A program made the translations under genes and the position numbers. Positions 1 to 56,562 of a stretch of 56,562 nucleotides of DNA are shown piece after piece. The DNA is from an uncultured Nitrospirales bacterium (GTDB lineage Bacteria > UBA10199 > JADGCS01). Where the stretch lies: NCBI GenBank assembly GCA_964526915.1, contig CAZGMS010000101.1, positions 1-56,562 on the forward strand, written 5' to 3'. Each line of letters begins with the position of its first letter. Position 1 is the stretch's first letter. The notes below the pieces were generated by a model. The model made no database searches. It had not been told where the DNA came from and was given only the letters and a program-made list of their open reading frames with translations.

Positions 1-98
1 TATTTATTCCGTTCCCCGCACACGCGGGGATGAACCGATCACCGGATTCTTTGAGGTCGGACAGCTTTGCCGTGCCCCGCACATGCGGAGTTGAACTG
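1..98 (+). CRISPR. Trailer end of a type I-E-like CRISPR array: partial spacer 1-8, repeat 9-37, 32-nt spacer 38-69, degenerate terminal repeat 70-98
   Basis: The 29-nt repeat CCGTTCCCCGCACACGCGGGGATGAACCG has the I-E pattern (GTTCCCCGC-N4-GCGGGGAT.AACCG palindromic core). The second copy, CCGTGCCCCGCACATGCGGAGTTGAACTG, differs at 5 positions, as expected for a decayed last repeat. The spacer is 32 nt. Only two repeats are visible because the array runs off the window. Confidence 0.85.
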
Positions 99-131
99 AG
101 AGAACTTAGCGAAAAACAGTGCGTGCCTCAC

Positions 132-198
132 TTCAACTCCATGGCCCCCAGCATTTTGATCCCGCTCTTTTCGATGCTGTACGAGGTGAGGGTGTCGC
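132..198. repeat. Copy A of a 67-bp direct repeat; a duplicated 3' end of the minus-strand gene 1519..3333
   Basis: TTCAACTCCATGGCCCCCAGCATTTTGATCCCGCTCTTTTCGATGCTGTACGAGGTGAGGGTGTCGC matches 1523..1589 at 64 of 67 positions. Confidence 0.9.
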
Positions 199-236
199 TT
201 ACCGACCGATTATGACCATTCCTTTTAAGAGTTGCT

Positions 237-297
237 TTATTTTACAAAACTGCCATATTGTAAAATAACGTTAGCTCTTATTTTAGTTTCTAAAATA
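237..297 (+). promoter_or_regulatory. Two operator-like palindromes just upstream of the Fic gene
   Basis: TTATTTTACAA (237-247), a 10-nt spacer, then TTGTAAAATAA (258-268) form perfect 11-bp inverted arms. TATTTTAG (279-286), 3 nt, then CTAAAATA (290-297) form a second palindrome. The fic ATG is at 303. Function is inferred only. Confidence 0.45.
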
Positions 298-302
298 GTC
301 TT

Positions 303-1472
303 ATGAAGAGAAAAAACACCGGAAATTACATTGTGTCAACCGTAGCGGGTGAGACTGTTCGTGCCTTCGTCCCGGACCCTTTGCCACCCCATCCGTTTGT
401 TGTCTGGTCTAATGACCTGATTCAAAAACAGGAAGAAGCGGCGATCGCCTTGGGTCGTCTTGATAGTATGACATCTTTTTTACCTGAGCCATCATTATTT
501 TTATACAGCTATGTCCGGAAAGAGGCAGTTCTCTCCTCACAAATCGAAGGGACTCAATCCTCTTTGTCGGATCTTCTGGCGTTTGAAAATGCTGGGGCTC
601 CGGGACTGCCCGTGGACAGCGATGTTGTTGAAGTCTCAAACTATGTTGCCGCGATGGAACACGGTCTGAAACGGTTGCGTGGAGGATTTCCACTCTGTTT
701 AAGGTTGCTCTGCGAGATTCATGCGATCCTTCTGTCAAAGGGCAGGGGACATGCGAAACAGCCGGGGAGCTTTCGGACTACTCAAAACTGGATCGGTGGA
801 ACTAGGCCGGGCAATGCCACCTATGTTCCTCCTCCTCACCACGTGCTTTCTGATTGTCTCGGAGCCCTTGAAAAATTTTTGCATGATGATCCTGTCAAAA
901 CATCTGTCCTTGAAAAAGCGGCTTTGATTCATGTTCAATTTGAAACGATCCACCCTTTTCTGGATGGGAATGGACGCGTGGGACGCCTGCTCATTGCCTT
1001 GCTCTTGCATTGGCAGGGAGCCCTTAACCAACCACTTTTGTATTTGAGCCTCTATTTTAAAAAAAATCGTCAGGTTTATTACGATCTCTTGCAGAGCGTT
1101 CGTAGCGATGGAGATTGGGAAGCTTGGCTGTCCTTTTTCTTTGAGGGTGTGCGCGAAACAGCAAATCAAGCTGTGGCAACGGCCAAATGCCTCTTGTCAC
1201 TTTATGAAAAAGACAAGCAACGAATTGCCAGCCAAGGTCGGGTAGCCGCTTCTGTTTTACAGGTTCATCATTATTTTCAGGGAGCCCCGTTGAGTTCGCC
1301 CAACATAATAGTTAAAACATTGAAACTCTCTTCCGCGACTGTGAACAAAGCCTTGGACTATTTGCAAGAGACACAAATTCTGCGTGAGGTGACTGGCAGA
1401 CAGAGGGATCGGTTATTCTCATATCATCGGTATTTGAAAATATTGAACGAAGGGACAGAGGGCGCGAGTTAG
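303..1472 (+). CDS. Fic/DOC family protein (class II Fic with an N-terminal inhibitory helix and a C-terminal winged-helix-like tail)
   Basis: The Fic active-site motif HPFLDGNGRVGR lies at 951..986. The inhibitory motif S-S-Q-I-E-G, fitting (S/T)xxxE(G/N), lies at 534..551. The ORF is 389 aa. Confidence 0.9.
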   Translation: MKRKNTGNYIVSTVAGETVRAFVPDPLPPHPFVVWSNDLIQKQEEAAIALGRLDSMTSFLPEPSLFLYSYVRKEAVLSSQIEGTQSSLSDLLAFENAGAPGLPVDSDVVEVSNYVAAMEHGLKRLRGGFPLCLRLLCEIHAILLSKGRGHAKQPGSFRTTQNWIGGTRPGNATYVPPPHHVLSDCLGALEKFLHDDPVKTSVLEKAALIHVQFETIHPFLDGNGRVGRLLIALLLHWQGALNQPLLYLSLYFKKNRQVYYDLLQSVRSDGDWEAWLSFFFEGVRETANQAVATAKCLLSLYEKDKQRIASQGRVAASVLQVHHYFQGAPLSSPNIIVKTLKLSSATVNKALDYLQETQILREVTGRQRDRLFSYHRYLKILNEGTEGAS

Positions 1473-1518
1473 TAGGAGGGGACGATCCAACGGTAGAGAG
1501 GCACGCGAAGTTTACTTT

Positions 1519-3333
1519 CTATTTCAACTCCATGGCCCCCAACATTTTGATCCCGTCCTTTTCGATGCTGTACGAGGTGAGGGTGTCGCCGTACAGTTCC
1601 TTTACCATCTGCAGGGCCTTGACATTATCGTCAACGAGCTTGGCCATTTCGGGCTTGTCTGTGGGGACACTACTGGTCAGCATGCCGGCCATGTAATCGG
1701 CATAAGCGGGGAAATTGAGATACATTTGCAGAAACGCCGTTTTGTTGTCAATTGAACCTGACAAGGTGTTATACAAACCCTTTTTTTCGAGGACGTTGCC
1801 TGCTTGTGCCTGGTTAATGATGCCTTTCAGCGCGTCAGGACTCATGGCTACGAGGACATTTTCGGCTGAAGATGCGATGGCAAATTGGCCGAGGTTGGTG
1901 AGGGTGTAATTTTGGTAGGGTTCATCTGCCAGCTCTGTGGGAGTGGGACCCATGAGTTTTTGCAGGACGTCTTTGAGCGCCGCGCTGTTTTTTGTGCCAA
2001 TCATGACATAGGAATGCTCAAACATTTTCATGACATTGTTGATCATGGCGGCGGGGTCCGCGTTTTGAGGTGCCTCTGGTTTGGCCTGGACCAGTTCAAT
2101 GATCAGGGACAATTCACCGGTGATGTTGGCCAAAATGTCTTTGTCGATATCGACGCCTTTGGCGAAGATGCCCGCCAAAACACTGCTCTTTTGGGCAGAC
2201 AGGGCTGGATACAAAGCAACAATTTTTGTGACCATCTGCCAGAGCGCGCGTGCGTTGAGACTGAAAGTGTAGGTGGCTGATTGCGAGGCCAGTTTTGAAT
2301 ATTGTGGAGTCAGGGTCTGGTCGATCGTGGTGAGGGCTTCACCAATCGGACCAAAGCGGGTGGGATCCCAGACCAGATTCGAGACAAATGTGCCCACATT
2401 TCCTTGTGTGCCCATCGAAAAATTCAAATACTGTAGCGCATTGAGAAATTGATCATGTGGGGAGAGGGGGGCTTTGGGATCCTGTTTTGTTTGTTTGAAC
2501 ATGTTTTCCAGATTGGCAAAGAAGAGGGTCTCAGTATTTTGGGCCAGAGTGGTTTTGGTCTTTTGGTACAAGGGGGCCTGGGCCAGATCGTTCGTTCCCT
2601 TGTCGAGCCGATTCAGTACCGTGGTCATGTCACGATCATTCGTGGCGAAAACGAGCAGTTCGTTCCAAAAGGACCACTGCAGCTTGAGTCCGGGATGGGC
2701 CTTGGATTGCAGGAAGGACACATCATGGTCGGCAATTTGCCCCTTGCCGGCTGTGAATTCTTCCTGATTCTGAAAGGACGACAAGGCCTGACTGATGATG
2801 GCGGCCACGCTGGCCTTGGGACCCAGGTTCAACAGAGCGGCCAGGCCAAAGGGGGCTGAGCCATCAGGGGAAGTTGTTTTGACGGCCGAAAGAAGGGATT
2901 GATCTTCTTGGAGAGGCCATAACATCAAAGACATGCCTTGCGGATCGAGGGTGTTGAAGAGCTTGGGATCCCAAATGATTCCGTAAGATTTGTTGATTTC
3001 ATCCAGAAATTTTTTTGTAGCTGGGTTTTTTTGAAAATTCTGGTAGGTTTTTTTGCTGAGCGCGTACAATTTGCCTTGTGTGTCGGGTTGAAAGGCAAAA
3101 AAAACCTTGGTGTTGACGGGGGCCGCTATTTCAGAAAGGTTGATAAAAGTCTTATCTGTCGTCAATGACGGGACAGGCCGGTGGAAATAATAGTAGTAGG
3201 CGAAGGCCGCGAAGGCCAGGAGCACGAGAATGACTAAAGTTGGTATCCAGACCCATTTGCTGTGACAGGGGCAACAGGGTTTATCGGTCGTTGTGTTATC
3301 CTGCGGTGAGGGTTGGTTTTGATCTTGGGTCAT
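1519..3333 (-). CDS. Hypothetical membrane-anchored protein (single N-terminal TM helix, large extracytoplasmic domain)
   Basis: Long ORF. I place the start at ATG 3333 (MTQDQNQ...) because AAGGA lies 5 nt upstream. The hydrophobic stretch WVWIPTLVILVLLAFAAFAYYYYF looks like a TM helix. No catalytic motif was recognised. Confidence 0.65.
   Translation of the reverse strand: MTQDQNQPSPQDNTTTDKPCCPCHSKWVWIPTLVILVLLAFAAFAYYYYFHRPVPSLTTDKTFINLSEIAAPVNTKVFFAFQPDTQGKLYALSKKTYQNFQKNPATKKFLDEINKSYGIIWDPKLFNTLDPQGMSLMLWPLQEDQSLLSAVKTTSPDGSAPFGLAALLNLGPKASVAAIISQALSSFQNQEEFTAGKGQIADHDVSFLQSKAHPGLKLQWSFWNELLVFATNDRDMTTVLNRLDKGTNDLAQAPLYQKTKTTLAQNTETLFFANLENMFKQTKQDPKAPLSPHDQFLNALQYLNFSMGTQGNVGTFVSNLVWDPTRFGPIGEALTTIDQTLTPQYSKLASQSATYTFSLNARALWQMVTKIVALYPALSAQKSSVLAGIFAKGVDIDKDILANITGELSLIIELVQAKPEAPQNADPAAMINNVMKMFEHSYVMIGTKNSAALKDVLQKLMGPTPTELADEPYQNYTLTNLGQFAIASSAENVLVAMSPDALKGIINQAQAGNVLEKKGLYNTLSGSIDNKTAFLQMYLNFPAYADYMAGMLTSSVPTDKPEMAKLVDDNVKALQMVKELYGDTLTSYSIEKDGIKMLGAMELK
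1523..1589. repeat. Copy B of the 67-bp direct repeat; the functional 3' end of gene 1519..3333
   Basis: See 132..198. Here the repeat encodes the last ~22 codons (DTLTSYSIEKDGIKMLGAMELK). Confidence 0.9.
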
Positions 3334-3434
3334 AAAAATCCTTTCGGGTTTGGTCGGTATGAGCGCAACAAACAATTAAAGAAGCCGTAAATAATATTGT
3401 TACTGTCTTTGCGCAAGCCGAATGTTGGCGATCC

Positions 3435-3466
3435 TCGTTCCTTCGTCCTATCGTCCTTTCGTCTCC
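3435..3466. repeat. Four tandem 8-bp units (TCGTTCCT TCGTCCTA TCGTCCTT TCGTCTCC) between the S41 peptidase stop and the next gene's start
   Basis: Read directly. On the minus strand the units read GGAGACGA AAGGACGA TAGGACGA AGGAACGA. Confidence 0.6.
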
Positions 3467-3468
3467 CT

Positions 3469-4914
3469 TTACCTGTACCCCGACGTCTGTCGGCGGGCGG
3501 GGTCGGCGAAAAGAGCGTCATCAAAAGTTTGTCGTCGGCTGTTGAGTTTTTCCAACTCTATGGCGATCCTGAATTGCTTTTCGATGTGACTTTTGGCCGC
3601 CGTGAGCAGGGTGTCTTGCCCCCGTTGCAGGTCTTTGAGCGTTTGTCGCAGGGGCACGTCGGGTGAGATACCCACACCCTCAACCAGCGAACCGTCCGCA
3701 AGCACAACGGGCCAATTGGTGTAACAAAAGGGGACCTTGCTGGGAAGTCTGGCACAGGAGTATGTCCCGCCCGCACCAGCGGTTGTCTGACCGATGATCC
3801 TGCCACGCCCTGTCATTTTAAAAGCGGCCGAAAACATGTCACACGCTGAGCGGCAATAGGAATTGGTGAGTAGTACCACGGGGCCGCCGTACATGTAGAG
3901 ATCGGGGTACGTGGTGTAGTTCATGGAGAGACGCAGTTTGGATTTGTTCTGTACAATGCAGTTTCGCGATTTGGGATGGCAGGTTTGCCTGAGCAAGGTT
4001 TGATCTGGCATAAAAAAACTGGCCATGCGGCACACCTCGTCGCCATAGCCGCCGTTTGTATTCCTGAGATCGATGACAATTCCCTTGGTCTGGCGCTGAG
4101 ACAGGCCTCGTAAATGATTCCTGAACTGTGAGGACACAGAAGGTTCCTGGCCCTTTTTGTGTTTGAAACCGGTGACCTTGATGTAACCTACGTTTCCGGG
4201 AAGCGTTGTGGACTGGACAAGCGGGCGGCTTGATTCCCATCGCCAAAAGGAACGCTCGGTCAGTTCAACCCCTGCGGGGACGCTGAGAAAGATGTCTTTT
4301 TCTTTTCGCTGTTGGTCAAAAAAAGTGAACGTCTGTGGCGTGTACGTTTTTTTACTTGTGCCCGGAACTGTGGCGAGGAGATCTGTGCTGTACGCCCGGA
4401 TCCATTGAGGTGATCCCATGAGGTGCTTTTGGAAATCGTTGAGCACCTGCGCTACGGGCTGGTGTTGGACCCTGGTCAGTTCAAAACCTTTTCTGATGCC
4501 GGATCGGTAGGCGGGTGAGTTGACGCTGACCTCAGAGACAATGTATTTGTTTTCGATCTCATTGATCACAAAACCGGGATTAAAACGCTCTGGCAGGGTG
4601 GGGTTGATGATCAAACAGTGACTGTCGCGCAATTCCTGCAGAATGTTGGTCAACAATTCGTAGTGTTTTTGATCGGTCGTGTGACTCCGTACCAAGGGGA
4701 TGTACTTTTCCCTGAGGGCGTCCCAGTCCACTCTTTTGAGCCATGTGTAGGCGTAGTTTTGTTCGAGTGTGTTGAGAAGGAATTTGACATCGTGCAGGCG
4801 GGCCTTGTCTGTGAGGGCCTGTGCGGGTGACACGCACAACAGACAGAAAAAAATAAAAGACAGAGAAAATGAAACGAAGCTTGGGTGTCTCACAGTTACG
4901 GACGTGCCTAGCAC
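3469..4914 (-). CDS. S41-family (tail-specific/C-terminal processing-like) serine peptidase, secreted
   Basis: N-terminal signal-like segment FVSFSLSFIFFCLLCVSPAQA. S41-like blocks DLRNTNGGYGDE and LTNSYCRSACDMFSAAFK. The start codon is uncertain (GTG at 4914 or an internal GTG). Confidence 0.7.
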   Translation of the reverse strand: MLGTSVTVRHPSFVSFSLSFIFFCLLCVSPAQALTDKARLHDVKFLLNTLEQNYAYTWLKRVDWDALREKYIPLVRSHTTDQKHYELLTNILQELRDSHCLIINPTLPERFNPGFVINEIENKYIVSEVSVNSPAYRSGIRKGFELTRVQHQPVAQVLNDFQKHLMGSPQWIRAYSTDLLATVPGTSKKTYTPQTFTFFDQQRKEKDIFLSVPAGVELTERSFWRWESSRPLVQSTTLPGNVGYIKVTGFKHKKGQEPSVSSQFRNHLRGLSQRQTKGIVIDLRNTNGGYGDEVCRMASFFMPDQTLLRQTCHPKSRNCIVQNKSKLRLSMNYTTYPDLYMYGGPVVLLTNSYCRSACDMFSAAFKMTGRGRIIGQTTAGAGGTYSCARLPSKVPFCYTNWPVVLADGSLVEGVGISPDVPLRQTLKDLQRGQDTLLTAAKSHIEKQFRIAIELEKLNSRRQTFDDALFADPARRQTSGYR

Positions 4915-4952
4915 ATCATTTTATGTCTGTCGAGAGAGACAAGCTCAAAGCC

Positions 4953-6557
4953 TCAACATTTGGTGCACAGACGAGGAATGACCAATGTGTACAGGAAAAT
5001 CAAAATTAAAACAAAGGGCGAAATCTGTTGTTTGGGATTGTTGTTAATGTTCTGTGCCAGTGAGTACCCACAGCCCCCGTTCGTCCCTCTTAATTCATAC
5101 GATCCACCGGGCGCGGTGACCAAGAGTGAAACGCGGTATACATCATGGGCACCCTTGGTTGTGTAGAGTTCGTTCACTCCGTTATTGTTCAAGTCCCCCA
5201 GCAGAAAGTCTCCTCCAATCTGGTCATTCGCACTTTCTCCGAGGACGGTGAGCAGGGTGGTGTCCGAAGTTATCGAAACGGAACTTGGCCAAGTCATTCT
5301 GCCAAAGATAACAAAGACGGCACCCGTCAGGTTGTCTCCGTAATCGGGTGCCCCCACAATGATGTCTTCAATCCCGTCACCGGTAACATCACCGATCGTT
5401 AACATCTTCCCAAAACCATCGAGCACCTCGCCATCTGTGATCATGACATCTGCATCCTCCTCAGAGAGGTCTGTGCCCATTTCGATGGGGCCAAAAAAGA
5501 GACTGATGGTGCCATCAGACGATGCCAAGGCCAGATCATCTTCATCGTCGTGATTGATATCGCCCAGAGCGGCGGCTTGATAAAGGTCATCGCCAATGAT
5601 GGCATCAATGTTGGCCTCATCAATATCAATCTCCTCTTCGAAGTCAGTCTCGCCCGACAAGAGGAAGCCGTGTTGACTCATGTTGGCCTCTTGAGGGGCA
5701 TCATGTCGTTGCAGATTGGCGTTAAGGGATTTGTGATCCGGTCCCAGAAAAAGGTCATCGGGCACGGCCGAGATGTAATTGTTTACAAATACAGAGGTGG
5801 CACAGTAACCATCACTGCCAGACACCGTTCCAATCAAATCAAAATGGGAATCATAAATATAAATCTCACCTTGGTCATCCTCTCCCGCATCCGGTGCCAC
5901 AACAAAAATCTCATCCACATCGTCCCCGTTGATGTCGCCTGTGGCCGCATAGGTGCCCAGATGATCGTTTTCCTCAGCCCCCAAAACGACTTCAAATTCG
6001 TCCAGACTATCCTCTGTGCTCAAATCAATATCGCCGGACAATGAATCAAGGGGTGTTTTTGAGAAATAGACCTTTCCCCGCCCATCGTTGGCGCTGGGGG
6101 TTCCGATCACGAGTGTGCCCTCTTTGGTGATGGCCAGGGCATAGCCCAAGTCTTCATCTGCCACGTCGCTTTGTACCATCCTGATCTCGGCGCTGTTATA
6201 GCTGAGGATGATGTCATCTTCATTTCGGGTTTCGTATATCCCTGTCCCATTGTGAATCATGACCAAGGGCTGATCCAGGGTTGCCCCCAACGTATCGAGT
6301 GCGATCACATGGACGGTCACCTCACTGCTGGCACTTTCGTTGTTGATATCTGTGACAGTCAGTTTTGCCACGACATCACCTTGGCTGTAATACGTCGTGA
6401 GTGTTGGGGCTTGCGCAGTAGAATCCGAAAAGGTGGCATAGCCTGATTCGATGGACCAGCTGTAGATAAGGTCCTCTCCTGCTGAGTCGGTGCCATCAAG
6501 GGCGACTTTGCTGTTGATGACAACCGTCTGGTCGGGTCCCGCATTGGCGACGGGTGA
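4953..6557 (-). CDS. PKD domain plus FG-GAP/VCBS-type repeat segment with a C-terminal hydrophobic anchor; an in-frame continuation of the upstream gene after a TGA
   Basis: Codons right after the TGA at 6558-6560 read SPVANAGPDQTVVINSKVALDGTDS...YSWSIESG...AKLTVTDINNES, which is PKD-like. Repeats such as GDINGDDVDEIFVVAPDAG and GDVTGDGIEDIIVGAPDYG follow. The C-terminus is GGCGYS...ISPFVLILIFLYTLVIPRL. No signal peptide or RBS of its own is present, and the GTG start suggested by the ORF track falls inside the PKD domain. Confidence 0.6.
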   Translation of the reverse strand, partial: SPVANAGPDQTVVINSKVALDGTDSAGEDLIYSWSIESGYATFSDSTAQAPTLTTYYSQGDVVAKLTVTDINNESASSEVTVHVIALDTLGATLDQPLVMIHNGTGIYETRNEDDIILSYNSAEIRMVQSDVADEDLGYALAITKEGTLVIGTPSANDGRGKVYFSKTPLDSLSGDIDLSTEDSLDEFEVVLGAEENDHLGTYAATGDINGDDVDEIFVVAPDAGEDDQGEIYIYDSHFDLIGTVSGSDGYCATSVFVNNYISAVPDDLFLGPDHKSLNANLQRHDAPQEANMSQHGFLLSGETDFEEEIDIDEANIDAIIGDDLYQAAALGDINHDDEDDLALASSDGTISLFFGPIEMGTDLSEEDADVMITDGEVLDGFGKMLTIGDVTGDGIEDIIVGAPDYGDNLTGAVFVIFGRMTWPSSVSITSDTTLLTVLGESANDQIGGDFLLGDLNNNGVNELYTTKGAHDVYRVSLLVTAPGGSYELRGTNGGCGYSLAQNINNNPKQQISPFVLILIFLYTLVIPRLCTKC

Positions 6558-9500
6558 TCACGTTGCGGAGGCCGCTGACAGCCTGACCACCACATCATCA
6601 ACGGCAAGGTCATCGTAATCAGGATCCGAGCTTGTTGCCGCGTGTTGGATGAACACACTTGTTTCGGCGGGAATATTTTCGGCGGTTGTCACCGTCACGG
6701 TTTGGGGAACATTCCAGTTTGTGGTTGTCCATACGAGCGAAGAGGGGTTTGTCTGCACGATATCATCCGGCAGGATGGTGATGGTAACGTTATTTGCGGG
6801 TTTGGTGTCGAGGACCAGGGTGTAGGTGTCTTCTGTGTCAGTGGCTACGGACGTGGTGTCATCTGTCTCCGTGAGGGACACACCGGCGGAATCATTGTCG
6901 GTGATGTTCGTGGTGATGTTCTCAACGGGCACTGTGGTGTAGGTGGGGTCTGCTGTTTGAACGACTGCCGTGATGGTGCTTTCGTGATCGCCTTCCACGC
7001 TGTCATCGTTTACAGCCGCTACCGTGACAGTTTGAACCGTGTTCCAGTTGACCGGAGTGAACGTGAGTGTAATGCTTGTGCTGGTGCTCGCTGTTTTTGT
7101 GGCTGACGACAATGTCAATTGGTTTGCATCGAAAGTGAATTTGATTTTGACGTTAACTTCAGGTTTAGAATCGAGGACAACCGTGTAGGTATCGGTTTCC
7201 GCTCCTTCTGTGACAGCGGTGGTGCCGCCTGTCTCGGTGACGGTGATTCCCCAATCACGCGTGATTGTGTAATTCACATCATCTGATTCATTCAGAGACA
7301 GGTCTTGTGTGGTGAATACGAAATTGTTGCTTCCAGCAACTATCGGAAAATCGTCTATGGTCCAGGTGGTCAACGCATTATTGGCAACCCATTCAATGCC
7401 ATCAACCCACAGACTTGTGTAGGCAGGCTTGGTCCCCGTCAGCGTCGGCGTGGCAGAACTCACAGCAGAACCATTGGGTGGCGATGTGATGGTGGGTGGA
7501 CCTGGTTCCTCCTCGTCATCAACAACCAACACCAGTGGCGTGACTGTTCGGGATGTGCTGTGATTCGCGTTGGTGACTGCGGCGGAAACCCTCGCACCGG
7601 AAGGGATGGCGGCATGGATAGACCAGTTCCCATCATCATCGGATGTGCCAGAGGCCACGTAAAGGCCGTTGGCATAAAGATCGATATCACCATTGGCAAT
7701 GGCCGTGCCCTCTACAAACGAGGTCGTGGCGGTGAGGGCTGTGATGGTTGGGTCGGCAATGGCTTCGTTGCCATCGCCATTACGCGCGGAGTTGAAAGTG
7801 GTATCAGTTTCTGTCACACAATCATTGCCACGAAATTCATTGAAATCGCCCGCCGTGTTTTCTACCAAAAAACAAGCGGTGCCTTCGGCCGTGACAATGA
7901 TATTGGGCGCATCATCTGTGATGCCATTGATCGTGTTGGAGGCTGACCCGTTGGCCACGTATATCCCGTTGCCTGCATTTGTCCTGATGAGTGGCCCCTC
8001 GCCTCCATAAGCAAAACCAATGTAGTTGTTTAAAATCGTGGTGTCCTCGACATTGTCGAGATAAATTCCAGACACGCCATTGCTGGCGATGATGTTTTTC
8101 GCGGTGACATCGTCAGAGGATCCAATGAGGGTTTGATCAGCCTGCCAGACCTGAATGCCATCACCGCCATTGCCCAACGCCGTGGTGCCGTCAGCGGCCA
8201 AACCAACAATGTTTGCCTGAACAGAGTTGCCTGTAGTCGTTGCTCCTTCCAGTCGAATTCCGTCATCAGTGTTCCCCGAGATCACGTTTCCATAACCGGG
8301 AAGGCCGATGAAGTTGTCTTGTGCGCCGTTGACGATGTAAACACCGATGGTCCCGTTTGGAATGGCCGCTGTTCCCTCTGCGTTCGTGCCGATGTAGTTA
8401 TTCTCGATGAAATTGCCTGACCCGCCTCCCCAACCGGAATTGATATCGATACCCGCCAATGTGTTTCCCGATATGATATTTCGAGCCGCATCGACTGTTC
8501 CGCCGATCAGATTGTCCGAACTCGCAAGAATCCATATGCCCTGTGTCCCGTTTGGAATGGCCACAGTTCCGGTGGGATTGGTGCCAATATAGTTACCCTG
8601 CACTGTCGAACTGCCACCTTGAAGCAAAACTCCAGCACCGCCGTTTCCAGAAATTACGTTGCCAGCGCCCGCTACGGTGCCGCCGAGCAATATCGAGTTG
8701 TTGGTTCTAATTCCCTCAGAACCGTTTGGTAGCGCGGCTGATCCATCCGCTGTGACGCCAAGATAATTGCCTTGTACAATAGCATTGATTGATGTGCCGT
8801 CATTGGCAATCCCGCAACTCCCGTTACCGGAGATCACGTTGCCTTCACCAGCGGCAGAACCCCCGATCGTGATGTTTTCAGTGTCTCCCTCTGTCAAAAT
8901 CCCCCATTCTGTGTTACCCAGATCATCAAAACCGGTAGCCGTTCCAATATAATTCCCCTTGATCGTGATGTCTGAAGACGCCCCGATGCGCATCCCCGCA
9001 CCGTTATTGACAATGATGTTTCTTTGATTGGCCGCCGCACCTCCGATGATGATGTGCGAACTTCCGATGCTACCGAGACCTGCTGTTCCATTGCCTGCTG
9101 TCAATCCGATCACGTTATTATAAATGGTGACGTTTTCTGTGTATTCATTGTTGATCCCGCTGAACGTACAATTATCCATCGTGTTGCCGTCGCGATCCCC
9201 CACACCCCCAACCATCATGTCTGTGCTGGAACCACCAACAATAAAACACTGAAACCCGCCAGAAATGGCAATGCCCTTCATGACATTGCCACTGCCCGAA
9301 GAAAAAATCACCGTGCCGTAAAAATCGGGGTCGCCCACAATCGTGATGTCGGGGCCGGGTTGCACATCGTTGGCCGTTGTGCCATCAAGAATGACCGAGC
9401 CAGGTTCCGGCAAAGTGGTGAGCAGTGTGATCTCACCGCCACTGACAGCGACATCAAAATTGATTGTATCCAAACCGGGAAGGGCATTGGCATCGATGAT

Positions 9501-9683
9501 GGCCTGACGTAAAGAGCCCACACCCGAATCGTTTGTGTTCACCACTGTGAAGGTGGCCGCAAGGGTTGGGGTGGAAAAAAACACCGCCAAAAAAACGACC
9601 AAGGCCCCTATCATACGTAGTTTGAACGGCCGATTTTTGCGACAACGCGCCAAGAGATTTTGTTCTGCTTTCCAGCCCAACAT
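6558..9683 (-). CDS. Large secreted parallel beta-helix repeat protein (CSLREA-type N-terminus, PbH1-like NVISGN repeats, two Ig/Calx-beta-like modules)
   Basis: I place the start at ATG 9683 because GGAGAGG lies 7 nt upstream. Signal-like segment MIGALVVFLAVFFSTPTLA. The motif GSLRQAIIDAN is followed by about 14 periodic GNxIGT...NxISGN units. The C-terminal modules carry NWNTVQTVTV..VNDDSVEGDH. The gene ends at a TGA that is in frame with 4953..6557. Confidence 0.8.
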   Translation of the reverse strand: MLGWKAEQNLLARCRKNRPFKLRMIGALVVFLAVFFSTPTLAATFTVVNTNDSGVGSLRQAIIDANALPGLDTINFDVAVSGGEITLLTTLPEPGSVILDGTTANDVQPGPDITIVGDPDFYGTVIFSSGSGNVMKGIAISGGFQCFIVGGSSTDMMVGGVGDRDGNTMDNCTFSGINNEYTENVTIYNNVIGLTAGNGTAGLGSIGSSHIIIGGAAANQRNIIVNNGAGMRIGASSDITIKGNYIGTATGFDDLGNTEWGILTEGDTENITIGGSAAGEGNVISGNGSCGIANDGTSINAIVQGNYLGVTADGSAALPNGSEGIRTNNSILLGGTVAGAGNVISGNGGAGVLLQGGSSTVQGNYIGTNPTGTVAIPNGTQGIWILASSDNLIGGTVDAARNIISGNTLAGIDINSGWGGGSGNFIENNYIGTNAEGTAAIPNGTIGVYIVNGAQDNFIGLPGYGNVISGNTDDGIRLEGATTTGNSVQANIVGLAADGTTALGNGGDGIQVWQADQTLIGSSDDVTAKNIIASNGVSGIYLDNVEDTTILNNYIGFAYGGEGPLIRTNAGNGIYVANGSASNTINGITDDAPNIIVTAEGTACFLVENTAGDFNEFRGNDCVTETDTTFNSARNGDGNEAIADPTITALTATTSFVEGTAIANGDIDLYANGLYVASGTSDDDGNWSIHAAIPSGARVSAAVTNANHSTSRTVTPLVLVVDDEEEPGPPTITSPPNGSAVSSATPTLTGTKPAYTSLWVDGIEWVANNALTTWTIDDFPIVAGSNNFVFTTQDLSLNESDDVNYTITRDWGITVTETGGTTAVTEGAETDTYTVVLDSKPEVNVKIKFTFDANQLTLSSATKTASTSTSITLTFTPVNWNTVQTVTVAAVNDDSVEGDHESTITAVVQTADPTYTTVPVENITTNITDNDSAGVSLTETDDTTSVATDTEDTYTLVLDTKPANNVTITILPDDIVQTNPSSLVWTTTNWNVPQTVTVTTAENIPAETSVFIQHAATSSDPDYDDLAVDDVVVRLSAASAT

Positions 9684-9957
9684 AGAGACACCTCTCCCCG
9701 TGACGTAACATGCATTTTTTGTACCAAGAAACAGGTGATTATTGTTGGTTTGGGAGTGGACTTTGTTTAACAACCATTGACTGTGCTAACAGGGAGTTTG
9801 AGTAATAGGAATTATTTGCCGATCAGAGGGTAAAAGGAGGTAAAAAACAACACCTGAAGCACATACAGTGAATTCAATCAAAATTACGGAAACCTTGCCA
9901 AAATAACGACAACTTTCTATAGGCAACGACACAGGGGGTATAGAAAGGATCGACATC

Positions 9958-12900
9958 ATGCAAATACTGCCAGCCTATACCATTCGCCTTGTTCCGGGCA
10001 ACACCATTGGTTTGTCAGAAAAAGGATTTCAAGGACCAGCCACTGGCCCTGTCGATGCTTATTCGCCCGGTACTCACTCTTTGGGATTGCTTTCCCTCCC
10101 TACGGCCGCAACAGCCGCAAGAGCGATCCCTCGTTTCAAGGCCCCTTTTGACACTGACTCCTCATTGCCTGTCAGGCAACCCTTGTCGTTGGCAAAATCA
10201 CTGGATGTAAAACTGTCACAAGAACACCGCATCCAGTTCAGCCCTACAGATGTGGTCAATTATTTTCATGATCCCCTGATCACCTGGCTCGAAAGACATC
10301 ACATTGAAATGCGCACGCGTCAGGTCACTACCGCAGAGCCTTGTCCCAGTGAGTTTTTGACGTTGCTTCGTCAGAAAGGACGCACACACGAGGAAACAGT
10401 TTTGCAGAAAATGCAAAGTGAAAAACAGGTCGTGATGGTGTCACGCGATCAGGATTTCACCTTGGAGAGACAAAAAACGCTCATCGCCATGGAAATGGGG
10501 GCGGAGGTCATATATCAACCCGCCCTGTCTCGTGCGAGTGATCCTTTTGTGGGACACGTGGATTTTTTGTTTAAAGTCAAAAATTCCGCAGGAGTCAAAA
10601 CCCGTATCAACGGACGCGACTGTGATTGGCATTATGTGCCCTGTGAGGTAAAACTCTCAAAGCGAGCCAAACCCGAACACCTCCTGCAACTTAGTCTGTA
10701 CGCCCATATGCTGGAGGACATGCAGGACTACCTGCCCCCATCCCTGTACGTCATCAATGGCAAGGGAGAAACCGAAGCCTACCGCACACAGGATTATTTT
10801 GATCTGAGCATGCATTATCGCGAGGCCTTTTTGACCCAGCAGGAATTGTTTGATGCGAATGTGGTGCCTTTGCCACACAGATTGCCCTTGGGTGATTGGC
10901 ACAGTTATGTTGATGAATACCTGACCAAATGTGATGATCTCCGCAGCCTTCCGGGCATGATGGAGACGCAGGCTGTGCATCTCAACAACGCGGGGATTCG
11001 CACCATCACTGAACTGTCTGCTAGTCCCCTCAAGACTGTTCCTCAAATGCCTGAACCTGTTTTTGCTAAATATCAATTGCTGGCCCGGCTCATCGTGCAG
11101 GCCAAGACCTCCGGTACCATTCAGTTTCAACTCACGGATGATCTTTCTGATCAAAAAAGAGGCCTGCAAACGCTCCCACCGTCTGCCGGTAAAAAAAACG
11201 ATTTGTTTTTGATCCTGCAAGCCTCCCCGTTGGTTCAGGGTGACCTCTGTTTCAACATGGGAGTTACGTCGTATGGCACAGACACCAAAGACGGCGTTGC
11301 ACAGAGAGGGCAGTTGTATCAAAGCTGGGCCAATGATGAAACAGATGAAGAACGGAATTTTTCCAACCTGATGGACAATATCCGGCGCCGCTTGTCTCAT
11401 GATCGTCACATGCACGTGTATGTGTATGGTTCCTCCACAACAGAAAGACTCAGAAAGCTGGCACAAAAACACGGCAAACACGAGGCTCTGCTGGACAGTT
11501 TCTTTGAGCGTGGCGTGTTTGTGGATTTGGAAAAAATCTTTAAGGACAGTTTTTTGACCAGCAGTGTCAACACCGAGTTGGTCGCTCTTGCGCCTCTGTT
11601 GGGTGCCAACGGGCTTTCCTCTGAATACCGTGTTGATGATGCTGTCATGCTGGCTGGTCATTATTTTGAAACCGAAGATGCTGAAATCAAGCAAAACGCA
11701 CTGAACCGTTTGGGTATTAAAACCAAAGCTGACACTGCCTTGCTTTTTCGAATGTATCAGTTTTTGAGTTCTGCCCAGACCCAACAGAAAGCCAAATATC
11801 AGCCTCGCACCCGGCCACTGGGCCCACGACCACCTTTCGCCAAGACCTTTGATGGCGCTCACACGACTGTGGACCTTAAAGACACCACGCTGTTGATCCA
11901 AAGATTATGGGGCCGATTCGGATCCAGCATCGCGGCCCACCAGCGCGGGGAGAGAACCCCTGACGCTGAGCGGGGAAGAGTGGCTCTGCTCCTCACGCAA
12001 CTTTTGCAGTACCACATTCGTGAAAAGAGGGCCTGGTTTGGACAAATTCAGGGGCGAATAGAAAAGACACCGTTTGAACTGGTGGCCGACACGGTCGCGT
12101 TGGGAGATATGCAATTGTTGCCGTCAGCCCCCACAGAGGTCAAACATGGCAAGGTTTTTCGGTTCACATTCCCTGCGCAGGAAACCAAGGTCAAGCAAGG
12201 CCTGTCTTGTCTTGTGTCTCAGAATCTTCGTGTGGGGGTCAAGATTGAACACATCGATTTCAAACAGGGAGAGGTTTCCCTCCGCATCTCCGACAACATG
12301 CTCACCCGTTTGGGGGGCACCATGCCCGAAACCCTCGCTTTGCTCCCGTACGATTATGTTTCCCCGCAAGCCATGCACGATGCCATTTACCGAATCGCGC
12401 AGAGACTGGATCAAAAAGAACCCCGATTGCCAAGCCTGACGGGTGCTCTGCTTTTCAGAATGCCCCCGCACATTACGGAGTGGGATGAGCAACACGGCAC
12501 GGTGGGCGAAAAGCGGGCTGGGAGCCTGATCAAGGGCAATGTGTATGACCCCGATGAAACCGGAATAATCGAAGGCGTCAATGCGATCAGTCATATGCGC
12601 GGGAGTGTGCTCTGTGTGCAAGGTATCCCCGCTTCGGGCAAAACCACCCTCGCGGCGCGTGCCATCCTCGAACAAATCAAGGCAGGCAAGCGCACCGCCA
12701 TTTCGGGCCTCACCCACAGGGGCATGAATAATCTGGCCGTGCGGGTAGCTGAGTTGGCCAAAGAAGAAGGGCTCCAACTCAATCTGGTCAAGGTGGATGA
12801 TGGGCAGGAACAGCGCGATGAGCGCCTGAGCGCCTTGGCCGGTGACAAGATCAAAATTCAGTTTTACCGCACGGGAGAGACCTTGGCCAAGCATGTTACG

Positions 12901-13872
12901 GAATATGATGTGGTGGTCGCCAGTCCCTGGGTGATGTCACGGCCGGAATTTTCCCACCAGTTTTCGCACTTGTTCATTGATGAGGCAGGTCAGTTGTCAC
13001 TTGCCAACGCTCTGGCCATGACACACTGCGCCGCCAACCTGATCCTGTTGGGTGACCAGAGACAAAACAGACAACCCTTGCAGGCAAGACATCCGGGGCT
13101 TTCCGGGTTATCGGTGCTGGACTACATGCTTTCTGGCTTGGGCACTGATGTCCCGGTGGTCCCCGACGACTTTGGACTCTTCTTGGGTCAGTCTTTCCGC
13201 ATGGCCCCGCCTATTGCTGAATTTGCCAGCCAGGAATTTTACGATGGCAGACTACAGACAGCCGAAGTGGCCACGCGGCGCCAACTGATCGCGCCCGAAC
13301 GCCCTGTCCCTGTTGAGGTTCAGGGCAAGAGATTTATGTTTCCCCCCGCGGGCATAGTCGCCTTACCCATTACGGGCCCAATACATAGCCGACAAAATCC
13401 TGAAGAGGCGCTTGCCGTGCAGGCCATTTTGGAATCACTCAAACACTTTCATGTTGAGCAAAGAAACGGTGCGGGTGATGTGGTGGAAAGTGCTCCCCTT
13501 GATTCCGCGCGGGTCTTTGTGATGGCGCCTTTCACGGCACAGGTGAACGCCTTGGCCCGTGAGTTGCCCCCAGATGTGCTGGTGAGTACGGTGGATGGTT
13601 TGCAGGGGCGCGAAAACAGTGTGGTCCTGTATTCTCTGGGAGTCAGTGACCCTGATTCGCAACACGGGGTGACATTTGCGATGGACCCGCGGCGCATCAA
13701 CACAGCGCTCACGCGGGCGCAGGTGCTTTTTATTTTACTCGCCAACCCGCATTTGCTGGACAGACGCCCCGGCACCATCGCGGAGATGAAAAACCTCAAT
13801 CGACTGGCGATGCTGTTGCGCCGGTACGCACCGGAGCCGGCATCAGGGCCAGATAGAGATTCAGCCCGTTAA
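9958..13872 (+). CDS. RecB-like PD-(D/E)XK nuclease (TM0106-like N-terminal region) fused to an SF1 DNA2/Upf1-type helicase (AAA_11/AAA_12-like)
   Basis: Nuclease motif GHVDFLF (D at 10561) then CEVKLSK (E at 10645, K at 10651). Walker A GIPASGKTT at 12622..12648. Walker B FIDEAGQ around 12979. Also GDQRQ, STVDGLQGRE and TRAQVLFILL. AAGGA lies 9 nt upstream of ATG 9958. Confidence 0.85.
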   Translation: MQILPAYTIRLVPGNTIGLSEKGFQGPATGPVDAYSPGTHSLGLLSLPTAATAARAIPRFKAPFDTDSSLPVRQPLSLAKSLDVKLSQEHRIQFSPTDVVNYFHDPLITWLERHHIEMRTRQVTTAEPCPSEFLTLLRQKGRTHEETVLQKMQSEKQVVMVSRDQDFTLERQKTLIAMEMGAEVIYQPALSRASDPFVGHVDFLFKVKNSAGVKTRINGRDCDWHYVPCEVKLSKRAKPEHLLQLSLYAHMLEDMQDYLPPSLYVINGKGETEAYRTQDYFDLSMHYREAFLTQQELFDANVVPLPHRLPLGDWHSYVDEYLTKCDDLRSLPGMMETQAVHLNNAGIRTITELSASPLKTVPQMPEPVFAKYQLLARLIVQAKTSGTIQFQLTDDLSDQKRGLQTLPPSAGKKNDLFLILQASPLVQGDLCFNMGVTSYGTDTKDGVAQRGQLYQSWANDETDEERNFSNLMDNIRRRLSHDRHMHVYVYGSSTTERLRKLAQKHGKHEALLDSFFERGVFVDLEKIFKDSFLTSSVNTELVALAPLLGANGLSSEYRVDDAVMLAGHYFETEDAEIKQNALNRLGIKTKADTALLFRMYQFLSSAQTQQKAKYQPRTRPLGPRPPFAKTFDGAHTTVDLKDTTLLIQRLWGRFGSSIAAHQRGERTPDAERGRVALLLTQLLQYHIREKRAWFGQIQGRIEKTPFELVADTVALGDMQLLPSAPTEVKHGKVFRFTFPAQETKVKQGLSCLVSQNLRVGVKIEHIDFKQGEVSLRISDNMLTRLGGTMPETLALLPYDYVSPQAMHDAIYRIAQRLDQKEPRLPSLTGALLFRMPPHITEWDEQHGTVGEKRAGSLIKGNVYDPDETGIIEGVNAISHMRGSVLCVQGIPASGKTTLAARAILEQIKAGKRTAISGLTHRGMNNLAVRVAELAKEEGLQLNLVKVDDGQEQRDERLSALAGDKIKIQFYRTGETLAKHVTEYDVVVASPWVMSRPEFSHQFSHLFIDEAGQLSLANALAMTHCAANLILLGDQRQNRQPLQARHPGLSGLSVLDYMLSGLGTDVPVVPDDFGLFLGQSFRMAPPIAEFASQEFYDGRLQTAEVATRRQLIAPERPVPVEVQGKRFMFPPAGIVALPITGPIHSRQNPEEALAVQAILESLKHFHVEQRNGAGDVVESAPLDSARVFVMAPFTAQVNALARELPPDVLVSTVDGLQGRENSVVLYSLGVSDPDSQHGVTFAMDPRRINTALTRAQVLFILLANPHLLDRRPGTIAEMKNLNRLAMLLRRYAPEPASGPDRDSAR

Positions 13873-16800
13873 GACCCGACCCCGCACATAGGCCATACCC
13901 CATTGACGATAATCAATGCCTAAAAACGCGAGGATTCTTTTCAAATAGGCCACGTCACCCATATGATGCCGATACATATTCATTCTTAAAAATGATCCCA
14001 GGAGTTTTGACAGAGCTGTTTTCAAGGGAAACCTGATGACCGTACCGTGATTGGCATAATACACTTCGAGCTGATTTTGAATGGCTAACAATCTATCCAT
14101 GGGTTTCGTCAAAGCTTGTATGTTGTCTAATGACAAAACATAATCCAGGGCTTCATCAAGGTTTTGTGGTTTGCCTTCTCCTTCAAAAATATCTGTAAAG
14201 CGTGACCTCAGAAGTTTTTTGAGCTCAGTGCCGGCATTTCGTGACGGGTTGATGAGCGCTCTGAATATGAATTTGAATAAATCTAATTCTTCTTTTGTGA
14301 TGGTTGTGATTTGAGCGTAATCCACACGAACCAGATTTCCATTGGCCAGATCAACAGGCCAGTTCCCCTGATGCCCATCAGGATCAAACACCAATCTGCC
14401 TTCGTCAAGCGCTTTAATTTCTGCATCCACAATTTGGGCCGCAATGGCCACTCGCAATGTGCGGGGTCTGATTTTATCCAGCTTTGTATGATCAACAAAC
14501 GCATACACAGAGGCCTGTTTTCGATACTCTGGTTGAATCATTGTTTGGATTTCAAGATCTGGTGCCACCGCAGTCACTCTGAGTCCTGTCTGTGGACTGA
14601 TTTCAGCGTGCTGATACGCCCTTAAGCCCAAGGCGGCCTTTGATCTTTCCTGCTCCAAGTCCAATTCCACACCACCGGGTTTTAACGTATCATAGGCCTG
14701 TTGCATCAAATTCTCGATGAGCATGCCATAACGAAGAACCTGCGGTGGCCTATCTGGGGCCTTTAATTGTTCGATCACTTTTAACCACACCTTATGTTCG
14801 TTTTCGATCAAGCCAGACACATGTTCTTTTTGAATGCGCACACACACTCTGCGCACTTCACCTGTGCTCAGACGCACATAGACTTCGACCGCATAATTGA
14901 GAGATCCCGAGCCAGCCAGTTTCCCCACGGCCAGTATCTTTATATAATTGTCACCAAAAATCTGCTTGAGCTGTCTTATGATGATCTCTCTGGAGGGTGG
15001 CAGGGCAAAATCAAACGAACTCATGAGATCATCTCTGAGTGTTCCTGTCACCAGACCACTGGTCACCAGATTCTGAGCCGCCTTTGCCCCCAGAGGCCCG
15101 CTGGTTTCAAGCAGTCGTCTGAAAGACGAGTGTCCGGTTGTGGGATCATAATTTGCCAGAGCCAGGGCAATAAGGATTTTTCGCTCGCCGGCAGGCAGGA
15201 CATTCATGTAAGTATCAAAAATTTCACTCAAGGCAGGGTCCTCATACGCTCCATCCATGATGATGTTTTTGACAGCATCGTAAACAAATGTGCCCTGCAA
15301 GGTTTTCAGCTCATCACCTAAAATGACCTGTAGCGTCATTGCCTGAAACAAGGCCCCATTCTGCTGATACAATGCCTTGAATCGAATAATCTGGTCTTGT
15401 GAATCTTCCTGGTCTTGTTTGTTTTGATATTTTTGTAAGTGTGGCACATGAGGAGAGACACCGATCAAATAGCAGATTAAATCAAGACGCTCCTGTTTGG
15501 TGGTGATTCCTTGAGCCAGAAAATCCGGTGCGTCGAGAGCATACAAAGCTCTCATCTGCACCCAGTTATTTTCATTCAATCTGAGTTCAGCCAAAAGCCG
15601 TGTTTCATTTTCTCCTGGCAAGAGTGCGGCTTCAACAAAGTCCAAAACAGAATAACTGGCTGGCGTTGGCTCGGCAAATTGCTCTTGCAGAAGCGCACGC
15701 ACATCGCGGACAATCTTTCGCACTTCCTGAGGAGTGGGCAATTGCGCAGGATACGCCTTGAGGTCTTGTTGGTGTTGTCGAAAACCCGGCAAGTGCTCAA
15801 TCTGCCATTTGGCAATGTCTGTTTTGAAACCCTCATACCTGCAAAGCCTGATGAGGCCCGGATATAAAAATAGTTCTCCGACCTCCTGTTCAAAATCTCT
15901 GAATTGCCACAAATACCCCAGCACATCCTGTATTTTGTCTGGTAATAGGCCCATTTTGTTTTTCACTCTAAACAAAAGAAGCCTGGCAACGAGTGCTCGG
16001 GGATACAGAGTCACACACCTTAAGTCCGAAAAGAAATCGTCCAGAGTTCTTGCAAAACACCTGAGTAACAACTCATCACTGGCTGATCCTTTGGAAGAAT
16101 ACTTTCCGGATTTTTCATTGATCAATTCTTCAACCCCAGCAACATACTCTGCATAAACAGACAGATCCGAAATGGTTCTTTTGCCGGCACTGACAAACGA
16201 AAAAGAAGACGAGACTCCCGCTTCAATACAACGGAGAGATGAATATGTTGTTTCCAAGTGAGCTCTGTCAAAGGCTTTCCAAAATTCATAAGAAGCCTTT
16301 GTGACTGAACCATGTCGCATGAGAAACCATTGAAACGATTTTTTATAAAACCCTGCTATGGCATCACGACAGTCAGCTTGAACATCTGGGTCTAAAAAGA
16401 ATGCGGCACGCGCTAAATCCCAGGGCCTTTCCAGGGAAAGTCGCTTCAAAGCAAGCTCTGTCAATTGACCGGGTTGAGGATCGTATTTCGTTGCCTTTCT
16501 TTGCATTTGCGCATGGGTTTTCTCTGCTAATGTCCAATGGTCGATGGGGATAGCCATAAATATATCATAAATGGCATTCAGTTTATCTTCTTCGATTTGC
16601 CTGAGTCTCTGCCTGACCTGTGCGGGAATGCTGCTTTCTTCATTGTTGGCGACTAACATTTCAACGATGCTGTTCAATTCCGTTTCTTCCTGCGTCCACA
16701 AAGCAGGTTCATTGGTGTACACATGAGCTGTTTGTCTAATATCTAATTGTCCCTTGAACACCCCCCAGAATTTCTCATTGTTGGCCAGTTGGATCATATC

Positions 16801-19266
16801 AGAAAACATAGCCTCGCGGTTCAGGCCCTGTTTGGCCGCATCAGGCATCATCGCTGGGATCATGAGATAGACCAGATGTTTGATTTGCTCGCGTGACACC
16901 CCTGCGTCACCGGCCGCCTTAAATATGAGCCATACCAGTCTATCCACCCCTTGTGCCCTATTGGCATATTGTGAGTAATGAATAGAATACAACATCCCCA
17001 TTTCATCTAATTGTTCCTGAAATCCATGCAATGCGTTTAACCACGATTCTTTGTTGAGAGAATTCAGGTTTTCAATCAACTCTGCTGTGGCTTTGTCGAG
17101 CAAGCTTGTCTCACATTCTTTAAGATCTATTTCTGCACAATATTTCGCACCTCTGATAAGTTCTGCTAAATTTTTTAAAAAATGAGGGTTATCATGATAA
17201 TAACCATGTATTTTGACAGCAGAACTACAATGTATTTCTACAGTTTTTTTGATGACATTTTGGATGAGTGTTCTTGTTTGAGTCGGAAGGCATTTAGAAA
17301 AATAACTAATTAAGGTGGGGAGACAATCGCGTATGAAATGGAAAATTTCGCAATATTGTAGTTCCCTGTTGCCACCGTCCCTGTGTTGAAGACATTCTTC
17401 AAAACTTGTTGCTAAATGATCGGAAATCTTGTTCAAGATTTGTTCCAGCACGGCTGGAGAAGCCTTTCGATAGCCATAGGTTTTTATGAGCCCGGCTAAC
17501 CGAACACTGTCTTTTTCTGATAACAGAAAATTCAAATGATGATCTTTTCTTATTTTTTTGGCGCGTTTTGGGGCTTGAATGAGCATATCATGGGCAATGC
17601 GCAACCTTAAACCACCCGATTCAAGACTATCTACAAAGAGACCGTGTTTTGATTCTAAGCAACCCACCGGTGGTTTTCGGTAGCCCTGATCGATAAAGGC
17701 ATCAAGCGCTGGTCCTTGCTCAAAATACAATTTTGCAAGCCTAATTCCTGCTTCACATCCCGCAATCTTTCCTTTTAGTTCTTTAATCATGTGTTGGTGA
17801 AAGCTGGTATTCCCACAAGTGGCGGAAGCACTTTCAAGCTCTTGGAGGCTCTCTTTATTTTCGTCTCTTCTCTTCAAAAAGTCTATGAGATCCCCATTCT
17901 CAATGTCTACCTCTCGTGCTTCCAATGATAGGTATGCTTCTAACTGAGTTGTGTTTTGAGGTACAAAATCTGGTCCCAGAATCGCGTTTTTGGCTCTTTC
18001 AAATTCCTCATGAAGATTTTGGGCCAGTTGTAATTTAACAAGAATAAACCACTCTTCCCATTTACTGTGACTGTAAGGCAACCAGGATTTCATTTCTGCG
18101 AGTCGCAAAGCATAAACATCTGCAAAGCTCTTCACCCCACGTTCAAAATCCATTTGCGTGCTTGCCGCGATCTTGCGATACATTTCATCGGCCAAACCAG
18201 TCACCTCTAATAAACGCTCAATTCTTGCCCGAAATACAGCTTCGAGAGCACCGTACTTAAACAAAACAGATTTGACGTTCCCCAGCACGATCTGTGATCT
18301 TGCGCCATCATCAAGGCGGTGTTCTGTATTACCGCCTTGGAGCCTCACCAAAGCGGCCACAGCACCCTCCAAAACGGATATTCTTGTTGTTAATTTTGTG
18401 TGTGTCTGCGACAGACAGTCCCCTGATCCTTTTCTTAATCTGGTTAACACATCAATTCCCGCTTGTGGATTTTTATCTTTACGGATCAAACGCCTCACCA
18501 ACGCTTTGGCATCGGCCTCATTTTCAACAGACCGTTGTAAAAGAAAGCTCCCCAATTCACCTCTATTCGCGTTGATTTTTTCTTGAAGTTGAGACAACCC
18601 GTGTTCCAGTTCATGTCCCAATATAAAACCGAGTTCCTCATCATTTTCTATCAGTTCTAACAACCCTAAGGTGATTCCCACAATTTTTTCTGATCCGTAT
18701 GTTGACTGGACAAAACAAGCGTTAGGTGACCTGTCTCTTAAAATCACAAAATAAACGGGGCCCGTGCCGTCTTCGGGAATCAACATGTCTTCCAACAGAA
18801 TGCAGGCTCTATTGATAAAACTTGTTAAAGCTGACTGCATGGGTTCAGGAAAAATAGTGACATCAAGTGCCTGTGCTCCGATTCTCTGCAATAATACGGC
18901 AATTTTCTCATCACCATGACCGACTTGCACCTTGTGCCCAGGTGTTGGCATTGCCATATGCGCGGCAGAGACCATGACCGTATCTGCTGATGGCAACGTG
19001 TGTAAATACTGAACACGTGAGTGATCCAAAAGTGATGGGGGTTTTTGGGCTTCTACCCCTTCCTGCTGTCGATAATCACCAAGGCGTCTTGCCCAACAGG
19101 GAGTTGCCTGCAAAGATTCTATTTGATCATGGCCAGACAACAAAGGGGATCCCGCCACGTCTGTCACGTCAGACCTTGATAAGGGGACATCTTGTCCCCA
19201 GGCTGAGCCTAGAGTTGGGGAACCAGTAACACCAGAAGGGATACAATATGAAAGGATACCAGCCAT
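13861..19266 (-). CDS. Giant (~1,800 aa) multidomain protein: N-terminal M48-like Zn-metalloprotease module, long helical middle, C-terminal UbiB/ABC1-like atypical kinase module
   Basis: HELEH lies at 18601..18615, flanked by SPNACF upstream and ENEADAKAL downstream. The C-terminal ~420 aa (13864..15120) contain GPLGAKAAQNL, AGSGSLNYAVEVYV..VCVRIQKEH, ELDLEQERS, and FDPDGHQGNWPVD..VRVDY (DPDGHQGN at 14362..14385). The start is ambiguous: the first ATG at 19362 sits inside a repeat, and I prefer ATG 19266 (MAGILSY). Neither has a clear RBS. Confidence 0.75.
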   Translation of the reverse strand: MAGILSYCIPSGVTGSPTLGSAWGQDVPLSRSDVTDVAGSPLLSGHDQIESLQATPCWARRLGDYRQQEGVEAQKPPSLLDHSRVQYLHTLPSADTVMVSAAHMAMPTPGHKVQVGHGDEKIAVLLQRIGAQALDVTIFPEPMQSALTSFINRACILLEDMLIPEDGTGPVYFVILRDRSPNACFVQSTYGSEKIVGITLGLLELIENDEELGFILGHELEHGLSQLQEKINANRGELGSFLLQRSVENEADAKALVRRLIRKDKNPQAGIDVLTRLRKGSGDCLSQTHTKLTTRISVLEGAVAALVRLQGGNTEHRLDDGARSQIVLGNVKSVLFKYGALEAVFRARIERLLEVTGLADEMYRKIAASTQMDFERGVKSFADVYALRLAEMKSWLPYSHSKWEEWFILVKLQLAQNLHEEFERAKNAILGPDFVPQNTTQLEAYLSLEAREVDIENGDLIDFLKRRDENKESLQELESASATCGNTSFHQHMIKELKGKIAGCEAGIRLAKLYFEQGPALDAFIDQGYRKPPVGCLESKHGLFVDSLESGGLRLRIAHDMLIQAPKRAKKIRKDHHLNFLLSEKDSVRLAGLIKTYGYRKASPAVLEQILNKISDHLATSFEECLQHRDGGNRELQYCEIFHFIRDCLPTLISYFSKCLPTQTRTLIQNVIKKTVEIHCSSAVKIHGYYHDNPHFLKNLAELIRGAKYCAEIDLKECETSLLDKATAELIENLNSLNKESWLNALHGFQEQLDEMGMLYSIHYSQYANRAQGVDRLVWLIFKAAGDAGVSREQIKHLVYLMIPAMMPDAAKQGLNREAMFSDMIQLANNEKFWGVFKGQLDIRQTAHVYTNEPALWTQEETELNSIVEMLVANNEESSIPAQVRQRLRQIEEDKLNAIYDIFMAIPIDHWTLAEKTHAQMQRKATKYDPQPGQLTELALKRLSLERPWDLARAAFFLDPDVQADCRDAIAGFYKKSFQWFLMRHGSVTKASYEFWKAFDRAHLETTYSSLRCIEAGVSSSFSFVSAGKRTISDLSVYAEYVAGVEELINEKSGKYSSKGSASDELLLRCFARTLDDFFSDLRCVTLYPRALVARLLLFRVKNKMGLLPDKIQDVLGYLWQFRDFEQEVGELFLYPGLIRLCRYEGFKTDIAKWQIEHLPGFRQHQQDLKAYPAQLPTPQEVRKIVRDVRALLQEQFAEPTPASYSVLDFVEAALLPGENETRLLAELRLNENNWVQMRALYALDAPDFLAQGITTKQERLDLICYLIGVSPHVPHLQKYQNKQDQEDSQDQIIRFKALYQQNGALFQAMTLQVILGDELKTLQGTFVYDAVKNIIMDGAYEDPALSEIFDTYMNVLPAGERKILIALALANYDPTTGHSSFRRLLETSGPLGAKAAQNLVTSGLVTGTLRDDLMSSFDFALPPSREIIIRQLKQIFGDNYIKILAVGKLAGSGSLNYAVEVYVRLSTGEVRRVCVRIQKEHVSGLIENEHKVWLKVIEQLKAPDRPPQVLRYGMLIENLMQQAYDTLKPGGVELDLEQERSKAALGLRAYQHAEISPQTGLRVTAVAPDLEIQTMIQPEYRKQASVYAFVDHTKLDKIRPRTLRVAIAAQIVDAEIKALDEGRLVFDPDGHQGNWPVDLANGNLVRVDYAQITTITKEELDLFKFIFRALINPSRNAGTELKKLLRSRFTDIFEGEGKPQNLDEALDYVLSLDNIQALTKPMDRLLAIQNQLEVYYANHGTVIRFPLKTALSKLLGSFLRMNMYRHHMGDVAYLKRILAFLGIDYRQWGMAYVRGRVLTG

Positions 19267-19358
19267 GTTTGTTTGCCTATTATCGGCAATCACACACCCA
19301 TGGTTGCGCAACTGAGATAAATAACGTCCACACTTGTGGACAGAAAACATGTATGAAA

Positions 19359-19459
19359 ACATGTATGACGGAGGTCATTGGGCAAATAATAACATGTATG
19401 ACGGAGGTCATTGGGTAGTGTCGGCAAAGAGTATAACATGTATGACGGAGGTCATTGGG
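19359..19459 (+). repeat. Three direct copies of ACATGTATGACGGAGGTCATTGGG (REP-like hairpin motif), at 19359-19382, 19392-19415 and 19436-19459
   Basis: Read directly. Copies 2 and 3 extend identically (TAGTGTCGGCAAAGAG). The core ATGAC-GGAG-GTCAT is a 5-bp stem with a 4-nt loop. Confidence 0.9.
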
Positions 19460-19569
19460 TAGTGTCGGCAAAGAGAATCTCTAACAATAAACGCTATTAC
19501 AATTATTGGGTTGTGCCGATTGACATCAGGTGTTCGCTTGGGGGTCGCTGGATTTCTGTGAGGTCGTGA

Positions 19570-20355
19570 TCAAATATCCTTGAGCTGATCCATCATCTTC
19601 ATCATTTCTTCGTTGCGGTATGTTTTTTCGATCATGCCCATGAACTTTTTGGCCTCGGGGTTGTTGGGATCGATCTCCAGGACCTTCTGATAGTACCGAT
19701 AGGCCCCATCCTGTTCCCCTTTGTGTAAAAACAATTTACCCAATAGACTGTATACGTAGACCAGCTCCTCTTTTGTGACCTCACTGCTGGTGATCCTGAC
19801 GGCTCGTTCCAGATAGGATAGGGCGTTGAGGGTGTCCCCCTTCTCGTAGGCCAACATCCCCAACAATTTGAGCAACCAGTAACTTTTTGATGATTTAGCC
19901 GCCCTTTTTAAAATAGGGAGGGCCTCATCTTTTTTCCCGCTGTTGTAGAGGGCACGACCATAGTTTTCGTCGAATGTTTTGTAAAAACGGTGCTCCTTGT
20001 TTGTCTTCTTAAAACCCTTCTCTGCCATCTGGTAAAACTCCAGCGCACTGTAATATGATCCTTGAAGTTCCGTCAGAGTGGCCAGCATGAAGACGACGAT
20101 GGGTGACTCACAGCCTGAGTTGAAAGACTGATACAGAGATTTATGCGCGGTCTCGTAATCTCCCGAGTGATAGGCCTCCATACCCTGTTTGACCTGAGCA
20201 TCCCACTTGGATGACGCGTATTTTGTAGATTCATAGGCCTGATAATCCTCGTCAGCATCATCAGCAAACGATGTGGTTGACAGAACTGCCAACAGCACAA
20301 AGAGACAACAAAACAACCCCAACTTCGAAATGTGAAATTTATACAATATTAACAT
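19570..20355 (-). CDS. Secreted TPR-repeat protein
   Basis: Signal-like N-terminus LFCCLFVLLAVLSTTSFA. Repeated TPR-like A..Y......G.Y..A helices. The start could be ATG 20355 or TTG 20370. Confidence 0.65.
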   Translation of the reverse strand: MLILYKFHISKLGLFCCLFVLLAVLSTTSFADDADEDYQAYESTKYASSKWDAQVKQGMEAYHSGDYETAHKSLYQSFNSGCESPIVVFMLATLTELQGSYYSALEFYQMAEKGFKKTNKEHRFYKTFDENYGRALYNSGKKDEALPILKRAAKSSKSYWLLKLLGMLAYEKGDTLNALSYLERAVRITSSEVTKEELVYVYSLLGKLFLHKGEQDGAYRYYQKVLEIDPNNPEAKKFMGMIEKTYRNEEMMKMMDQLKDI

Positions 20356-20421
20356 AATGTTATCATACAATGTTTGGCACTACAATCAAGGGGAATCCTG
20401 CTGATGTTTCATGTTGCGTTA

Positions 20422-20480
20422 AGGACAGCCGTGTGTTAGCGAGCCGTGGCCTTGATTACAAGGGGCTGTCCTGTTTTTTT
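20422..20480 (+). terminator. Strong intrinsic-terminator-like hairpin ending a short plus-strand structured element upstream of rpsB
   Basis: AGGACAGCC (20422-20430) pairs with GGCTGTCCT (20464-20472). An inner hairpin CCTTGattaCAAGG sits in the loop. A run GTTTTTTT follows at 20473-20480. No plus-strand CDS lies upstream. Confidence 0.55.
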
Positions 20481-20658
20481 GGGACGGCAGTATTAGTAGA
20501 TCAATCAACAAAAAAACACAACCCAGTTGTCCTCCTGGTTGTCCTATCAAGGATTATGGGGGGTTAAGACTTTTCTAGTCCAAAAAAGCAACTGAGTTGG
20601 AAGCCGGTCATGAGTGACTTCATTTGTCGCGCGTAACTGGGTAAACCAAAGGAGAAAT

Positions 20659-21579
20659 ATGGCTCAAGTTCAAATTCCAGAAATGATGGAAGTCGGTGCT
20701 CATTTTGGGCATCAAACAAAAAGGTGGAATCCCAAAATGCGCCCCTATATTTACGGGGATCGTTCAGGGGTTCACATTATTGATTTAGGGCAGACCAAAC
20801 AATTGGCGGACGCCGCATTGGCGTTTATCAAATCTGTGGTGGCGAGTGGTGAGCGCGTGCTTTTTGTGGGAACAAAAACGCAGGCTCGCCAAATTATTCG
20901 CGAGCAGGCTGAGCGTGTTGGCATGCATTACGTGAATAACCGTTGGATGGGTGGCACGTTGACCAACTTCAACACGATCAAAAAGAGCATCGATCGCTTG
21001 ATTGATCTCCAGACACGTCGTCAGAACGAAGATTTCAAAGGGTATACCAAAAAAGAATTGCTCGATGTCGACAGAACAGTTGTCAAACTCGAGGCCTCCT
21101 TGGGAGGGATCAAGTCTTTGGATAGAACACCTGGTGCTGTGTTTGTGGTCGATCCAACACATGAACGCATTGCTGTGCGTGAAGCGCGCAAACTGGGCAT
21201 TCCCATTGTGGCGATGGTTGATACGAACTGTGACCCAGATCCCATCGATTACATCATCCCTTCGAACGATGATGCCTTGGGCGCCATCATTTACTTCGTA
21301 AATAAAATCACCGAAGCTTGTCAGGAAGGTTTGCAGGATGGCGAAAAAATTGCACAGCACAGGGGTCAGCAAGCCGATGCTGGCAGAGGTCATCCCAAAC
21401 GTCGTCGCGTGACCAAGGGTGAAACCTCCGGTAAAAAAGCGGCCTTTGTTGACAGGTCCAGCAAGGACCAGGCCGCTGAGCAAGGCACGACCGACAGCTA
21501 TTCAGTCAAACTCGAAGAAACCAACGATGCGCCCGCAACGCAAGAGGAAGGCACCCATGTGCGAGCCGCGGCCGGTTGA
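20659..21579 (+). CDS. rpsB: 30S ribosomal protein S2 (with a ~60-70 aa charged C-terminal extension)
   Basis: MAQVQIPEMMEVGAHFGHQTKRWNPKM is the canonical S2 N-terminus. GGAG lies 4-5 nt upstream of ATG 20659. Confidence 0.95.
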   Translation: MAQVQIPEMMEVGAHFGHQTKRWNPKMRPYIYGDRSGVHIIDLGQTKQLADAALAFIKSVVASGERVLFVGTKTQARQIIREQAERVGMHYVNNRWMGGTLTNFNTIKKSIDRLIDLQTRRQNEDFKGYTKKELLDVDRTVVKLEASLGGIKSLDRTPGAVFVVDPTHERIAVREARKLGIPIVAMVDTNCDPDPIDYIIPSNDDALGAIIYFVNKITEACQEGLQDGEKIAQHRGQQADAGRGHPKRRRVTKGETSGKKAAFVDRSSKDQAAEQGTTDSYSVKLEETNDAPATQEEGTHVRAAAG

Positions 21580-21611
21580 TTCTTGAAGGTGACTATTCGA
21601 TCATTTTGGTG

Positions 21612-21665
21612 AACCCTGTTTACCTGAGGTTGTTGCCTCTAGACAGGGTTTACCCGATTTTTTTT
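21612..21665 (+). terminator. Possible attenuator or terminator hairpin between rpsB and tsf
   Basis: AACCCTGT (21612-21619) pairs with ACAGGGTT (21643-21650). A T-run lies at 21658-21665. The loop is large and the T-run is offset, so this is weak. Confidence 0.3.
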
Positions 21666-21681
21666 GAAGAAAGGTGAACAC

Positions 21682-22572
21682 ATGAGTATTAATGCACAAG
21701 ATGTCAAGACGCTCCGGGAAAAAACCGGGGCGGGGATGATGGATTGCAAGAAGGCCCTGACCGAATCCAACGGCAACTTTGAAGAAGCTGTCGATTATCT
21801 GAAGAAACAGGGTTTGGCGAAGGCTGTAAAAAAAGGCGGGCGCATTGCCGCTGATGGTCTGGTGTTTTCAACGATTGCTGGCTCTACGGGACTGGTGCTT
21901 GAGTTGAACTGCGAAACCGATTTCGTGGCTCGCACCGATGATTTTGTGAATTTTGGAAACCAGTTGGTCCAGACGATTTTGAAAAACAAACCAACCAGCC
22001 TCGAAGAGGCCCTGGCCGTGAAAATGGATGAGAGGACCATCGAAGAGAGCCTTAACGACAAAATAGCCAAGATTGGCGAAAAACTGTCATTGCGTCGTTT
22101 CAAGATCGTCACAGCGAAGGCTGGCGGCAAACTGGGGTTATACAGTCATGCGGGCGGGAAGATTGCTGTTCTGCTCGAAGTGACGGGCGACAAAATCGAT
22201 GACGAAGTCATCAGAAACCTGGCCATGCAGATCACGGCCATGTCTCCCCAGTACACCGACAAGAGCGAAGTCCCTCAGGACATCCTGGATCGAGAAAAGG
22301 AAATCCAACTGGCGCAATTGATCGAGAGCGGAAAACCAGCCAACATTCTCGAGAAAATCATTGTGGGAAAGCTCGACAAATTTGCCGGTGAGATGTCTCT
22401 CATGCAACAGTCTTACGTCAAGGATTCCAGCGGCAAAACCAGTGTGGCAGCGTATCTCAAGACCGTTGATCCCCAGGCCAAGGTCGTGCAGTTCTTGCGA
22501 TACGAAGTGGGTGAAGGGCTGGAGAAACGCAAGGACGATTTTGCACAAGAAGTGGCCAGTATGGTAAAGTGA
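21682..22572 (+). CDS. tsf: Elongation factor Ts
   Basis: MSINAQDVKTLREKTGAGMMDCKKAL is the canonical EF-Ts N-terminus. AAGGTG lies upstream of ATG 21682. Confidence 0.95.
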   Translation: MSINAQDVKTLREKTGAGMMDCKKALTESNGNFEEAVDYLKKQGLAKAVKKGGRIAADGLVFSTIAGSTGLVLELNCETDFVARTDDFVNFGNQLVQTILKNKPTSLEEALAVKMDERTIEESLNDKIAKIGEKLSLRRFKIVTAKAGGKLGLYSHAGGKIAVLLEVTGDKIDDEVIRNLAMQITAMSPQYTDKSEVPQDILDREKEIQLAQLIESGKPANILEKIIVGKLDKFAGEMSLMQQSYVKDSSGKTSVAAYLKTVDPQAKVVQFLRYEVGEGLEKRKDDFAQEVASMVK

Positions 22573-22587
22573 TCAATCATTAATTGA

Positions 22588-22616
22588 GGCCCTCCTTTGC
22601 GGGGGGCCATTTTTAT
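22588..22616 (+). terminator. GC-rich hairpin plus T-run between tsf and pyrH (terminator or attenuator; abuts the pyrH start)
   Basis: GGCCCTCC (22588-22595) pairs with GGGGGGCC (22601-22608) around the loop TTTGC, followed by ATTTTTAT. Confidence 0.45.
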
Positions 22617-23342
22617 ATGAAACCAGATAAATCACGGGCTCAATACAAGCGCGTGCTGATCAAACTCAGCGGCGAATCATTGATGCCTGAAGGTGGTCAC
22701 GGGATTTCACTCGGTGTCACGCGGGCAATTGTGAGCGAAATCAAGCCGGTATCCGACCTGGGTGTGCAGATGGGGATTGTGATTGGTGGCGGGAATTTCC
22801 TGCGGGGCATGACCTTTGCCGAACACGGCATGGATCGCTCAACAGCCGATCACATGGGCATGCTGGCAACCGTCATGAATTCATTGGCCCTGCAGAATGC
22901 CCTCGAACAGGAGGGGCTTCCCACGCGTGTGATGTCGGCCATTGACATGCGCGAGTTGGTCGAACCCTACATCATGCGGCGCGCGATTCGTCATTTGGAA
23001 AAGGGTCGCATTGTCATCTTTGCCGCGGGCACTGGAAACCCTTATTTTACAACCGATACGGCCGCATCCCTGCGCGCCATGGAAATCCACGCTGACGTGA
23101 TCTTAAAAGCCACCAAGGTTGATGGTATTTACGATAAAGATCCCAAAAAACATCCCGATGCCAAACGGTATGAACGTCTCCGATTCATTGACGTGCTCAA
23201 ACAAGGGCTCAAGGTCATGGATTCCACGGCGATTTCTCTCTGCATGGACAACTCGTTGCCGATCGTGGTGTTTGACCTGTTTCAGAAAGGCAACGTCAAG
23301 AAGGTTGTTTTGGGTGAGGATATCGGGACGCGGGTGAGTTAG
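22617..23342 (+). CDS. pyrH: UMP kinase
   Basis: [13 protein letters not shown]..., [12 protein letters not shown], and the synteny tsf-pyrH-frr. Confidence 0.93.
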
Positions 23343-23371
23343 TGCAGGTGAAATAAAAACAAGGAGGTTCT

Positions 23372-23929
23372 ATGATAGATGAAATCATGCTAGACACCAT
23401 GTCCAACATGGACAAGGCGATCACAGCCTTACAACACAATTTGTCCAAACTGAGAACGGGCCGCGCCTCCCTGACGGTACTGGATGGCATCAAAATTGAT
23501 TATTACGGAACATTGTCGCCCCTCAATCAGGTGGCCACCCTGTCCATTCCAGAGCCGCGCATGATCACTGTCCAGCCCTGGGAGCCAACATTCATCGCGA
23601 CAATCGAAAAGGCCATCGAGAAGGCGAACATCGGACTCAACCCCACCAGTGATGGGAAGCTCATTCGTCTCCCCATCCCGCAATTGACCGAAGAACGTCG
23701 TCTCGAGATTGTGAAACAACTCAAGAATTTTGGCGAGGATTGCCGGGTGGCCGTACGCCAGGCCCGAAAAGAGGCCAATGACATCCTCAAAAAAATGAAG
23801 AAAGACTCCGAGATCACTGAAGACGATTTTCACAATGGCAGTGATCAGGTTCAAAAAACAACAGACGATTACATCGCCAAGGTTGACGCTCTGATGGCCA
23901 AGAAAGAAAAAGACATTATGCAGGTGTAG
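23372..23929 (+). CDS. frr: Ribosome recycling factor
   Basis: 185 aa. LRTGRASLTVLDGIKIDYYG...LSIPEPRMITVQPWE. AGGAGG RBS. Confidence 0.95.
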   Translation: MIDEIMLDTMSNMDKAITALQHNLSKLRTGRASLTVLDGIKIDYYGTLSPLNQVATLSIPEPRMITVQPWEPTFIATIEKAIEKANIGLNPTSDGKLIRLPIPQLTEERRLEIVKQLKNFGEDCRVAVRQARKEANDILKKMKKDSEITEDDFHNGSDQVQKTTDDYIAKVDALMAKKEKDIMQV

Positions 23930-24050
23930 TAGCGTGTTCATGTGTTCGTGTGCGTGCGTGGAAGTGGGCGCAGGGCATAAGGCTTAAGGCGCAAGGCTTT
24001 TTGAGCTTTTGGCTTTGATAGAACTGCGATCTGTACCCTAAAGGGCACAA

Positions 24051-24074
24051 ACGATCCACGATTCACGATTCACG
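24051..24074. repeat. Short array of the heptamer ACGATCC/ACGATTC (3 units), the reverse orientation of the hslV/hslU arrays
   Basis: ACGATCC ACGATTC ACGATTC ACG, read directly, about 20 nt upstream of the uppS ATG. Confidence 0.8.
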
Positions 24075-24094
24075 TTTAGGCTTTCGGGTTCTTC

Positions 24095-24838
24095 ATGCAG
24101 GATCAGCTTACGACAATCGATCAATCTTCCTTGCCTCGCCACATCGCCATCATCATGGATGGGAATGGTCGTTGGGCCAAGGGCCGGGGTCTGCCCCGCA
24201 TTGAAGGGCATCGCAGGGGGGTGGCTGTTGTCGAGGAGATTGTGGAGGAGGCCAGGGAACGGGGGGTCAAGTTCCTGACCTTGTATGCCTTTTCCAAAGA
24301 AAACTGGAACAGGCCCTCGGAGGAAACCACGGCGCTCATGCAGTTGTTGTACGAGTTTCTGGTGACCAAAAAAGAGAAAATGTTGCGGCAGGGCATTCGC
24401 CTGAACGCCATTGGTGATCTCAAACAATTGCCAGATGTGGTTTGGCAATGTCTTGATGGGACGATGAAAGAGACCTCTGGGGGACAAGATATGGTGCTCA
24501 CGCTGGCGTTGAGCTATGGGTCGCGAAACGAGATCACGCGAGCCGTTCAAAAACTTGCCGGTCAACTGAGTGAGAAACGGCTTTCAGTGGAACAGGTCAG
24601 TGAAGAGTTGCTCGCCTCCTTTTTGGACACGCAGGGGTTGCCGGATCCCGATTTGATCATCCGCACCTCCGGAGAAAGTCGTATCAGTAATTTTTTGTTG
24701 TGGCAGGGAGCCTATTCCGAACTGATTTTTCTCAAATTCTGTTGGCCGGATTTTACCAGGGAACACTTTGTGCAGTGCCTGCTTGACTACCAGAGCCGGG
24801 AACGGCGATTTGGCATGACCAGTGAACAATTGGATTGA
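24095..24838 (+). CDS. uppS: Undecaprenyl-diphosphate synthase (isoprenyl transferase)
   Basis: HIAIIMDGNGRWAK, ALSYGSRNEI and IRTSGESRISNFLLWQ. Confidence 0.95.
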   Translation: MQDQLTTIDQSSLPRHIAIIMDGNGRWAKGRGLPRIEGHRRGVAVVEEIVEEARERGVKFLTLYAFSKENWNRPSEETTALMQLLYEFLVTKKEKMLRQGIRLNAIGDLKQLPDVVWQCLDGTMKETSGGQDMVLTLALSYGSRNEITRAVQKLAGQLSEKRLSVEQVSEELLASFLDTQGLPDPDLIIRTSGESRISNFLLWQGAYSELIFLKFCWPDFTREHFVQCLLDYQSRERRFGMTSEQLD

Positions 24839-24901
24839 TGTTTTTCGTATTCAGCTCTGTGCTAAAAAGCTCGGGTCAGGATGCGGGAGGCATTGTGAAT
24901 T

Positions 24902-25696
24902 ATGGCACGATGGATCACGGGAATACTGTTGACCTTGGTGGCAATCGCCTTGTTGCTGGTTGCCGACATCTATTTACTCAAATGCCTGCTGGTGTTGCTG
25001 TCGGTGGTGGCTTCTCTGGAACTGCTGAACGTCATCATGCGATTTGGGGGCACTGGCAAAAAATTGGTGGGAGCGGCCTTGACTGGTTTGGGATCTTGGC
25101 TGGTTTTATTTGACGCGCCTCTTGTGCGCCTTCACATGTTTGTCTACGCCGTGCTGGCGATCGGTTTTATTCTGGAATTTCCCGGGAGCGTGAATAACAG
25201 CACCAAGATCAAGCAAACGGCTTTTTTTGTATTCGGGATTTTTTATCTGGCCTTTCTTTTTGGTCTGATCGGCAAACTCTGTGATGTGCCCCATTATCGG
25301 TTCTGGTTATTTCTGACACTGGCCTGCACGCATCTGGGAGATACGGGGGCTTACATTGTGGGCCGCTTGGTGGGCAAACACAAAATGGCACCCACCTTAT
25401 CCCCGGGTAAAACCATGGAGGGGCTGGCGGGCGCACTGGTCTTCAGTGCTTTCGCCGCGTATGGTGTGCGAATGATTTTTTGGCCCACCTTCGATCTGGT
25501 CCTGGTTATCGTTTTGGGGATCCTCATTTCGCTGGTTGGGGTGATTGGTGACTTGTGTGAGTCACTGCTCAAACGGGGTTTTGGTGTTAAGGATATGGGA
25601 AACATGATTCCTGGGCACGGCGGGCTTCTGGATCGCTTTGATTCCCTCCTGTTTACGGCTCCGCTGGTCTATTTCATCACGCAATTATTACCATGA
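24902..25696 (+). CDS. cdsA: Phosphatidate cytidylyltransferase
   Basis: Multi-TM protein with SLLKRGFGVKDMGNMIPGHGGLLDRFDS. Confidence 0.92.
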   Translation: MARWITGILLTLVAIALLLVADIYLLKCLLVLLSVVASLELLNVIMRFGGTGKKLVGAALTGLGSWLVLFDAPLVRLHMFVYAVLAIGFILEFPGSVNNSTKIKQTAFFVFGIFYLAFLFGLIGKLCDVPHYRFWLFLTLACTHLGDTGAYIVGRLVGKHKMAPTLSPGKTMEGLAGALVFSAFAAYGVRMIFWPTFDLVLVIVLGILISLVGVIGDLCESLLKRGFGVKDMGNMIPGHGGLLDRFDSLLFTAPLVYFITQLLP

Positions 25697-26862
25697 TGGC
25701 AGAATATCAAAAAAAGATTTCCCTATTGGGTTCGACCGGATCGATCGGTGTTTCCACACTGGATCTGGCCAGACAACACCCGGATCGTTTTCAGATTTTG
25801 GCCTTGGCGGCTGGTTCCAACACAAGGTTGTTGCTCGAGCAAATCGCAGAGTTTCGGCCCCGCCTGGTGTCAGTCAAATCCAAACAGGATTATGAGGAAA
25901 TCAAGGCTCAGCTTTCGTGCGACACAGAGATATTTTATGGAGACGATGGGGCACAGCGCGTGGCTACCGCAGAAGGTGCAGATTTAGTCGTCTCCGCCAT
26001 TGTGGGAGCCGCTGGACTCAAACCAACATTGGCCGCCATCGAAGCGGGCAAGGATGTGTGTCTGGCCAATAAAGAGAGCATGGTCATTGCGGGTGAGATC
26101 ATGTCGCAAAAGGCCAGGCAGAATCGGGTTCGCATTTTGCCTGTGGACAGCGAGCACTCGGCCATTTTCCAATGCTTGAACGGTGAACATCCTGATGATG
26201 TCGACAAACTTATTTTGACCGCGAGCGGGGGGCCTTTTTGGAACTTGCCACAGTCAGCCTTCATCCACATCACCAGAGAACAGGCCCTCAAACACCCCAA
26301 TTGGGATATGGGGGCCAAAATCACGATTGATTCGGCAACCATGATGAATAAAGGTTTGGAGGTGATGGAGGCCCACTGGTTGTTTGGCATGCCCGTTGCT
26401 AAAATCAATGTCGTGGTGCACCCCCAGAGCATCATTCATTCCATGGTACAGTTTGTGGATGGTTCGGTGATGGCCCAGATGGGTTCGCCAGACATGCGCG
26501 TGCCCATTGCCTATGCCTTGATGTACCCACGACGCATCACAACAGGTGTGAAGACGCTCGATCTTCCAAAAATCGAGAAGCTTTCTTTTTTTGAACCGGA
26601 TCTCGAAAAATTTTCGTGCCTGCGCCTGGCCTTTGATGTGGCCAGGAAGGGCCTGAGTTATCCGGCCGTGCTGAACGCGGCCAATGAAGTGGCCGTGGAT
26701 GCCTTTTTGAAAAAGCAGATTTCATTTGTGCAGATTCCCCAATTCATCGATGTCTGCCTCCAGCGGCACGGTCCCTTCGCTGTGTCTGCGTTGGAAGATG
26801 TTTTGGCGGCAGACCTGTGGGCGCGTGAATTTGTAAAAAACCAGATAGGAAACAAAACATGA
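25693..26862 (+). CDS. dxr: 1-deoxy-D-xylulose 5-phosphate reductoisomerase
   Basis: LGSTGSIGVSTLD, LANKESMV, PVDSEHSAIFQC and NKGLEVMEAHWLF. The start overlaps the cdsA stop. Confidence 0.95.
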   Translation: MMAEYQKKISLLGSTGSIGVSTLDLARQHPDRFQILALAAGSNTRLLLEQIAEFRPRLVSVKSKQDYEEIKAQLSCDTEIFYGDDGAQRVATAEGADLVVSAIVGAAGLKPTLAAIEAGKDVCLANKESMVIAGEIMSQKARQNRVRILPVDSEHSAIFQCLNGEHPDDVDKLILTASGGPFWNLPQSAFIHITREQALKHPNWDMGAKITIDSATMMNKGLEVMEAHWLFGMPVAKINVVVHPQSIIHSMVQFVDGSVMAQMGSPDMRVPIAYALMYPRRITTGVKTLDLPKIEKLSFFEPDLEKFSCLRLAFDVARKGLSYPAVLNAANEVAVDAFLKKQISFVQIPQFIDVCLQRHGPFAVSALEDVLAADLWAREFVKNQIGNKT

Positions 26863-28271
26863 TGACAGTGATCATATTTATTCTTGCCCTGAGTATCCTC
26901 ATTTTTGTGCATGAGTGGGGTCATTTTATTGTGGCTAAAAAATCAGGCATTCGGGTGGATGTTTTTTGCATTGGGTTTGGTCCGAAGCTTTTCAGCTTTA
27001 CCTGGGGAGGGACCGAGTACCGCATCGCGCCCTTTCCCTTTGGTGGTTTCGTCAAAATATTCGGACACGAGCCCATGGAAGAGGCCGAGGGTGATGCCGT
27101 GAGGGCCAAGGAGATCGCTGAGCATCCCCAGGCCTTTGTGTCCAAACCCCTGTGGAAGAGGTTGGCCGTGGTGTTCTCTGGCCCCCTGATGAATATCATT
27201 TTGTGTTTATTGCTGTTGCCTGTGGTGTACATGGTGGGACAGTACAAACCAAAAATTGTTTTTGAAAAACCGGTCGTGGTTGAGGTCACTCACGGGTCTC
27301 CCGCAGAGCGGGCTGGTTTGCAAAAAGGCGACGAGATCACCAAATTCAACGATAAAACAGTCACCAACTGGGAGGACCTGATGACACAAATCATGGTCCA
27401 CCCCGAGGAAGAGGTGTCACTCGCGTTCCTCAGAGCGGGTCAATTAAGGACTGTCAAGACAAAGCCAGTGATCAAAAAAGAGGGTGATCAATCCATGGGG
27501 TATCTGGGGATAGAATACTATGAATTTTATGGTAACGAACCAGTGGTCGGAGAGGTGCAGAAGGAAACACCCGCGGATCGTGCGGGAATCAGGTCCGGGG
27601 ACCTGATTGTGGCCATCAACGGAAAGCCAATACAGTACTGGACCGAAATGATGGAGGTGGTGAGGGGGAGCGAAGGACGTTCGCTTGATGTGACTGTGGA
27701 AAGAGCTGCCGTGAACGGAGTCGATGCCAGAGAAAGAATGATCATGGTGGTCAAACCCGAATTTTCGGAGAAAGCTAAATACTGGGTGATGGGGATTCAG
27801 AAGGACATCATCAAGGATGGTTTGGTTAGAGTCCGTCACGGTTTTACCGATTCAGTCAAATTGGGTGTGAGAAAATTCGGAAGTCTCACCAACATGACAC
27901 TGGATGTTCTTTACCGGCTGTTTACAGGGCAGCTATCGGTAAAGGTCCTGGGAGGGCCTTTGCAGATCGCCAAACTCACTTCATCGGCAGCCAAATCGAG
28001 TTTTGGGGATTTTTTGTTCATCCTGGCCTTTTTGTCCCTGCAACTCGGCATCTTGAATCTCATGCCCATCCCGGTGCTGGACGGGGGACACATCACCTTC
28101 ATGTTGATTGAGGGAGCTGTCCGGAGGCCATTGCCATACAAGTTTAAACTGGCGCTCATGCAGGTGGGGTTGGTTGTGTTGATGGGGTTCATGTTGTTCG
28201 TGACGATCAACGATGTCGACAACCTCTGGGGTTTTGCGAATATTTTCCAGAAGCTCAAAGGGGTGTTTTGA
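26859..28271 (+). CDS. rseP: RIP (site-2) M50 zinc metalloprotease with PDZ domains
   Basis: HEWGHFIVAK (HExxH) in the first TM region, two PDZ-like segments, and the C-terminal NLMPIPVLDGGH motif. Confidence 0.93.
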   Translation: MMTVIIFILALSILIFVHEWGHFIVAKKSGIRVDVFCIGFGPKLFSFTWGGTEYRIAPFPFGGFVKIFGHEPMEEAEGDAVRAKEIAEHPQAFVSKPLWKRLAVVFSGPLMNIILCLLLLPVVYMVGQYKPKIVFEKPVVVEVTHGSPAERAGLQKGDEITKFNDKTVTNWEDLMTQIMVHPEEEVSLAFLRAGQLRTVKTKPVIKKEGDQSMGYLGIEYYEFYGNEPVVGEVQKETPADRAGIRSGDLIVAINGKPIQYWTEMMEVVRGSEGRSLDVTVERAAVNGVDARERMIMVVKPEFSEKAKYWVMGIQKDIIKDGLVRVRHGFTDSVKLGVRKFGSLTNMTLDVLYRLFTGQLSVKVLGGPLQIAKLTSSAAKSSFGDFLFILAFLSLQLGILNLMPIPVLDGGHITFMLIEGAVRRPLPYKFKLALMQVGLVVLMGFMLFVTINDVDNLWGFANIFQKLKGVF

Positions 28272-28274
28272 CCC

Positions 28275-28976
28275 ATGAAGGATTCTGTGGCAATCAAATC
28301 TTATGGGATCTGGTGTTGTCTGGATTGTTCTGTCAGGAATGTTTCTGTGGCGCTCATACAGGATGGCACGGTGCTATCTTCCTTCAACGGATTTCCTCCT
28401 ATCTCACAATCCGAAGACCTCATGCGCCTTATCGAAGGAGTTTTTCTCGGGGCAGGTCGTAAGCCAGCTGACGTGCGACATGTTTTATTTTGCTCTGGCC
28501 CGGGTTCATTCACGTCACTACGGATTGGTTTGGCCACCCTCAAGGGATATTTTTGGACGGACGATGTGGTGTTCTGTACGGCGTCGTCACTTTTGTTTCG
28601 CTGTTATTCCGCTCATCAGAGCGGAGATCGCTTAACGATCAGTTTGATTCGTTTGGGTCGCAAACGAGTCGCCGCAGGTTTTTTGGAATGCAATGAAAAA
28701 GCTGAAGAGGGGAATTTTTCAGAAAAAATATTTGATGAGTCCGATTTTGGCCAGATCGTCCCAGTCGACTGCGAGTGCGTTCACCTGACGGGTGATGGCG
28801 TGGAGTTGCTCAAACCCGGTGTCGATCTTTCACGCGTGTCGCGACTCAGCCCCACCGACCCCCACAGCGTTGAGGCATTTTGGTCCATCATCGGGAAGGG
28901 ACAATTCATAAAAAGCGATTTGAATACGGTGGTGCTCAATTATCTGACACAACCCGATTTTGGGAAATCGAATTAA
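28275..28976 (+). CDS. tsaB: tRNA threonylcarbamoyladenosine biosynthesis protein TsaB (YeaZ-like)
   Basis: The central GPGSFTSLRIGLATLKG motif is typical of TsaB. The N-terminus is divergent. Confidence 0.75.
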   Translation: MKDSVAIKSYGIWCCLDCSVRNVSVALIQDGTVLSSFNGFPPISQSEDLMRLIEGVFLGAGRKPADVRHVLFCSGPGSFTSLRIGLATLKGYFWTDDVVFCTASSLLFRCYSAHQSGDRLTISLIRLGRKRVAAGFLECNEKAEEGNFSEKIFDESDFGQIVPVDCECVHLTGDGVELLKPGVDLSRVSRLSPTDPHSVEAFWSIIGKGQFIKSDLNTVVLNYLTQPDFGKSN

Positions 28977-29737
28977 AAATTCACGACGTATTTGGCTCCA
29001 AAGGCCAAGCCGTGTTGCCTCACATCGTAATCACTGAATCGATAGGCGGCCAGGGCACTGAAATTTCCCCACACGCGAACAGCCAGTTCATTCTCAACAA
29101 CGAATGAGTGATGATTGCCGTTGGCAGGACCGCCGTAGTTCAGGTAGTGATCCAAAAAGCCGCTCATGACAAATCTCTTGCTGAAGCGTTCGGGCAGGAT
29201 CTGCAGAGACCACCTGTGCTCAAAAGAGAACCCCCAGCCCGCGGAGGCGTCCAGGTCTGTTTGCAGAGGGTGGACCTGGCTGGACAGGGTGAGGTGAATC
29301 ATCTCGCAATAATTTTTGATCCAGACCGTGTCGGACAGGCGCCACCTGAGTCCCAGTTGGAGCATGTCGTTGCCAGCGCCTTGGGCAATCACGTATTGCA
29401 GGGCCAAATCGACAGGGATGGGTTCGTAGGGATTCCACCACAAATTGTGTTCGCTGTAAAAATTGTCGATTTCAAAATTGGCTCCATCGACGGCCATCTG
29501 AGAGTTGAAGTTGAAATAACTGTAATAACTGAAACGATAGGGGAGTTGAATATTGGTATCCAGCGCCAGACGGTTCATATCGCGCGTGTCATACGTGTAT
29601 CCCAGGCCCACAGCCCCGCCAATGCTATTGGAGCTGGCAGTGGGTTCGATGTACTCGACATCTTCCTGGGCAAAGGCTGTTGCGGTGGCCAGGCAGAGCA
29701 CGAGAATAATGGGAAATAAAAATATTATTTTTTTCAT
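28973..29737 (-). CDS. Outer-membrane beta-barrel protein (family not recognised)
   Basis: Signal peptide MKKIIFLFPIILVLCLATATAFA. Alternating aromatic/hydrophobic strands. C-terminal ...KYVVNF ending in Phe. AGGAG RBS. Confidence 0.65.
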   Translation of the reverse strand: MKKIIFLFPIILVLCLATATAFAQEDVEYIEPTASSNSIGGAVGLGYTYDTRDMNRLALDTNIQLPYRFSYYSYFNFNSQMAVDGANFEIDNFYSEHNLWWNPYEPIPVDLALQYVIAQGAGNDMLQLGLRWRLSDTVWIKNYCEMIHLTLSSQVHPLQTDLDASAGWGFSFEHRWSLQILPERFSKRFVMSGFLDHYLNYGGPANGNHHSFVVENELAVRVWGNFSALAAYRFSDYDVRQHGLAFGAKYVVNF

Positions 29738-29843
29738 AATGACTCCTTTTGCTGATCATAGAAGAAGCAAAATCATGAGTAAAGTGGAAACATCTCTTAT
29801 TGACGTTCTGCTTGGCAATTGATTATTGGTGGCACGTATTTTT

Positions 29844-29915
29844 GTCCTTGTAGCTCAGTGGATAGAGCAGTGGCCTCCGAAGCCATGTGCGCAGGTTCGA
29901 TTCCTGCCAGGGACG
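29844..29915 (+). tRNA. tRNA-Arg (anticodon CCG)
   Basis: Cloverleaf read by eye: acceptor GTCCTTG/CAGGGAC, D-arm GCTC-AGTGGATA-GAGC, anticodon arm GTGGC-CTCCGAA-GCCAT, T-arm GCAGG-TTCGATT-CCTGC. No CCA is encoded. Confidence 0.85.
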
Positions 29916-29942
29916 CTGTTAACATGCGGGTGGTTCTGCGAA

Positions 29943-30018
29943 GTCTGGGGCGCAAAGCGCTAAACATGCCCAATGGCATGTTCATCGCATTGCACGGTTC
30001 GATTCCTGCCAGGGACGC
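29943..30018 (+). pseudogene. Decayed tRNA-like copy, or att-like duplication of the tRNA-Arg 3' part
   Basis: GGTTCGATTCCTGCCAGGGACGC (29996-30018) is identical to tRNA positions 29894-29916. Upstream are degenerate arms GTCTGGG, GCGC-AAA-GCGC and CATGCC-CAAT-GGCATG. Weaker similarity continues about 35 nt past both copies. Confidence 0.5.
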
Positions 30019-30184
30019 AATTAACTCGTGGATGATTCTGTGAAATCTGGGTTTTTTAGAGGTGTCCTTAATCCAATAATATCAATCAGATAAACTGTGA
30101 TTGCCGCAAGTAGTATCTTTCTCTTACCCATCAATTGTACGATAGGAGAAATTCTGATAAAATAAGTTGTCGTTTATTCATTGT

Positions 30185-31090
30185 ATGAAAAAATATTATC
30201 TATCATGTCTGTTTTTGTTTTTGATCCTTTGTCCTTGTCTGAGTTTCGCTCAGGTTGACGACGAGTCACAGGCGTATGACGGAGGACAATCGGAAATTGT
30301 TGATTCTCAAGATGTGAATGATGTCTCAGCAGACGATCCCTCGGGGAAAGATGTTTCTCATAGTGCCGCTATTCCTGACGATTTTACGGGGACCTTCGCA
30401 GAAGATGACCCTGATAGTGAGGTGTATCAGGAACATCAAATATTCGGCGAGGATGAAGCGGAGGATGAAGAAGAAGAGGGGGAAGCTGTCGATGAAGGCC
30501 CCACACATTTATTAAAACTTGAGTTTGAGTCACAGGTGGTCGTGAGCGATGCCTTGGCGGCGACTCCTTTTTTGGAAATCAGCTACACGCTCAAGCTTGA
30601 ACAGGAAATCGAGGTTGTGAACAGACGTTTTCGCACCAAAGCCGAAGCCCAGGTCACCACAGACGTTGTGGGTACGATCGCTGGGAACGAATTGTTCACC
30701 TGCAAACTGGAGGTCCAACTTAACCAGGTCGAAGCCGATATCATGGCCCGTTACACATTGGTGGAAGAAACCGAGGAAACCGAGGCCATCAGCCAATTGG
30801 CTGTTCAAATCAAGTTTGCCCGGGATGGGCTGATGGAAGATTGGTTTTCGAATTGTTTGGGGACTGATGGCAGTATTCTCAACACCAAGGGCGACCGCGA
30901 AAAATACCTGCTGACCACGCTCGATAGTGTCACTCCAGATCTGAAGGGGATCGTGTTCGAATCCTATGACATAACTACTGAGGTTTCACAAGACATTGCC
31001 GCAGAACCCTTGCTCATCGAAGATGCTGACACACACGAGGAGTTTATGTTGCAGGGGAGTGGCTCGATTGAAGTGACTCCCATTGAATGA
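30185..31090 (+). CDS. Hypothetical secreted acidic protein
   Basis: Signal peptide MKKYYLSCLFLFLILCPCLSFAQ followed by a D/E-rich low-complexity region. No domain was recognised. Confidence 0.6.
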   Translation: MKKYYLSCLFLFLILCPCLSFAQVDDESQAYDGGQSEIVDSQDVNDVSADDPSGKDVSHSAAIPDDFTGTFAEDDPDSEVYQEHQIFGEDEAEDEEEEGEAVDEGPTHLLKLEFESQVVVSDALAATPFLEISYTLKLEQEIEVVNRRFRTKAEAQVTTDVVGTIAGNELFTCKLEVQLNQVEADIMARYTLVEETEETEAISQLAVQIKFARDGLMEDWFSNCLGTDGSILNTKGDREKYLLTTLDSVTPDLKGIVFESYDITTEVSQDIAAEPLLIEDADTHEEFMLQGSGSIEVTPIE

Positions 31091-31115
31091 AGGTTCCTGA
31101 AGCACAAACAGACAA

Positions 31116-32576
31116 TCAACCAACCAGGCACCTGCCGTCTAAGCCACTGGGGATGGCTTTGCCCATGAGTTTGAGCAGGGTGGGGAACACATCAACTGAA
31201 CGGATGTATTGAGCCTCGATGGGATAATTCATCAGCAAAGGCACTTTCATGTGTTCCGGCAATAGGGCACCGTGGCTGGCTTTGTGCAAGGGAACCTCGA
31301 ACCGGTTGCGGAAATCGTACCCGCTGTTGGCCGACAGGACAATGTCGCCTGTTCGGTGTGAGCGAAAAAGCTGGTGCATTTGTACAAACACATCGGGGTA
31401 TTCAGAATCCCAAGTGAGCTCCAAGCTTTTATCGAAGGTGAAGCCTTCTTCAGGGTTAATGCTTTTGTTATTAAAAATACCCAAGGGATCTGTTTGAGTG
31501 AAGGTGTAGTGAATGATGTTCTGTGTGGTGTCGACAGAGAAATGGCTACAACCCTTTTTGTTCTGAAAGTAGATTGTTTCGTCTTGCGCTTGTGTGATGA
31601 CCAGGCTGACCTCCGGTCGGGCTACCAATTCGGCCAATAAATCGGTGTCTTTGACAAAATCTTCATGGGGAATACGACCCGACCACCCTTTGTCGTCCTT
31701 GAAATACAGGTGGCACATGCCGTTGCCCGAAACCATGGAGGCCGCATCGAATTTTCGTTTAAAAATATTGGTGTGATAGAGCGTTTTGATTTTTTTTTCT
31801 TTTTCGAGCCAAGGTCCCACGTCAAAATGTTCGGTTGTTTCACTCAGGCCGTGATCACTGACGATGACGAGAAGGGTTTCCTGTAGAATTTTTCGATCTT
31901 CCAGCATTTGAATGGTTTTTCCAATGTATTGGTCGGCTTCACGATAGGCTTGTCTGGTCCTTTCCGAAAAGGGTGATGTTCTGTGCGCGTACTCATCAAC
32001 TCCGGGAAATACCGTAAAAATGAAATCAAATTCTCTCTTGGTCACAATGCTCTCAAGCTTCTGAGCGGCCAGATGATCGATGAGGGACCATCTGTCTGTG
32101 AGGTGCGCGTAGTAATAGTAGAGTTCGCGTTGCTGTCGTGTCAGGTTGTGTTCTTTGATGAGACCTTTTGTGAGGCCTCCTAAAATATTGTAAGGGTGAT
32201 TGAAAACATGCCAGGCGGTCGTGATGTTGGCAGCAAGATCGCGGTCGAGCAGTCGGTTCTCCGGTCCACAGTAACTACGGATTGACCTGAACCCCCAGCC
32301 TTTTTTGGCATAGGACGCTTTGTCGAACCAGCGAATGCCAGGGATGTTGCATGTGCCGGGAAAGGCTCCGGTGAGGTAAGGAAGGTGCGCTGGCCCGGTT
32401 GTGGAGGGAAAACAGGTCAGCATTGTTTTTTGACATCCGTCCTGAACAAAAAATTTCTGCAGATGGGGCAAGTGGCCCTGCATGATCTCATGCGTCATGA
32501 CATCCGCCCGGGCGCCATCGATTAAAAATAGTATTGATCTTTTGAAAGGTTGAAATGGTGTCTGTGCGGGAGTCAT
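31116..32576 (-). CDS. Alkaline-phosphatase-superfamily enzyme (nucleotide pyrophosphatase/phosphodiesterase-like)
   Basis: FLIDGARAD, FPSTTGPAHLPYLTG, VSDHGL and ASHGAL match the AlkP/NPP metal-site layout. The start overlaps the upstream stop (ATGA). Confidence 0.7.
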   Translation of the reverse strand: MTPAQTPFQPFKRSILFLIDGARADVMTHEIMQGHLPHLQKFFVQDGCQKTMLTCFPSTTGPAHLPYLTGAFPGTCNIPGIRWFDKASYAKKGWGFRSIRSYCGPENRLLDRDLAANITTAWHVFNHPYNILGGLTKGLIKEHNLTRQQRELYYYYAHLTDRWSLIDHLAAQKLESIVTKREFDFIFTVFPGVDEYAHRTSPFSERTRQAYREADQYIGKTIQMLEDRKILQETLLVIVSDHGLSETTEHFDVGPWLEKEKKIKTLYHTNIFKRKFDAASMVSGNGMCHLYFKDDKGWSGRIPHEDFVKDTDLLAELVARPEVSLVITQAQDETIYFQNKKGCSHFSVDTTQNIIHYTFTQTDPLGIFNNKSINPEEGFTFDKSLELTWDSEYPDVFVQMHQLFRSHRTGDIVLSANSGYDFRNRFEVPLHKASHGALLPEHMKVPLLMNYPIEAQYIRSVDVFPTLLKLMGKAIPSGLDGRCLVG

Positions 32577-33358
32577 TTTTGGTGAGCGCCTCCTGTCGTT
32601 TGGTTGTTATCCGGGGGAACCCCCTTGATTTTGTTTAACTGCTTTTCCATACGGGCAAAGAGCTCATCAAAACCTTTTGTGGAAATGATCTGGTTGAATT
32701 GAAATTTGTAATTGGTGAGTAGGGAGGCATCGTCGACAACGACATCGTAAATCTTCCAGCCATAGGGTGTGAGCAGGAGCTTGTACGTGATGTTCAATGT
32801 GATTTTTTCCTTGGGCACATGCATGTCTGTGAAGACCGTGGCTTTCTCTTTTGTTTCGTCATCGAAAGATTCATTTTTATAGGAAATGCTGTAATATTTG
32901 TTTGTGCCTTTGAGCTGTTCCTTGGAAAAAATGGCTTTGGTTTCAAGCAGGGTCGTCATCATGCCCACAAAATGTTTTTGTTGGGCTTCGGATATGGCGT
33001 CCCAGTGCTTCCCAAGCGACAGGCGGCACAGCTCTTTGATGTCGAAGGTGCCCCGTATGATTTTCTGTTTGAGTGAACTGTTGTGTTCTGTCTGCTCAGC
33101 CGTGAGCTCTTTCCCGAGGTGATAGGTTTCGATCATTTGATCGAGACCTTTGATGGCTTGCATGGGCGTGCCAATTTCTTTTGGGTCAAGAGCCTTGGGG
33201 TTGTACTCTTCCTCCGGTGGGTATTGTATCTGATTGGTTACAGCGACCTGGTCTGATGGACTTGATGATGGCGCCTCCGGATTTTTTTTGGATGAGCAAC
33301 CACCTACGAAAATGAGGAAGAGTATGATGGGGATGAATAGGGGTTTGTGACTTGTCAA
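32573..33358 (-). CDS. MlaC/Ttg2D-family phospholipid-binding lipoprotein
   Basis: Lipobox FVGGCSS. YGWKIYDVVVDDASLLTNYKFQFNQII is typical of MlaC/toluene-tolerance proteins. TTG start with AGGAGG 5 nt upstream. Confidence 0.75.
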   Translation of the reverse strand: MTSHKPLFIPIILFLIFVGGCSSKKNPEAPSSSPSDQVAVTNQIQYPPEEEYNPKALDPKEIGTPMQAIKGLDQMIETYHLGKELTAEQTEHNSSLKQKIIRGTFDIKELCRLSLGKHWDAISEAQQKHFVGMMTTLLETKAIFSKEQLKGTNKYYSISYKNESFDDETKEKATVFTDMHVPKEKITLNITYKLLLTPYGWKIYDVVVDDASLLTNYKFQFNQIISTKGFDELFARMEKQLNKIKGVPPDNNQTTGGAHQK

Positions 33359-33368
33359 AAGATCCTCC

Positions 33369-34709
33369 TTAAAGAGCTTTAGTTCTTGCCTCTTGGCCGA
33401 TCGTTCCGAGTTTTTGTTTGAGCGTAGCCGCAGCCATGTTATAGTTGTAAATATTTTCTAAAACAGCGGCTTGAATCACCAAATAGGATTGCAGGGCATC
33501 CAGATATTCTTTTTTTTCTCCCAGACCGATGTCCAAATTGCTTTTGGTCAAAAAAACGATCTCCCTGGCGGCGCGCTGTTCCTTTTCGGCACGGGATAAA
33601 AATTTCTGCTTCTGTATAAAATCCAAATAGGCATTTTTCAAATCGACCTCGAGCAAACGATCATTTGACCGTTTTTCGGCGATGGCCTTGAGGTGCTCAG
33701 CCTTGGCTTTTTCGACATTGGCCTGGATTTTTCGAAAATCGAGTTCGTTGGACAATTCAAGCCCCGCGGCCGCGCGTGTGTAATTGAAAGGGTTATTGAA
33801 CGTATTGTCATCCTCGTCACCGATTATGTGAGGGCTGTTGCCGTATTCAAAATACCCACCAAATTTGAGCATGGGAAAATAGGCCTTTTTTTCAAGCTTG
33901 ACCTGCAGGTTTTTGGCGTTCACCTGATGTTGTAATAACTGAAATTCGGGACGTTTTGCCTTGGACGTCTGTAACAGGTTTTCATAGGCTTCGATGGCCA
34001 GGTAGTCTGTTGTGAGGGCCTTGTCCTTGATGTCGAAATCCACATCATCCCCGATGCCGGTGCGGACTTTGAGCATGGCGAGGGCGATGGTTTCTTTTTT
34101 ATGTGCTTCATCAAGGCGTTTTTCGACCTCATAGTACACCGCTTTGAGCTTTAATATTTGAAGCTGGTCGATATTCTCTTCTTTTTCCAGTTCGGCAATT
34201 TTTTCATGAATGGCATCCAGACCTTTGTTGGCCAGCACTTTGAGTTCTCTGGCCAGCAGAATGCCGTGATACAACTTGTGGATGTCGAGGATCACCTCAT
34301 CGGTTTTTTGTTTTGTCTTGAGCTGGGCGGCATCGATGCCGATTTCGGCCAGGTGTTTGTTGACTTCGATGCGGCCGAATGTGGTGATGGGAATCCCTGC
34401 CTCAAGCTTGATGGAATTGAAAACGGAGATATCTCCCGAGAGGAACGATACAGCGGGATTGTTCAAGTCTCTTGGGACTGGGGCCATGCGGTATTTGATG
34501 GTGACAACAGGGACATACCGCTTGGTTGCTTCGATCTTGCGGGCGATGTAGGCTTGCACATCGTATTCCTGCGCCTTGATTTCCTCGTTGTTTCTGACGG
34601 CCATTTCAATGCAATCGCTCAAATTCAGACGGTATTGGGGGGGGGCGGCTAGGGCCCGTGATGGGAGAAATAATAAAAACGAGATGATGAGCAGTGAAAA
34701 TCTTTTCAT
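33369..34709 (-). CDS. TolC-family outer membrane efflux protein
   Basis: Signal peptide MKRFSLLIISFLLFLPSRALA. Two-repeat coiled-coil/beta architecture with TolC-like segments (LSDCIEMAVRNNEEIKAQEYDV...). Confidence 0.75.
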   Translation of the reverse strand: MKRFSLLIISFLLFLPSRALAAPPQYRLNLSDCIEMAVRNNEEIKAQEYDVQAYIARKIEATKRYVPVVTIKYRMAPVPRDLNNPAVSFLSGDISVFNSIKLEAGIPITTFGRIEVNKHLAEIGIDAAQLKTKQKTDEVILDIHKLYHGILLARELKVLANKGLDAIHEKIAELEKEENIDQLQILKLKAVYYEVEKRLDEAHKKETIALAMLKVRTGIGDDVDFDIKDKALTTDYLAIEAYENLLQTSKAKRPEFQLLQHQVNAKNLQVKLEKKAYFPMLKFGGYFEYGNSPHIIGDEDDNTFNNPFNYTRAAAGLELSNELDFRKIQANVEKAKAEHLKAIAEKRSNDRLLEVDLKNAYLDFIQKQKFLSRAEKEQRAAREIVFLTKSNLDIGLGEKKEYLDALQSYLVIQAAVLENIYNYNMAAATLKQKLGTIGQEARTKAL

Positions 34710-34790
34710 GGACATGGCAATCATTGAGCTCGGCGATTCTGTCACAGAATTGGCCCTGGTGTCAAAAGGGGTTTTGCACTGGCATGTTAT

Positions 34791-36206
34791 TTACAATATG
34801 TATTTACTCAGGTCCTGGTTATCGATAATTTTTACCAAACATTTCTGCACATAAGGGCTTGTGATTTCAAATGTCGTTCCCGCACGTTCATTGGCATCGT
34901 AGGAAACTTCTTCCATGACCTTTTCGAGGATGGTGTGTAATCTTCGAGCGCCAATGTTTTCCATTTGCTCATTGGCCTTGGCGGCAAAACTGGCGATTTC
35001 TTCCAACGCATCGTCCGTAAATTGCAGAGTGACATTTTCTGATCCCATGAGTGCCTTGTATTGCTTGGTGAGAGAATTCTGGGGCTCGGTGAGGATACGC
35101 AGAAAATCATGTTTGGTGAGGGAATTGAGCTCCACCCTGATGGGGAAACGTCCCTGAAGTTCGGGGATGAGATCGCTTGGTTTGGAGACATGAAACGCGC
35201 CAGAGGCAATGAATAAAATGTGATCTGTTTTGACGAAACCGTACTTGGTGGAGACTGTGGAGCCTTCAACGATGGGCAGGATATCCCGCTGAACACCTTC
35301 ACGGCTCACATCGGGACCTCCTCGAAGATCAGATCGTGAGGCGATCTTATCGATTTCGTCAATGAAGATGATCCCGTTATTTTCAACGAACGAAACGGCC
35401 ATTTTGGTGACTGTTTCCATGTCGATGAGTTTGGCCGCTTCTTCATGGGTCAGGATCTCGAGGGCTTCGGGAACGGGCACTTTTTTGCGTTTCTTTCCCT
35501 GTTGGAACATGCCTCCGAACATGTCGCGCAGGTTACTGGAGATGTCATCGAGAGAACCGCCGGCCGAGATGATTTCGACCATGGGGACTCCCGGGCCTCC
35601 GGTGAAGGCAGGGGGTTTGGGGCCTATGTCGAGATCGACCTTGCGGTCGTTGAGTTTGCCATCTCGCAACATCTGACGCAACTTTTCGCGGGTTCTCGAT
35701 GTGTCTTCTTCTTCGGGAACCGTGGTCTCTTCAATTCTCACCGGAGTCATAGTCATGTCTACGGGAGGTGCTTTTTTCTTTTTGATGGGGAGCAGGAGAT
35801 CCAACAGACGCTCTTCAGCCAAATCTTTGGCTTTGCCTTTGACGCATTCTTGTTCGCGTTGGCGAATCATGTTGACGCCAATTTCGGTGAGGTCACGGAT
35901 CATGGATTCCACATCTTTTCCCACGTAACCGACCTCTGTGAATTTGGAGGCTTCCACCTTGTAAAACGGTGATTCCGCCAGCTTGGCGAGTCTGCGGGCA
36001 ATCTCGGTTTTTCCCACACCGGTAGGGCCGATCATGATGATGTTTTTGGGGATGATTTCATCCTGCATGTCGCCTTTGACATTGAGTCTGCGCCAGCGGT
36101 TTCTCAAAGCGATGGCGACGCTTCTTTTGGCCTCATGTTGGCCGATGATGTAACGGTCAAGTTCCTGAACAATTTGTTTGGGTGTGTAATTTTTTATTTC
36201 GTTCAT
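34791..36206 (-). CDS. hslU: ATP-dependent protease ATPase subunit HslU
   Basis: [48 protein letters not shown] and [11 protein letters not shown] place the start at ATG 36206. Confidence 0.95.
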
Positions 36207-36214
36207 GCTGTACG

Positions 36215-36249
36215 CGTGGATCGCTGATCGTGGATCGTGAATCGATTTT
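36215..36249. repeat. Five tandem heptamers (CGTGGAT CGCTGAT CGTGGAT CGTGAAT CGATTTT) in the hslV-hslU intergenic region
   Basis: Read directly. Same unit as the array at 36844..36920. Confidence 0.85.
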
Positions 36250-36299
36250 TGACAGGACATTGACAATCTGTGCGTGATTCACGAGACACAACTGACAAT

Positions 36300-36839
36300 T
36301 CACTCTTCAATGCTCTCCAGGGTGATGTTGTGGTTTGTATAGATACAAATATCGCCGGCGATTTTCATGGACTCTTCGGCGATCTGCTTGACGCTTAACT
36401 TTGTGTGCGTCATCAAGGCTCGGGCCGCGGCCAGGGCAAACATGCCCCCTGAGCCAATGGCCGCAATGCCATCGTCTGGTTCGATCACATCTCCATTTCC
36501 TGAGATGGTGAATAAACTTTCTTTGTCTGCCACAATGAGCAGGGCTTCAAGTCGTCTGAGGACTTTGTCTGTTCGCCAGTCTTTGGCCAACTCGACTGCG
36601 GCACGTTTGAGATTGCCGGAATATTCCTTGAGTTTGGCTTCAAATCTTTCGAACAAGGTGAAGGCATCGGCTGTGGAGCCTGCGAACCCGGCGATGACTT
36701 TGTCTTCGTTCATGCGGCGCACTTTTTTGGCCTTGCCTTTGAGGATAGTATTGCCCAGACTAACTTGGCCGTCACCTGCCATGGCGACCGAATTCCCTTT
36801 TTTGATGGCAATGATGGTGGTTGCGTGTGTTTCGTACAT
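36300..36839 (-). CDS. hslV: ATP-dependent protease subunit HslV
   Basis: [21 protein letters not shown] (N-terminal Thr protease), 179 aa. Confidence 0.95.
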
Positions 36840-36843
36840 ATTT

Positions 36844-36961
36844 CGTGGATCGTGGATCGTCGATCGTTGATCGTTGATCGTTGATCGTTGATCGTGGATC
36901 GTGGATCGTGGATCGTGGATCGATAAATTATACGATCCACGATTGACGATTAACGATTAAC
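36844..36961. repeat. Eleven tandem GATC-containing heptamers (CGTGGAT/CGTTGAT/CGTCGAT, 36844-36920) followed by four inverted units (36933-36961)
   Basis: Read directly. CGTGGATCG (36914-36922) and CGATCCACG (36933-36941) form a perfect 9-bp inverted repeat around ATAAATTATA. The array fills the xerC-hslV intergenic region and overlaps the xerC stop. Confidence 0.9.
36927..36932 (-). promoter_or_regulatory. Perfect TATAAT (-10-like) hexamer on the hslV coding strand, at the centre of the heptamer palindrome
   Basis: Plus-strand ATTATA equals TATAAT on the minus strand, 88 nt upstream of the hslV ATG. No convincing -35 was found. Confidence 0.3.
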
Positions 36962-37865
36962 TTTTGGGATGCGTCTTATCGTACACTTTTGACAACTCTT
37001 CAACCCCTACGTGTGTGTATCTTTGGGTGGTGGAGAGGCTTTTGTGACCCAACAGTTCCTGAATGGATCTCAAGTCCGCTCCTGAGCCCAGCATGTGTGT
37101 GGCAAAGCTGTGACGGATCATGTGGGGTGTGGCCGTTTTTGAAAGACCCATTTCCTGGGTCATGTGGGCCACCAGGCGTTGTATGGAGCGTACCGTCAAA
37201 CGAGTTCCATTTTTGTTTAAAAACAAGGCGTCGTCATCGCGGATCAACTGGATGGAACTGCGCTCAGAAAGATAGGCTTGGAGCGCCCTGACGGCTTTAT
37301 CTCCGATGGGGACGATGCGTTCTTTATTCCCTTTGCCGTGAATTCGTACCAGACCTTCGATCAAATCCATTTGATCTTGATTGAGATTGACAAGCTCGCT
37401 CACACGCAGACCGCATGAATAAAGGAGTTCCAAAATGGCCTTGTCGCGGACGGCGTATTTCTTGCTTTCCAATTGCATGGCCAGGAGAGCATTGATTTCG
37501 TCGACGTTGAGAAACTTCGGGAGTTTTTTTGGCAGTTTTGGTGAATTGATGACCTTGGCTGGGTTCTGGTCGATGGTTCCTTTTTTGACAAAGTATTTAA
37601 AAAGGGATCGCAGGGCCGACAGTTTGCGGGCGATCGAGGAGGCACCATTTTTTTGAAACAGGAGAGAGAGATATGACCTGATCATCAATGGGTTGATGCG
37701 GTCAAGCAACATGGCGTTGTCGCTGATGACTTCTGCCTGGTGATTTAGCAGGTAATGGTAAAATTCAGTCAAATCGCGCCGGTAACTGAGAATTGTATTT
37801 TCCGCGGCGTTCTTTTGGTTCATCAGGTACGTCATAAATTCTTCGATGTTTTTTTCGACAGTCAT
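36957..37865 (-). CDS. xerC: Tyrosine recombinase XerC/XerD family (codV-like position upstream of hslVU)
   Basis: ARKLSALRSLFKYF, HMIRHSFATHML and LLGHKSLSTTQRYTHV, 302 aa. Confidence 0.88.
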   Translation of the reverse strand: MTVEKNIEEFMTYLMNQKNAAENTILSYRRDLTEFYHYLLNHQAEVISDNAMLLDRINPLMIRSYLSLLFQKNGASSIARKLSALRSLFKYFVKKGTIDQNPAKVINSPKLPKKLPKFLNVDEINALLAMQLESKKYAVRDKAILELLYSCGLRVSELVNLNQDQMDLIEGLVRIHGKGNKERIVPIGDKAVRALQAYLSERSSIQLIRDDDALFLNKNGTRLTVRSIQRLVAHMTQEMGLSKTATPHMIRHSFATHMLGSGADLRSIQELLGHKSLSTTQRYTHVGVEELSKVYDKTHPKS

Positions 37866-38179
37866 AGGAAAATCTCCTGTTGATAAGGGTAGTTGAAATT
37901 ATGCGAACTTAAGCCAAATTGCAAGGTTTTTTTATATGACGAAGGTCACGGAATTCTGTCGGACACATTCCACGGTGCTGTGCCCCTAACCAAAAGATGC
38001 GCCGATGGTTGACGGGCTGTTTCAAGGTCGGTTGTCAAGGGGGTAGCTCGGTGCAGATGCGCTATGGGCTCAATCTGGCTGACCCTTGTGCTAAGACATC
38101 ATAGTATTCTTGAGTTTATGACAAAGAACTCATCGAAATATGTTGAGATTTTGTGTCTGCGTTCTGTAGAAAGGTAACC

Positions 38180-39211
38180 ATGACAATGTGTCCACGCCTA
38201 TTCATTTTGACTGCTGTGATCTTGTGTCTTTGCGCCTGTGCCAGTTCAACAAAGGATTCCTCCAAGACTGGTGTCGACAATACGGGGACGGATCAGGATA
38301 CGGCTCAAACCGGTGATGTTTCAGGGGACGATCCTGCCGCATCCGATTCTGATTCAGAAACTGTCCCTGATTCTGGCGCTGAGATTGATACTGGATCTGA
38401 TTCCGGCACTGGTACCGATAGTAGTCCCAGCGAGGATACCGACGATGAAGTTCTTCCACCTGCCTGCGATCTTTTAGTTTCCACCGCATTTTTGGCAACA
38501 GCGTCGAACATTGGTGCCGGTTTGGAGACCTTGTTTGAGCCCAGCGGGATTGTGTGGCACGAGCGTTTGAATCAGTTGTTTTTGGTGAGCGATTCCGGAA
38601 TTCTTACGCGCATGAATCTCGATGGCTCAGATGTGACTAACTGGAGCCTTCCTGGTGACCTTGAAGCCGTGACGGTAACTGACCCCGCGAGTGATTTTGT
38701 GTATGTTGGTGTTGAACATGTGGCGGCAATCAAGGAAGTCAATATCAATACAGGTTTGGTGACGCGCACATTTACTTTGCCGTCCGGGATTTATTCAGAA
38801 ACTAATCAAGGTCTCGAAGCCCTCACTTTTGTGCCTGATTCATCGTCGGTCGAAGGCGGTTATTTTTGGGTGGGGATACAGCAAACCGGGATGATTCACG
38901 TATACGAAGTGCCACTTTTATCGACAACTGGTGATATTACTATTACTGACAGCCAGCAAATTGTGGCTTGGGCTCCTCTGCCCGGTGTCACCGATATTTC
39001 CGATTTGTATTATGACGGAGTTCACCAAAAAATCTTTGCCCTCTACGATTCGTCCAACAAGCTGGTCAGCCTGACGCCCGATCGTATTTTGGAGTCGCAA
39101 TATGATCTGCCCTTGTCTACGCACGATCAGGAGGGGTTTGCGGTTGATGGTGAGTGTCACCTCTACATTGCCGAAGACCCGGCGGGCACGCATGATGTTT
39201 GGCGGTATTGA
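38180..39211 (+). CDS. Lipoprotein with a D/S/T-rich linker and an SdiA-regulated/YjiK-like beta-propeller domain
   Basis: Lipobox LCLCACASS. FEPSGIVWHERLNQLFLVSDSG, GDLEAVTV and NQGLEALTF resemble the SdiA-regulated (phytase-like) family. AAAGGT lies upstream of ATG 38180. Confidence 0.5.
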   Translation: MTMCPRLFILTAVILCLCACASSTKDSSKTGVDNTGTDQDTAQTGDVSGDDPAASDSDSETVPDSGAEIDTGSDSGTGTDSSPSEDTDDEVLPPACDLLVSTAFLATASNIGAGLETLFEPSGIVWHERLNQLFLVSDSGILTRMNLDGSDVTNWSLPGDLEAVTVTDPASDFVYVGVEHVAAIKEVNINTGLVTRTFTLPSGIYSETNQGLEALTFVPDSSSVEGGYFWVGIQQTGMIHVYEVPLLSTTGDITITDSQQIVAWAPLPGVTDISDLYYDGVHQKIFALYDSSNKLVSLTPDRILESQYDLPLSTHDQEGFAVDGECHLYIAEDPAGTHDVWRY

Positions 39212-39327
39212 GTCGGGTGGTGAAACTTATGCCGCGGGCTTGCTTGCACTGATGCGTTTTCTGAATCTGAATAACAGCAAGGTTGAATAGAGGGCAGATG
39301 CCAAGAACAGCGACCGTATCAGCGACC

Positions 39328-39367
39328 GTATGACGGAGGTCGTGTGGCGGCTGTATGACGGAGGTCG
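39328..39367 (+). repeat. Two copies of GTATGACGGAGGTCG (REP-like motif), at 39328-39342 and 39353-39367
   Basis: Read directly, in a convergent intergenic region. A preceding duplicated CGACCGTAT can pair with GGTCG. Confidence 0.85.
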
Positions 39368-39437
39368 ATTGGAGTTGTGTAACAGTTCAACATATCAATA
39401 AGTTGTGTTGTTTTGCAGGACCTTATTTGGGCAGGTC

Positions 39438-41504
39438 TCAGTAGGTTGGTTTCTTTTTTCGAGCCACGATGGCGCCTATCCAAGGGGCAAGGGCATGTTC
39501 GCCAAATAGCGGAGCATACGGGATCACCGTAGTATCAAATCCAGCCTGTTGTAATAGGTGAGTCACCATAGGCATGGTGTAGGGAAAAACCTGACTTGTG
39601 ACTTGTTCGCGCAAATCGTTTGGGGAAGGGGACGCTCCTTTATAGGAAGATAGTGCGCGCAGGAAGGCATTGCGTGCTTGATTGTCCTCAACGGCGTGAC
39701 GAAATACGCGTTTAAACGGAAACGAAAATCCGGAATACTCACGTGTGACTTCGCTGGCTATAGTCAGGTAGGGTTCTGTGTCAGGCATGAACAAATCATG
39801 AATGAGCCACAGACCGCCGTCGGTCAGAATGCTATGGACATTTTGCGCTAGTGTATACACTTGTTCTGGTTTGCCTTGGTGCAATAGCATGCCCGTAAAT
39901 AACACATCGACTGGTTGTGGCAGAAACTCAGGACGGAGACGCCCCACATCTGTGGGGGACCACGTATTGCCACGTAGCATGCGTTTTTCGACAATCGATT
40001 TTGGGAACGGCGAAGAGGGAATATCAGCAGACTTTTTGCCCCATTTGTCTTTACCGGGGGCCGGAGTGGTGGCCAGATCACAAAAACGGTTGATTGCTTG
40101 TTGATCGCTATCGAGGATGGCCAGGTGAAAAAGCAAACGGGAGAAGCTGGGATCCTTGGCGGTTGCCAGTTCCGCTAGAATTCTGCAGAGGGTGATAGGA
40201 ACAGCGCCTGAACCCACATCGGCCAACTGAACAGGGCGTAAAATGGTTTTGCCACTGAGCCACTCAGCAAGTTGTTGTGCCAGCACATGAGCTGTTTCGG
40301 TATGCATCCAAACATTGGAAGCCATCAGGGTCTGATCGGGTTGTGGGATGAGTTCGAGGAGGGGATCAGCTGTTGTTGGTGCTGTCCTTGCAACAACAAC
40401 GGGTTGTTGTTTTGCTGGTGCAGGTTTTTGAGGAATTGTGGGTTGTGGGCGCGGGGCAACCCGGATTGGCGCAGGAACTTTTGTTGATGTGGTGACGCGC
40501 GTGGGGACTTGTGTTGGTGATGGAGTTGGTCGTTGTTGGGGTGCTGGTAAGGAACAAGCACCATCAGTAAGACAAACATGTTCATCGATCTTGGCGATTT
40601 GCAGGCGTGTGACATTATTGATCTTACAGTTGATCAGCACACCCCCATCGGTTGGAGATCCTGCGTTGACAGTGGTTTTAACGCCCACAAAATGAAATCC
40701 TTTATGACCTAAGGGGGAGTCAACCTCTGTTGGTGAGTATATGACAGAGATTAAAAGTTGAGGTTTTGTGTTGTCTGTGATGAGCTTTTGCAATGATCTG
40801 AAGTCATTTCCCACACTCACCGGAGGTTTGGGAATCGCAAACTGTGCCCATTGCACGTTCAAGGTCAGAGTCATTGCGCAGGCGCTCTGCGGATCAAACT
40901 CCTTGAGTGTCCTGATCCATTCAATCAGATCGTCCAGATTTTTTCCACTGAGTTGTCCTCCGCTCAAACATTCAGGGTCATATTTTATTAAATCATGATC
41001 TGTTCTGACCACATAGGCGGCCATGGCGTAGGCTAGACGCGAGTGGGCATCAACCCCGTTGAGTCTTTTGAACTGACCGTCTGTTCCAATCAAAAAGGCA
41101 CTGCCCAGATAAAATTGAATCACGCCTCTGAGTCCTTCGGGGTACCCAAAACCGATGGCGGTGTTCGACGTGGAAGCAAGGATGTTCGACAAAGTAACGT
41201 CGCTTGTGACACTGGCGATGTCACCGCGAGGATGAATAAAGCGTTCAAGGGGATGACTCCTGATCAGCACGTTTCTGCATGCTTGCAGTTGAACGGGATG
41301 ACCAATCTCGTGTGTGGGCCGGGGCGTGCCTGTATTTCCATCAACATTTATTGTCCTACTGGCAAAATACCCCTGAATCTCGGCGCCCGTGGGTAAGGGA
41401 CCATGTGAGGGGATGGGGTTGGGCTGTCCATTACCTTCTAAGTGAATGGGGCGCGACAAAGAACCGTGTCCAATGAGTCCTGATGATGACAAGATTGACG
41501 ACAT
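39438..41504 (-). CDS. Hypothetical 688-aa protein: unknown N-terminal domain (contains HEIGH), Pro-rich linker, C-terminal class I SAM-methyltransferase-like domain
   Basis: Linker APQQRPTPSPTQVPT...PAPAKQQP at about 40365..40550. Motif I-like VQLADVGSGAVP and post-I VDVLFTGMLLHQG lie in the C-terminal third. No signal peptide was seen. Confidence 0.6.
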   Translation of the reverse strand: MSSILSSSGLIGHGSLSRPIHLEGNGQPNPIPSHGPLPTGAEIQGYFASRTINVDGNTGTPRPTHEIGHPVQLQACRNVLIRSHPLERFIHPRGDIASVTSDVTLSNILASTSNTAIGFGYPEGLRGVIQFYLGSAFLIGTDGQFKRLNGVDAHSRLAYAMAAYVVRTDHDLIKYDPECLSGGQLSGKNLDDLIEWIRTLKEFDPQSACAMTLTLNVQWAQFAIPKPPVSVGNDFRSLQKLITDNTKPQLLISVIYSPTEVDSPLGHKGFHFVGVKTTVNAGSPTDGGVLINCKINNVTRLQIAKIDEHVCLTDGACSLPAPQQRPTPSPTQVPTRVTTSTKVPAPIRVAPRPQPTIPQKPAPAKQQPVVVARTAPTTADPLLELIPQPDQTLMASNVWMHTETAHVLAQQLAEWLSGKTILRPVQLADVGSGAVPITLCRILAELATAKDPSFSRLLFHLAILDSDQQAINRFCDLATTPAPGKDKWGKKSADIPSSPFPKSIVEKRMLRGNTWSPTDVGRLRPEFLPQPVDVLFTGMLLHQGKPEQVYTLAQNVHSILTDGGLWLIHDLFMPDTEPYLTIASEVTREYSGFSFPFKRVFRHAVEDNQARNAFLRALSSYKGASPSPNDLREQVTSQVFPYTMPMVTHLLQQAGFDTTVIPYAPLFGEHALAPWIGAIVARKKKPTY

Positions 41505-41673
41505 AAAGTGATCTGGTTATTACCTCTAACCGATCAAGATATCGAAAGATTTCTGTAAAAGTTTCGTGTTTTTTGATGATTTACGGATTTTTTATGTAAC
41601 TCCGTCATGAGTTTTTAATGAGTTTTTATAGCGTTGAGCTGTTTTGAAAGATCAAAATGAATATAGCGATGGA

Positions 41674-43119
41674 CTAGGCTGCTTGATCGATGGTCTTTCG
41701 AGGTGGTTGCTTTGTCCAAAAGTCGGTATTAGCAATTCCCAGATCATCGGCGCGGAAGACTGGATTGATTTTGAGTTTCTTTTGTCTTTCATAATCCTGC
41801 AAACATAAAAACGCCGGTTTTCTGAGCATGAAGATCGCTACCAAATTCAACCACGTCATTAGTGCCACACCAATATCGCCCATTGCCCAAACCAGATCGG
41901 CCGTTTTGATGGAACCATAGAAAGTCGATGCAAGCAGGATAATGCGCAGGGCAGTGATCAACCATTTTTGAGAGGGGTTTTTTTTGAGATAGGCCACGTT
42001 GGTTTCAGCAATGTAGTAGTAAGCCATCAGTGTGGTGAAGGCGAAAAAGAAAAGAGAGATGGCCACAAAAATGGGCCCAACACCAAATACGGTTTCCACA
42101 GCCTTTTGTGTGTACATGGGACCGATTTCAACGCCTGGGATGTTGTTAACAATGCCTTCGACATTGTATTGCCCGGTTATCAGTATCATGAAAGCAGTCG
42201 CCGAACACACAAAGAGGGTGTCGATATAAACCGAAAAGGCTTGCACCAGTCCCTGTTTGGCAGGGTGTGTGACTTCGGCCGCACCTGCGGCATGGGCCGC
42301 GCTCCCCTGACCGGCTTCATTTGAAAAAATCCCGCGTTTCACACCAAAACTGATGGCGCTCCCCACAATGCCTCCAAAAACCTGATGAGCACCAAAGGCA
42401 GACGACAAGATCAGGGACAACACAGCCGGCAGTTTTTCGAGATTGAATGCCACAATGATTAGGGAACACAAAACATAGCCAATAGCCATGAATGGAACAA
42501 CATACTCAGCCACTCGGCCGATGCGTCTGATGCCTCCAAATACAATCGCACTCAGCAACATCACAACAAACGCACCCGACACTGTCTTTGGAATGCCCAT
42601 CGCGTGTTGCAAGCTCACAGCAATGCTATTTGCCTGAATGCCTGGGAGAAAAAAACCACAGGAAAAAATAGAGGCCACTGCAAACGCCACAGCATACCAT
42701 TTGAGTTTGAGGCCTTTCTCAATGTAATACGCCGGCCCTCCTCGATATTGACCATCCTTTTCTACTTTATATATCTGAGCCAGAGATGATTCCACAAAGG
42801 CCGTGGCCGCTCCTAAAAAAGCTATGAGCCACATCCAGAAGACAGCGCCCGGACCGCCAAGAGCGATGGCTGTGGCCACGCCGGCGATATTACCCGTCCC
42901 TACGCGTCCAGACAGAGAAACCGCCAGTGCTTGAAAGGATGAAATTCCCTGCGCGGAGCTTTTGCCCTCAAGTAACAATTTAAGCATGTCCTTGATCAGT
43001 CGAATCTGCAGAAATCGTGTTTTGAGTGAAAAATATATTCCCGCGCCAAGACACATGCAAATGAGTGGGGTGCCCCAGAGCACGTCATTGAAAGATTTAA
43101 TGATATGTTCAAAATTCAT
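41674..43119 (-). CDS. Alanine/glycine:cation symporter (AGCS family)
   Basis: Polytopic protein with GNIAGVATAIALGGPGAVFWMW and SNEAGQGSAAHAAGAAEV, signature regions of sodium:alanine symporters. Confidence 0.85.
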   Translation of the reverse strand: MNFEHIIKSFNDVLWGTPLICMCLGAGIYFSLKTRFLQIRLIKDMLKLLLEGKSSAQGISSFQALAVSLSGRVGTGNIAGVATAIALGGPGAVFWMWLIAFLGAATAFVESSLAQIYKVEKDGQYRGGPAYYIEKGLKLKWYAVAFAVASIFSCGFFLPGIQANSIAVSLQHAMGIPKTVSGAFVVMLLSAIVFGGIRRIGRVAEYVVPFMAIGYVLCSLIIVAFNLEKLPAVLSLILSSAFGAHQVFGGIVGSAISFGVKRGIFSNEAGQGSAAHAAGAAEVTHPAKQGLVQAFSVYIDTLFVCSATAFMILITGQYNVEGIVNNIPGVEIGPMYTQKAVETVFGVGPIFVAISLFFFAFTTLMAYYYIAETNVAYLKKNPSQKWLITALRIILLASTFYGSIKTADLVWAMGDIGVALMTWLNLVAIFMLRKPAFLCLQDYERQKKLKINPVFRADDLGIANTDFWTKQPPRKTIDQAA

Positions 43120-43318
43120 TCAAAAAGCTTAGGCAACGACCTTTTGAAAAGCAATATGAATATTATGACAAGAGGACATCAGGGGACATGAAGGGGACAT
43201 CATGACGGAGTCCCGCGGACAGTCCCCCTTGTGGGATTTTATTTTGTGAGAGACTCTATTATTGTTGAGTGTTCTTCCAACTTGATTGATATTCTTTAAA
43301 TATTATTTTTTTTCAAAT

Positions 43319-43334
43319 TGGCACGGTTTTGGCA
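43319..43334 (+). promoter_or_regulatory. Sigma-54-like promoter element TGGCACGGTTTTGGCA upstream of the transposase gene
   Basis: GG and GC are at the correct 12-nt register. There is one mismatch to TGGCACG-N4-TTGCA. The ATG starts 14 nt after the -12 C. Confidence 0.4.
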
Positions 43335-43346
43335 GGTGTTTAGGAC

Positions 43347-44120
43347 ATGGCAAATTATCCTAGAAGTTTATTGGTCTTTGAAGGATCCGTTTTTCATGTG
43401 ACATGGCAGTGTCATAACAAGGATTGGCTTTTGAAGTCTGAGTTTGCAAAGGCGCTTTATTATGAACTACTGCTTAAATATAAAATGGTGTACGACATTA
43501 TTATCTTTTCCTATTGTTTGATGGATAATCATGTTCACATGACAGGCCGTTGTGCTTCGCAAAAATTGTTTTCTGATTTTTTTAGGGTCGTGAATGGTTG
43601 CTTTTCGAGATCCATAAACAAACACTTTTGTCGGAGGGGGCAGGTGGTGATGGATCGATTCAAATCGCCAACCATGGAAACCGATGATGACCTCATGAGT
43701 GTGATCATTTATAACGATCTCAATCCCAAAAGGACAACGAATAATATTCATCCCAAAAACCATAAGTGGTCATCGTATCATCACTATGCTTTTGGTCAAG
43801 AGGATCCACTGTTGACTGACCCCGAATTTTATATAGGACTTGGTAACACAGCTCACGACAGACAAAATAAGTACCGATTGATGATCGAAGAAATCATTGC
43901 GAATGATCACCGCACCCCAATATGTCCTTACAGAAAAGATGATGGTTACATTTGTTTTATTGGTAATCCATTGTGGGTGCAAACGTGTCATGAACGACTT
44001 ATGAAAAAAGTGCGTTTGCGGAGAAAAGAATGGCAAGACAGACACCGGCAGTTTTTTGAATTAGGAAAAAACAAAATTGGCAATAATGTGGTTACTGTCA
44101 GCGCAACTGTTTCCATTTGA
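43347..44120 (+). CDS. IS200/IS605-like HUH Y1 transposase, REP-associated tyrosine transposase (RAYT)-like
   Basis: HUH motif in CLMDNHVHM (H-V-H at 43530..43538). Catalytic-Tyr block IIYNDLNPKR (Y at 43710..43712). N-terminal VFHVTWQCHNK. 257 aa. Flanked by REP-like motifs. Confidence 0.8.
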   Translation: MANYPRSLLVFEGSVFHVTWQCHNKDWLLKSEFAKALYYELLLKYKMVYDIIIFSYCLMDNHVHMTGRCASQKLFSDFFRVVNGCFSRSINKHFCRRGQVVMDRFKSPTMETDDDLMSVIIYNDLNPKRTTNNIHPKNHKWSSYHHYAFGQEDPLLTDPEFYIGLGNTAHDRQNKYRLMIEEIIANDHRTPICPYRKDDGYICFIGNPLWVQTCHERLMKKVRLRRKEWQDRHRQFFELGKNKIGNNVVTVSATVSI

Positions 44121-44196
44121 AGTGTGTGCCGAATCCCTCCTTCCAAAATCTTCTGTTATTTTTCATTTAATAATACGTTACCGTTGAGACGCATAC

Positions 44197-44610
44197 TATG
44201 ACGGAGTACTGAGCCTAGCATGTTGGTGATCATAAATTGTCTCTCAAAAGAACAATATTACCGCTATTATTACTATTATTACCGCTATTACCGCTATGAC
44301 GGAGTACCGAGTGTTCATGACGTACCGAGTGTCTTCGTCATACGTTTTAAAACCGGAACAGCATGACGGAGCTCCAACTGTCAATATCAGTCAATAAATA
44401 GTCTCACCATCTTTCCCAAAAATGGGACTAGGCACAGAGAATGGGATGCGTACACGGAACTCCGTCATACTTGTGCTTGTTTTTTTCTCATGCATTTTTT
44501 ACCTATGCACAAGATTGGGTCGTGCCATTTTTTGTCTCAGGATCATCCCTGATTTGTCCCAAAATGGGACGGTGAGACACTTTGGAATTCCGTACAGTGA
44601 CCTCCGTCAT
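44197..44610. repeat. Cluster of at least six ATGACGGAG-type REP-like motifs in both orientations downstream of the RAYT gene
   Basis: Plus strand: 44197-44209, 44295-44307, 44316-44332 (degenerate), 44362-44374. Minus strand: 44457-44470 and 44598-44610. One copy lies upstream of the gene at 43202-43213. Confidence 0.85.
44401..44578. repeat. ~180-bp segment bounded by inverted repeats (GTCTCACC...CCCAAAAATGGGAC / GTCCCAAAATGGGAC GGTGAGAC)
   Basis: 44401-44428 versus 44556-44578, read directly. GTCCCAAAATGGGAC (44556-44570) is itself a perfect palindrome. Confidence 0.7.
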
Positions 44611-44676
44611 GCCGCCAGATCGAACATGTTTATGATATTGGGCTTATTTTTTTGTGGAGAATTATTTTTTCAAAGT

Positions 44677-44692
44677 TGGCACGTGCGTTGCA
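44677..44692 (+). promoter_or_regulatory. Sigma-54 consensus promoter element TGGCACGTGCGTTGCA
   Basis: Exact match to TGGCACG-N4-TTGCA. The ATG of the next gene starts 14 nt after the -12 C. Confidence 0.55.
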
Positions 44693-44704
44693 AAAGACGT
44701 TGTC

Positions 44705-45370
44705 ATGAAAAACAATATCATTTTTTTTGTGCTTTTGTTTTGTGTTTGTTTGCTCATTGGCTCAAGCGTTTGGGCAAGTCTGTCACCTCACATCAAACAA
44801 TTTTCCACGATAAAACAAAATGAACCCAGCTATGCAGACATTCTCTTTGCCTACTTCAAAGACAAAGGAATAACCACTTCCTCCCTGGAACGCTTGAAAA
44901 AACGCGTCAAGGCGGCGCCCTATTTTCCCGCCCTGTATGTCGGCTACGATCACTCGCTCACTGAACGAGAGGGACTGAAGGTGAGCGACAATATTTCTCT
45001 GTCTGGTGGTGATGTGACCATTGGCCCCGAGGACAATGATTACAACTATTACGGTTATCTGGGCCGCACGGTTCACGCGCGCGCTGTCTGGAAGCTGGAT
45101 GAAATTATTTTCAATCGCAATCATCTGTTGATCGAGAGCGAACGCCGCGAACTTTTGAAACTGCAGAAAACCATCGGTGATGATTTGTACAAAATCTATG
45201 AGGATCGTTATTTATACCTGATCCGCTATTTGCAGGCCAAAGGCCACTTGCAGAGCAAGGCCATGTATTATGCAAAATACCTGAGCCTCACCGATAGAAT
45301 CGATGCCATTACGGGGGGACAGTTTCATGACAGATGGTGGCGGGAACAAAAACAGATTCCTGGTTTGTAA
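44705..45370 (+). CDS. Hypothetical secreted protein
   Basis: Signal peptide MKNNIIFFVLLFCVCLLIGSSVWAS. No domain was recognised. Confidence 0.6.
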   Translation: MKNNIIFFVLLFCVCLLIGSSVWASLSPHIKQFSTIKQNEPSYADILFAYFKDKGITTSSLERLKKRVKAAPYFPALYVGYDHSLTEREGLKVSDNISLSGGDVTIGPEDNDYNYYGYLGRTVHARAVWKLDEIIFNRNHLLIESERRELLKLQKTIGDDLYKIYEDRYLYLIRYLQAKGHLQSKAMYYAKYLSLTDRIDAITGGQFHDRWWREQKQIPGL

Positions 45371-45409
45371 CTGGGAATTGTCTCACAGCCACATAAAGAG
45401 GAGGTTTGT

Positions 45410-46522
45410 ATGAAAATCATTTGCAGTGTATTGATTGTTTGTCTTGTTGTTTTTGTTTCTTGCGGGCTACAAAGGAGGGAGCATGACCTGGCTTCGGAAA
45501 AACAATTTTACATTTTGAGCGTGTCTCCAACTGAGGGTTCTAAAATAACGGGAGAAACCACAATATCGCTCAATTTCTCGGAGCCCGTATGGGAAACAAC
45601 GATCGCCCGAGATAGTCTTTTTGTCATCACAAAAAGTCAGTATGAAGTTTACACAAATCAGGATTGGAATGACTTATATGAGGCGGTGACGGACGGTGAT
45701 GTGCAGATCATCGAGAGCCAAATGACGATTGCGGATGATTTGAGGAGTGTTCACCTGGCAATCAATTTTGATCAGATTATATCTGATGAATACGTTGTTG
45801 TCGCTTTGCCAAAAATTCAATCCCAAACTTATTATCCGTTAAACCAGGCGGGCCTGTTATCGGGGAGCGGTCTTTTTTCTGCTCATTATCTGGTGGTCGT
45901 GAATGATGACGCATCACTGTCTGAAAATGAAGTTGATCCTGACGCGAATGCCCCGACTTCTTATCCGGATGTGCCCACAACTTATCCTGAGTCTGACGAT
46001 ACAGAAGAAGAATCAGATCAGATCACAGAAACGTTTGATTGGAACAGAGTCCTCATTACCGAAGTGGTGACTGACCCGCAACAGGACCACAATGACTCAG
46101 AGGGAGGTAACGGGGTTCTCTTTGACGATGAACCTGGCTCAGGCACTGTGGGCAGTACGGATGAATACATAGAGATATTCAATGGAACAGAGGAAAGTCT
46201 GGATGTGAGCAAGTGGTCCCTGAACATGATTGATGGAACAGATGTGTTACAGACTTTGGATAGTACATTGTGGGATACTCATTCGAGTCTGGATGACATT
46301 CCTTTGGAATTTTTACCCGGCGAGCTTGTTGTTTTTGGCAATCCCGATGGAGCGATTAACAACACATTGACCTTGGAACTGCTTGATGAAGCGGGAAATG
46401 TTGTGGACGCGGTCGACATTGAGGACGCCAACGCAGACAGCACCGAAAATGAAGCGTATCTTCGAGAAACCGGGGGAACGTGGGTACAGGGAGAAGCGAG
46501 CCCAGGCTATTTTTTAGAATGA
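45410..46522 (+). CDS. Lipoprotein with an N-terminal Ig-like (SbsA-type) region and a C-terminal lamin-tail-domain (LTD)-like module
   Basis: Lipobox VFVSCG. LITEVVTDPQQDHN...DEYIEIFNGTEESLDVSKWSL resembles the LTD pattern. GAGGAGG RBS. Confidence 0.6.
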   Translation: MKIICSVLIVCLVVFVSCGLQRREHDLASEKQFYILSVSPTEGSKITGETTISLNFSEPVWETTIARDSLFVITKSQYEVYTNQDWNDLYEAVTDGDVQIIESQMTIADDLRSVHLAINFDQIISDEYVVVALPKIQSQTYYPLNQAGLLSGSGLFSAHYLVVVNDDASLSENEVDPDANAPTSYPDVPTTYPESDDTEEESDQITETFDWNRVLITEVVTDPQQDHNDSEGGNGVLFDDEPGSGTVGSTDEYIEIFNGTEESLDVSKWSLNMIDGTDVLQTLDSTLWDTHSSLDDIPLEFLPGELVVFGNPDGAINNTLTLELLDEAGNVVDAVDIEDANADSTENEAYLRETGGTWVQGEASPGYFLE

Positions 46523-46836
46523 GCACTCAGCTCGGTTCCGGTCTTTTTTAGAAAGCGGACCTTTGAACCATCCTTGAGGGTCTTGATGCCGACCTTGCTG
46601 GGTATTTTTTTGGTGGGGTCAACGACCATCAGATTCGAAACATGAATCGAGGATTCAATTTCGATGATACCACCAGTCGGGTTTTTCTGACTAGCCTTTG
46701 AATGCTTTTTGACCAGATTCACTTTTTCGATATAAGCGCGGGTGCGGTCATCGTTAAAGCGTAAAAGTTTGCCTTGTTTGCCTCGGCTCACGCCGGAAAT
46801 CACTTCGACAATGTCATCTTTTCTTAATCGTTCCAT
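46507..46836 (-). CDS. rplX: 50S ribosomal protein L24
   Basis: KOW motif DIVEVISGVSRGKQGKLL and the canonical C-terminal half NPTGGIIEIESSIHVSNLMVVDP. GAGG lies 6 nt upstream of ATG 46836. Confidence 0.8.
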   Translation of the reverse strand: MERLRKDDIVEVISGVSRGKQGKLLRFNDDRTRAYIEKVNLVKKHSKASQKNPTGGIIEIESSIHVSNLMVVDPTKKIPSKVGIKTLKDGSKVRFLKKTGTELSAHSKK

Positions 46837-46844
46837 AATAAACC

Positions 46845-47129
46845 TCAATGTAAGCCCTTGCTGATAAGAATCTTTCTAACACGTTGCAAATTTGCTGAAA
46901 GTTTTTCTGGGTTTGCTTTGACTAAATAACGCGACAAGCCACCATGTTTGTCGACTGTTCGCAAACCGCGTGAGCTGATTCTGATTTTGACCCTTTGGCC
47001 CAATTCAGGAATCAAAAAACGCCTCTCCTGAATGTTGGGTTGTTGATAGTGTTTTGTTTTATTGTTGGCGTGTGATACCCTGTTGACCTTGTAACGCCGA
47101 ACACCAGTGACTTCACATACATTTGACAT
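46845..47129 (-). CDS. rpmB: 50S ribosomal protein L28 (form without a Cys-cluster)
   Basis: MSNVCEVTGVRRYKVNRVSHANNKTKHYQQPNIQ is the canonical L28 N-terminus. AGGAG RBS. Confidence 0.88.
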   Translation of the reverse strand: MSNVCEVTGVRRYKVNRVSHANNKTKHYQQPNIQERRFLIPELGQRVKIRISSRGLRTVDKHGGLSRYLVKANPEKLSANLQRVRKILISKGLH

Positions 47130-47170
47130 AACGAACTCCTTGTTTCACCACATAAATTTATCAGCCGTTT

Positions 47171-47428
47171 TTATGATGCCGCTACGACTGCTTCTTTTTT
47201 CTCTTCTGCTTTGGGTTCTTCCGTCTTGGGCTGCTCAGCCTTTACCAGCTTCAGGCTCAGAACATGAAAGCTTCCATGTAAAGATTTTGTTTTGGTTTTT
47301 TGTTTTTTCAAGTTCTCAAGAACGACGCGATCATTTTTTTTATCGATGGAAACGATCTTGGATTTTTGACCGGAAAATTTTCCTTTGATGACCTCGACAA
47401 CGTCCCCAATTTTGATTCCCAACTTCAT
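47171..47428 (-). CDS. Small KOW-domain protein (truncated L24-like paralogue with a K/E-rich tail)
   Basis: IKIGDVVEVIKGKFSGQKSKIVSIDKKNDRVVLEN matches the L24 N-terminal KOW region. The GGI...PIH.SNV half is missing. AGGTG RBS. Confidence 0.6.
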   Translation of the reverse strand: MKLGIKIGDVVEVIKGKFSGQKSKIVSIDKKNDRVVLENLKKQKTKTKSLHGSFHVLSLKLVKAEQPKTEEPKAEEKKEAVVAAS

Positions 47429-47613
47429 AAATTCACCTGCAATATAAGGGTTAAAAAGCGAGGCGTGTCACTAGCAATAATAAGATTCAGAGGCAAGAAA
47501 AATGTGAAACACCCGTCTCAGCACCTGTCTCAGGCAAGAAATAATGGGACTGAGGATTTGTGAATGTGTTTTGTAACTTTATGATATTTAAGAATAATAA
47601 TAAAAATGAATTC

Positions 47614-47629
47614 TGGCATGGTTTGTGCT
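47614..47629 (+). promoter_or_regulatory. Sigma-54-like promoter element TGGCATGGTTTGTGCT
   Basis: GG and GC are in the correct register. There are two mismatches to consensus. It lies 35 nt upstream of ATG 47664. Confidence 0.35.
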
Positions 47630-47663
47630 GAGGATAGAGCAGATAACCTTTACAGGAGATTTT

Positions 47664-49064
47664 ATGAATCAAACAATCAATCAATACACATGTCAGCCCA
47701 CAGATGAAAATTATATCCAGACAAACCCCGTTTCCCAAAATACCGATCCCAATCCCAGGTCTGTCATTTCGGCCGCGGTTGACGAAGAATCAAAGGCCAA
47801 GGTCGACCAGGCCTTGATCGACCCTGAATTCGAAAAGCAGTTGGTGAGTCAATTGGAGGAAACCAATTTACAGGCCGAGGCAAAAAATAAGGACTCTTTC
47901 ATTGCAGATGAACTTGAACAGTTAGGCGAAAAAGATTCAATGGGGGTCAGTCTCAAGGCCAAAGTGACGATGGGAGTCAAGACTGTGGAGGGACAGGTTT
48001 CGTGTCAGGTTGTGAAAACCAACGATGGATACGAAATGACCATTGCAGGCAAGGTGGGGCTTGGCCTTTCCGCGGAGCTTGCAAAGGGAAAGGGTCGTTT
48101 TAAGGTACAGATGGGTGCCTCTGTCTCGGTTGCTGGCGAAAAGGCCATCACATTGACATTCCCCAACGCCCAGGAAGTCGACAAGGCCATCAAGCTCGCG
48201 GGTAAGGTTGCCATCACACAAGCGGCGATTGCCGTGACTGCCACGATGCCACCCGTGTCGTACCTTATCGCCACCAAGGGGTCGCGAGCGCCTGTTATTG
48301 GCAAGTATCTGGTTGATGTTAACAACATCCCCAAAGTTGATTGCAAACTCAAAAGCATTGAGCTGACCGACAGTCTGACTGTTCAGGGCAATATAGGTGG
48401 TGAAATCGCTTTTCCCGTTAAGGGACTGGAAACGCTCGCCAAAGGACATGGCGGAGCGAGTGTTTCCGGCGATATCAAGGCAGGTGCCAAAATAGAATTT
48501 GATGATCAGGGTAATCCCACACTGGTTTTGCGGGCAGGGGCGGGGGTTCAGACGGCGGTCGAGGGCAAGGGGGGTATCGGGAAGTACAATCGTCTCGTGT
48601 CATCCAACCGCAACGATACGTCGCGCACCAATGTGTGGATTGAAAACCGTTATCCCATCGACAAATCCGCCCTCGCCGATTTTACCTCCGATCCCGTTGG
48701 CTCTGTCAAAAAACTTGTCAAAGAGGCTAGTGTCAACAAAGAAACCGTTGTGACTATTTCGTCAGCAACAGATGATTTGGGTAAAAATACAGGGACGCAA
48801 CAAGCGCTCGTGATCAGACCAGTAAAGGTTGGTGATGTGTTTGGGGGAGAGGTCATCGAAAAAATTGTCTCCGGGGATCTCGAAGGTGTCAAACAATCGT
48901 TGGACGAAAAAAAGATTTCCAATGAATATCAAACAGAAGATTACGAAGTTTGCGGCGATAATCTCAAAGGCGAGGCCGGTGTGCCCACGAAACTCAAGGT
49001 CGAGGTGGGCGTGGCGTATGGGCACAAAGACGTGGGGGGCAATAATGGTTTGTGTGCGCAATGA
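47664..49064 (+). CDS. Hypothetical 466-aa G/V/K-rich protein with internal repeats
   Basis: AGGAG RBS before ATG 47664. No signal peptide. Related segments: GKVGLGLSAELAKGKGRFKVQMGASVSVAG and GNIGGEIAFPVKGLETLAKGHGGASVSGD. Confidence 0.6.
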   Translation: MNQTINQYTCQPTDENYIQTNPVSQNTDPNPRSVISAAVDEESKAKVDQALIDPEFEKQLVSQLEETNLQAEAKNKDSFIADELEQLGEKDSMGVSLKAKVTMGVKTVEGQVSCQVVKTNDGYEMTIAGKVGLGLSAELAKGKGRFKVQMGASVSVAGEKAITLTFPNAQEVDKAIKLAGKVAITQAAIAVTATMPPVSYLIATKGSRAPVIGKYLVDVNNIPKVDCKLKSIELTDSLTVQGNIGGEIAFPVKGLETLAKGHGGASVSGDIKAGAKIEFDDQGNPTLVLRAGAGVQTAVEGKGGIGKYNRLVSSNRNDTSRTNVWIENRYPIDKSALADFTSDPVGSVKKLVKEASVNKETVVTISSATDDLGKNTGTQQALVIRPVKVGDVFGGEVIEKIVSGDLEGVKQSLDEKKISNEYQTEDYEVCGDNLKGEAGVPTKLKVEVGVAYGHKDVGGNNGLCAQ

Positions 49065-49081
49065 GCTGTGTTGAATTTCCA

Positions 49082-50632
49082 TCACTGCTTGTGCAGGTCC
49101 TTGTGCATGATCTGGCGGGTGGCCTCGAGCCGCTGGTCCGCTGTGAGATTGGCAAAACGCTCGTTGATGTTTTTGTCGTTTTCCAGTTTGAGTTTTTTGT
49201 ATACGTAGTCAAGGATCTCATCGGGGAATAATCCATCCGTTTGGTAAAAAGCCTTGTCGTTTATGAGGGCATCGGCGGACCCGTCACAACTCACGGGCAG
49301 GCGTTCGAGCTCCTCAAGACGGTTGCTCTTTTCCTTAAAAATGTTTTTGGTGACATACAGACTTTCCGCCAGTTTTAAACTATGGGGATCCTCCAGCCCG
49401 CTCTTGACGGCGAGCGTGAGCCCCGCGAGTAATAAATTCACGTGCGCGGAGCCATCCGGACTACGAAACTCAACGGTTTGACGGGAACGCCCCCGCGCAT
49501 CAAAGGATTCCTGCTGGGTCGGGTTGACGGCTTTGGCCATGTCACATTGGTGTCGCCAGCCAAGGGGCACTCTGATTAAAGCAGAACGATTCTGTTCTGA
49601 CCAGCAGATGCGCGTGGGGGCTTCCTGATTGGGTACAAGGCGCAGGTACGCGCTGGATACGGTGTTGCCAAACGCGGTCAGGCTGGGCGCGTGTTGACAC
49701 AACCCCGCGATCATTTTTTTGCACTCAGGACTGAGCTCGCCATTCGTATCGACCATCACATTTTTGCCGTTTTTCACCAGTTCCAGATGAAAATGCAGGC
49801 CGTTACCCGCGTAGCCTTCCTCGAGTTTTGGCGTAAACGTGACCCCGCAGTTCCACTGATAAGCGATGTTGCGGATGACCCACTTGGTGAGTGTGATGTA
49901 GTCGCCCATGTCCTCGATGGGTCGTGGTAAAAATTCAATTTCGTATTGCTCGCAACGCTTGCCCGCCAGTTCAGGATCCTTTGATTTTAAGGATTCAATG
50001 TAGCCCACTTCCGAGTGCGCGTATTTGACGGCACCCGTGAGGCCAGAGACCACATCGAGCATCTCGTCAATCATCTCGTCGGATTTGATGAAGGGGGCAG
50101 ATTGGTGGTACCCTCGTTGTTCAAGCCCCGCGAACAGGGAATTTTTTTTGTCGTACAGAATGTAAAATTCCACTTCGCCCAGGGCATTGAGGGAATAACC
50201 CGTTGCTTTCTTCAAAAGGTTGTGTGCCTTGAATAAAATGTTGTCAGGGGCAAACGAAGCCAGGGCACCTTCGTTATCCATAAAGCGGCACATGATGCCC
50301 AGAGTGTGATCCTCAAAGGGAGAGAGAAAGGCTGTTTGGTAATTGGGCACAACGTACAGATCGCTGTGGGCCGCGTCCAGAATACCCTTGAAAATACTGC
50401 TCCCATCGATGCGCTCACCCTGGGCCAGAATCATATCGGCATAAGCCAGATCGTTGATGGGAACCTTGATGCCCTTTAATTTGCCATCGAGCCCGGTGTA
50501 ATGCAGATTCAGCTGTTTGATACTCTCATCCTTGATGATTGTGAGGAGATCGCTGCGTTGAAAGTCCTGGGGGGGCTTGTTCAAAATGGTTGAGAGTGGC
50601 CTGATACGGTATTTTTCTCGTGAGTTTTGCAT
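49082..50632 (-). CDS. Glutamine synthetase family protein
   Basis: GS catalytic-domain blocks GYAGNGLHFHLEL, ICWSEQNRSALIRVP and VEFRSPDGSAHVNLLLAGL. The start is uncertain (ATG 50632 or TTG 50668). Confidence 0.75.
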   Translation of the reverse strand: MQNSREKYRIRPLSTILNKPPQDFQRSDLLTIIKDESIKQLNLHYTGLDGKLKGIKVPINDLAYADMILAQGERIDGSSIFKGILDAAHSDLYVVPNYQTAFLSPFEDHTLGIMCRFMDNEGALASFAPDNILFKAHNLLKKATGYSLNALGEVEFYILYDKKNSLFAGLEQRGYHQSAPFIKSDEMIDEMLDVVSGLTGAVKYAHSEVGYIESLKSKDPELAGKRCEQYEIEFLPRPIEDMGDYITLTKWVIRNIAYQWNCGVTFTPKLEEGYAGNGLHFHLELVKNGKNVMVDTNGELSPECKKMIAGLCQHAPSLTAFGNTVSSAYLRLVPNQEAPTRICWSEQNRSALIRVPLGWRHQCDMAKAVNPTQQESFDARGRSRQTVEFRSPDGSAHVNLLLAGLTLAVKSGLEDPHSLKLAESLYVTKNIFKEKSNRLEELERLPVSCDGSADALINDKAFYQTDGLFPDEILDYVYKKLKLENDKNINERFANLTADQRLEATRQIMHKDLHKQ

Positions 50633-50710
50633 GGGGGGAGCTTTAATGGCAAACAAACAACAGGTCAACAGGGGATGGTTTTTTTCAAATCACGTGTTAA
50701 CCGTTGCAAA

Positions 50711-50805
50711 ACTTTAGAATTTTCAGCGAATTATAAAGTGAGAGCTTGGAAGCTTCTCTATCACATCCCAATCGTTACACCCGCCAGCGTTCTGAAGAGT
50801 GGTGT
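50711..50805. repeat. Copy A of a ~95-bp diverged direct repeat flanking the ATPase gene
   Basis: ACTTTAGAATTTTCAGCGAATTATAAAG...CATCACATCCCAATCGTTACACCCGCCAGCGTTCTGAAGAGTGGTGT aligns with 52227..52321 at about 80% identity by eye. Confidence 0.85.
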
Positions 50806-50820
50806 TTCGGTGATACGATG

Positions 50821-52173
50821 TCAGCCTGTTGCAAGCAAAAACAGGGGACACGATTTCAAATGAACATCTCCCCAGCTGTTTTTGCTGAAAACAATGTTTT
50901 GGGTCCCGAGTGCCTGGGCCCGCGCCAATAAATACGCAAATTTTCTGGCATCGATGATTTGTGTGTATTTGCACTCGATCAACAGCTTTTTTTCTGGAAA
51001 ATAAAAATCAATTTCTTCTCTGCTCTCCTTGCCTTTTTCAACGTAAAGATTTTCTTCCAATTTTCTCAGCTGGTTGAAGGCATACGTTTCGGCGACATGT
51101 CCCACGTATTCCCTGTTTTCGAGCGATGTGTCAGGAACCATCGCAAACATGAAGCAGGGGCTGGCAACATAAACTTTTCTGGTGGATTTGATTTCGCGAC
51201 GGATTTTTTTGTCGAACTTGGACAGAAAATGAACCAGATGACTTTTTTTGAAAATCTCGAGATGTTTTTTTATCGAGACAAGCGACAAACCAGTTTCTGG
51301 CGCCAATTTTGAAAGCTCCATGAAACCAGAACTTTCTTTGCAGCAAACCTGAAACATCCGCTGATCCACGATGGTGTTTTTAATCTGAAAGTATTTTTTT
51401 AGGTCTCGCTTGATGACTTTGTTGATGATGGATTCTCTGATGAAACGATGAATGTCTTTTATGTTGTGATTTGTTTTAAACATCAGTGCTGTTTCAGGAA
51501 ATCCACCGACACACAAAAAATTTTCAAAGGTTTTGATGGTGTTGTCTTCCACATCAAACGGAGTGATCTTCAGCAAGTCATCAAGTGACTCTGCAAAGGG
51601 GGGCTTGATTGGCGAATCAATGATAGCCAGATATTCCTGAAAATCGAGGCATTCCAATTCAAAATCGAGTGATCTGCCGGCCAGAGATTCGGCCCCCTCT
51701 TTTAAATAGAGCGATGAAGAACCAGTCAGCACGAATTTGATATTTTCATTGATGTCATAATATTTTTTGATGACACTTTGCCAGTTATCGACATTCTGGA
51801 TTTCGTCCAAGGCAATGATGGTTTTTTTGTTCAGCAAGGCGGGTTGAGTTTGTAGAATTCGATGAAAATACAAATGCAACAAATCGATCAATTCTTGTGA
51901 TGGCAAAAGATCCAGATCATCTTCTTTTTCAAATGTATATTTCAGAAGTTGTGTTTGGGAGATTTCTGGGAATTGCTCGAAAAAAGCATCCACATATTGA
52001 CTTTGTAGAACAGATTTTCCTGTGCGACGCAGTCCTTGGATTGTGATGATGTAGCGGTCCCCAATTGTTTGGGCTAATTTTTTGAAAAGTTTTCGTTTTA
52101 TTGAATGAGGATTTTTTGGCAAATCTCCGGTTTGCCAATGAGAATTATAAAAAAATAGATCAGCCAACTCCAC
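50821..52173 (-). CDS. AAA+ ATPase of the AAA_14/DUF4143 type
   Basis: Walker A-like GLRRTGKS, Walker B-like IIALDEIQ. The length and C-terminal region are typical of DUF4143 proteins. GTG start with AGGGGG RBS. Confidence 0.7.
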   Translation of the reverse strand: MELADLFFYNSHWQTGDLPKNPHSIKRKLFKKLAQTIGDRYIITIQGLRRTGKSVLQSQYVDAFFEQFPEISQTQLLKYTFEKEDDLDLLPSQELIDLLHLYFHRILQTQPALLNKKTIIALDEIQNVDNWQSVIKKYYDINENIKFVLTGSSSLYLKEGAESLAGRSLDFELECLDFQEYLAIIDSPIKPPFAESLDDLLKITPFDVEDNTIKTFENFLCVGGFPETALMFKTNHNIKDIHRFIRESIINKVIKRDLKKYFQIKNTIVDQRMFQVCCKESSGFMELSKLAPETGLSLVSIKKHLEIFKKSHLVHFLSKFDKKIRREIKSTRKVYVASPCFMFAMVPDTSLENREYVGHVAETYAFNQLRKLEENLYVEKGKESREEIDFYFPEKKLLIECKYTQIIDARKFAYLLARAQALGTQNIVFSKNSWGDVHLKSCPLFLLATG

Positions 52174-52226
52174 ATAACCCCCTAATATTATTATTTATTA
52201 GCGCCACATAGAATATATAATACAGC

Positions 52227-52321
52227 ACTTTAGAATTTTCTGCAAATTATAAAGCACAACTTTAGATTTCTCTCCATCACATTCCAATCGTCATCCCCGC
52301 CAACGTTCTGAAGAGAGGTGT
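52227..52321. repeat. Copy B of the ~95-bp direct repeat; it includes the 3' end of the small ORF 52277..
   Basis: See 50711..50805. On the minus strand, both copies contain a coding tail (TPLFRTLAG[M/V]TIGM-stop) followed by a TATAAT-containing stretch. Confidence 0.85.
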
Positions 52322-52405
52322 GCCCGCGCCGCGGATCAGTGCCAGCCCACCGTTGAGATTGAACGCGATGGGAAGATTTTTGAGTTTGGCGTTGAGTCCG
52401 AGCAT
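52277..52405 (-). other. Small ORF or 3' gene remnant ending ...NLNGGLALIRGAGTPLFRTLAGMTIGM
   Basis: In-frame ATG at 52405 (MLGLNAK...) without a good RBS. The upstream part of the tracked ORF is AT-rich and promoter-like. Identity unknown. Confidence 0.25.
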
Positions 52406-52678
52406 TGCTTCAACCGGAGTGGTCACTTTTTCTGTGAGCGGTTTAGCATGGTAAGGATAATAGGCCTCTATAATTTTATTATAACAACTGTAGATAAAAT
52501 CAATTTGTATAATAATGATTTGTCTTAGGAATGAAAGGTGTTTTGTGCAGGCGTCATGACGCTGTGCGTTCAAGTGGGGATGAAGGATAATCAAACAAAG
52601 AATTGATTGCCAAAAACTGATATGGTACCGGTCTTCACCTTTTTGTTTTCCTGCTATTGTTTTTCAAGGAGAGTTTGC

Positions 52679-53623
52679 ATGACACAAAAATTGGCGACAT
52701 TTTTGAAATTGCTGGTGTTGTGTTCTTTGTCTTGCCTGACCTTGATGGCCTGTACCCCCAAACGTATCGCCTCGCACCTGACCGCGCAAATCATGACCAA
52801 AGGCGCCCCCAAGTACGAAATGGAGAGCGACATCGAAGTGGCCAGTGACGCGGCAATGACTCTCATCAAGATCATGGAGGTGTTCCAGCACGACAACCCC
52901 AAAAATTCAGATTTCAACACCCTGCTGGCACGTTCGTACGCCAATTATTGCATGGGTTTTTTGGAATTTGATCTGCTCAGATACAAGGACGTCGATGATG
53001 TTCTGTATCAAAAATACCTCAAACGGACGAAATTGTTTTATGAACGCGGCAAGGATTATGGGCTGGGTGCGCTCAAAACGAACAGTGGTTTCAAGAAGGC
53101 TCTGACCCGGGATATGGACAGATTCAATCGGGTCTTGGCGGGTATGGGGCAGGATAGGGTGCCCGAGCTGTTTTGGACGGCCATGGATTGGGGCGGGTTC
53201 ATCAATTTGAGCAAGGACTCGCCATTGGCCGTTGCCATGTTTCCCAAGGTAGAGGCGATGATGCGGCGGGTGCTGGAACTTGACTCTGGTTATTACTATG
53301 GAGTGCCCTATGTGTTTTTTGGGGTATCGTATGGATCGCGTCCGGCAATGTTTGGTGGGAATTTGCCCAAGGCCAAGGATTATTTTGAAAAGGCGTTGAG
53401 CCAATATCAACGTAAATTTCTCATGGCGCACATCTATTATGCCCTCTTTTACGCGCTTCCCATCAAAGATCAGGTTTTGTATAAAAAATTGCTGGACGAG
53501 GTTTTAGAAACCCCTGCCGATGTATTGCCTCAAGCCCGTTTGGCCAATGAGATGGCCAAGGTGAGGGCAGAGTGGATGCTGGACGAAAAGAACATGAAGA
53601 GACTTTTTGAAAGTGTGGAATAA
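52679..53623 (+). CDS. TRAP-transporter-associated TPR lipoprotein (TatT family)
   Basis: Lipobox LTLMACT. The helical-repeat protein sits directly upstream of the TRAP genes. C-terminal ARLANEMAKVRAEWML resembles TatT-family proteins. AGGAG RBS before ATG 52679. Confidence 0.65.
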   Translation: MTQKLATFLKLLVLCSLSCLTLMACTPKRIASHLTAQIMTKGAPKYEMESDIEVASDAAMTLIKIMEVFQHDNPKNSDFNTLLARSYANYCMGFLEFDLLRYKDVDDVLYQKYLKRTKLFYERGKDYGLGALKTNSGFKKALTRDMDRFNRVLAGMGQDRVPELFWTAMDWGGFINLSKDSPLAVAMFPKVEAMMRRVLELDSGYYYGVPYVFFGVSYGSRPAMFGGNLPKAKDYFEKALSQYQRKFLMAHIYYALFYALPIKDQVLYKKLLDEVLETPADVLPQARLANEMAKVRAEWMLDEKNMKRLFESVE

Positions 53624-53641
53624 TCAATAAGGAGTGATGAT

Positions 53642-54625
53642 ATGTTTAAAAAAACAATTGGCGTATTGGTGTTTTCATTGGTGTTGTTGCTGGCTTCCTC
53701 GCAGGCCCAGGCGGTCGAACTCAAACTGGCGACTTTGGCCCCGCAAGGGACTTCGTTGTATAATTCGTTCGAATCCCTGGCCAAGGATATCTCGACAAAA
53801 ACCGGTGGTCGTGTGACGGTCAAGGTTTTTGGTGGTGGAGTGCAGGGTGATGAAAAAGATGTGGTTCGTAAAATGCGTTATGGACAGATTGACATTGCGG
53901 CCTTGACGGGTGTGGGACTTGGCATGATTGACCCGCAAGTCCGTGTGCTCGAACTGCCGTTCCTGTTCGGTTCGACGGCTGAGGTCGATAAGGTTTATGC
54001 CGGTATGGAGGATTATTTCAAGAAGGCTTTTTTGGCCAAGGGCTTTGAGCTTCTGGGTTGGGCGGAGATTGGTTTTGTCAAGATTTTCACAAACAAGCCC
54101 ATACAGAAAAAAGATGATCTGAAGGGGATCAAAATGTGGATGTGGGAAGGAGACCCCTTGGCCAAAGCCATGTACGACGCGATGGGTGTGACCCCTGTGC
54201 CTTTGGCGGTGACCGATGTGCTCACATCGTTGCAGACCAATCTCATTGATGCCTGTTATGCCCCGGAGTTCAGTGCGATTGGCATGCAGTGGCACACCAA
54301 AACAAAGTTCATGACAGATGTGAACCTGGTTAACGGCACGGGCGGGATCATTGTCACCAATCAGTCCTGGCAGAAAATTCCGGCAGGCGATAGAGCGATG
54401 ATTCAGCAATTGGTTCATGCCGCCGCGAGAAAGATTGTCGAACAGACACGTGTTGATAACGCCTCTGCCAAGGTCGCGGTACAGAGTTCAGGTATTAAGG
54501 TTGTCAACATTGATTCTGCGGCCCTTGTCGAGTTGCAGGAGATTGGCAAGACCGTTCGAGAACAGTTGACGGGGTCTCTTTATTCGGCAGAGTTGTTGAC
54601 TAAGGTGTTGGCGTTATTGAAATGA
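53642..54625 (+). CDS. TRAP transporter substrate-binding protein (DctP family)
   Basis: Signal peptide followed by the DctP-type fold pattern (KLATLAPQGTS..., GQIDIAAL, ELPFLF). Confidence 0.85.
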   Translation: MFKKTIGVLVFSLVLLLASSQAQAVELKLATLAPQGTSLYNSFESLAKDISTKTGGRVTVKVFGGGVQGDEKDVVRKMRYGQIDIAALTGVGLGMIDPQVRVLELPFLFGSTAEVDKVYAGMEDYFKKAFLAKGFELLGWAEIGFVKIFTNKPIQKKDDLKGIKMWMWEGDPLAKAMYDAMGVTPVPLAVTDVLTSLQTNLIDACYAPEFSAIGMQWHTKTKFMTDVNLVNGTGGIIVTNQSWQKIPAGDRAMIQQLVHAAARKIVEQTRVDNASAKVAVQSSGIKVVNIDSAALVELQEIGKTVREQLTGSLYSAELLTKVLALLK

Positions 54626-55194
54626 CCATCGTGATGAAAAAGTTTTTTTCAAAAATCGAAAAAGGACTTTTCGTAACAGAAAAAACCCTGCTCTGCGTGT
54701 GTCTGACTGTGATGCTCACGGTGGCGGCTCTGCAGGTGTTTTTGCGCAATGTGTTCGACACAGGCATCAGTTGGGCGGAGGTGTTCACGCGGCACATGGT
54801 CCTTTTTTTGTTGTTCTTTGGTGCCAGTCTGGCCACTCGGCGCAAAACTCATCTGCAGATGGACCTCTCGCACAAACTCATGCCGGCCTGTGTCAAACCG
54901 GTATTCGAGGTGTTCATTTTCATCATCTGTATCGCTGTCAATAGTCTGCTGTGCAAGGCGGCCTGGGTGTTCATGATGGGTGAGCGTGAGTCAGGGTCGG
55001 TGCTTTTTTATCAGATCCCCACGTGGTGTTTCATCGTCATCATGCCGATTGGTTTTGGTCTTATCTCACTGAGATTTGTCATTAACTTTATCCAGACGAT
55101 TCATGACCTGATCTTACGCAGGAAACCGCTTCCACCGGAATTCAGTATCCCCGAAGTGGCTATCCTCTGCTCCAAAGAGGACGATGACTCATGA
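54622..55194 (+). CDS. TRAP transporter small permease (DctQ family)
   Basis: Protein of four TM segments. The start overlaps the dctP-type gene's stop (ATGA), placing it between the P and M components. Confidence 0.8.
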   Translation: MTIVMKKFFSKIEKGLFVTEKTLLCVCLTVMLTVAALQVFLRNVFDTGISWAEVFTRHMVLFLLFFGASLATRRKTHLQMDLSHKLMPACVKPVFEVFIFIICIAVNSLLCKAAWVFMMGERESGSVLFYQIPTWCFIVIMPIGFGLISLRFVINFIQTIHDLILRRKPLPPEFSIPEVAILCSKEDDDS

Positions 55195-56459
55195 AAACCC
55201 TCCTCATCACTTTTTTTGCCCTTATCGGAACGCCGTTGTTTGTCATGTTTGGCGGCATCACGCTTTATTTGTTCATGCATGAGGGTGTGAATACGGCCGT
55301 GATCATGATTGAGTTTTACCGTTTGGCCTCGGCGCCCACGTTGAGCGCCATCCCTCTGTTCACGTTTGCCGGATTCATCCTCGCCGAAAGTGGTGCTCCC
55401 AAACGTATGGTGGATTTGGCGCAGTCCATCATCGGTTCGGTTCCCGGGGCCATGCCTGTTGTGGTGATTCTCATTTGCGCATTTTTTACGGCCTTTACGG
55501 GTGCCAGTGGAGTTACGATCATCGCTTTGGGCGGGTTGTTGTACCCTGCATTGCTCAAGGCCAAATATCATGACCGGTTTGCCATCGGGCTCGTTACGAG
55601 TTGCGGGAGTATTGGTCTGCTCCTGCCTCCGAGTCTTCCCCTGATCCTTTACGGCCTGATCGGGCAGGTCAATATTGACAAACTTTTCATTGCCGGACTG
55701 CTCCCCTCATTTTTAATTTTTACGTTGTTGGCTTTGTACAGTTATTTTGTGAGCCGCAAACAAAAGACAGAAAGAGTTTGCTTTGAGTTTTCGTATGTCT
55801 GGAAATGCATCAAAGAGGCCAAGTGGGAAATCCCTCTCCCGATCATTGTGTTGTACGGTATCTACGGAGGGATCATTACACCCAGCGAGGCCGCAGCTGT
55901 CACGGCTGTTTATGTGGTGCTCGTAGAGGTTTTCATCAAAAAAGAGATACGGCCTTTCAAGGATGTTCCCCGGATCATGGTCGAGTCCATCACGATGGTT
56001 GGCGGGATCCTCATCATTTTGGGTGTGGCGATGGGGCTGACCAGTTATCTGGTGGATCACGAAGTGCCCACAGCCATTCTGGAGTGGGTCAGGCCTCACA
56101 TCACAAGCCAGGCCATGTTTTTGCTGATGCTCAACGTCTTTTTGTTGATTGTGGGTTGTCTGATGGATATTTTTTCGGCGATCATTGTCGTGGTGCCCAT
56201 CATCACACCGATTGCCCTGCAATACGGTGTGGATCCCGTTCATCTGGGCATCATTTTTCTGACAAATCTCGAAGTGGGCTATCTGCACCCGCCGCTGGGA
56301 CTCAATCTTTTCATTGCCTCGTTCAGGTTCAAACGTTCCTTGTTTGAGCTTTACTGGGCCACGTTTCCCTTCCTGATCATTGTGCTCATCAGTCTTGTTG
56401 TGATTACTTATTGGCCATGGTTAAGTACGGGACTTGTTGAATTATTTGCCGGACATTGA
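55191..56459 (+). CDS. TRAP transporter large permease (DctM family)
   Basis: 422-aa polytopic protein with typical DctM segments (AIPLFTFAGFILAESG, FTGASGVTIIALG). The start overlaps the upstream stop. Confidence 0.88.
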   Translation: MKTLLITFFALIGTPLFVMFGGITLYLFMHEGVNTAVIMIEFYRLASAPTLSAIPLFTFAGFILAESGAPKRMVDLAQSIIGSVPGAMPVVVILICAFFTAFTGASGVTIIALGGLLYPALLKAKYHDRFAIGLVTSCGSIGLLLPPSLPLILYGLIGQVNIDKLFIAGLLPSFLIFTLLALYSYFVSRKQKTERVCFEFSYVWKCIKEAKWEIPLPIIVLYGIYGGIITPSEAAAVTAVYVVLVEVFIKKEIRPFKDVPRIMVESITMVGGILIILGVAMGLTSYLVDHEVPTAILEWVRPHITSQAMFLLMLNVFLLIVGCLMDIFSAIIVVVPIITPIALQYGVDPVHLGIIFLTNLEVGYLHPPLGLNLFIASFRFKRSLFELYWATFPFLIIVLISLVVITYWPWLSTGLVELFAGH

Positions 56460-56562
56460 AGGACATCTCTAATAACCACCATTTTCGGGGACCTCTAAAA
56501 AGTGCCCAGATGCAAGGCGCCCGCAAACCCGCAAACGGAGCGTACACGGAAGTACGTGAGTA

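Follow-up and report, generated by a model that had tools for sequence, protein, structure and literature searches.

A large family of proteins of mainly uncultured bacteria joins an M48-type protease to a UbiB/ABC1-type domain in one polypeptide

The window (the whole stretch of 56,562 nucleotides that was analysed, contig CAZGMS010000101.1 of an uncultured Nitrospirales bacterium) encodes a single polypeptide with an M48-type zinc metalloprotease domain in its N-terminal part and a UbiB/ABC1-type domain at its C terminus. The fusion, which the initial annotation had proposed from the DNA sequence, is real and is common to a large uncharacterised family with one layout. A profile search retrieved 610 cluster representatives at E ≤ 1e-3 and 112 at E ≤ 1e-30; they are mostly 1,600–1,950 aa long and share the layout, with the profile-matched domain at ~1000–1700. 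Nearly all full-length members carry HExxH at ~110–170 and DPDGHxGNW. Among 28 relatives scanned with Pfam, M48 was recognised in 23 and ABC1 in 17. The members, collected from NCBI, JGI, ENA and Logan, come mainly from uncultured bacteria, and their database names are limited to “M48 family metalloprotease” and “hypothetical protein”. Full-text literature searches found no paper describing an M48-solenoid-UbiB-like architecture. By these searches of papers and databases, the family is not one that had already been characterised and named, in agreement with the annotation.

The whole open reading frame (13861..19362, minus strand, as are all features below) comprises 1833 codons and a stop without interruption. 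Its first 129 codons (18976..19362) are, however, a doubtful 5′ extension that is probably non-coding, i.e., untranslated or regulatory. The codon-usage score in frame is at or below zero over codons 1–120 and positive from codon 121 on, the family profile aligns to the window protein from about residue 120, codons 1–129 have no counterpart in relatives, and P0014, the closest relative, has its HELEH at residue 126. The start is therefore probably the ATG at 18975 (M130), with 18957 and 18951 as alternatives; this gives a product of ~1,700 aa, whereas translation from the upstream ATG would yield 1,833. The protein is soluble and consists of four parts: the M48 protease, an alpha-solenoid, a helical module and the UbiB/ABC1-type domain. 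No transmembrane helix was detected in it (the maximal 19-residue Kyte–Doolittle mean is 1.25, versus 1.78 for the transmembrane segment of E. coli UbiB), and no signal peptide was found.

One could argue that two unrelated genes were joined here through misassembly or a sequencing error. Indeed, on a relative's contig (L003) that carries four tandem paralogues, a frameshift divides one paralogue into two ORFs, the first with M48 and the second with ABC1, so the two halves can appear separately. This split copy covers the full-length profile end to end (positions 7–775, then 776–1697) and is thus a broken fusion rather than the ancestor of the fusion. Over 100 independent cluster representatives, drawn from all four sequence collections, show the continuous architecture, and on account of this family-wide conservation we rejected the misassembly explanation, whose probability we consider negligible.

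The protease domain, of the soluble BepA/3C37 type, occupies residues ~165–345 (18328..18870). Pfam PF01435 (Peptidase_M48) matches the window protein with E = 1.9e-8 and 34.8 bits (cut-off 20.3); in a search of PDB sequences, the family profile matched 3C37 (E = 1.2e-13) and BepA (E ~ 2e-9), and Foldseek with the AF2 model of the N-terminal and middle part retrieved 3c37 (TMt 0.58) and BepA (E = 5e-4). The M48 assignment is therefore borne out by Pfam, profile and fold. The annotation's view of both families as normally small and membrane-associated needs qualifying, since this protease most resembles the soluble periplasmic BepA/3C37 type and not HtpX/Ste24. The motifs of the domain are SPNACF (18712..18729); HELEH (18601..18615), the predicted zinc-binding and catalytic motif, with H250, E251 and H254 all invariant in family alignment A4; ENEAD (18511..18525; E280/E282 and D284), which aligns to E..AD in both 3C37 and BepA and is predicted to provide the third zinc ligand; and HTKLTTR (18382..18402; H321 and R327), which aligns to STHPLTSER of 3C37, corresponds to the C-terminal THP....R of M48 peptidases and has its H and R invariant in A4. 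ENEAD follows HELEH as had been noted, at a measured distance of 25 residues rather than about 30. Judged from these motifs, the catalytic apparatus of the M48 domain is intact.

With E. coli BepA (YfgC) and Geobacter 3C37 the window protein shares HExxH, the downstream E..AD and the C-terminal H....R, and, in the case of BepA, an all-helical repeat region after the protease. It differs in the spacing between HExxH and the third-ligand Glu, which at 25 residues is much shorter than in 3C37 and BepA, for which HMMER introduces a long gap, and in having a helical region of ~780 residues, in which Pfam did not recognise TPR, and a kinase-like domain at the end. BepA itself has a Sec signal peptide, as do most relatives of the window protein but not the window copy.

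The C-terminal domain (residues 1413–1808; 13939..15126) is a divergent member of the UbiB/ABC1-like atypical kinase fold with the N-terminal KxGQ helical domain. The AF2 model of the C-terminal 700 residues (pLDDT 88.7, pTM 0.88) gave UbiB/ABC1 proteins (COQ8A/ADCK3, Rv3197 and MSMEG_1954) as all 12 of the 12 best PDB matches in Foldseek, with E from 3e-7 to 4e-5; the best UbiB/COQ8A structures, 4PED, 5I35 and 7UDP/7UDQ, align with TM 0.55–0.60 on target. Comparison of the family with E. coli UbiB (residues 54–422) by hhalign yielded a probability of 88.5% and E = 2.7e-6 over 340 columns. The profile check suggested with the annotation thus succeeded for Peptidase_M48 and only in part for ABC1, which was found in relatives but did not match the window protein even at E ≤ 10, the similarity of its sequence being too low; NCBIfam likewise returned no UbiB/ABC1 match for it. 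The UbiB/ABC1 assignment is upheld by fold, by the alignment to E. coli UbiB and by the Pfam matches of relatives. The motifs quoted in the annotation are all present, and the four ascribed to UbiB pair with E. coli UbiB as proposed. KAAQ (15073..15084; K1427 and Q1430), within GPLGAKAAQ, pairs with IKFGQ and represents the KxGQ signature; the Gln is conserved in 135/135 family sequences and the Lys in 84%. ELDLEQE (14647..14667) pairs with ELNLLRE and contains the equivalents of the ExD motif and the alphaC glutamate (E1566, D1568 and E1572, conserved in 94%, 74% and 83%, respectively). DPDGHQGN (14362..14385) pairs with the HADMHPGN catalytic loop, with D1660 and D1662 each conserved in 97% and N1667 in 99%. 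In RVDYAQ (14311..14328), D1681 (14320..14322; 143/143) pairs with the Asp of IDCG and is the predicted metal-binding equivalent of the DFG aspartate.

Two elements depart from UbiB/COQ8A. GSGSLN (14896..14913), a predicted nucleotide-binding loop according to the family alignment and hhalign, replaces the Ala-rich ASASIAQ, and in VCVRIQK (14827..14847), which pairs with VVIKVIRPD of E. coli UbiB, the ATP-binding beta3 lysine is exchanged for an arginine, R1509 (14836..14838). Across the family this position is R in 74% and K in 6% of sequences. In canonical kinases, a beta3 Lys-to-Arg change usually abolishes activity. By analogy, the domain may be wholly independent of ATP. Fold and motifs alone could suggest that the protein is a canonical UbiB orthologue, active in quinone biosynthesis, to which further domains were added. 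We regard this as very improbable: the beta3 Lys is replaced, the transmembrane anchor of E. coli UbiB is absent, the window protein is unmatched by Pfam ABC1 and NCBIfam, none of the loci examined, that of the window included, has ubi or men genes next to the fusion gene, and the signal peptides of most relatives would place the domain across the membrane from where quinones are made. The fusion to a protease and solenoid and the predicted export of most family members also set it apart from UbiB/COQ8A. The top Foldseek match, MSMEG_1954 (7cyr, E = 3e-7), and Rv3197 are soluble mycobacterial ABC1 proteins of the UbiB fold, with several crystal structures containing ADP or AMPPNP; they are, however, single-domain cytoplasmic proteins of ~400 residues with no protease or solenoid, and their identity to the window protein is 13–15%.

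The region between the two enzymatic domains had been described as helical and free of recognisable motifs. Helical it is, but it is not featureless throughout. Residues 346–1126 (~780 residues; 15985..18327) form a poorly conserved, all-alpha solenoid-like spacer (AF2 pLDDT 50–90), for which the suggested AlphaFold and Foldseek check retrieved only generic HEAT/ARM/TPR-like solenoids. Residues 1127–1412 (~290 residues; 15127..15984), in contrast, constitute a confidently modelled, family-specific helical module that is conserved in alignments A1/A2, is covered by nearly all profile-search matches and accompanies the kinase-like domain across the family.

The annotation's statement that signal peptides and transmembrane segments are lacking holds for the window copy, but about two-thirds of full-length relatives have a predicted Sec-type signal peptide: of 102 full-length representatives, 68 scored positive with a crude home-made heuristic, which is not SignalP, and P0002, P0003, P0025, P0032 and P0039 are textbook cases. 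P0014 and P0010, the two closest relatives (46% identity), resemble the window protein in having no typical Sec signal. Several traits are effector-like, namely, tandem paralogues, low identity (22–31% to the other relatives), deviant GC content (44.4% in the gene versus 49–53% in the flanks), the absence of conserved neighbours across six further loci, where the neighbour comparison proposed earlier came back empty, and one host from the Bacteriovoracaceae, a predatory lineage. The link to predation is weak, since host taxonomy is available for only a few MAGs (Bacteriovoracaceae, “Pseudomonadota bacterium”, Elusimicrobiota and unclassified “bacterium”) and the best matches of the EF-Ts encoded in the window come from MAGs that bear the label “bacterium” or “Deltaproteobacteria bacterium”. 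Against an exported or effector protein stand the window copy without signal peptide or transmembrane segment, its housekeeping neighbours (rpsB-tsf-pyrH-frr-uppS-cdsA-dxr-rseP) and the absence of secretion-system genes near it. Of the two roles first offered, a secreted effector and a sensor-controlled protease, the relatives' signal peptides and tandem arrays favour the former.

The latter would be a cytoplasmic protease in which the UbiB-like module senses nucleotide or lipid and switches the M48 domain through the solenoid, at least in the subfamily without signal peptides (the window protein, P0014 and P0010). The soluble, signal-less window protein, its two similar closest relatives and the housekeeping neighbourhood agree with such a role, but we found no precedent for M48 peptidases under this kind of control, and with most of the family predicted to be exported it could fit a derived branch only. 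Moreover, six relatives have lost HExxH and keep the kinase-like active site, so in these six the head is not merely a protease regulator. We consider this explanation improbable.

Slightly better placed, though still unlikely, is an envelope quality-control or lipid-handling machine: a BepA-like periplasmic protease/chaperone, docked via its solenoid on complexes of envelope assembly, in which the UbiB-like domain would bind an isoprenoid, quinone or phospholipid, or extract it, independently of ATP, the beta3 Arg recognising a lipid phosphate rather than a nucleotide. The N-terminal half has its best structural counterpart, and a strong sequence match, in BepA, where helical repeats likewise come after the M48 domain, Sec signals in most relatives imply periplasmic entry, and the Lys-to-Arg change is compatible with altered ligand chemistry. 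UbiB proteins bind membranes via their KxGQ domain and respond to lipids (bioRxiv 10.1101/149823). Yet the residues for Mg-ATP coordination and phosphoryl transfer (Asp/Asn of the catalytic loop, the DFG-type Asp and the KxGQ Gln) are conserved at 97–100%, which is difficult to reconcile with a domain that does no nucleotide chemistry, and the periplasm contains no ATP. Moreover, housekeeping envelope factors rarely form tandem arrays or diverge fast, the family was not seen in well-studied model bacteria as far as these were covered here, and the window copy has no signal peptide.

What the fusion does can be inferred from its parts, and the most likely function is that of a two-enzyme exported or effector protein, to which, for the family, we give about an even chance. 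The near-invariance of the phosphoryl-transfer residues speaks for a UbiB-like head that still binds and hydrolyses nucleotide; in Sec-exported members this chemistry would need to take place where ATP exists, e.g., after delivery into another cell. Legionella effector kinases, whose kinase-like domain is active only after delivery to the ATP-containing cytosol of another cell, offer a functional analogy only, with no sequence or fold kinship beyond the kinase superfamily. Translocated kinase-fold effectors are often large, multidomain, fast-evolving and paralogous, while Legionella's own ABC1/UbiB protein is listed as a non-effector housekeeping kinase (PMC9758233). The UbiB ATPase is activated by cardiolipin membranes and phenolic lipids, with the glutamine of KxGQ holding the attacking water in place (bioRxiv 10.1101/149823); UbiB proteins being lipid-activated ATPases, the head probably works at a membrane. 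Substrates of the protease head would be other proteins or its own polypeptide, and the solenoid would serve as a docking scaffold. Since the window copy, like its two closest relatives, has no typical Sec signal, it would either be exported via another route or act in the producer's own cytoplasm. The family places the enigmatic “lipid ATPase” fold in a previously undescribed setting.

The open reading frame at 13861..19362 (-) runs for 1833 codons without interruption, and every motif quoted in the initial annotation was found in it at the position assigned. The single giant polypeptide proposed there is borne out by the uninterrupted frame, but the first 129 codons probably lie outside the gene. 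Codons 1-129 (18976..19362, -) carry no codon-usage signal and have no counterpart in any relative, the family profile alignment beginning at about residue 120. Translation probably begins at the ATG at 18975 (M130 in the numbering of the 1833-codon frame, which is used throughout), with 18957 and 18951 as alternatives. A start at 18975 places HELEH at residue 121 (compare residue 126 in the close relative P0014) and leaves a non-coding gap of ~600 bp up to the upstream TPR gene (19570..20370). No signal peptide was found with either candidate start (19362 or 18975), and Kyte-Doolittle analysis revealed no TM-like segment, the highest 19-residue mean being 1.25 versus 1.78 for the C-terminal anchor of E. 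coli UbiB. The reported absence of both features thus holds for the window copy.

The N-terminal part of the protein matches Pfam Peptidase_M48 (PF01435) at residues 198-254 with E=1.9e-8 and 34.8 bits, well above the gathering cut-off of 20.3. The zinc-binding/catalytic HExxH motif, HELEH (residues 250-254, 18601..18615, -), is invariant in the trimmed alignment of the protease part of the family and is preceded by SPNACF 33 residues upstream. It is followed by ENEAD (residues 280-284, 18511..18525, -) at a spacing of 25 residues rather than the ~30 first estimated; the glutamate of ENEAD is the predicted third zinc ligand. When a profile built from 43 relatives was searched against PDB sequences, it retrieved 3C37, a Geobacter "Peptidase, M48 family" (E=1.2e-13), E. 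coli BepA (E~2e-9) and an HtpX fragment (E=4e-5). The alignments pair HExxH, E..AD and the C-terminal H....R motif; ENEAD falls on E..AD and HTKLTTR (residues 321-327) on H....R of both 3C37 and BepA. An AlphaFold model of residues 120-1130, based on an 18-sequence alignment, has a pLDDT of 75.7 overall (pTM 0.55) and ~80-94 in the protease part. Foldseek returned BepA (6ait, E=5e-4) as the top fold match to this model and aligned 3c37 over ~240 columns (TM 0.58 on target, probability 1.00). Because of these profile and fold matches, we assign the protease to the soluble BepA/3C37 kind and not to the membrane HtpX/Ste24 kind. Judged by its motifs, the zinc protease head is predicted to be catalytically equipped.

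The C-terminal module is harder to recognize. Neither the complete window protein nor its C-terminal domain on its own is matched by Pfam ABC1 (PF03109), even with the E-value limit relaxed to 10, and NCBIfam does not recognize a UbiB/ABC1 domain in the protein. Searches of PDB sequences by phmmer and hmmsearch with the protein and with two family alignments returned M48 entries and noise but not a single chain of the UbiB family. Thus, the Pfam check of the ABC1 assignment fails for the window protein itself and succeeds for its relatives, 17 of 28 family members being matched (best E=2.7e-9); one of them, P0002, scores 23.8 bits in its C-terminal domain against a threshold of 22.9. The AlphaFold model of residues 1127-1833 is of high confidence (pLDDT 88.7, pTM 0.88). 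The top 12 PDB matches found with it by Foldseek (7cyr, 4ped, 5i35, 7udp/q, 5yjz-5yk2, 7cz2 and 7cy2) all belong to the UbiB family, namely MSMEG_1954, COQ8A/ADCK3 (4PED, 5I35, 7UDP/Q) and Rv3197, with E values of 3e-7 to 4e-5 and TM scores of 0.45-0.60 on target. Ordinary protein kinases (CDC7, Eph) rank below them, at ~1e-3.

Alignment of the family with the genuine E. coli ubiB gene product by hhalign gave a probability of 88.5% and E=2.7e-6 over 340 columns (UbiB residues 54-422) and paired the motifs exactly as the initial annotation had. The family consensus GPFGIKAGQFLRTS pairs with E. coli UbiB GPVWIKFGQMLSTR, GSGSINYVV with ASASIAQVH, vvVRi.R with VVIKVIR, ELDLsiE with ELNLLRE, FDPDGHPGNW with FHADMHPGNI and RIDYAQ with GIDCGI. 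In the window protein the last 420 residues hold GSGSLN, VCVRIQK, ELDLEQE, DPDGHQGN and RVDYAQ, together with KAAQ within GPLGAKAAQ. We therefore conclude, on the four independent lines of the relatives' ABC1 matches, the fold, the hhalign result and the motif pairing, that the C-terminal module is a divergent UbiB/ABC1 domain. Both domain calls made earlier, M48 and UbiB/ABC1, are correct.

Residue frequencies were calculated from ~140 aligned family domains. The glutamine of the KxGQ motif (Q1430) is present in 100% of them (135/135) and its lysine (K1427) in 84%, with Arg in 13%. The third position is G in 63% and A in 28%; the window protein has Ala (KAAQ, 1427-1430, aligned with IKFGQ of E. 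coli UbiB). Conservation is also high for E1566 (94%) and D1568 (74%) of the ExD motif, the equivalent of the αC glutamate (E1572, 83%), D1660, D1662 and N1667 of the catalytic loop (97%, 97% and 99%, respectively) and the DFG-type aspartate (D1681, 100%). The KxGQ glutamine of COQ8 positions the water for its attack on ATP (bioRxiv 10.1101/149823). Given this role and the conservation of the residues listed, the machinery for Mg-nucleotide chemistry looks intact, as far as conservation can tell. Two elements depart from what defines UbiB. The ATP-binding β3 lysine is absent, the residue paired with the Lys of VVIKVIRPD in E. coli UbiB being R1509 (R in 74% and K in 6% of the family), and the nucleotide loop is present but is Gly/Ser- instead of Ala-rich (GSGSLN versus ASASIAQ in E. 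coli UbiB). The β3 Arg and the Gly/Ser loop could reflect a change in how the nucleotide is handled, or a different anionic ligand.

Compared with UbiB, the window protein thus shares the fold, KxGQ, ExD and the αC Glu, the catalytic-loop Asp/Asn and the DFG-type Asp, and departs in the Pfam threshold, the β3 lysine, the Ala-rich loop, the membrane anchor and the quinone context, no quinone-biosynthesis gene being present at any locus examined. That it is simply a canonical UbiB was considered and rejected: with no TM anchor, no quinone context and the β3 lysine replaced, this reading is highly improbable.

The two heads are separated by a helical repeat scaffold of ~780 residues that follows the protease. 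When modelled with AlphaFold and searched with Foldseek, the middle region proved all-helical and, beyond the protease, matched only generic α-solenoids (SKI3, FANCI, condensin, importins); there was no Pfam match to TPR in the helical region of the window protein. The repeats adjoin the protease with low inter-domain confidence (AlphaFold pTM 0.55). The helical spacer had been put at ~1,100 residues, and its helical nature is upheld. However, its last part (residues 1127-1412) is a conserved helical module, present wherever the kinase-like domain is, and the low-conservation spacer is thus ~780 residues long.

A word-indexed homologue search yielded no relatives other than P0002 (1954 aa) and P0003 (1614 aa); these share the two end modules with the window protein and have clear signal peptides. 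When the C-terminal 707 residues were used in an exhaustive profile search, 610 representatives of clusters at 50% identity scored E<=1e-3, of which 112 reached E<=1e-30. Lengths are mostly 1,600-1,950 aa, with the kinase-like domain at about 1000-1700, and HExxH at ~110-170 together with DPDGHxGNW towards the C-terminus is a feature of nearly all full-length representatives; an M48 match was obtained in 23 of the 28 relatives scanned. A more distant tier of 2,300-2,700 aa (e.g., P0131) also contains both domains. The closest relatives, P0014 (1695 aa) and P0010 (2635 aa), are 46% identical to the window protein in the C-terminal module. Since the same fusion layout recurs across a family of this size, the chance that the fusion is an assembly artefact is negligible, and that reading was rejected. 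We are highly confident that an M48 protease is fused to a UbiB-like domain in one protein.

Some relatives carry additional regions. A conserved C-terminal extension of ~250 residues follows the kinase-like domain in P0002, P0004-P0007, P0013 and P0045 and at locus L002 (~11700..12376); an example reads "...YIKGVD...GGGPKIA...GPP...DLSQNPYY...", and the extension has no Pfam match. Long extra N-terminal regions, likewise without a Pfam match, occur in P0010 (residues 1-940, with hydrophobic stretches) and P0067 (residues 1-1500). A Pfam scan of the extra N- and C-terminal regions of the longer relatives revealed no secretion or sorting domains.

In six relatives (P0026, P0036, P0049, P0051, P0064 and P0069) the HExxH motif is degenerate, taking the forms HELER, HALER, QELER, QALER, QELEH and SELER (e.g., GQALERG), while the catalytic loop and the DFG-type Asp of the kinase-like domain are kept. 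These six appear from their motifs to be protease-dead members, which suggests that, of the two heads, the kinase-like one is the less dispensable.

The proteins of the family are at present labelled only "M48 family metalloprotease", as is P0010 (NCBI MFH0800699.1), or "hypothetical protein". Full-text literature searches gave no account of such an M48-UbiB fusion, so the earlier statement that no such family had been described stands. The family is large and unstudied.

Downstream of the giant gene, on the opposite strand, lies a housekeeping block, rpsB-tsf-pyrH-frr-uppS-cdsA-dxr-rseP-tsaB, and beyond it hslVU with an adjoining XerC/D-type tyrosine recombinase (36957..37865, -), MlaC and a TolC-like gene; the chromosome is that of a diderm. 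For the EF-Ts encoded in the window, identity to other sequences does not exceed 71%, and the closest relatives that bear a name are MAGs labelled "bacterium" or "Deltaproteobacteria bacterium". The GC content of the giant gene (13861..18975) is 44.4%, compared with 53.1% for the helicase gene on one side and 49.2% on the rpsB side, which may be a sign of horizontal acquisition. The helicase gene (9958..13872, +) is convergent with the giant gene, their 3′ ends overlapping by 12 nt. Its 1304-aa product has an N-terminal match to Cas4/PD-(D/E)XK-like nucleases and a C-terminal SF1 helicase (AAA_11/AAA_12) and is partially similar to the helicase domains of Mokosh MkoA/MkoC and DpdJ. The giant protein had no match to anti-phage defence profiles of PADLOC-DB. 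The window also encodes a Fic/DOC-domain protein (303..1472, +) and an IS200-like Y1 transposase (43347..44120, +).

A contig scan with narrow patterns (HPGNW[PLF]VD and similar), which has little bearing on presence in cultured species, located family genes at two loci, in a Bacteriovoracaceae MAG and an unclassified MAG. Further hosts are a "Pseudomonadota bacterium" MAG (protein labelled "M48 family metalloprotease") and an Elusimicrobiota MAG ("hypothetical protein"). No neighbour gene is conserved across the window and seven loci (L001-L005, L007 and L008). FG-GAP repeat proteins are encoded near the family gene at two unrelated loci, at 4953..6371 (-) in the window and at 4543..6870 (+), directly upstream, in the Bacteriovoracaceae contig L001; this may be a coincidence. 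At L007 (5007..5615) and L008 (6569..7171) the family gene is preceded, at a distance of 3-4 kb, by ECF-type σ factor genes with small unknown ORFs, and L002 and L007 share three divergently oriented unknown ORFs directly upstream of it. The 15-kb contig of P0002 (L003, 1..15306) is taken up from end to end by four tandem paralogues of the M48-UbiB-like gene; the second is frameshifted near 3478-3493, yielding an M48-bearing ORF (782 aa) and an ABC1-bearing ORF (1179 aa). The family is fast-diverging and sometimes tandemly amplified.

A crude test for signal peptides was positive in 68 of 102 full-length representatives, among them many with textbook Sec signals, and several "negatives" resemble mis-called starts; the window protein and its two closest relatives, P0014 and P0010, are exceptions with no typical Sec signal. 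These predictions indicate that the family is usually exported. BepA itself, a periplasmic protease-chaperone, combines M48 with TPR and has a Sec signal, whereas the window copy has none and about two-thirds of its relatives score positive in the crude test. The M48 half agrees with known M48 proteins in profile, HExxH, E..AD, H....R and fold, and the UbiB half agrees only in part, from which we infer a divergent, TM-less, usually exported UbiB-like clade permanently fused to an M48 protease. Both domains come from known superfamilies.

What would such a protein, with a BepA-type zinc protease and a UbiB-type phosphoryl-transfer domain at opposite ends of a long helical scaffold, do? The periplasm contains no ATP. 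Since the ATP-handling residues are almost invariant, exported members would be expected to act in an ATP-containing compartment of another cell, most plausibly as effector or toxin-like proteins that become active once inside it. An alternative, which we regard as unlikely, is a periplasmic BepA-like envelope factor whose second domain binds lipids independently of nucleotides. The signal-less subfamily to which the window protein belongs may use a non-Sec export route or have a cytoplasmic role; a cytoplasmic sensor-controlled protease seems slightly less likely still than the envelope factor. The fusion architecture together with the effector reading has, in our estimate, an even chance of being right. 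ATPase activity of COQ8/UbiB proteins is stimulated by lipids, and UbiB proteins are activated by anionic membranes and phenolic lipids (bioRxiv 10.1101/149823), so the kinase-like head would likely work on or at a membrane. The protease head may cut protein targets or mature the giant protein.

UbiB/ABC1/ADCK proteins are ancient and disease-linked, and their biochemical role is still debated. To our knowledge, every member characterised so far is linked to prenyl-lipid metabolism and is either anchored in a membrane or associated with one, on its cytoplasmic or matrix side. A family of at least 600 clusters at 50% identity that is TM-less, usually exported, altered at the β3 lysine and tied to a BepA-type protease would widen the known range of the fold, and its kinase-like half is missed under present labels. 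It would likely surprise UbiB/COQ8 specialists, although the functional reading is inferred. Tentatively, these proteins may represent a branch of the UbiB atypical kinases that is the first to be extracytoplasmic or translocated: soluble, TM-less, with a β3 Arg and permanently joined by a solenoid to a protease of the BepA type. Uncultured bacteria, which may be predatory, would then use such a protein as a weapon with two heads, or else as a tool of the envelope, to attack or remodel the membrane lipids (quinones, isoprenoids, cardiolipin) and proteins of another cell. In that case the chemistry of UbiB would reach beyond endogenous quinone biosynthesis, and a naturally soluble form would become available for UbiB enzymology and for working out what UbiB domains do. 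The family further suggests that uncultured lineages ("deltaproteobacterial", Bdellovibrionota-like and others) harbour a class of giant secreted proteins yet to be explored.
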